Made by a program: the position numbers and the translations under genes
The notes under the pieces: generated by a model
Told to the model about the DNA's origin: nothing
Seen by the model: the letters and a program-made list of their open reading frames with translations, nothing else
Database searches by the model: none
Origin: Candidatus Hadarchaeota archaeon
Lineage (GTDB): Archaea > CAYQAE01 > CAYVLA01
Reading direction: 5' to 3'
DNA length: 27,186 bases
Assembly: GCA_964621445.1 (NCBI GenBank)
Contig: CAZUNO010000032.1
Span: forward strand, 1 to 27,186
Shown here: positions 1 to 27,186 of the stretch, piece by piece
Layout: the number at the start of each line of letters is the position of its first letter
Position numbering within the stretch: position 1 is the stretch's first letter

Positions 1-241
1 TCATCTCCTTTTTATAATGTGTATATCCTAAAGTTCCATTTATACGCTCTAAGCCAATGGGAGGTGTGGAAAATTGCCCCGTAGGGCGACCCATCCACAA
101 ATTCATTCCACTCACTCATATCCTGAGAGGAATCAAGGATCATAACTTCAAAACTTGCCAAAAAAAACCATCCTGAAAGATTCTGAGCTTATCACATATA
201 CCCAAATATAAAACAAAGGGGATGTTTGCTTGAATAACGAT

Positions 242-1210
242 CTAGCTTTCGTATAATCTATCGAGTTTTTCCTTAAGAAGACGCTTCTCACGCAACGACA
301 CATTCTTTTTACTTCGAGACAACTGAAACCTATCCGGAATTTCGGCCCGAGTATCCAGCTGCAAACCGTTCTGCTCAGCGAATAATCTTACCTTCCTTAT
401 CTCTTTCCTAGGGCTCTTACAAAGGGACTCGTAGTGGATTTCCTTCAATCTCCAATCACCAACCCTCTCAATGTCCCGGCTAATATTTTTTTCGACGTAA
501 TATACCTGCCCGGCAACCTGGTCAAGGTAAGGTAAATCTCTTAGATGCTCAATTTCCTTGGGCATAACGGACCACCATTTCGAAACATTTTCCTCATTTT
601 TGGTTCTAGCATGAAGAATGGAAACCGCAACACGTAAGCGATCTCTTTTCATTTGAATAAAAAGTGCATGTGGAAAAATATCTACCAAAGAGCGAATTCT
701 TACACCATGCATAACGTTTTTGTTAAGAAACGGAGCGTCAAAAATATCCTCAAATCCCTTAACAGTCTGGTACATAAGGTCTTTTTCGGATTCGTCAACC
801 GTATTCTCCGCCGAATAATTGAACCCTTCCCTTTGTTCTGTCGGATACCATCGGTTCCATATCTTTCCTGCTTCGTGGGGCGCCATCAATCCCTTTGTTC
901 TTCCATAGCTACTATCAAAACTTGTCTCATGCTCGGCCAGAAGCCATTTCCCTAACTCCGCAACCAAGATGGGAGCCTCATAAAAGATACCAGAAATATT
1001 TGGCACATAAGCTAGATTGAAACGACGAAGCATTAGTTGATAAAATAATGTAGTTCCGGTTCTTGGGACGCCAATTATGAATATAGGTGGGTATCGTAGC
1101 TTACCCGTGGATCTCTTCAGAGATCCTGATTCTAATCTTTTCAGTAAGGGGTTTGCTATTTTTCCAAGAGCATAGTAGAAACCTCGTTTCGACATTTTGG
1201 ATATATTCAT
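242..1210 (-). CDS. PAPS-dependent sulfotransferase (P-loop sulfotransferase family)
   Basis: 322 aa. 5'-PSB loop PPIFIIGVPRTGTT, 3'-PB motif MKRDRLRVAVS, later IHYESL motif; lies in a glycan cluster. Confidence 0.85.
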   Translation of the reverse strand: MNISKMSKRGFYYALGKIANPLLKRLESGSLKRSTGKLRYPPIFIIGVPRTGTTLFYQLMLRRFNLAYVPNISGIFYEAPILVAELGKWLLAEHETSFDSSYGRTKGLMAPHEAGKIWNRWYPTEQREGFNYSAENTVDESEKDLMYQTVKGFEDIFDAPFLNKNVMHGVRIRSLVDIFPHALFIQMKRDRLRVAVSILHARTKNEENVSKWWSVMPKEIEHLRDLPYLDQVAGQVYYVEKNISRDIERVGDWRLKEIHYESLCKSPRKEIRKVRLFAEQNGLQLDTRAEIPDRFQLSRSKKNVSLREKRLLKEKLDRLYES

Positions 1211-1449
1211 GGAGGTACCAAACTATGGTGATTCTAAAGAGCTAGTTATCGTATCTTTTCAATCTTTTTTCATTTCACCCGCTGCCCCGCCCTTTTTATT
1301 AAATATGATTAGATAGTATTCCCTTATTTCCCGAAGTTTGAGCGGCTGATCTCCTCCTAGACCAGGAAAATGAACTTCTTGGACTTGAGATTTGTCGAAT
1401 ATGAATCCGAAACCCAAAAAAGGGAAACACCGAGAAAATCCGTATTCAA

Positions 1450-2274
1450 TTAGAGGTTTTTGGCGTCGAGAAACGGGCCACCTGAGAAGAGGAATTCTGA
1501 AATTCTATATCTAGTGACCCTTTTTTGAAATTTTCTGGCCCAAGATTCAGGTTCTGCATCATACTCCAAATAGGAGTTAAGAAGCCTACTCGCCCCTTGT
1601 ATATTTCCTTCAAATAATGCAAGTCTGTACGCTCTGAATACCACTTGTATCATATTTTGTCCAATCCTCTTCATTGCCTTCCCTCTGTCTGACCAATCCG
1701 TATCCTTTCCTGGCTTACGCTGAGGGTGAACCAATATATCCGTGAATTGGCGGGTTTCGAAACCGTGATACTTGGCGTGATAGATTGGAAGATGCTCCCA
1801 GCCGTAAACTTCTTTATAGAGACCATCATTATTCCAATCATTATACCACCATTTCCCACGGATCATCCTTGTCCCCCTGGGGAGAAAACGGCTTACTCTT
1901 CCACCTTCCACCATCCCCGATGCGATTACTAGTTTTTCGTTGGCAAGCATGCGATCCATTAATTTATTAACCCAATTGTTTGAAATAATGCTGTCAGCAC
2001 CAATTATGATTATGAAATCAAAATCTGGAGAGAGTTGACGTAGCCCCGAGTTGATGGTTTCGCAAATGCGAATAGTTCGAGATTTTGATTTGTGTACGGG
2101 GCCATCTATTACTCTCGCACCTGCTTTCCTTGCGATAATTTTGGTTCTATCCTTAGAATGATCATCGATAACGATTATAGGGTCCGGCACTACCTTTTGG
2201 TTTCTAATAGCTCTGATAGTGTTTTCAATAAACCTGGCCTCATCTTTTGCCGGAATAACACACCCCATTTCCAT
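1450..2274 (-). CDS. Glycosyltransferase family 2 (GT-A)
   Basis: N-terminal VIPAKDE...IIVIDDHSKDRT typical of GT2; GADS at the DXD position. Paralog of 4059-4880. Confidence 0.85.
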   Translation of the reverse strand: MEMGCVIPAKDEARFIENTIRAIRNQKVVPDPIIVIDDHSKDRTKIIARKAGARVIDGPVHKSKSRTIRICETINSGLRQLSPDFDFIIIIGADSIISNNWVNKLMDRMLANEKLVIASGMVEGGRVSRFLPRGTRMIRGKWWYNDWNNDGLYKEVYGWEHLPIYHAKYHGFETRQFTDILVHPQRKPGKDTDWSDRGKAMKRIGQNMIQVVFRAYRLALFEGNIQGASRLLNSYLEYDAEPESWARKFQKRVTRYRISEFLFSGGPFLDAKNL

Positions 2275-2293
2275 GGTTTACAATTCCAGATAT

Positions 2294-2316
2294 AGTGGTA
2301 GAAATATAATACCACT
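2294..2316. promoter_or_regulatory. Inverted repeat, possible operator, in the divergent GT2/deacetylase intergenic region
   Basis: AGTGGTA-N9-TACCACT with perfect 7-bp arms around the AT-rich spacer GAAATATAA, about 20 bp upstream of the GT2 start. Confidence 0.35.
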
Positions 2317-2443
2317 CAAAATGACGATTGGAGTCATAAAGTACCATTTTTTCAAGAACACTTAAGAAGGTAATATTGACCCCATTCTTTAATTCTCGGT
2401 GATTCGCCCTCAATGGCGGTCAACTAGTTAGATGAGGGATTAA

Positions 2444-3046
2444 TTGAAGAGAATACTGGCCATATCACCACATACAGATGATGCTGAACTCGGATGCGGA
2501 GGGACTCTGCACAAGCTCTCTAAGATCGGTGACGTAACAATAGTATCCCTTTCCGCCCCACACCCGGACCTAGGGGAGGAGTTCATTAATTCCGCCGAGA
2601 GAATTGGAGCAAATCCCGTTTTATATAGATATCCTAGGCGTCGTTTTCCCTCTAAGCGGCAGGAGATCCTTGATACACTTATCGATATCAGAAAAGAGAG
2701 GAAGCCCAGTATAGTTTTTTGTCCCTCTGAAATGGACGGTCATCAAGATCACATCGTTGTTTATAATGAAACTCTCAGAGCATTCAAATACGATCATTCG
2801 ATCTATACTTACGAAACCCCATGGAACCAATTTAGATCCGAGATAACTGCCTTCTCAATCCTAGAAGAGGAGGATTTCTCAGCAAAGAAGGACGCCCTTC
2901 AATGCTATAAGTCACAGCAGAGACATCATTACTTTGATCCGGTCTTTATTGAATCCTTGGCAAGAGTCAGGGGAGCCCAGGTAAATTCAAAATATGCCGA
3001 GGCCTTTGGAGTTGTGAGATGCTTCATAGGAGGACAAATGGAGTGA
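2444..3046 (+). CDS. PIG-L/LmbE family N-acetyl-sugar deacetylase
   Basis: Motifs SPHTDDAELGCGGT, DGHQDH, K..AL.CYKSQ and C-terminal YAEAF. TTG start after GAGGG. Confidence 0.9.
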   Translation: MKRILAISPHTDDAELGCGGTLHKLSKIGDVTIVSLSAPHPDLGEEFINSAERIGANPVLYRYPRRRFPSKRQEILDTLIDIRKERKPSIVFCPSEMDGHQDHIVVYNETLRAFKYDHSIYTYETPWNQFRSEITAFSILEEEDFSAKKDALQCYKSQQRHHYFDPVFIESLARVRGAQVNSKYAEAFGVVRCFIGGQME

Positions 3047-4062
3047 AGATTCTACTTACAGCTGTTGGTTGCCCTGGTGCCTCAACTCTCATCAGAATGC
3101 TCAAAGCGAATGGGGTCGAAGTCCATGGTGTGGACATGGATCGGGATGTGGTTGGAAGATGGTTGTGTGATTCCTTTCACCAAGTGCCTTCCGGAGATAG
3201 CGAAAAGTTTATTCCAGAAATTATATCATTATGTAGAAAACTGAAAGTAGACGCATTATTGCCTGAATCCTCAAACGAGGTCGTTCCCCTATCTCATTCC
3301 AGAATGGAATTTCCGTGTCCCGTCCTAGTTTCGGAATTGGAACCGTTGGAAGTTTCGCTAAACAAGGCGACTATGTATGAAGCACTGGAGAAAGGAAAGT
3401 TGAAGGATCAACTTCCTCGCTGGTGTTTGGTTGATGATGAGAATGAATTGTGGGAAATGGCAAATGAAATGGGTCTTGCTAAAGGCCAGCCAATCGTAGT
3501 AAAGCCAGCAATAGGCAAAGGGTCCCGAGGCGTTAGGGTCGTTGACCCCAATATGAATGCATATCAGCATTTTCTTCACTCTAAACCAGATAATAAGAGG
3601 ATTACCCCTGGAATGATGAGTGATATTCTAAAAAGCCGGGATTGTAAAGGTGAATTGCCAGTTCCTATGGTTGTAATGGAATATTTAGGGGAAGAACAGA
3701 GAACGGTCGATGCAATTTGTGATAAAGGTGAACTGCTTCTTTCTTCAGTAAAAACCGTCGAGAGAGCGCGCTGGGGAGTGGTAACTCTTAGTACCTTGGT
3801 GCGAGATCGAGTGCTTGTTGGACAGGCCATTGAAATCCTGGATCAAATTCCTCTTTCATGGTGTATAAATGTCCAATTTATTGGCGGAAAACTTGTGGAG
3901 ATCAATCCCCGCGTTTCTAGTTTTGTGCACCAGAAGGAGGTCTGTTTTCCGTATTTGGCCCTGCGGAAAGCATGCGGAATGTCGGTTGATTGGAAAGGAG
4001 CGGCAAAAAGGATTCAGATAGGCAGACGTATGGTTCGATATATGGATCAGGTTTTCGAATGA
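3043..4062 (+). CDS. ATP-grasp domain protein (carboxylate-amine ligase-like)
   Basis: N-terminal ILLTAVG, VVKPAIGKGSRGV, VMEYL and EINPR motifs. Start moved from 3019 to GTG 3043, which forms a GTGA overlap with the upstream stop and follows AGGAGG at 3028-3033. Confidence 0.85.
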   Translation: MKILLTAVGCPGASTLIRMLKANGVEVHGVDMDRDVVGRWLCDSFHQVPSGDSEKFIPEIISLCRKLKVDALLPESSNEVVPLSHSRMEFPCPVLVSELEPLEVSLNKATMYEALEKGKLKDQLPRWCLVDDENELWEMANEMGLAKGQPIVVKPAIGKGSRGVRVVDPNMNAYQHFLHSKPDNKRITPGMMSDILKSRDCKGELPVPMVVMEYLGEEQRTVDAICDKGELLLSSVKTVERARWGVVTLSTLVRDRVLVGQAIEILDQIPLSWCINVQFIGGKLVEINPRVSSFVHQKEVCFPYLALRKACGMSVDWKGAAKRIQIGRRMVRYMDQVFE

Positions 4063-4880
4063 AAGTGGGTTGTGTTATACCGGCTAGAAATGAAGAAAAA
4101 TTTGTAGGGAAAACAATCGAAGCTGTAAAAAGACAAACCATAGATATCCAGCCAATAATTCTGGTGGATGATAACTCCACCGATAACACGGGAAAAACCG
4201 CAAGAAAAGCTGGAGCTGAAGTTATTCAGGGCCCCGACCATAAATATGAGGCCAGAACCCTGAGGATATGTGAAACAGTAAATCATGGATTAATGGAATT
4301 ACCAAAAGGAATACAATACGTAATGATCGTTGGAGCCGATGATATAATACCCTCGAAGTGGTCGGCCAGTCTAATCGAATCGATGGAAAAGAACGAAAAT
4401 ATAGTAATCGCCTCTGGGGTTGTAGCGGGAAGTGGGCCGACAAGGACCCCCCGCGGTATACGTATGGTCGATTATATCTGGTGGAAAAGAGAGCATGAAC
4501 CTCCCGGACTTTATCGTGAATTGTACTGTTGGGAATCCTTTCTAGTCTTTTTTGCTTGGTGGAAAGGGTATTCTACCTATATAGATAAGGACCTGGTTAC
4601 TGTTCCGCAACGTGCTACCGGTTCTGAAATCAGTTGGCAAGAAAGGGGGAAAGGCATGCGTCAATGCGGAGCCGATATCTTACAGGTCTTCTGGCGGACG
4701 CTCAGGTTGTCATATTCATCAGGTTTAGACAGCTCAATAAACCTGATGTCAAGCTATCTAGAATCCGAATTTGAACCTGATCCATGGCTAGTCGAATTTC
4801 GTAAAAACTTGGTCAAACGTAGAATCGAGAAAAGACTCAAAAAATTTGCGGGCCGACTTTTCCCATCGATCAAAGGATAG
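4059..4880 (+). CDS. Glycosyltransferase family 2 (GT-A)
   Basis: VIPARNEE...ILVDDNSTDNT; GADD at the DXD position. Start set at ATG 4059 (ATGA overlap), aligning with the N-terminus of paralog 1450-2274. Confidence 0.85.
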   Translation: MKVGCVIPARNEEKFVGKTIEAVKRQTIDIQPIILVDDNSTDNTGKTARKAGAEVIQGPDHKYEARTLRICETVNHGLMELPKGIQYVMIVGADDIIPSKWSASLIESMEKNENIVIASGVVAGSGPTRTPRGIRMVDYIWWKREHEPPGLYRELYCWESFLVFFAWWKGYSTYIDKDLVTVPQRATGSEISWQERGKGMRQCGADILQVFWRTLRLSYSSGLDSSINLMSSYLESEFEPDPWLVEFRKNLVKRRIEKRLKKFAGRLFPSIKG

Positions 4881-4934
4881 TTTCCACAAGAGCCATTTGT
4901 ATGAATATCCTTAGAATATCAAATATTCACTAGA

Positions 4935-6425
4935 TCATGGTAATAGGTTTTTCGTGAACTGCTTTATGAATTCAAGTTCCTGTTTAGTTAGTCCCTTAAT
5001 TAGGAGTATTGCTGCAAAATATACTGCAATACCCGACCCCACTGAGATAATGAGCATAAGCGGTAAACTCTTAATCAATCCTTTGGTAAACCACACCACG
5101 ATAATCATTACAGTTGAGGCGAGCAGTGATTTTAGAACGAAGACTGATGGAAATTTTGCCAACCCAATTTCATATCCTCTACTCCAGGCATAGATCAAAA
5201 TCAGGGCGATTAAGTAGCTGAGAGTAGTAGCTAATGCAGCACCCAATATTCCAAGCCCTGGCAATAGAACGAAGTTCATGATGACATTGGATGCCGCGGC
5301 CAGCACCCAGATAGTGCCTAGCCTACGAGTATGTTTATGAAGTGGGAAAACTCTGGACAGAATCACGCATATCCCATAGAATGTGATTCCAACTGCCACA
5401 AACGGGGCAATAATGCTACCCTGTTCGGCGATCGTCTTTGTTGATAAGAAGAGGAGTAATGGTTTGGCCAGAATTGCCAACCCAAAGCAGGCCGGTATGG
5501 CAAGTAGTAGAAAAAATTTCAGCGTCCTAGTGATGAATTCCTGAGCCCGCGTCTTCTTATCCTTTTCCCACAGATTGAAGATGGTGGGATTTAGGACTAG
5601 GGTCAGGGGAGGTAGTATGAAGTTGACGGATCTACCTATCCCATAAGCAGCGCTATATATACCCACCATGGAATCGTTATAAAAAAGGCGTATTATATAG
5701 CGATCACAGAATCTTAGAATCCAACTGGATAGAGTTGATGCAATGGTTGGAATTCCGTAGGAAAGAAATTCCCTCATCCTGGTAAATTTTGGGACCGAGA
5801 AACCGATTTCACGGAATACAAGAGCCAACAAGAAGAAACTGAGAATTACACGCGTGATGATTGCACCTCGAATAGCTCCTGGAAGCCCTTGACCCAGGTT
5901 TATGAATAGATATACCAGGGCTATCTCTCCGTATCCCTTGAATATGGTGAGAATCGAGTAGGTTTTTACCCTCCTTCTGGCCAGGAAGAAGCTAAAAGAA
6001 ACGATATCAAGTGCATAAAGCGGTATGAGGAGTATTCCAAGGTTGATAACTTGGAGATCTTGTATCTGAAGCACGGTTTCGAGTGATAATATCATTATTT
6101 TGGCAATGAGAACCATGAGCATGCTGATTCCTAGAGAGAAGAATACGCAAGAGTAGAACCCCTCTCTCAGCTTGGATGTATCCTCTTGGGCTGAGAGGAA
6201 TCTACTAATTGAGTTTCTAAGTCCCAGGGTAGCGACCTTGGAAGTCAAGCCAACAAACAATATTATTTGGGTCCAGATTCCGTATGGAGCCTCTCCCATG
6301 TACTTGGTTATTATGGGTATAAAGAACAGGCCACGGATTCCTAAAAGCCCATTAGCCAGAGCTACCAATGAAACTTTTTTGGCAAAAATTGTATAGGAAC
6401 CTGATTCTTCTTGGCTCTGGGTCAG
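4935..6425 (-). CDS. Wzx/MOP-family polysaccharide flippase
   Basis: Many TM segments; YMGEAPYG, DRYII...VGIYSAAY and LLPGLGILGAALAT motifs. The track start is TTG 6368, but the frame stays open to a CTG at 6425 behind GGTG, which adds the usual FAKKVSL N-terminus. Confidence 0.85.
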   Translation of the reverse strand: MTQSQEESGSYTIFAKKVSLVALANGLLGIRGLFFIPIITKYMGEAPYGIWTQIILFVGLTSKVATLGLRNSISRFLSAQEDTSKLREGFYSCVFFSLGISMLMVLIAKIMILSLETVLQIQDLQVINLGILLIPLYALDIVSFSFFLARRRVKTYSILTIFKGYGEIALVYLFINLGQGLPGAIRGAIITRVILSFFLLALVFREIGFSVPKFTRMREFLSYGIPTIASTLSSWILRFCDRYIIRLFYNDSMVGIYSAAYGIGRSVNFILPPLTLVLNPTIFNLWEKDKKTRAQEFITRTLKFFLLLAIPACFGLAILAKPLLLFLSTKTIAEQGSIIAPFVAVGITFYGICVILSRVFPLHKHTRRLGTIWVLAAASNVIMNFVLLPGLGILGAALATTLSYLIALILIYAWSRGYEIGLAKFPSVFVLKSLLASTVMIIVVWFTKGLIKSLPLMLIISVGSGIAVYFAAILLIKGLTKQELEFIKQFTKNLLP

Positions 6426-6529
6426 AATTACACCGGGCCGTGCCTCAGTGAGGAGAGCTTTTTTTTCTTTCTATAAGATCCCTGGCGGGGCTTAATACAA
6501 TTTTTTATTTATGTTGTGAGCTAGTTTTG

Positions 6530-8500
6530 CTAGTCTTGATTGAACTTATAGATCCTAACGGTAGTGTCCCCCTGTTCTGAAGCAGGTGACGTATGAATCA
6601 ATTCAAATCTCTTCAACTCGGAATCTGGTCTTCCGAAAAGTAGTTTATAGATTGTCAAATTCTGAGCCTTTGGAGTTAGATCCTGCCATGAAACGGACCC
6701 CGTTTCCTGATTTATCTCGTAATATCCGTCGGGGAAGTCCGTTATATTACCCACTATCTGTGCAAATGCCCCTACAAGCCAGAAGTCGTGTTCGGGTACC
6801 ATTATGTATTCGACGTCATATCTCTCAAATATATCCGTAGCCACATCCTCAGGTGATAGGTAGGCACGGGCCGTGGCCTGAATGGTGCTGAAATTGGTGG
6901 TCGCCCCATCCGTAACACACCTTCTCTCGGCCACGGAGGTTATCCAGTGACCATAATCCCACCATGAGGCAACTATGGAATCCTCGGGTGTCTCCCTTTT
7001 CATCCAGGTCAAGGCGTCATACCATCCTTGTCCCAATACCGGTCCCCTGCCCCTGACCAACTGGAGACCGAGAATGAGTGATGGAGAAACGATTAGGAGT
7101 ACGGTTAAGATGGCCAATGGTGCCCCGACCTTTGCCATCGTTAGTTCGTTTCTGGCCAATTCGCGGGCACTTTTCGATTTTGATGCCACCAATGACCGTA
7201 TGGAGCGACCCCGGGAGAGTATGGATATGAATTCGCGAGTGGCAAAAGCGCTCAATAGACACAAGGCTGGTGTGAATAGCATGGTACTCCTGATAGCAGA
7301 TAATCCGGCATAGAAACCCGAACCTGCCCAAAGAATGAGAAGTATGTCCTGTAATTTTCTACGACTAAGACAGTAAATGACTCCGGCTAACGCGAGGAAT
7401 GGATAGAAACTGTACCTGGAGAACCAATCGCTTACCGTCGGTTTAGCATACTCCTGGACGGTAACGTGCATTCCGGTTTCAGGAGTTTCAAATGGGTTAA
7501 GTAAAATAATGAACTTTCGGGCAACCTTGAAATCGATTATTCCCAGGCTAGAACCGACAAAGGGAAATGAACCGGCCAGAGCAACCGCTATGAGAAAGAT
7601 AGCTATGCCATTCTTTCTTGTAACAATTGCTCTTCTAACCATTAACCTGCAAAGTGCGAAGTAAAAAACAAGGGCAAGCACGGAAAGTATATGTATGAGA
7701 ATGAAAGGATTCGAGGTGCCCCAGTTAGCTATTGTATTTCCGATAATTACCATGGAAATGGACACAACAATGCTGCCGATGATGACATTATCACCTATGT
7801 CCACTAGTTCTGTGATATCAAGGAAAACCATTACTCCGTAAAATGCCGTCAGGAGCAGGAGAATGTAGGTAAAACCTCCCCAGGTAAGTGCAACTAGGCC
7901 AAAAAATAATCCTGTTCCTAGTGCCTTAACCAGACTTTTTTCCATTTTAGTATCCTTGAGCATCTTGAAGAAGAAAACGAATCCAAAGAGCATTAGGGTT
8001 AGAGCCAGGCATTCCTTATCCGCCACCCCTCCCATGGTCCTGTTCAGATATTCCGGAATGGTGGCCAATAAGAAGGCGGCCAATATCCCGGTCAGGTCAT
8101 CTCTCAATTCCTTACCGATCATATAGGCCGGAAAGATGCTCAGAGAACCAAAAATCACGGGGAAAACGATGGTCCATGAATTAAGGGTCGTCTCCACCCC
8201 CAGATTCTTTACGATCATGTAGGTATAGGCGATTGAGAAGGGAAGCAACGGCATCGATGCATGGAGCGGTCTTCCCACTGGCTGCCAACCGAGGTTATCC
8301 CAGGACGGGAAATAACCCTTCTCCACCACGTTCCTGGCCATGCGAAACATGAAGAATGCATCGGGATCCATAATGGTCCCATACTTGGTGGGAACCATCC
8401 TTATGGCCGCCGCTAGGAAAAAGATGAGTACCAGGGCAATGATGGCCCAATTCTCCTCGATCTCTGGAGGTATGGATATCTGGGATGACGTCCTTCTCAC
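6530..8500 (-). CDS. aglB: Oligosaccharyltransferase AglB/STT3 (copy 1)
   Basis: 656 aa multi-TM N-domain with DPD, ADKE, TVQE (TIXE), WWDYG and DGATTNFS motifs. GGTGA RBS before the GTG start. Confidence 0.93.
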   Translation of the reverse strand: MRRTSSQISIPPEIEENWAIIALVLIFFLAAAIRMVPTKYGTIMDPDAFFMFRMARNVVEKGYFPSWDNLGWQPVGRPLHASMPLLPFSIAYTYMIVKNLGVETTLNSWTIVFPVIFGSLSIFPAYMIGKELRDDLTGILAAFLLATIPEYLNRTMGGVADKECLALTLMLFGFVFFFKMLKDTKMEKSLVKALGTGLFFGLVALTWGGFTYILLLLTAFYGVMVFLDITELVDIGDNVIIGSIVVSISMVIIGNTIANWGTSNPFILIHILSVLALVFYFALCRLMVRRAIVTRKNGIAIFLIAVALAGSFPFVGSSLGIIDFKVARKFIILLNPFETPETGMHVTVQEYAKPTVSDWFSRYSFYPFLALAGVIYCLSRRKLQDILLILWAGSGFYAGLSAIRSTMLFTPALCLLSAFATREFISILSRGRSIRSLVASKSKSARELARNELTMAKVGAPLAILTVLLIVSPSLILGLQLVRGRGPVLGQGWYDALTWMKRETPEDSIVASWWDYGHWITSVAERRCVTDGATTNFSTIQATARAYLSPEDVATDIFERYDVEYIMVPEHDFWLVGAFAQIVGNITDFPDGYYEINQETGSVSWQDLTPKAQNLTIYKLLFGRPDSELKRFELIHTSPASEQGDTTVRIYKFNQD

Positions 8501-8603
8501 CGACTATCACCTATCCAAATGCCGAGTTTGAAATATATATCCCGCCGAGGTAACCATACAAGTAATAAACTTACCCTGAACCAAACTCCCAGGCGAGCTG
8601 GCC

Positions 8604-10748
8604 ATGATGAAGGATTTCTTCCAGGGCAGATACATCATTCTCTTCCAGGTGGGATGTCTTCTGCTATTGTACACGTCCGGGGCCTTCGTCCGGCTTGCTC
8701 CCATAGAGAATTGGGGAGTCTATGTAACGGCGGATGACCCGGTTCTACATGTGAGGCTAACTGAATATGTCCTGGAAAACGGTCACCTTCCACGGATGGA
8801 TGATCTGGCCTGGTATCCCTGGGGACAGAACTGGGAGACCACGCTCCCCAACTTCAGGTACTATCTCACCGCCGGAATCTACTGGTTATTCAACGCCATG
8901 GGGATGGGGCTAAGCCTTTATGATTTCTGCGTGTTTTTCCCGGCCTTCTTCGCTCCCCTTGCGGTTATTCCCATGTTTCTGGCCGTCCGCGAAATATGGG
9001 ACTGGAAATCAGGGCTTGTGGCCGCGGGGGTCCTGGTCGTTTCTTCGGGTTACCTAACCAGGACCATCGCCGGTTTCTACCGGCACGAGCATGTGGGTAT
9101 CCCCCTGCTTATTACCTGTATCTACTTTTTCGTGAAAGGGATGAGGGCCGATACCCGAAGGGAGAATTTGATATATTCCGTACTATCCGGGTTTACCCTG
9201 GTTTTTTTAACCGGGACCTGGTCTGGATTCCGATTCCTGCTGGACGGATTTGCCGTTTTCATCTTTTTCATGATGTTTACCAGGAGGTTGGACCGTGAGA
9301 TGCTGTACTGTTTCATCATTACCGATGGCCTGGCCCTAGCGTCGACCTTCTTCTGGCCAAACCTAGCAACTAGATTCTTTACCAAGACCGAATTCGCGGT
9401 CCCCCTTGTCATTATTATTAGCGCTCTTCTTTACGAATTCGTTCTAAAAAAGAGGGTGGATAGGAGAAGAATCCCCGTAATTACCGCCGGAATGACCCTG
9501 GTACTTTTCCTTGGAATGCTGGCCACGGTAAGTAATCTTCCGAGCGGGCGATATGAGGTGGTGGTAAACCCCCTTCGTCAGGCCCCTTCGGGAGATGTAT
9601 CCCAGACAGTGGCAGAGCACGCTGGCATGCGCCTAAGCTGGAGTAATGGTAATCTGGAGTGGCCGGCACTGAGTTCCTACGGGATTTTCCTCTTCCTGGT
9701 TCCCCTAGGGTTGATCCTCCCCTTCTACCAGCATTCCTCCGCACAGGACGCCAATCGTGATGTCCTATCATTGCTGGTTTTCTCAACGCTTCTCCTTTTC
9801 CTGGCCCTGGACCCATACCCGGCCCTGATGTGCTATGGACTGGTTTGGTTAGGGATGGCGGGTTTGTGGTATATAACCCCGGAGAAGAATCGACCAGGTA
9901 ACAGCGAGTTCCTGGTCATGCTATTTGCCCTTCTGGCAGCCTATTTCTTCAAGAACATGATCAGGTTGAACATTCTGTTCTCGGTGTTCGTGGCGGTTCA
10001 GTCCGGCCTATGCTTTTCATATGGGATCAGGTTCATAAACTCCAGATTCGGCAAATCGGAGGAGGAGGTTAGCAGTTCATCAAGAAGCCGGAGCTCGAGG
10101 AGGGCACGAAGGAAGAGCAAAAAGAAGAAGACGTCCAAGGGGCGGGATAATGTATTTACCGCGGAGATCGCTCTATCAGTAGCAATCGTTCTCCTGTTGC
10201 TGTGGCCGATTTCGGGTTCCTATAAAACCGCAAGGGGTTATCCCCTCGGTCTTCGGGAGGACTGGTTCAAGGCTCTTGATTGGCTGGAGGAGAATAGCCA
10301 GCCTGATGACGTGGTTATGTCCTGGTGGGATTACGGTTACTGGATACAGACCTACGCGGGAAGACCAACCATAGCGGATGGAGCAACCACCAACAGCACC
10401 CAGATTCGCAAAATTGCAAGGGCGTTCATCACCACCGAGTCGGCTGCGCACGATTTCTGTCTGGAGTACGATGTCAGATACATAGTGATTGATGTCTCCG
10501 ATGATTTCATAGGTGGAAAATGGACTGCTATGGCAGTTATCGCCAAACAGAATGTCGGAGACTACATGGCAGTGGATGAGAATGGCCAGACTATGATATT
10601 GGATAAGGGTCAAAGGTGCCCCCTGTTCAGGATGGCTTCCAGGGGCCTCCTGCAGCAGGAACTACCGCCTCTGGACGGTTTTGAATACAAAGTTTCCTTT
10701 TCCGGAGAAAGGGGCGGAAGGGTAATAATATACGAATTTTTAGGTTGA
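8604..10748 (+). CDS. aglB: Oligosaccharyltransferase AglB/STT3 (copy 2)
   Basis: 714 aa with DDP, YRHE, TVAE, WWDYG and DGATTNST motifs; Ser/Arg/Lys-rich loop before the last TM. Confidence 0.93.
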   Translation: MMKDFFQGRYIILFQVGCLLLLYTSGAFVRLAPIENWGVYVTADDPVLHVRLTEYVLENGHLPRMDDLAWYPWGQNWETTLPNFRYYLTAGIYWLFNAMGMGLSLYDFCVFFPAFFAPLAVIPMFLAVREIWDWKSGLVAAGVLVVSSGYLTRTIAGFYRHEHVGIPLLITCIYFFVKGMRADTRRENLIYSVLSGFTLVFLTGTWSGFRFLLDGFAVFIFFMMFTRRLDREMLYCFIITDGLALASTFFWPNLATRFFTKTEFAVPLVIIISALLYEFVLKKRVDRRRIPVITAGMTLVLFLGMLATVSNLPSGRYEVVVNPLRQAPSGDVSQTVAEHAGMRLSWSNGNLEWPALSSYGIFLFLVPLGLILPFYQHSSAQDANRDVLSLLVFSTLLLFLALDPYPALMCYGLVWLGMAGLWYITPEKNRPGNSEFLVMLFALLAAYFFKNMIRLNILFSVFVAVQSGLCFSYGIRFINSRFGKSEEEVSSSSRSRSSRRARRKSKKKKTSKGRDNVFTAEIALSVAIVLLLLWPISGSYKTARGYPLGLREDWFKALDWLEENSQPDDVVMSWWDYGYWIQTYAGRPTIADGATTNSTQIRKIARAFITTESAAHDFCLEYDVRYIVIDVSDDFIGGKWTAMAVIAKQNVGDYMAVDENGQTMILDKGQRCPLFRMASRGLLQQELPPLDGFEYKVSFSGERGGRVIIYEFLG

Positions 10749-10869
10749 TCGTCCAGTTGCCGCTTTGAGAGGGTCGGGGGGCCATGAGATTTTTCCCCGG
10801 TTCCGGTCCATAGCTTGAGGGTCAGATAGATTCCATTAATTGAAAGCAACGCCAAAGATATGGAAAATG

Positions 10870-10920
10870 GAGATAAAAACAAGAAAAAAAAGCTAAGCTA
10901 GCAAATTAGAAAAAGAGGAA
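10870..10920 (-). terminator. Oligo-T terminator region
   Basis: Several T-runs on the minus strand (TTTTTC, TTTTTTTTC, TTTTTA) just downstream of the 10936 stop, typical of archaeal termination. Confidence 0.45.
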
Positions 10921-10935
10921 GGGCGGTGAAGCCAA

Positions 10936-11523
10936 CTAGTCCAGCAGCTTCACCGTCAGCGTCCTATTGTCCAGGGAAACCGGGTCTTCGTTTGTGTACG
11001 CGTAGTACATCTTTACGTCGTAAGTGCTCTGGTTGGCTCCTTCAGGCAGCTGTGGGCACATTATGGTGACCCTTATTGCCCTCTGAGAGTCCAGCGTCGT
11101 GAATCTCCACTGATACTTGCCCTCTCGCTCGGTCCAGGTTTCATTCGCTTCGGTAAAGTCAATTTCTCCAAGTTCAAGGAGTATGGAGACCCCCTTGGCC
11201 TTTCCCTTTACCGGCTCGAATATCAGGTCAAGATTCTCTTTCTTCACCTGGTATGATGTCCACTTGCTTCTGTTGCCGCCGAATTCCTTGTACTCTTCTG
11301 GATACTCCATTATCCATTCCATGTGTCCCGTAACTTCCGGTTCGTAGAGCCACTTCGAAACCCAGTTGGTCTTGGTGAAGATTCCCCAAGCAGCAATCAA
11401 AAGCAGTATGATCGCCACTACAAGTATGCCAAGACGAATCTTCCTCCTAGTTGGGGATTCGACGTACCGCACTTCCTCCTCTTCGACTTCTGGCTCCTTA
11501 CTTTCTTCAGGTGCTTCAGCCAC
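10936..11523 (-). CDS. Hypothetical single-pass membrane protein with extracellular domain
   Basis: Acidic N-tail, RRKIR followed by a TM helix, beta-rich C-domain with four N-X-S/T sequons; GAGGAGG RBS before the GTG. Confidence 0.75.
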   Translation of the reverse strand: MAEAPEESKEPEVEEEEVRYVESPTRRKIRLGILVVAIILLLIAAWGIFTKTNWVSKWLYEPEVTGHMEWIMEYPEEYKEFGGNRSKWTSYQVKKENLDLIFEPVKGKAKGVSILLELGEIDFTEANETWTEREGKYQWRFTTLDSQRAIRVTIMCPQLPEGANQSTYDVKMYYAYTNEDPVSLDNRTLTVKLLD

Positions 11524-11535
11524 TCACAAACCTCC

Positions 11536-11721
11536 TCAGGAAATTCTCCTCCTTAAACCGACAATACAAAGGATGAGACCTGCAAAAATCATGATGAACA
11601 TAAGTAGCGATGTCACATCCGTGGATGCCGTTGGATTGAACATGGTAGCCATGCCGACAACCGCTCCTATGCACATTAGACCTATTCCGGCTAGGAATAC
11701 TGGTCCACCTTTTCTAGCTAT
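11536..11721 (-). CDS. Small two-TM membrane protein (about 61 aa)
   Basis: Two hydrophobic helices ending in RRRIS. A TATA box (TTTATAAG, 11774-11767) lies inside the longer track ORF and GGAGGA precedes ATA at 11721, implying an ATA start. Confidence 0.65.
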   Translation of the reverse strand: MARKGGPVFLAGIGLMCIGAVVGMATMFNPTASTDVTSLLMFIMIFAGLILCIVGLRRRIS

Positions 11722-11872
11722 GAGAACTCCTCCTGGGGGATACGGTTTTGAGAGGAAGCCAAATGGCTTATAAAGGTTATTGTGTCGACGCGGGAGAAGG
11801 GGGCTATCGGTGGCATCAATCATACAGTATGGTTAAAACTGCATTTAGATAAAGGAGTTAATGGAAAAAGGA

Positions 11873-12043
11873 TGGGGCCACAGGGATTTTCGTCAGGTCC
11901 AGACCCGATTTCGAACCCTGGTCGGTGGGTTTCTTCCGAGACCCTCCGTTGCTCATCGGCTCATTGCCTCGCCGCTCCGGAGTCTAAGACTGGAGCCCAC
12001 TATGGTTCCGGGGTGAATCCTTACCGGACTACACCATGGCCCC
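11873..12043 (-). tRNA. trnW: tRNA-Trp(CCA) with three introns (21/22, 37/38, 59/60)
   Basis: Removing 12021-12006, 11989-11931 and 11909-11887 gives a 73-nt cloverleaf: GGGGCCA TG GTGT AGTCCGGTA CCAT A GTGGG CT-CCA-GA CCCAC CGAC CAGGG TTCGAAT CCCTG TGGCCCC A. Anticodon at 11993-11991; each junction forms a BHB-type motif; CCA end not encoded. Confidence 0.92.
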
Positions 12044-12067
12044 TTGAATAGGTCCGGAGGCTGAGAT

Positions 12068-12084
12068 CAATAAATATCTTTTCG
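12068..12084 (-). promoter_or_regulatory. BRE/TATA promoter of tRNA-Trp
   Basis: CGAAAAG-ATATTTATTG about 25-40 nt upstream of the mature 5' end; a TTTTT run follows the tRNA 3' end. Confidence 0.6.
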
Positions 12085-12103
12085 GGTTAAGAATGCATCA
12101 ATC

Positions 12104-13303
12104 TTAGCGTTTTTCCCGGTCTTCCACTCGACTTCTCGGTTGAATCAATGAACCGGGAGCTATCTTAGCTCCTTCTCCGATGATGGATTCATCTCCCACC
12201 ACCGGGCCCATTCTCTCCCTTCCCGAGTTTCTCCATTCCCCCTTTATCCTCATCCGAATTTCCTTTTCGGAGTCGTTCTCTCCCATCAAATGGGCATTTG
12301 GTTTCACCAAGCACCCGGAGCCAAGAATACAACATAGGAGATCGCACGAGGATTGAATTTCACATTCATCCATGATGACGGATCCCTGGACCTTGCTGCC
12401 GGAAATAATAACCCCATCAGCAATGGATGTGAAGGGACCGATACGGGAGGGCCCCTCGATCCGACAGCCTTCACCTATGGCGCATGGCCCCTGGAGCTCG
12501 ACCTCCTTACCAACAAGTGTTCCTTTCCCCACGGATACCTTTCCCTCCAACGTTCCGAGAACTCTTGCTGACGGGTCGATATTCCCCCGGTTCTTCCTTA
12601 GAAACTTCTCATTAAGGTCGAGTATGTCCCAGGGCTTTCCTAATTCAACCCATTCCTCTACCTCATAGCAACGAACCATATCTCCCGAATCTATAAGGTC
12701 CTGAAGGGTGTCGGTTATCTCAATTTCATTTCTAATGCGGTTTGGTGGGGTATTTTCTATCCTGTCGAAGATGTCCCTATCGAAGATATAGGTCCCAACA
12801 TTGGCCATGTTGGAAGGGGGGTCCGGTGGTTTTTCCATGACCCTGGTTACATAATCCCCCTGGAGTTCAAAGATTCCATAGTCCCTCGGATTTGGGACCT
12901 TCTTGGCAGCCACGCTTACCGTGTCCGAACCCAGCATTTTTCCCAGGCTCTGGTTATCTATGAGAACGTCTCCATTTAGAACCAGGAACATGCCATCCAC
13001 CGCCCCTTTGGCGGACCTGATGGCATCGGCGGTTCCTCTGGCCTCCCGCTGTAACCGGGTTTCTATATCCATGTCTAACCCCCGAAGTCCATCCAGCCAG
13101 TCACCTATTTCCTGGCTCATGTAGCCCACTATTATGACGGCTTTATCTATACCCAGATTCTCCAGTTGGTCCAGTTGGTACCGGAGAAATGGTCGGTTCA
13201 TGATTGGTATGAGTACCTTGGGTCTGGTCAGTGTCAAGGGTCGGAGACGTGTTCCCTCTCCAGCGGCGAGGATAACTGCCTCCGCTATATCGGATATCGG
13301 CAT
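12104..13303 (-). CDS. glmU: Bifunctional sugar-1-phosphate nucleotidylyltransferase/acetyltransferase (archaeal GlmU-like)
   Basis: AVILAAGEGTRLRPLT..RPK, GTADA, LNGD and EKP motifs; C-terminal hexapeptide left-handed beta-helix ending GRERMGPVVGD. Confidence 0.85.
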   Translation of the reverse strand: MPISDIAEAVILAAGEGTRLRPLTLTRPKVLIPIMNRPFLRYQLDQLENLGIDKAVIIVGYMSQEIGDWLDGLRGLDMDIETRLQREARGTADAIRSAKGAVDGMFLVLNGDVLIDNQSLGKMLGSDTVSVAAKKVPNPRDYGIFELQGDYVTRVMEKPPDPPSNMANVGTYIFDRDIFDRIENTPPNRIRNEIEITDTLQDLIDSGDMVRCYEVEEWVELGKPWDILDLNEKFLRKNRGNIDPSARVLGTLEGKVSVGKGTLVGKEVELQGPCAIGEGCRIEGPSRIGPFTSIADGVIISGSKVQGSVIMDECEIQSSCDLLCCILGSGCLVKPNAHLMGENDSEKEIRMRIKGEWRNSGRERMGPVVGDESIIGEGAKIAPGSLIQPRSRVEDREKR

Positions 13304-13344
13304 TCCTGGTCAAAGTTTTATCCCCATGTTTTCAAATATCTTCC

Positions 13345-14403
13345 GTGTCCAAATTAAACTCGGTACGTATAGATGGCAGGTATGGAGAGGGCGGCGGGAG
13401 CATACTGCGTCTGGCCGTTGCCATGTCGGCGGTAACCGGCAAACCGGTTACGGTGAATGATATCAGGAGGAACCGTCCAAGGCCTGGCCTGGCCCCTCAG
13501 CACCTCAATGGTTTAAAGGCCATGGCCAGCCTCTTCGGCGCACGCACCAAGGGTATGGAGTTGGGTTCGACCACAATTGAATTCGATCCCCGGGAACCGA
13601 GGCATAAGGGGCTCTCGGTTGATGTGGGCACGGCTGGGAGCACGGGGCTCATACTTCAGATCCTGATGATCGTCCTTCCCTTCATCGATGGAGGGATGGA
13701 GATTTCCCTGAAAGGCGGCACCCATGTCAGGTGGTCGCCAAATATCGATTATATCGACCACGTAACAATCCCTCTGCTCGAGAAGATGGGGTATGAGGCA
13801 TCCTTATCGATGAGGAAACCTGGGTATTATCCCAAGGGAGGGGGCCAGGTGATTTTTCATTCCCGGCCCTGCGCTCCCCTCAAGGCCATCGATCTTGAGT
13901 CCTTTGGGAGCATAGAGTCCATGGAGGGAGTATCCAGGGCCTCCAACCTTCCGTCCCACGTGCCCAGGAGACAGGCTGAGTCGGCTTCCAGTTCGCTGTC
14001 GATCTCGGGTGAACCCCAAATAGATGTGGTCACCGAGGATGCCTTTTGTCCCGGCAGTGCCATAACTCTATGGGGCTCCACCAGCACCGGCTGCATTTTG
14101 GGTTCATCGGCGCTGGGGGAGAAGGGCAAGCCTGCGGAGAAGGTAGGACGGGAAGCGGCCGAGGAGATGAACGATTACATTCAAAATGGGTCGCCAGTGG
14201 ACCATTATGCCCTGGACCAATTACTTCCCTACGCGGCCTTGGCCAAGGGAAGGTCGGTCCTAAGGTCATCAAAGCTGACAAAGCATGCCATTACTAACAT
14301 ATATGTGGTACAGGAGTTCCTGGACCTCTCGTTTGAGGTTGAGGGCCAGGAAGGAAGGGAGTGTATGATCGCAGTAAAGGGAGCCGGACTGGAGGGTATC
14401 TAA
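13345..14403 (+). CDS. rtcA: RNA 3'-terminal phosphate cyclase
   Basis: [32 protein letters not shown] and DQLL motifs; catalytic His in TKHAITN. Confidence 0.95.
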
Positions 14404-14404
14404 A

Positions 14405-14830
14405 ATGAGCGATGTTTGTATATTGATGGGAAGCGAATCGGATAGAGAGATAGCAGATAAGGCCACCAGGATTCTTAAGGAACTGGGCATCGACCACGTG
14501 GTGTACGTCGCCTCCGCCCACAGAAATCCGGAAAAGGTGGAAGGTATAATCCAAGAGACCGATGCCGAAATTTTCATTGCCATAGCCGGTTTGGCGGCTC
14601 ACCTGCCGGGGTTCATTGCCAGCCGGACCACCAGGCCGGTAATCGGGGTCCCGGTCTCCGCCAAGTTGGGTGGACTTGACTCACTTCTGTCGATTGTCCA
14701 GATGCCCAACGGCGTCCCCGTGGCTACCGTGGGCATCGATAGGGGTGATAATGCCGCGCTGATGGCGGCCTCGATACTGGCGCTGCGGGACGAGGATCTT
14801 TCTGGTAAGCTGCAAGCAAGGAGAAAATAA
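14405..14830 (+). CDS. purE: N5-CAIR mutase / AIR carboxylase PurE
   Basis: [25 protein letters not shown] and [14 protein letters not shown] motifs. Confidence 0.95.
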
Positions 14831-14833
14831 GCG

Positions 14834-15439
14834 TTGTCAAAATGGACCAGGAAGAGGAAGAGAGAGAAGTATTACCGGAAGGCCAAAAAGGGAGGCTACA
14901 GATCCAGGTCCTCCTACAAGCTACTGCAGCTGGACAGGAAACATCACCTTATCCGTGAGGGTGACCGGGTTCTTGACGTGGGCTGTGCCCCTGGGGGATG
15001 GTCCCAGGCAGCTAGGAAGCGAGTTGGGCCAGAAGGAATGGTCGTGGGCGTCGATCTGGAGAGAACACGCCCGCTGGAATACGATAACGTTGCCTTTATT
15101 AAGGGGGATATCCTCGCTGAGGAAACACTTGAGGTCATCAGGTCAATTTCACCCGAGTTTGAGGTCCTGGTTTCCGATGCTTCCCCGAAAATCACCGGCA
15201 TCTGGAGCCGGGACCACCTCCTGTCCGTGGACCTTGCACGCCGTGTTCTGGAGATCTGTGATCAACTATTGGTTGAGGGAGGAAATATGATGGTTAAGGT
15301 TTTCCAGGGGAATGAACTAAAGTCCTTCGAGGAAGATATGAAGGGGAATTTCAGCTTCTGCAAGAGATCGAAGCCGGACGCCTCAAGGGATAGGAGTTCA
15401 GAGATCTATCTGGTGGGAAAGGGGTTCTCCAGGCCCTAG
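14834..15439 (+). CDS. rlmE: 23S rRNA Um2552 2'-O-methyltransferase RlmE/FtsJ
   Basis: YRSRSSYKL, DVGCAPGGWS, SDASP, KVFQG and SSEIY, giving the K-D-K-E tetrad. Confidence 0.95.
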   Translation: MSKWTRKRKREKYYRKAKKGGYRSRSSYKLLQLDRKHHLIREGDRVLDVGCAPGGWSQAARKRVGPEGMVVGVDLERTRPLEYDNVAFIKGDILAEETLEVIRSISPEFEVLVSDASPKITGIWSRDHLLSVDLARRVLEICDQLLVEGGNMMVKVFQGNELKSFEEDMKGNFSFCKRSKPDASRDRSSEIYLVGKGFSRP

Positions 15440-16374
15440 AGTGGTCCAAGGGTATCGAGAAGACTGCATGCCCTACACCTTGGACCTGCGGCGGGCTCGC
15501 CACATAACTGGCATTCGGTTAGCTCGATCCCATCATATGTGTTCCGTATCCTGTCCGCGATCCTATCCATGGACGAGAGGAAGGAGTTCTTGCTGGTGGG
15601 ACGGTTTTCCTCCAGTTGGTTGAGAAAGGTCCGTATATCGTTCCTCATATCATATTTTGAGTAAGGGCAGGACCCCAGCTGGAATTCAAGGTTCCGAAAA
15701 AGGTCGTAGAGAAGGGCTTCCCTTCCCGGTATCCGGCGCAAGGGCTTGGCTCGAGGAACCAGTTTCCCATGGTCCACGACGTATTTCCTCCCCGACCTGG
15801 CCACCCGAGCGACGTCCCCCCTGATAAGGTTCAAGAGGCCTGACTGGGTCTCGTCATCAAGGTTGTGCCCGGTTACCAGCTTGTCCGCGCCTAATTCTCG
15901 AGCCTTCCGGTTGATTAGCCACCTCCGAAAAACCCCGCAGTAGGTACATGCCTTCTCGATGGATCCCGACTTTTCCAGAATTGCGTCCAGCTCAAGGCCC
16001 AGCTCCTGGGTGAAGGATACCAGGTGAAAATCCATATCCCTTTCCCTTGCAGCATTTCTAGCGATCTCTATGCCCCGGTCCCTGTAGCCCTTGATTCCCT
16101 CGTCAATGGAGATAATCCCTGTTTGAAGTCGTCTGTCCCTGGCAATGGGCTGGACGATGTCCAGACATGCTATGCTGTCCTTTCCACCAGAGACTGCAAA
16201 CAGCACCTGATCATTTCTGTCAAAGATATCATTATTTCGAATCTCCCTTCTGACCCTCCTCCGGAGATTCTCGGTGAAGCATCTTCCACAGAAAAAATTT
16301 CCCGAGTACCTCTGAAAGTACCTGGCCTTCCCACCACATGAGTCGCATCTACGATCATCGTTGATGATCAACAC
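15436..16374 (-). CDS. ncsA: tRNA 2-thiouridine synthase, NcsA/TtuA/Ncs6 family (TIGR00269-like)
   Basis: N-terminal CxxC/CxxC, PP-loop SGGKDS, CTYCGVFRR, GHNLDD, CPY and a C-terminal CxxC...CxxC zinc finger. Confidence 0.9.
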   Translation of the reverse strand: MLIINDDRRCDSCGGKARYFQRYSGNFFCGRCFTENLRRRVRREIRNNDIFDRNDQVLFAVSGGKDSIACLDIVQPIARDRRLQTGIISIDEGIKGYRDRGIEIARNAARERDMDFHLVSFTQELGLELDAILEKSGSIEKACTYCGVFRRWLINRKARELGADKLVTGHNLDDETQSGLLNLIRGDVARVARSGRKYVVDHGKLVPRAKPLRRIPGREALLYDLFRNLEFQLGSCPYSKYDMRNDIRTFLNQLEENRPTSKNSFLSSMDRIADRIRNTYDGIELTECQLCGEPAAGPRCRACSLLDTLGPL

Positions 16375-16591
16375 CGCCTGGACAAGTACGGATCAGGGTG
16401 ACACGGTCTCCTTCCTCGAGGGTTTCACCCTCCCAGACTACCTGATCATTTAGGAGGGCCACGTATTCCTCCCTTAGAAGCTCCAGATTTTCCAACAGAT
16501 CGTTTATGGTGGATCTGGGCTCTAAAAGGAGCCTTCTTTTCCTGTCACCCGGCTTTATCGTGACCTCAACAGGCATCCGGGACAATTTCAT
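16355..16591 (-). CDS. MoaD/ThiS-family ubiquitin-like sulfur carrier (SAMP2/TtuB-like)
   Basis: Beta-grasp pattern TINDLLENL...LLNDQVV...LEEGDRVTLI; GG followed by VDHQR; directly upstream of ncsA. Confidence 0.85.
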   Translation of the reverse strand: MKLSRMPVEVTIKPGDRKRRLLLEPRSTINDLLENLELLREEYVALLNDQVVWEGETLEEGDRVTLIRTCPGGVDHQR

Positions 16592-17454
16592 CGACGATCA
16601 ACCCCGTTTTTGGTATCCACAGGTCTGGCAAGGACCGACCTGGCCTTGGATATCCAACGGACCTTGAAACCGGCCTGACGTAGCCTCTCGCAAACCCCTT
16701 TCCTCAGGTCCCTACGCCTGTATCGGGAACCGGGCTGACCGGTGTAGTGAAGTAGAACCCCATCCTCGGCGATCACTCTCCTGAGATTTCGATAGAAGCC
16801 CAGTGAATAGAGATCCCCGGCTAAGGAAAATGTGGGCGGGTCGTGCATGATGGAGCTGAAGTACCCTGAGGGCAATAAGCTAATGAATCTCGCTGCATCA
16901 CAGATAACGATACCAACCTGGTTCCCAGCCATGGAGTCGAACATCACGCGGCTGCATGGATTTAGACGGGCAAGCTCTATCACCGCCATATTCCTTTCCA
17001 GTGTCAGCACCCTTCCGCCCCGGCTTGCCGCTTCCTGACAACTGTATCCGAGCCCGGTGCATATGTCGAGGACCCGGTCGCCCCTTGAGAGATTCAGCAG
17101 ATCAACCTTTATCTTGGCCTCCTCCTCGGGGAGCATATCCTTGGTCCTGTGCATTCTTATTCCGTCTATCTCCAGTGCGGGGTAACCATCGGTCGGTGCG
17201 AGCTTGAAATAGCCATCGCTGAATATCTGAAGTTCATGTAGGCTACCCTCAATTATCGCGTATAGGGCGTTTTCTCTCTTCGCTCTCTCCAGTTCGCTGG
17301 CTGAAATCCTATGCCCGTTCACCGATATCCATCTACCTTCAACCTCCACCTCGGCCCGTAGGCAGGGCAGACCTATGCGGTGGGACCCTTGGCTCAGAGA
17401 GAGAAGTTCCGAGGCCCGTTCGCTATCCAGTACCGGTGGCATCTCCTCTGCCAT
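16588..17454 (-). CDS. Class I SAM-dependent methyltransferase, COG2521-like (archaeal)
   Basis: LEIDGIRMH, VLDICTGLGYS (motif I), IMHDPPTFSLAGDLYS (DPP motif IV) and LHYTGQPG. Confidence 0.8.
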   Translation of the reverse strand: MAEEMPPVLDSERASELLSLSQGSHRIGLPCLRAEVEVEGRWISVNGHRISASELERAKRENALYAIIEGSLHELQIFSDGYFKLAPTDGYPALEIDGIRMHRTKDMLPEEEAKIKVDLLNLSRGDRVLDICTGLGYSCQEAASRGGRVLTLERNMAVIELARLNPCSRVMFDSMAGNQVGIVICDAARFISLLPSGYFSSIMHDPPTFSLAGDLYSLGFYRNLRRVIAEDGVLLHYTGQPGSRYRRRDLRKGVCERLRQAGFKVRWISKARSVLARPVDTKNGVDRR

Positions 17455-18714
17455 TCAGTCACCCCGCCCAATGAGGTAATTCTCCGTTGCATCCACCACG
17501 CAGACCTCCATTCTCGATCCAAGGTCTCTCTCCCCCTGTATTATGATTGGCTTGTAACAATCGTTTCTGGCAACAAATCCTCCCTTTGAGCCCTTCTCGG
17601 AGACCAGGCACTCCCCTTTCCAGCCCAGCCAGAGACGGTTCCTTTCCAGAGTTAGCTCCGATATCGTCCTGGATGCCTTTCTGCTCCTCCTCTTAACCTC
17701 GGAGCCTGGGAGCTCCTTCAACGATGATGCAGGCGTCCCCGGCCTGTGCTCATACTTTGAAAGGTTGACTATATCGGGCTTGGAATCCCTCAGGAACCGT
17801 AAGGTGTAATGGAAGTCCGCCTCCGTTTCCCGTGGGTATCCCACAATGATATCCGTGGAGATGATGAAGTCCTGAAACTCTCTGCGTAGCCTTTCGGACA
17901 TCTCGCTCCATTCCCGGACAGTGTACCTCCGGTTCATTGATTTCAGAACCCCATCACTTCCGGATTGAATGGGCAGGTGGATAAAGTTGTATATTTTGGG
18001 ATCTTGATAGATTTCAAGCAACTCGGGCAGAACCGTTTTGAGGCTGGAGGGGTTCATCATTCCCAGCCTGATTCGGATATCATCCACCAATTCCAGGATA
18101 TTTCTGAGAAGAACGGGAAGCCCTGCCCCGGCTCCATCCATTCCATATGCTGCTAGGTCCTGGGCAGTTAGCCAGAGCTCGTGCACGCCCTTGTCGACTA
18201 GCCTTTGAACCTCTTCCAGGATCAGGATCATGGGGTATGATCTAAGGTCCCCCTTGATTCTCCTGACCACACAATAGGTGCACCTGCCAAGACAACCGCT
18301 GGAAATGGGCACGATTCCTATGCCGGGCCTATGGAGTGGCCTGTCACCGAAAGGTACCTTTTCTTTCTCCTCGTTCCCGTGTCGATCCTTTATCGCCGGT
18401 GGTATGAGGTGGTATTCATTGGTCCCGAATTTGATGGAATCTGGCGACACCGAATCCAGCAATTCACGCTGGACGGTGGGCATGCACCCGGCCACCACCA
18501 GATTCTTGTTTTCGTATCTGCTGTCTATCTCCTTTATCCGGCGGACCATCCTCCTCTCCGTTCGGGCCTTAACCGTACAGGTGTTGATCACTATGAAATC
18601 GGCCTTTTCGGGCTCCGATGCGATCTCCAGGCCATGTGAGACCAGCATACCTTCGAGGTATTCACCCAGTGCCTGGTTGGTTGAACACCCATAGCTCTCG
18701 ATATAGACCTTCAT
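17455..18714 (-). CDS. mtaB: tRNA t6A37 methylthiotransferase (archaeal MtaB/CDKAL1-like radical SAM)
   Basis: UPF0004 domain (SYGC, NTCTVK, VAGC), radical SAM motif CLGRCTYC, TDIIVGYPRET and a C-terminal TRAM-like domain. Confidence 0.88.
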   Translation of the reverse strand: MKVYIESYGCSTNQALGEYLEGMLVSHGLEIASEPEKADFIVINTCTVKARTERRMVRRIKEIDSRYENKNLVVAGCMPTVQRELLDSVSPDSIKFGTNEYHLIPPAIKDRHGNEEKEKVPFGDRPLHRPGIGIVPISSGCLGRCTYCVVRRIKGDLRSYPMILILEEVQRLVDKGVHELWLTAQDLAAYGMDGAGAGLPVLLRNILELVDDIRIRLGMMNPSSLKTVLPELLEIYQDPKIYNFIHLPIQSGSDGVLKSMNRRYTVREWSEMSERLRREFQDFIISTDIIVGYPRETEADFHYTLRFLRDSKPDIVNLSKYEHRPGTPASSLKELPGSEVKRRSRKASRTISELTLERNRLWLGWKGECLVSEKGSKGGFVARNDCYKPIIIQGERDLGSRMEVCVVDATENYLIGRGD

Positions 18715-18778
18715 GGGGATATCTACCGGCTGTCAGTTTTGGACAACCTTTTTCAGGAAATCATAAAAATAGTCCCGT

Positions 18779-19516
18779 ATGCAGGACGAGGTAAGGAAAA
18801 TTGAGAAATATGTTCAGATTCCTCATGTTTACGGAGTAGATATATCATTTCGAAAGTACGGCGTGTTTCGCAAGGACCCTAAGTTCGAGATCTACGTGCG
18901 GGAGGAGGGAGAGGGCATAAGAAAGATGCTCGAAAGAAGGGTTCTTAGGAGATCGATTGTATCGGATGAGAACAGGATTTTTGAAAACGCCAAGAAGGCC
19001 ACCATCGGGGAGAACAAGGTAAAGGTCCTTGATCTAAGCGATTTGGTGATCCAGATACTGGGTCAGGACCGTCCCTTACCGGCCCTGGTCTCCTCAATAC
19101 CGGTCTCCTTGGCCCTACACCCACAATCAATCGACCCTAGACACGTCATTTCGGTAACCCAGGACAAGAGCTTCATACAGAAACTGGGCCTCCTGTTCGA
19201 GATCGCGGATTATCTCAATCCGGATCCCGACGTTAAGAGGAAACTGAGGATACTTAGACGCTTCTATCCCTTCCAGGATTCCGTTTGGATATTGAATCCT
19301 CCCCCTTCGGAGTCCTCAGAGAAGGATGAGGAGACCAGGAGCAAGAACAGGATCCTGACCATCCAGAGTTTCTGGAAATGTTTTCAGACTCCGCTAATGG
19401 AGGAGTTCGAGGCACAGTTTAGACTACATGTACCGGAGGAGAGGATGAAATGGAGATATCAGCAGCGGATTACGAAAAAGTTCTCAGAAAGGGGCATACG
19501 AGTGAGGAAGTTATAG
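18779..19516 (+). CDS. Hypothetical protein, weakly AbiEi-antitoxin-like
   Basis: 245 aa. KVLDLSDLVIQIL...IQKLGLLFEI resembles the AbiEi C-terminal pattern; overlaps a nucleotidyltransferase-like gene. Confidence 0.5.
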   Translation: MQDEVRKIEKYVQIPHVYGVDISFRKYGVFRKDPKFEIYVREEGEGIRKMLERRVLRRSIVSDENRIFENAKKATIGENKVKVLDLSDLVIQILGQDRPLPALVSSIPVSLALHPQSIDPRHVISVTQDKSFIQKLGLLFEIADYLNPDPDVKRKLRILRRFYPFQDSVWILNPPPSESSEKDEETRSKNRILTIQSFWKCFQTPLMEEFEAQFRLHVPEERMKWRYQQRITKKFSERGIRVRKL

Positions 19517-20103
19517 AAGGTCTGAAGGAGATCAACGACATCCTCGACCGTCGAATGGATGTTCTACTGATTGGGGGAGCTCCCCTTGTTTTGAGGACCT
19601 GGAAGAAGACCTGCAGTCAGATTGAACTGGCCTTCATGAAGGAGGAGGACCTTCAAAATTTCGTGGACGCCCTGCTGGAAGCAGGATATGAGGAAACCCT
19701 CTATATGCGCTATAAGAAGTACCTCACCATGGATCTCTACCTTAAATCCTTCTCGGAGTTCATGATCAGCGAGGAGATGATGAGAAGGGCCTTCAGTACC
19801 GATCTTGGCAGTCTAACTCTGCAGATAGCGAGTCCCGAGGACGTAATACTCCTTAAATCCAGTACAACCCTGGATAGCGACTATATGGATATAAGGCTGC
19901 TCCTAAACAAGATAAAGCCACAATGGGACATAATAGCCGATGAACTGGACGTGCAGCTAAACGAGCTTTGCGCAAGTGATTACGCGGGTATAATGTTCCT
20001 GGCCACGGTGAATGATCTAAAGAGGAGGAAGTACCAGATACCGGACGAGGTCCGCTCCTCGATAATAAGATCTCTTCAGAAACCAATTGCTCCAAGTTCC
20101 TAG
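19450..20103 (+). CDS. Nucleotidyltransferase-fold protein (DUF6036/AbiEii-like) with degenerate catalytic motif
   Basis: LLIGGAPL...KTCSQIEL in place of GG...TxDID, then MDLY, ASPEDVILLK and DYMDI; GAGGA RBS. Confidence 0.65.
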   Translation: MEISAADYEKVLRKGHTSEEVIEGLKEINDILDRRMDVLLIGGAPLVLRTWKKTCSQIELAFMKEEDLQNFVDALLEAGYEETLYMRYKKYLTMDLYLKSFSEFMISEEMMRRAFSTDLGSLTLQIASPEDVILLKSSTTLDSDYMDIRLLLNKIKPQWDIIADELDVQLNELCASDYAGIMFLATVNDLKRRKYQIPDEVRSSIIRSLQKPIAPSS

Positions 20104-20112
20104 ATACTATGG

Positions 20113-21546
20113 CTAAAGGCGGCTTACGGTCCTCTTCATAAGTTCAGAAATCCGTCTTTCGGCCTTCTCAACCGGTGCTCCTGCACGAAGACATACGGAC
20201 ATGAAAACGTCCTCCAGGCTCATCAGTAGGATCTTCCTATCGCTCCGTGTTATTCGCTCCGTCTTTACCCTGTCCGTGCTTTTTGGATTTTCCTCGCGGA
20301 TAAGCACGCTTTCGCTCAAAGCCTCAGCCTCTTCATCGGAGGGCATATGTGAGAAGAGAACTCGATCCTTGTAGAGGACCACCAGCCCGGCCACCCCGGC
20401 GGTATCCAGGTCGGTGAGTAGGTCAACCATCCATGCGGGAGTGAATTCCTTCCTGCATACCCTATCAGTGCTCTTTATCCTCATCTTGACCGGGGTGTCC
20501 ATGTATTTCTGGAGTATTGCGGCGACCACCATGTCAGGAAGGCACCCGTGGGTCAGGGATCTTTTCTTTCTGATCTCGCAACTATCGAAACCGTTGCATC
20601 CCTGGACCTCCATTACCATGCTTCTGGACTCGGTCCTAATGTCCACCCGTTCAGCTCCAGAGAGCTCCTTGTGTATTCTTGCCAGCTGCTTCGAGAAGCT
20701 TTCGGTGCTTATTGCGTCCTTTCCTAGATCTCCGATTCTGGATTTGGTCCAGGACTCTATCTCGTTTCCGATCTGCCGATTAATTTCACACACGATGGGA
20801 TATGAGGCCCAGTTCTCGCGGTTTTGGAGTTTCTCTTCCAGATCGGAAAGCTCTTTGCTTATACGTTTCTTGATCTCGATTTTGGTGGGGGCATTCATCA
20901 TGACACTTCCAAATTTATTCAATTTCAAGGCCCCATGAATCCGTTTGATTTCGGAGGCCCCGCTAGATTTCCATCCGTTAATCCCCCTTACTAGAGCGAA
21001 ATCGTGGCTATTCACCACATCGCTAATCTCCCCTTGGGTACGGCCGTCTGAAGGGTATGAGCATAGGGCCATCATCTGATAATCATGTATGGTGTTTTCT
21101 ATACCCTTCTCATAAACCATCAGTTCTTCCCAGTATTCGGAGCTCACTTGCCCCATATTTCCTGTTCCTCTGAGGCCCTCGTATCCCTCATCGAGGGCTT
21201 TCTCGAATTCCTCCATTAGAAGCCCAAGAGAGTCCTTTACGCTAAAATCACCATTACGAAAATACCAATCATTATCCTCGATGATTTTAATGGCCCCATT
21301 CTCCAGAAATTTTCCCAAGCGATGATCAATCAGGCTCTTCTCGGCCTTTCGGTTGCCCAATGGGTCAGAGGTTACCCATATGCACCGCTCGTTGGAGAGC
21401 AGTCCCTTCTGGAGATATGGGATTAGAACTTCCAGTAAATCATCCGGTTGGTCATAGAATTGACAGATATGGCTACCCCGAGGGTTTCCGCCCATCGCTT
21501 CTATTCCAATTTGCCTCATACCCTGCATCCTGCTCACCAATCTCAA
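20113..21546 (-). CDS. MEDS-domain sensory protein with additional Cys-containing V4R/MetOD1-like and roadblock-like domains
   Basis: GSHICQFY...YLQKGLLSNERCIWV...GYEGLRGTG...YE...ALCSY is a clear MEDS domain; the downstream domain calls are weaker. Confidence 0.75.
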   Translation of the reverse strand: MRLVSRMQGMRQIGIEAMGGNPRGSHICQFYDQPDDLLEVLIPYLQKGLLSNERCIWVTSDPLGNRKAEKSLIDHRLGKFLENGAIKIIEDNDWYFRNGDFSVKDSLGLLMEEFEKALDEGYEGLRGTGNMGQVSSEYWEELMVYEKGIENTIHDYQMMALCSYPSDGRTQGEISDVVNSHDFALVRGINGWKSSGASEIKRIHGALKLNKFGSVMMNAPTKIEIKKRISKELSDLEEKLQNRENWASYPIVCEINRQIGNEIESWTKSRIGDLGKDAISTESFSKQLARIHKELSGAERVDIRTESRSMVMEVQGCNGFDSCEIRKKRSLTHGCLPDMVVAAILQKYMDTPVKMRIKSTDRVCRKEFTPAWMVDLLTDLDTAGVAGLVVLYKDRVLFSHMPSDEEAEALSESVLIREENPKSTDRVKTERITRSDRKILLMSLEDVFMSVCLRAGAPVEKAERRISELMKRTVSRL

Positions 21547-22115
21547 TTCGTGGTTGACGTGGTAACTCCCTGGAGAATATCCGAGGCAGCCTTCCTGTTT
21601 AGCATATAGGAACGGTCCCGCTTGATCACTAGGCCCTCATCGGTAAGTAAGTTCAGCCTCTCCTTCACTTCTATTGCCCAGGCCCCGGCCTCGGCCGAAA
21701 CCTGTCGCAGTGTAAGGCCGTCCTGAGACTGTAGCAGGGATTCCACTATCTGCCTGGCCAGGTCATCCTCCGATAGAAGCTGTTGAATCCGGTCCCTGCC
21801 GGGTACTCCTTTGAGAGTCAGTGAAATGTTAGGTTCCTCCACCAAGCTCCCGATCCATTTCACCTTGTCGTGAAGTTTGTACATATTCCGCCTGGAAACG
21901 GTCCTGCTTTCCAGGATATCTGCCTCACGGAAGTCCCTTATGATCCTGTAGACGGTACGTTTGGATACGTCCGTACTCTCAACGATATCGGCAACGGAAG
22001 CAAATGAATCCATTCTGGTCAAGGCACGGAAGATGAGAAGATGTTTGGGGCTGGCAAATACCTTGGAAATCATGTCTATACGGTCCTCGGTTTCCTCGGG
22101 AAGGGTTATCTCCAT
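21543..22115 (-). CDS. Tandem winged-helix transcriptional regulator
   Basis: Two HTH units (SVADIVESTDVSKRTVYRII; LTLRQVSAEAG...LNLLTDEGLV). Start set at ATG 22115 after GAGGAGG (track start 22223); TTGA overlap with the MEDS gene. Confidence 0.8.
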   Translation of the reverse strand: MEITLPEETEDRIDMISKVFASPKHLLIFRALTRMDSFASVADIVESTDVSKRTVYRIIRDFREADILESRTVSRRNMYKLHDKVKWIGSLVEEPNISLTLKGVPGRDRIQQLLSEDDLARQIVESLLQSQDGLTLRQVSAEAGAWAIEVKERLNLLTDEGLVIKRDRSYMLNRKAASDILQGVTTSTTN

Positions 22116-22388
22116 GTGATTACCCTCCTCGGGGAACGTAGCTTCCGAAAAATGCCCTTCGGTATGAATGCCCGGTTCCAAAAATGAACTCCTTGCTACT
22201 GCAACGGATTCCATGATCGTCAAGTAAATTGAAACTACGCAAATTAATAAACAATTTCAATCATCCTCTGCAGAGACAATTTTTGTCTTTATTGAAAAGT
22301 ATGACTGTAGTTCTGGTATTGATTCCCCTGACCTTGAATATGAATTATAAACCGAAGACTTTTTAGCTTTGGATGAATCACATATATC

Positions 22389-23612
22389 ATGAGATCAGAG
22401 TTCCTTGCCTTAGTACTCCTGCTGTGCTTTTTGCCTGGTTTAGTCAATGCTGAACCCCGCGTGGACCCGGAGACGGGAAGAATACGACTATTACACATTG
22501 GTAAGGCATGGGGCCAGAGTAATGCCCCGGGCCCAGCTTTCATGCAGGACCCCAAGATCGAGTGGACCCCGGTCCCTGCCCACGCCTGGTCGATGGGCAA
22601 GGAGGCACTTAGAAATCTACGTCTATACCTGCCCAGGTCCCAGCAACACTTCCTTGATAGTTATGATGTGGTGGGTATTGATGGAATGCAATCACTCGAT
22701 CTGAGGGAAACCTTCCAGCGTTGGCTGGTGGATGGGGTGGAAACCGGGGGAATGAATTTCGTCATGGCCGATGATTCGTCCTCATTCGGTACAAGCGGGA
22801 GCCACCCATCTTGGTATATTGTGCCCATCGGTGATATACTTCCGGTTATGGATGAACCGGTTGGGGGGTCGCCCTATGGGCCGGAACACGCCTTTCATGT
22901 CGTGCCCCAGATACCAGGGCATGAATTCACGCGTAACGTTCCCTGGAATGAGGTGTGGATGGCCGCGGCAAATCGCCCCTGGCCCAAGACCGGTTCCACC
23001 GTGGTTACCAGGATGTCGGGGGAGATAGCGATTAATAGGAACCAGGTCCAGATGGTGTACTGGGACTACCCCACGGGCGGAGGACGCTCCGTGGCCTGGA
23101 TCCATCGCTGGGTTGGCAACAGGGAATTCTGGAGATGGAAATACAGCAATGATATTGCTGCCCACGTTATCTACTATACCTCGAGAGTTCCCATCCCAGA
23201 GGATCTAACCCTGATTCATAGTATCAGGGGGCTACTCGGGGACTACTACTTTGATAAGATATATGTCATATCGACCATGGAGTTTGCCGATAACTTTGGG
23301 GCAAACATTAGACCCCTAGAAATGAAGTTGGATGAACTCGACGACAAGAAATCAAATGCTGACCAGCTCTGGATTGACCAGGAATACGAGGAGGCGGGGG
23401 TAGCTCTGCAGGAGGCCCTTGAGGGATTAGAGGAGTTGATCCGTGACGCCATTAGGGCCAAGGACAGAGCGATGCTATGGATATTTGTCATCGAATGGTT
23501 GGTGGTTACCGGTACCAGTATGATCGCTGGAGCTCTTCTCTGGACGCTAATGGTCAAGAGAAAGCTTTACAGAGAGGTCGGGGAGACCAAACTGAAGATG
23601 ACCGATGAATAA
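22389..23612 (+). CDS. Secreted, C-terminally anchored protein with possible class I glutamine amidotransferase-like fold
   Basis: Signal peptide, LDSYDVV...GGMNFVM...GGGRSVAW pattern, coiled segment, C-terminal TM followed by KRK. Confidence 0.6.
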   Translation: MRSEFLALVLLLCFLPGLVNAEPRVDPETGRIRLLHIGKAWGQSNAPGPAFMQDPKIEWTPVPAHAWSMGKEALRNLRLYLPRSQQHFLDSYDVVGIDGMQSLDLRETFQRWLVDGVETGGMNFVMADDSSSFGTSGSHPSWYIVPIGDILPVMDEPVGGSPYGPEHAFHVVPQIPGHEFTRNVPWNEVWMAAANRPWPKTGSTVVTRMSGEIAINRNQVQMVYWDYPTGGGRSVAWIHRWVGNREFWRWKYSNDIAAHVIYYTSRVPIPEDLTLIHSIRGLLGDYYFDKIYVISTMEFADNFGANIRPLEMKLDELDDKKSNADQLWIDQEYEEAGVALQEALEGLEELIRDAIRAKDRAMLWIFVIEWLVVTGTSMIAGALLWTLMVKRKLYREVGETKLKMTDE

Positions 23613-23621
23613 ATAGATGGA

Positions 23622-24512
23622 TTGAAGGTGTTCGTCTTGGAAAGGGAACTTATTGGTATTCTTTTGATATGTCTGGTGGCATCTACGGTCGCGGTTTTCA
23701 TATTTTTTGGAGAACATGCTGAAAACAGGATAGAGATCCTGAAGGTGGATTATCCCGAAAGCGGCGATATTAGAGCCGACAAGAAATTCGGGCTCAATGT
23801 GATGGCCAGAAAGAATGTGCAGAGCCTGAGGGTACAGTACTCCTATCTCAAATACATACCCCAGTTAGAGGTTAAGGAGTTGTACCAGATCGAGGGATTC
23901 AATGAATCAGTTCGGTCTGATGAAAACACCCTCGAATATTTGGTCATACCCGAAGGCACCAGAGAGTTAAGGGGGGCCCTGCCAACCGATGTGGGATTTC
24001 TAACCCAGACCGGAAAGGCACTTCTGGAATACAGAAAGGGCCTCCAGATAAAGAAGACGGAGGTGAGCATTCGTTTCTATGACTACAGCGAGATGCTTCG
24101 CTGGGTTCCGCCCTCCTCATATCCTGACGTGTTCCGTGCCACCACCCAGTTCGCATTCGTGACAATTCCCGAGGGGAATATATCCGTCTTGAAGGGTTGC
24201 TCGGATTTTTACATTAACAGAGAGGAATCGCTAACCGAGGTGGAGGTTGGAAAGGATGACAATTCCACCGCGTATCATAACCCTGAGATAAGGGAGGTCC
24301 CACCTAACTCGAATCATGTGAACGAGGCCCCGCCGTTTGGAACCATAGAATACGGGGAGCTAAAAAAGGGGGAGAGAGCCTACCTCTCATTCATCACCAG
24401 GGACCTCGCAAGCCCGGCCATACAGGTGATCAGGTTCTGGGTTAACGGGGAGCTACTGGAGGATGAAACGAGATTCAACATCATAGGCAATCCAGTTCAG
24501 CTACGCGGGTGA
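23622..24512 (+). CDS. Hypothetical N-terminally anchored membrane protein
   Basis: 296-aa ORF 9 bp after the previous gene; single N-terminal TM; sequons NES, NIS, NST. Confidence 0.65.
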   Translation: MKVFVLERELIGILLICLVASTVAVFIFFGEHAENRIEILKVDYPESGDIRADKKFGLNVMARKNVQSLRVQYSYLKYIPQLEVKELYQIEGFNESVRSDENTLEYLVIPEGTRELRGALPTDVGFLTQTGKALLEYRKGLQIKKTEVSIRFYDYSEMLRWVPPSSYPDVFRATTQFAFVTIPEGNISVLKGCSDFYINREESLTEVEVGKDDNSTAYHNPEIREVPPNSNHVNEAPPFGTIEYGELKKGERAYLSFITRDLASPAIQVIRFWVNGELLEDETRFNIIGNPVQLRG

Positions 24513-24535
24513 TCCAGCCTGCCTAGGACAATAAA

Positions 24536-25467
24536 GGTTCTATTCAGTTGCTGTGAGTAAGCTTTTTGGTGTTGAGGTGTTTTTTGGCTTGGCATGGGTT
24601 TGAAGGAGCTGTGGTTTTTTGAGGATGTGGTGTTCGACACTAGGGAGCTCCAGGTCGATATCTATGTTGGGTTTAGGACTGGGGCGAGGTTGCCTTGTCC
24701 TGAGTGCGAAGGTTTGTGTCCGGTTCATGACACGGCGGAGCGTACTTGGAGGCATCTGAACTTCTTCCAGTACCCTGGACTACATCCATGCCAAGATGCC
24801 CAGGGTTATGTACGAGAATCACGGCACCAGGAGAGTTAAGGTCCCCTGGTCTAGGCCTAAGTCTAGATTCTCTGAGGCCTTCGAGATTTTCTTGGTCGTG
24901 TTGTGCAAATAGATGGCGGTGGCGACGGCCTCCAGGATCATATGCATCCATCCTGGCTCTGCGTGGCGCACATTTCACCACTACGTGCAGGAATCGAGGA
25001 AGAGGCATGACCTATCCGGCTTAAGGAAGGTGGGTGTGGATGAAGCCGCAGTCAGGAAGGGGCATAACTATGTCTCGGTGTTTTATCACATCGACAGATC
25101 CACCAGTTCTGTTTCGACATGTCCCCAGCATACGTCCTGGTGACAACACACCGACCCCATTGAAGCTGAGAGATACCTCAAGAAGTGGTACTTCCTGTCC
25201 ACCCACATTCGCCTCGAACCAAATCCTCAAAGCCGCTAAAACCGTCAAAAACACTGGAACTGAATCCTACAGTTCATCCACAGCCAAACGAGCAACGGCA
25301 TAATCGAGCGACCCATCAACAAGATCAAGACAGCCATGAGAAGGGCCTACGGATTCAAGAAGATCAAATATCTCAAAACCATCATATACCTCGTAGCAGG
25401 AGACCTAGACCTACCCACCACAAAACTTCACACAACTATAACCACTCACCCAAAACTGAAGAGAACC
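24536..25467 (+). mobile_element. Degenerate ISL3-family insertion sequence (932 bp)
   Basis: Left IR GGTTCTATTCAGTTGCTGTGAGT and right IR (reverse complement) GGTTCTCTTCAGTTTTGGGTGAGT; flanks ACAATAAA (24528-24535) and ACACTAAA (25468-25475) form an 8-bp TSD with one mismatch. Confidence 0.88.
24594..25467 (+). pseudogene. ISL3 transposase pseudogene
   Basis: Fragments in shifting frames: CPEC...HDTAERTWRHL, VPW, GVDEAAVRKGHNYVSVF, DMSPAY, YLKKWYF, SNGIIE..INKIKTAMRRAYGF; internal stops, frameshifts and deletions. Confidence 0.88.
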
Positions 25468-25559
25468 ACACTAAACCTATAGTTAGGGTTTTGGGATCTT
25501 TAGCGTTTCTTGTCTCCGGCTCTTTTCGATCCCGGGGTGTATTTCTCTAAATATCGAAA

Positions 25560-26879
25560 TTACTCTGATTCCTTTCCATACTCTATTGGCTTCTTGTACT
25601 TGGAGCAGTAAAGCTCCCCGCCTCTCAGGGTGTTGAAGTTGCACCTATTGCATAGCTCCCTTTTGGGAACTCCTCCACAGATCTCGTGGGAAGGTTTCTT
25701 TGTCTTCTTCCGGCGTTTTGAGGGCTTTTCCTTCTTTTTCTCTCCCTTCTCGGCTCCGGGCCGAATTATGAGCAGAGCTGCCAGACCTATAGCGGCCAGG
25801 AGGACGATCCAGAACCATATAGGCACGATATCCAGCCCTTTGGGTATGGTCATCCTGACCAGACCCTCGTACCAGAGGGCGATCCACAGCCCATCACCCT
25901 GGGAATTAAGATGGGTGATATCCGAGCCTCTTTCCTTTCTGGCCGAGGTCTCGGGCAGACCGTCCTTGGTGGTTATGGTCTTCCAGTTCGGGTCCTCCTC
26001 GCCCCTCTTGATATAATTAATTCCCTTGCTGCAACCGAAGTATATCGTGTCCTCAAAGATGGCTACATCCTTCCATTCAGTGCCCAATAGACCATCATCC
26101 ATGGTATATGAGGTAATGTCACCACTTTCAGTGTTTAACCGAGCTATTCCACCCTTCATAGCCACCCACAATACGTCTCCGACCTTAAGAGCAGAACCCA
26201 CGGAAGTGCCGGGCAATCCATCCTCCTGGGTGTAACTCTCGATGGCCTCCGTTTCCGGGTCGAATTTTGCCAGTCCATTCTCGGTAAATATCCAGGCAAT
26301 CGATCCGTCAAAAAGTATTTCCAGAATCTTGTTATTGGGGAGTCCGTCCTCCATATCATAATTCCTCCAGTTTCCGGAAGAGTCTAGTATTGAGAGTCCT
26401 TTATTTGTCCCGAACCAGTATTCGCCATCCTTCTTCCTACCTGAGTAGACGGAATTGGAGGGTAGGCCATCCTCGACAGATATGGTGCGCCACTCCTCAG
26501 ATGAACGGTCATATATTGCGGCGCCTTCTGAACCGCCGGTGATAACCTCATCTTCCTCTATTGTTACGAAGCTGAATATGGATATCGGTATTCCACCCGG
26601 GCCTCCGGAGAAGGTCTTTACCCATTCCTGGGAATTTGCATCATAGACGTGGATTTGTTGGGCACTCGGGGAGGCAGGGGAATACATGGCGACCCATAGT
26701 TCGTCCTCGTCGGCATCCATGCCACTGGTTAGGTTTCCGGAGAAGCCGCCCCCGGGTCCACCGGCATAGAACCATTCAAAATTTTGGAAATTGAAGATGC
26801 CAAATACCGGACCTAGGGCAACCATCGTCGCCATGGCGATCGCACAGAATTTTACGCATTTGGATGAGCATGACTTCAA
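25560..26879 (-). CDS. Membrane protein with extracellular Reg_prop-type beta-propeller, single TM and cytoplasmic Cys/His-rich tail
   Basis: Five DGL repeats (EDGLPSNSV, EDGLPNNKI, EDGLPGTSV, DDGLLG, KDGLPE), TM IWFWIVLLAAIGLAALLII, Lys-rich linker, then HEIC...CNRC...YC. Start set at TTG 26879 after GGAGGA (track start 26993). Confidence 0.75.
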   Translation of the reverse strand: MKSCSSKCVKFCAIAMATMVALGPVFGIFNFQNFEWFYAGGPGGGFSGNLTSGMDADEDELWVAMYSPASPSAQQIHVYDANSQEWVKTFSGGPGGIPISIFSFVTIEEDEVITGGSEGAAIYDRSSEEWRTISVEDGLPSNSVYSGRKKDGEYWFGTNKGLSILDSSGNWRNYDMEDGLPNNKILEILFDGSIAWIFTENGLAKFDPETEAIESYTQEDGLPGTSVGSALKVGDVLWVAMKGGIARLNTESGDITSYTMDDGLLGTEWKDVAIFEDTIYFGCSKGINYIKRGEEDPNWKTITTKDGLPETSARKERGSDITHLNSQGDGLWIALWYEGLVRMTIPKGLDIVPIWFWIVLLAAIGLAALLIIRPGAEKGEKKKEKPSKRRKKTKKPSHEICGGVPKRELCNRCNFNTLRGGELYCSKYKKPIEYGKESE

Positions 26880-27131
26880 GATATAGTTTCCTCCTATATC
26901 GCTCCTTAAGCTTTCCATAAAAATATGTTTCATTCTACTAGTTATGGTGGAGGAACAGGGAGTCGAAAATACTAAATATTCTGGGCTATACATTCGAGTA
27001 AGACTTTTAAGCCCTCTTAGTGATAAGACGCAAATTGCTCATGAGAAATGGGCCGACCGGTCATTTCGACCGGCTGATGCAATTTGCATGCCTCAGTTAT
27101 CTCGAATCCACTTGACGGGAGGTGAAATTAT

Positions 27132-27186
27132 ATGAAGAAGATAATTCTGTTAGGAGCACTATTGATTGCAGTTTCCATGGTAACGC
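27132..27186 (+). CDS. 5' end of a secreted protein, truncated by the window edge
   Basis: Strong RBS GGGAGGTGA (27117-27125), then MKKIILLGALLIAVSMVT, a signal-peptide-like start. Confidence 0.65.
   Translation, partial: MKKIILLGALLIAVSMVT

Follow-up and report, generated by a model that had tools for sequence, protein, structure and literature searches.

A Hadarchaeota tRNA-Trp(CCA) gene with three predicted introns at positions shared by four syntenic loci

The tRNA-Trp locus and its flanks

The window analysed here, a stretch of 27,186 nucleotides from a Candidatus Hadarchaeota archaeon, carries on its minus strand (12043-11873) a 171-nt tRNA-Trp gene that, read by coordinates, falls into four exons of 22, 16, 21 and 14 nt and three introns of 16, 59 and 23 nt, the latter adding up to 98 nt. 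Exon 1 (12043-12022; this and all following features lie on the minus strand) supplies tRNA positions 1-21, comprising the 5' strands of the acceptor stem and the D-stem and the D-loop as far as A21. Intron 1 (12021-12006, 16 nt) is inserted in the D-loop at 21/22 with a relaxed BHB motif of HBh' type, and is followed by exon 2 (12005-11990; positions 22-37), which contains the 3' strand of the D-stem, position 26, the 5' strand of the anticodon stem and the loop residues C32, U33, C34, C35, A36 and G37. Intron 2 (11989-11931, 59 nt) occupies the canonical 37/38 site and combines a relaxed BHB, whose CUCC/GAAG helix contains a C34.A mismatch, with a long internal hairpin. Exon 3 (11930-11910; positions 38-59) provides the 3' strand of the anticodon stem, a 4-nt variable region, the 5' strand of the T-stem and the T-loop up to A59, after which intron 3 (11909-11887, 23 nt) interrupts the T-loop at 59/60 with a strict hBHBh' motif. 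Exon 4 (11886-11873; positions 60-73) completes the molecule with U60 of the T-loop, the 3' strands of the T-stem and acceptor stem, and the discriminator A73. These boundaries agree exactly with those of an earlier sequence-only reading, which had described a 171-nt gene with 98 nt of intron in three parts.

Joining the exons in silico by these coordinates yields 73 nt typed by ARAGORN as tRNA-Trp(cca). In this product the acceptor stem has 7 bp, the D-stem 3 bp plus a U13.C22 mismatch, and the anticodon and T stems 5 bp each; the variable region is 4 nt long and a G15-C48 pair is present. All 22 conserved tRNA positions that were checked hold the expected residue, including U8, A14, G18, G19, A21, U33, G53-U54-U55-C56, A58, C61 and A73, so that the canonical product proposed earlier stands. 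The features of a tryptophan tRNA are likewise in place, with C34, C35 and A36 in a 7-nt loop between U33 and G37, together with A73 and G1-C72; the last two we take to be the archaeal/eukaryal-type tRNA-Trp identity set. The 3' terminal CCA is not encoded in the gene.

Both flanking signals named in the sequence-only reading were located. Upstream, a BRE/TATA-like block (12085-12067) contains an A/T-rich core (12077-12070) centred about 30 nt before tRNA position 1, and 15 of its positions are invariant in all four homologous genes considered below, the remainder of the 5' flank having diverged. Its position and composition suggest that this block may act as an archaeal promoter. Downstream, a T5 run (11869-11865) begins 4 nt after A73 and is likely a transcription stop; runs at the same place in the relatives measure T6 (L003), T5 (L004) and only T3 (L005).

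Conventional gene finders passed over the unspliced gene. ARAGORN, run on the whole window with and without its intron mode, called no gene, and Rfam returned no match there at the gathering score or at E<=5. When the threshold was relaxed to E<=10 on 11700-12250 (551 nt), Rfam gave only two chance matches, one to a human lncRNA model and one to a plant miRNA model, and neither a tRNA nor a C/D family. As a positive control, the same search found three intron-less tRNA-Pro genes (L001, L002, L007), and it missed a tRNA-Pro gene with one 52-nt canonical intron (L006) as well as all three tri-intron homologues. Scanning the window for further T-arm-like motifs revealed no other tRNA-like locus. 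ARAGORN was further run on 32 constructs, representing the eight combinations of kept and removed introns in each of four genes. The fully spliced construct was typed as Trp in all four genes, and the construct that kept intron 2 alone was called as tRNA-Trp with a canonical intron in all four under ARAGORN -i. Retention of intron 3 abolished the call in 16 of 16 constructs, and retention of intron 1 without intron 3 led to mis-typing as other tRNAs (8 constructs). These results bear out the description of a hidden tRNA-Trp, interrupted in the D-loop, anticodon loop and T-loop, that standard scans miss. A plus-strand open reading frame of 89 aa (11782-12051) overlaps the tRNA gene and was rejected as a real gene: it is not a conserved reading frame, because intron lengths differ among the homologues by non-multiples of three, including differences of a single nucleotide, and so shift the frame. 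Annotation by tools such as ARAGORN or Rfam alone could make the genome appear to have no tRNA-Trp, and the spurious opposite-strand frame may be annotated in its place.

Homologous loci and conservation

A single scan of 185,579 species genomes was carried out with the 22-nt 5' exon as query, degenerate at 4 positions. The pattern ends at the insertion site of intron 1 and would thus also match intron-less copies with the same 5' exon. No identical copy of the window was present among the scanned genomes, its own genome apparently lying outside the species representatives. Seven loci were returned, three of which are the same gene (L003, L004 and L005); the other four (L001, L002, L006 and L007), all of them tRNA-Pro genes from unrelated archaea, were left out of every comparison. 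L003 and L005 come from metagenome-assembled genomes (MAGs) titled Candidatus Hadarchaeota archaeon and L004 from one titled uncultured Thermococci archaeon. Over the extent of each locus the gene order matches that of the window, running through AglB, orf195 (195 aa), orf95 (95 aa), the tRNA, a sugar nucleotidyltransferase (NTP-transferase), RtcA and PurE, with amino acid identities of 44-84% between neighbouring proteins. Because this order is retained at such identities, the loci are best regarded as orthologous in clearly diverged genomes.

All three relatives carry three introns at the same three positions as the window. Lengths, given for the window, L003, L004 and L005 in turn, are 16/16/16/16 nt for intron 1, 59/59/56/58 nt for intron 2 and 23/20/26/22 nt for intron 3. 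In one alignment of these four genes (the window and three MAG contigs), 72 of the 73 exon columns are invariant, exons 1, 3 and 4 being identical throughout; the sole variable column is position 22, opposite U13, which is C in the window and U in the three relatives. Among the introns, intron 2 shows the highest conservation, with 41 of 60 columns invariant, against 8 of 16 for intron 1 and 10 of 26 for intron 3. The 5' flank retains 18 of 61 columns, mostly within the promoter-like block, and the 3' flank only 2 of 25. The recurrence of the same gene with the same insertion points in three further, independent genomes, and the contrast between 72 of 73 exon columns and 2 of 25 in the 3' flank, argue against chance. 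Their identical positions in four diverged genomes also suggest that the three introns are old and fixed, and not recent gains.

The same comparison bears on whether the locus is a pseudogene, that is, a decaying or insertion-disrupted tRNA remnant in a cell relying on another tRNA-Trp. Such a reading would account for the silence of the standard tools, and a second tRNA-Trp could lie outside the window. However, the exons have remained invariant at 72 of 73 columns although the neighbouring proteins are only 44-84% identical and the flanks have diverged, the promoter block is conserved, and the BHB of intron 3 has been kept intact by compensatory changes. Moreover, no intron-less copy with this 5' exon was found in the 185,579 species genomes, and the scan matched only one locus in each relative. 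We consider a pseudogene very unlikely. Taken together, the locus is most probably a working tRNA-Trp(CCA) gene, belonging to a Hadarchaeota-type archaeon, with BHB introns at 21/22, 37/38 and 59/60, an assignment in which we place high confidence on the strength of its sequence and conservation.

Splice motifs and predicted processing

The helices and bulges proposed for the three introns are all found in the sequence, and their grading, with intron 3 alone folding as a strict hBHBh' and introns 1 and 2 fitting relaxed forms only, is as first written. All three boundary pairs thus fall in BHB-type motifs, for two of the three introns in the relaxed sense only. For intron 3, the minimum free energy (MFE) fold contains every element of the motif: the 5-bp T-stem, the 4-bp helix UUCG/CGAA, both 3-nt bulges (AA|A and AA|U) and an inner stem of 6 bp. 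RNAalifold on this region of the four homologues returned a strict hBHBh' consensus of 14 pairs, three of them compensatory (both sides changed, pairing kept) and located in the inner helix. Intron 1 forms its 4-bp helix CCGG/CCGG and its 5' bulge UA|A in local folds, with an inner helix of only 2 bp, and its 3' site AA|C faces a 4-nt unpaired D-loop/D-stem strand, giving a 4x3 internal loop beside the 3-bp D-stem rather than a closed bulge. For intron 2, the anticodon stem serves as the outer helix, the bulges read AG|U and AA|A, and the central helix, CUCC/GAAG, bears the conserved C34.A mismatch; this central helix is absent from the MFE and single-sequence folds and from the RNAalifold consensus of the four homologues. 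Introns 1 and 2 contain no compensatory pairs, their helices being invariant in the four homologues, so that covariation neither supports nor contradicts them. The sequence itself permits the intron 1 junction at 20/21 or 21/22 and the intron 3 junction at 57/58, 58/59 or 59/60; 21/22 and 59/60 were chosen because BHB geometry selects them. Nearest-neighbour folding gives -57.4 kcal/mol for the cloverleaf with its three BHBs, compared with -74.1 kcal/mol for the global MFE of the precursor, and the MFE structure of the spliced 73-mer (-34.4 kcal/mol) differs from the cloverleaf (-27.7 kcal/mol), so that thermodynamic support for the precursor fold is confined to the acceptor stem, the T-arm and intron 3.

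Under the functional-gene interpretation, the gene's own BRE/TATA promoter would drive a precursor of about 171 nt, which the archaeal splicing endonuclease EndA would cut at the two bulges of each BHB motif, intron 3 acting as a strict hBHBh' substrate and introns 1 and 2 as relaxed ones. An RtcB-type ligase would presumably join the four exons into the 73-nt tRNA, with CCA added afterwards. Such a route, in whatever order the introns leave, would call for a host EndA that accepts relaxed motifs outside the anticodon loop, a capacity associated with a specific loop (L1, L2 or L3) of the enzyme. The window itself encodes no EndA, a Pfam search of its 24 open reading frames having found no endonuclease domain. 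Tolerance of relaxed motifs would fit the report of Kaneta et al. 2018 (PMC5829648) that Hadesarchaea archaeon YNP_N21 has an alpha4 EndA with an L3 loop together with increased tRNA gene disruption. The sequence-only reading had gone further and proposed heavily intron-split tRNAs for the lineage as a whole; one gene in one window cannot demonstrate this, and the support for it comes from that same report.

Intron 1 has a weak motif, in which the inner helix measures 2 bp, the 3' bulge is not closed and covariation is absent. This gives some footing to a different course, in which intron 2 at 37/38 is the only one spliced and the D-loop and T-loop inserts are retained as expansions or removed without EndA. 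Against this, the motif of intron 3 is a textbook case of the strict hBHBh' form and shows covariation, and the two inserts interrupt the G18-G19 and T-loop elements that are required for the tRNA elbow. This course appears highly improbable to us.

Multi-intron tRNA genes are already known; the present gene departs from them in its lineage, in its isotype and in the stable positions that its three introns share across genomes. Three-intron pre-tRNAs have been reported in Pyrobaculum, namely tRNA-Glu(UUC) of P. calidifontis and tRNA-Pro(UGG) of P. islandicum (PMC4390854). These cases resemble the present gene in having three BHB-type introns at canonical and non-canonical positions, in having been overlooked by conventional predictors, and in needing a splicing endonuclease tolerant of relaxed motifs (PMC4390854). 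Unlike them, the present gene belongs to Hadarchaeota and not to Crenarchaeota, is of isotype Trp, and has intron positions shared by four diverged genomes. In the NCBI taxonomy, Hadarchaeota, a lineage known chiefly for tRNA genes of simpler build, fall within the kingdom Methanobacteriati, far from Thermoproteales. The sequence-only reading regarded triple-intron tRNAs as known mainly from Thermoproteales; the present lineage is a different one, its three syntenic relatives being titled Hadarchaeota (two) and uncultured Thermococci archaeon (one).

The pre-tRNA-Glu(UUC) of Methanopyrus kandleri has an HBh' intron at 20b/21 besides its canonical 37/38 intron, and the M. kandleri EndA, which is of the (alpha-beta)2 type and lacks the specific loop, is reported to cut the D-loop intron poorly (PMC5829648). 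The present gene shares with it a short relaxed HBh' D-loop intron, a canonical intron and a euryarchaeal-type lineage, but has three introns where M. kandleri has two. With ARMAN-2 it shares an intron at T-loop position 59/60, although the motif there is described as relaxed hBH and is a strict hBHBh' here. Hadesarchaea YNP_N21 (PMC5829648) belongs to the same phylum-level lineage as the present genome. No gene-level list was found in the text consulted from Kaneta et al. 2018, and one supplementary file has no entry for Hadesarchaea, YNP_N21 or Trp (PMC5829648). In searches of the literature on Hadarchaeota, Hadesarchaea or Hadarchae tRNA introns, where Kaneta et al. 2018 alone was relevant, no description of this tRNA-Trp gene was found.

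A K-turn-like element in intron 2

Within intron 2, the segment 11975-11950 on the minus strand (intron nt 15-40) can be drawn as a candidate K-turn hairpin, composed of a D-like GCGA, a 3-bp GGC/GCC stem with a variable loop, a 3-nt bulge GAU and a GA, and the 12 nt upstream of it (11984-11973) show partial complementarity with the anticodon loop. Intron nucleotides G20, A21 and G33-A37 (GA...GAUGA) are invariant in all four genes, and the hairpin loop varies in both sequence and length. By what we take to be the K-turn rules, the stem would correspond to the C-helix and GAU to the 3-nt bulge, with G36.A21 and A37.G20 forming the tandem sheared pairs. Two further pairs follow, which three genes have as G-C and C-G and L003 has as U.U and A.A, presumably as in box C/D K-turns. 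The boxes of L003 read AUGA and AUGAUAA, against GCGA for the D-like box of the other three genes, and come closer to the consensus that we assume for box D (CUGA) and box C (RUGAUGA). When the intron was shuffled 20,000 times, the motif matched in 260 cases, and in 54,372 nt of window sequence it occurs at 15 sites; the shuffle figure is optimistic because the definition was made post hoc.

Box C/D guides are about 9-12 nt long, and the modified nucleotide lies opposite the fifth nucleotide upstream of box D or D'. In all four genes, C34 can be paired with the fifth nucleotide on the upstream side of the D-like box, within a run of five Watson-Crick pairs; shuffled guides reach this register in 1,087 of 100,000 trials, which is again an optimistic figure given that the register was chosen post hoc. 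The duplex contains 5 contiguous bp, or 6-7 of 8 when one mismatch is admitted, and the same guide fits C17 in the D-loop equally well. A full dual-guide box C/D RNA in intron 2, whether in normal order or circularly permuted across the splice junction, was ruled out, as it lacks terminal boxes and a consistent second guide. Direct reading of the four homologues revealed neither a terminal box C (RUGAUGA) nor a terminal box D (CUGA), as we assume these consensus forms, at the intron ends. Hand reading likewise found no second guide for position 39 common to the four, since the spacing from the complementary GGGU segment to any D-like box differs among them, and candidate D boxes near the 3' end of the intron place the fifth-nucleotide position on targets that vary among the homologues. 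For these assignments, we have assumed which motif guides which nucleotide in a tRNA-Trp intron.

What can be entertained, in addition to the functional-gene reading and not in exclusion of it, is that intron 2 is a reduced relative of the box C/D guide RNA that euryarchaeal tRNA-Trp introns enclose, with one L7Ae-binding K-turn (made up of a D-like box, a capped stem and a C-like box) directing 2'-O-methylation of C34. The high conservation of this intron (41 of 60 columns, against 8 of 16 and 10 of 26 in the others), the invariant GA and GAUGA flanking a GGC/GCC stem with a variable loop in all four genes, and the L003 boxes nearer the assumed consensus would all be consistent with such a role, as would the low frequencies of the motif (260 of 20,000) and of the C34 register (present in four of four genes, against 1,087 of 100,000 shuffled guides). 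On the other hand, no Rfam C/D family matched at E<=10 on the 551 nt or at E<=5 on the whole window, the intron ends lack terminal box C and box D, no second guide is consistent, and 5 contiguous bp is shorter than what we take to be usual for guides. C17 also fits, both motif and register were defined after the sequence had been viewed, and the guide segment doubles as a strand of the intron's own hairpin, which could alone explain its conservation. We hold the reduced-guide reading as a tentative possibility, and it is rather doubtful that intron 2 contains a real K-turn with guide function.

A precedent exists in other archaea. Archaeal tRNA-Trp introns (median 65 nt) are reported to nest a box C/D RNA guiding Cm34 and Um39 (PMC4090602, PMC7994747), and nested guides for the same two modifications are described in the 103-nt intron of the Haloferax volcanii pre-tRNA-Trp and in Pyrococcus sR50 (PMC4090602, PMC7994747, PMC7714728). 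Intron 2 is like these euryarchaeal guide introns in interrupting the same tRNA at the same 37/38 site and in being unusually long, and its K-turn-like GA...GAUGA and C34 register may be a further likeness, at the level of sequence compatibility only. Unlike the Haloferax and Pyrococcus introns, it has no terminal C/D boxes, position 39 is a C served by no second guide, and the match extends over 5 bp only. A bolder version, which we regard as speculative and rather unlikely, would derive the 37/38 intron from the euryarchaeal tRNA-Trp C/D intron as a natural "half-mer" that has a single K-turn and still directs Cm34, set in a clade-fixed three-intron architecture alongside an alpha4 L3-loop EndA.

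The gene places a three-intron tRNA beyond Crenarchaeota, in Hadarchaeota, and intron positions shared at 44-84% protein identity point to long-term retention over rapid turnover. With one strict and two differently relaxed BHB motifs in one natural substrate, it offers a test of what an L3-loop alpha4 endonuclease cuts. The K-turn-like core provides a concrete and cheap hypothesis, framed in terms of L7Ae binding and Cm34 guidance, on the evolution of tRNA-Trp guide introns. If the half-mer proposal were true, the intron would represent a minimal natural methylation guide, and the non-canonical tRNA introns of this lineage would be ancient and stable, in contrast to the mobile introns of Thermoproteales.

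Genes on either side of the tRNA-Trp gene

One side of the three-intron tRNA-Trp(CCA) gene (minus strand, 12043-11873) is occupied by a cluster of RNA-processing and RNA-modification genes (window 13345-18714), which encode the RNA 3'-phosphate cyclase RtcA (13345-14403), an RlmE/FtsJ-type 2'-O-methyltransferase (14834-15439), an NcsA-like tRNA 2-thiolation protein (15436-16374), a weak SAM-methyltransferase-like ORF (16588-17454), and a MiaB/MtaB-like methylthiotransferase (17455-18714). The gene order of the window is retained in two loci carrying the orthologous tRNA-Trp gene, as RtcA, PurE, and the beginning of FtsJ in L004 (titled uncultured Thermococci archaeon) and as RtcA and PurE in L005 (Candidatus Hadarchaeota archaeon).

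Just downstream of the tRNA-Trp gene, two minus-strand ORFs of 195 aa (10936-11523) and 95 aa (11536-11823) yielded no significant match in Pfam or NCBIfam, the one DUF3188 match having an E-value of 0.47. Both are more conserved across the three relatives (L003, L004, and L005) than the surrounding enzymes, with identities to their counterparts of 79-84% for the 195-aa ORF and 69-72% for the 95-aa ORF.

Glycosylation and sensor genes

The G+C content was 41-45% in the first ~8 kb (window 1-8500), compared with 48-55% beyond it (8500-27186). This low-GC part holds a glycosylation gene set comprising a sulfotransferase, two GT2 glycosyltransferases, a PIG-L deacetylase, an ATP-grasp protein, a flippase, and AglB/STT3, and may represent a surface-glycan island that was acquired or is fast-evolving. 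At 8604-10748 the window carries a second AglB/STT3 paralogue in divergent orientation.

On the minus strand at 20113-22223, a 477-aa MEDS-domain sensor protein adjoins a small protein whose N-terminal domain is HVO_A0261-like, and the two probably constitute a regulator pair.

A tRNA-Pro gene from the exon scan and an antisense ORF

The 5'-exon scan also returned L006, a locus of an unrelated uncultured archaeon, in which ARAGORN -i detected a tRNA-Pro(CGG) gene with a 52-nt A/T-rich canonical intron (L006 3001-3125); this gene had no Rfam match at the gathering score.

An 89-aa plus-strand ORF with a GTG start (11782-12051) runs antisense over the entire tRNA-Trp gene. Because 1-nt differences in intron length among the homologues would disrupt its frame, this ORF is most likely spurious, although gene callers may still annotate it.
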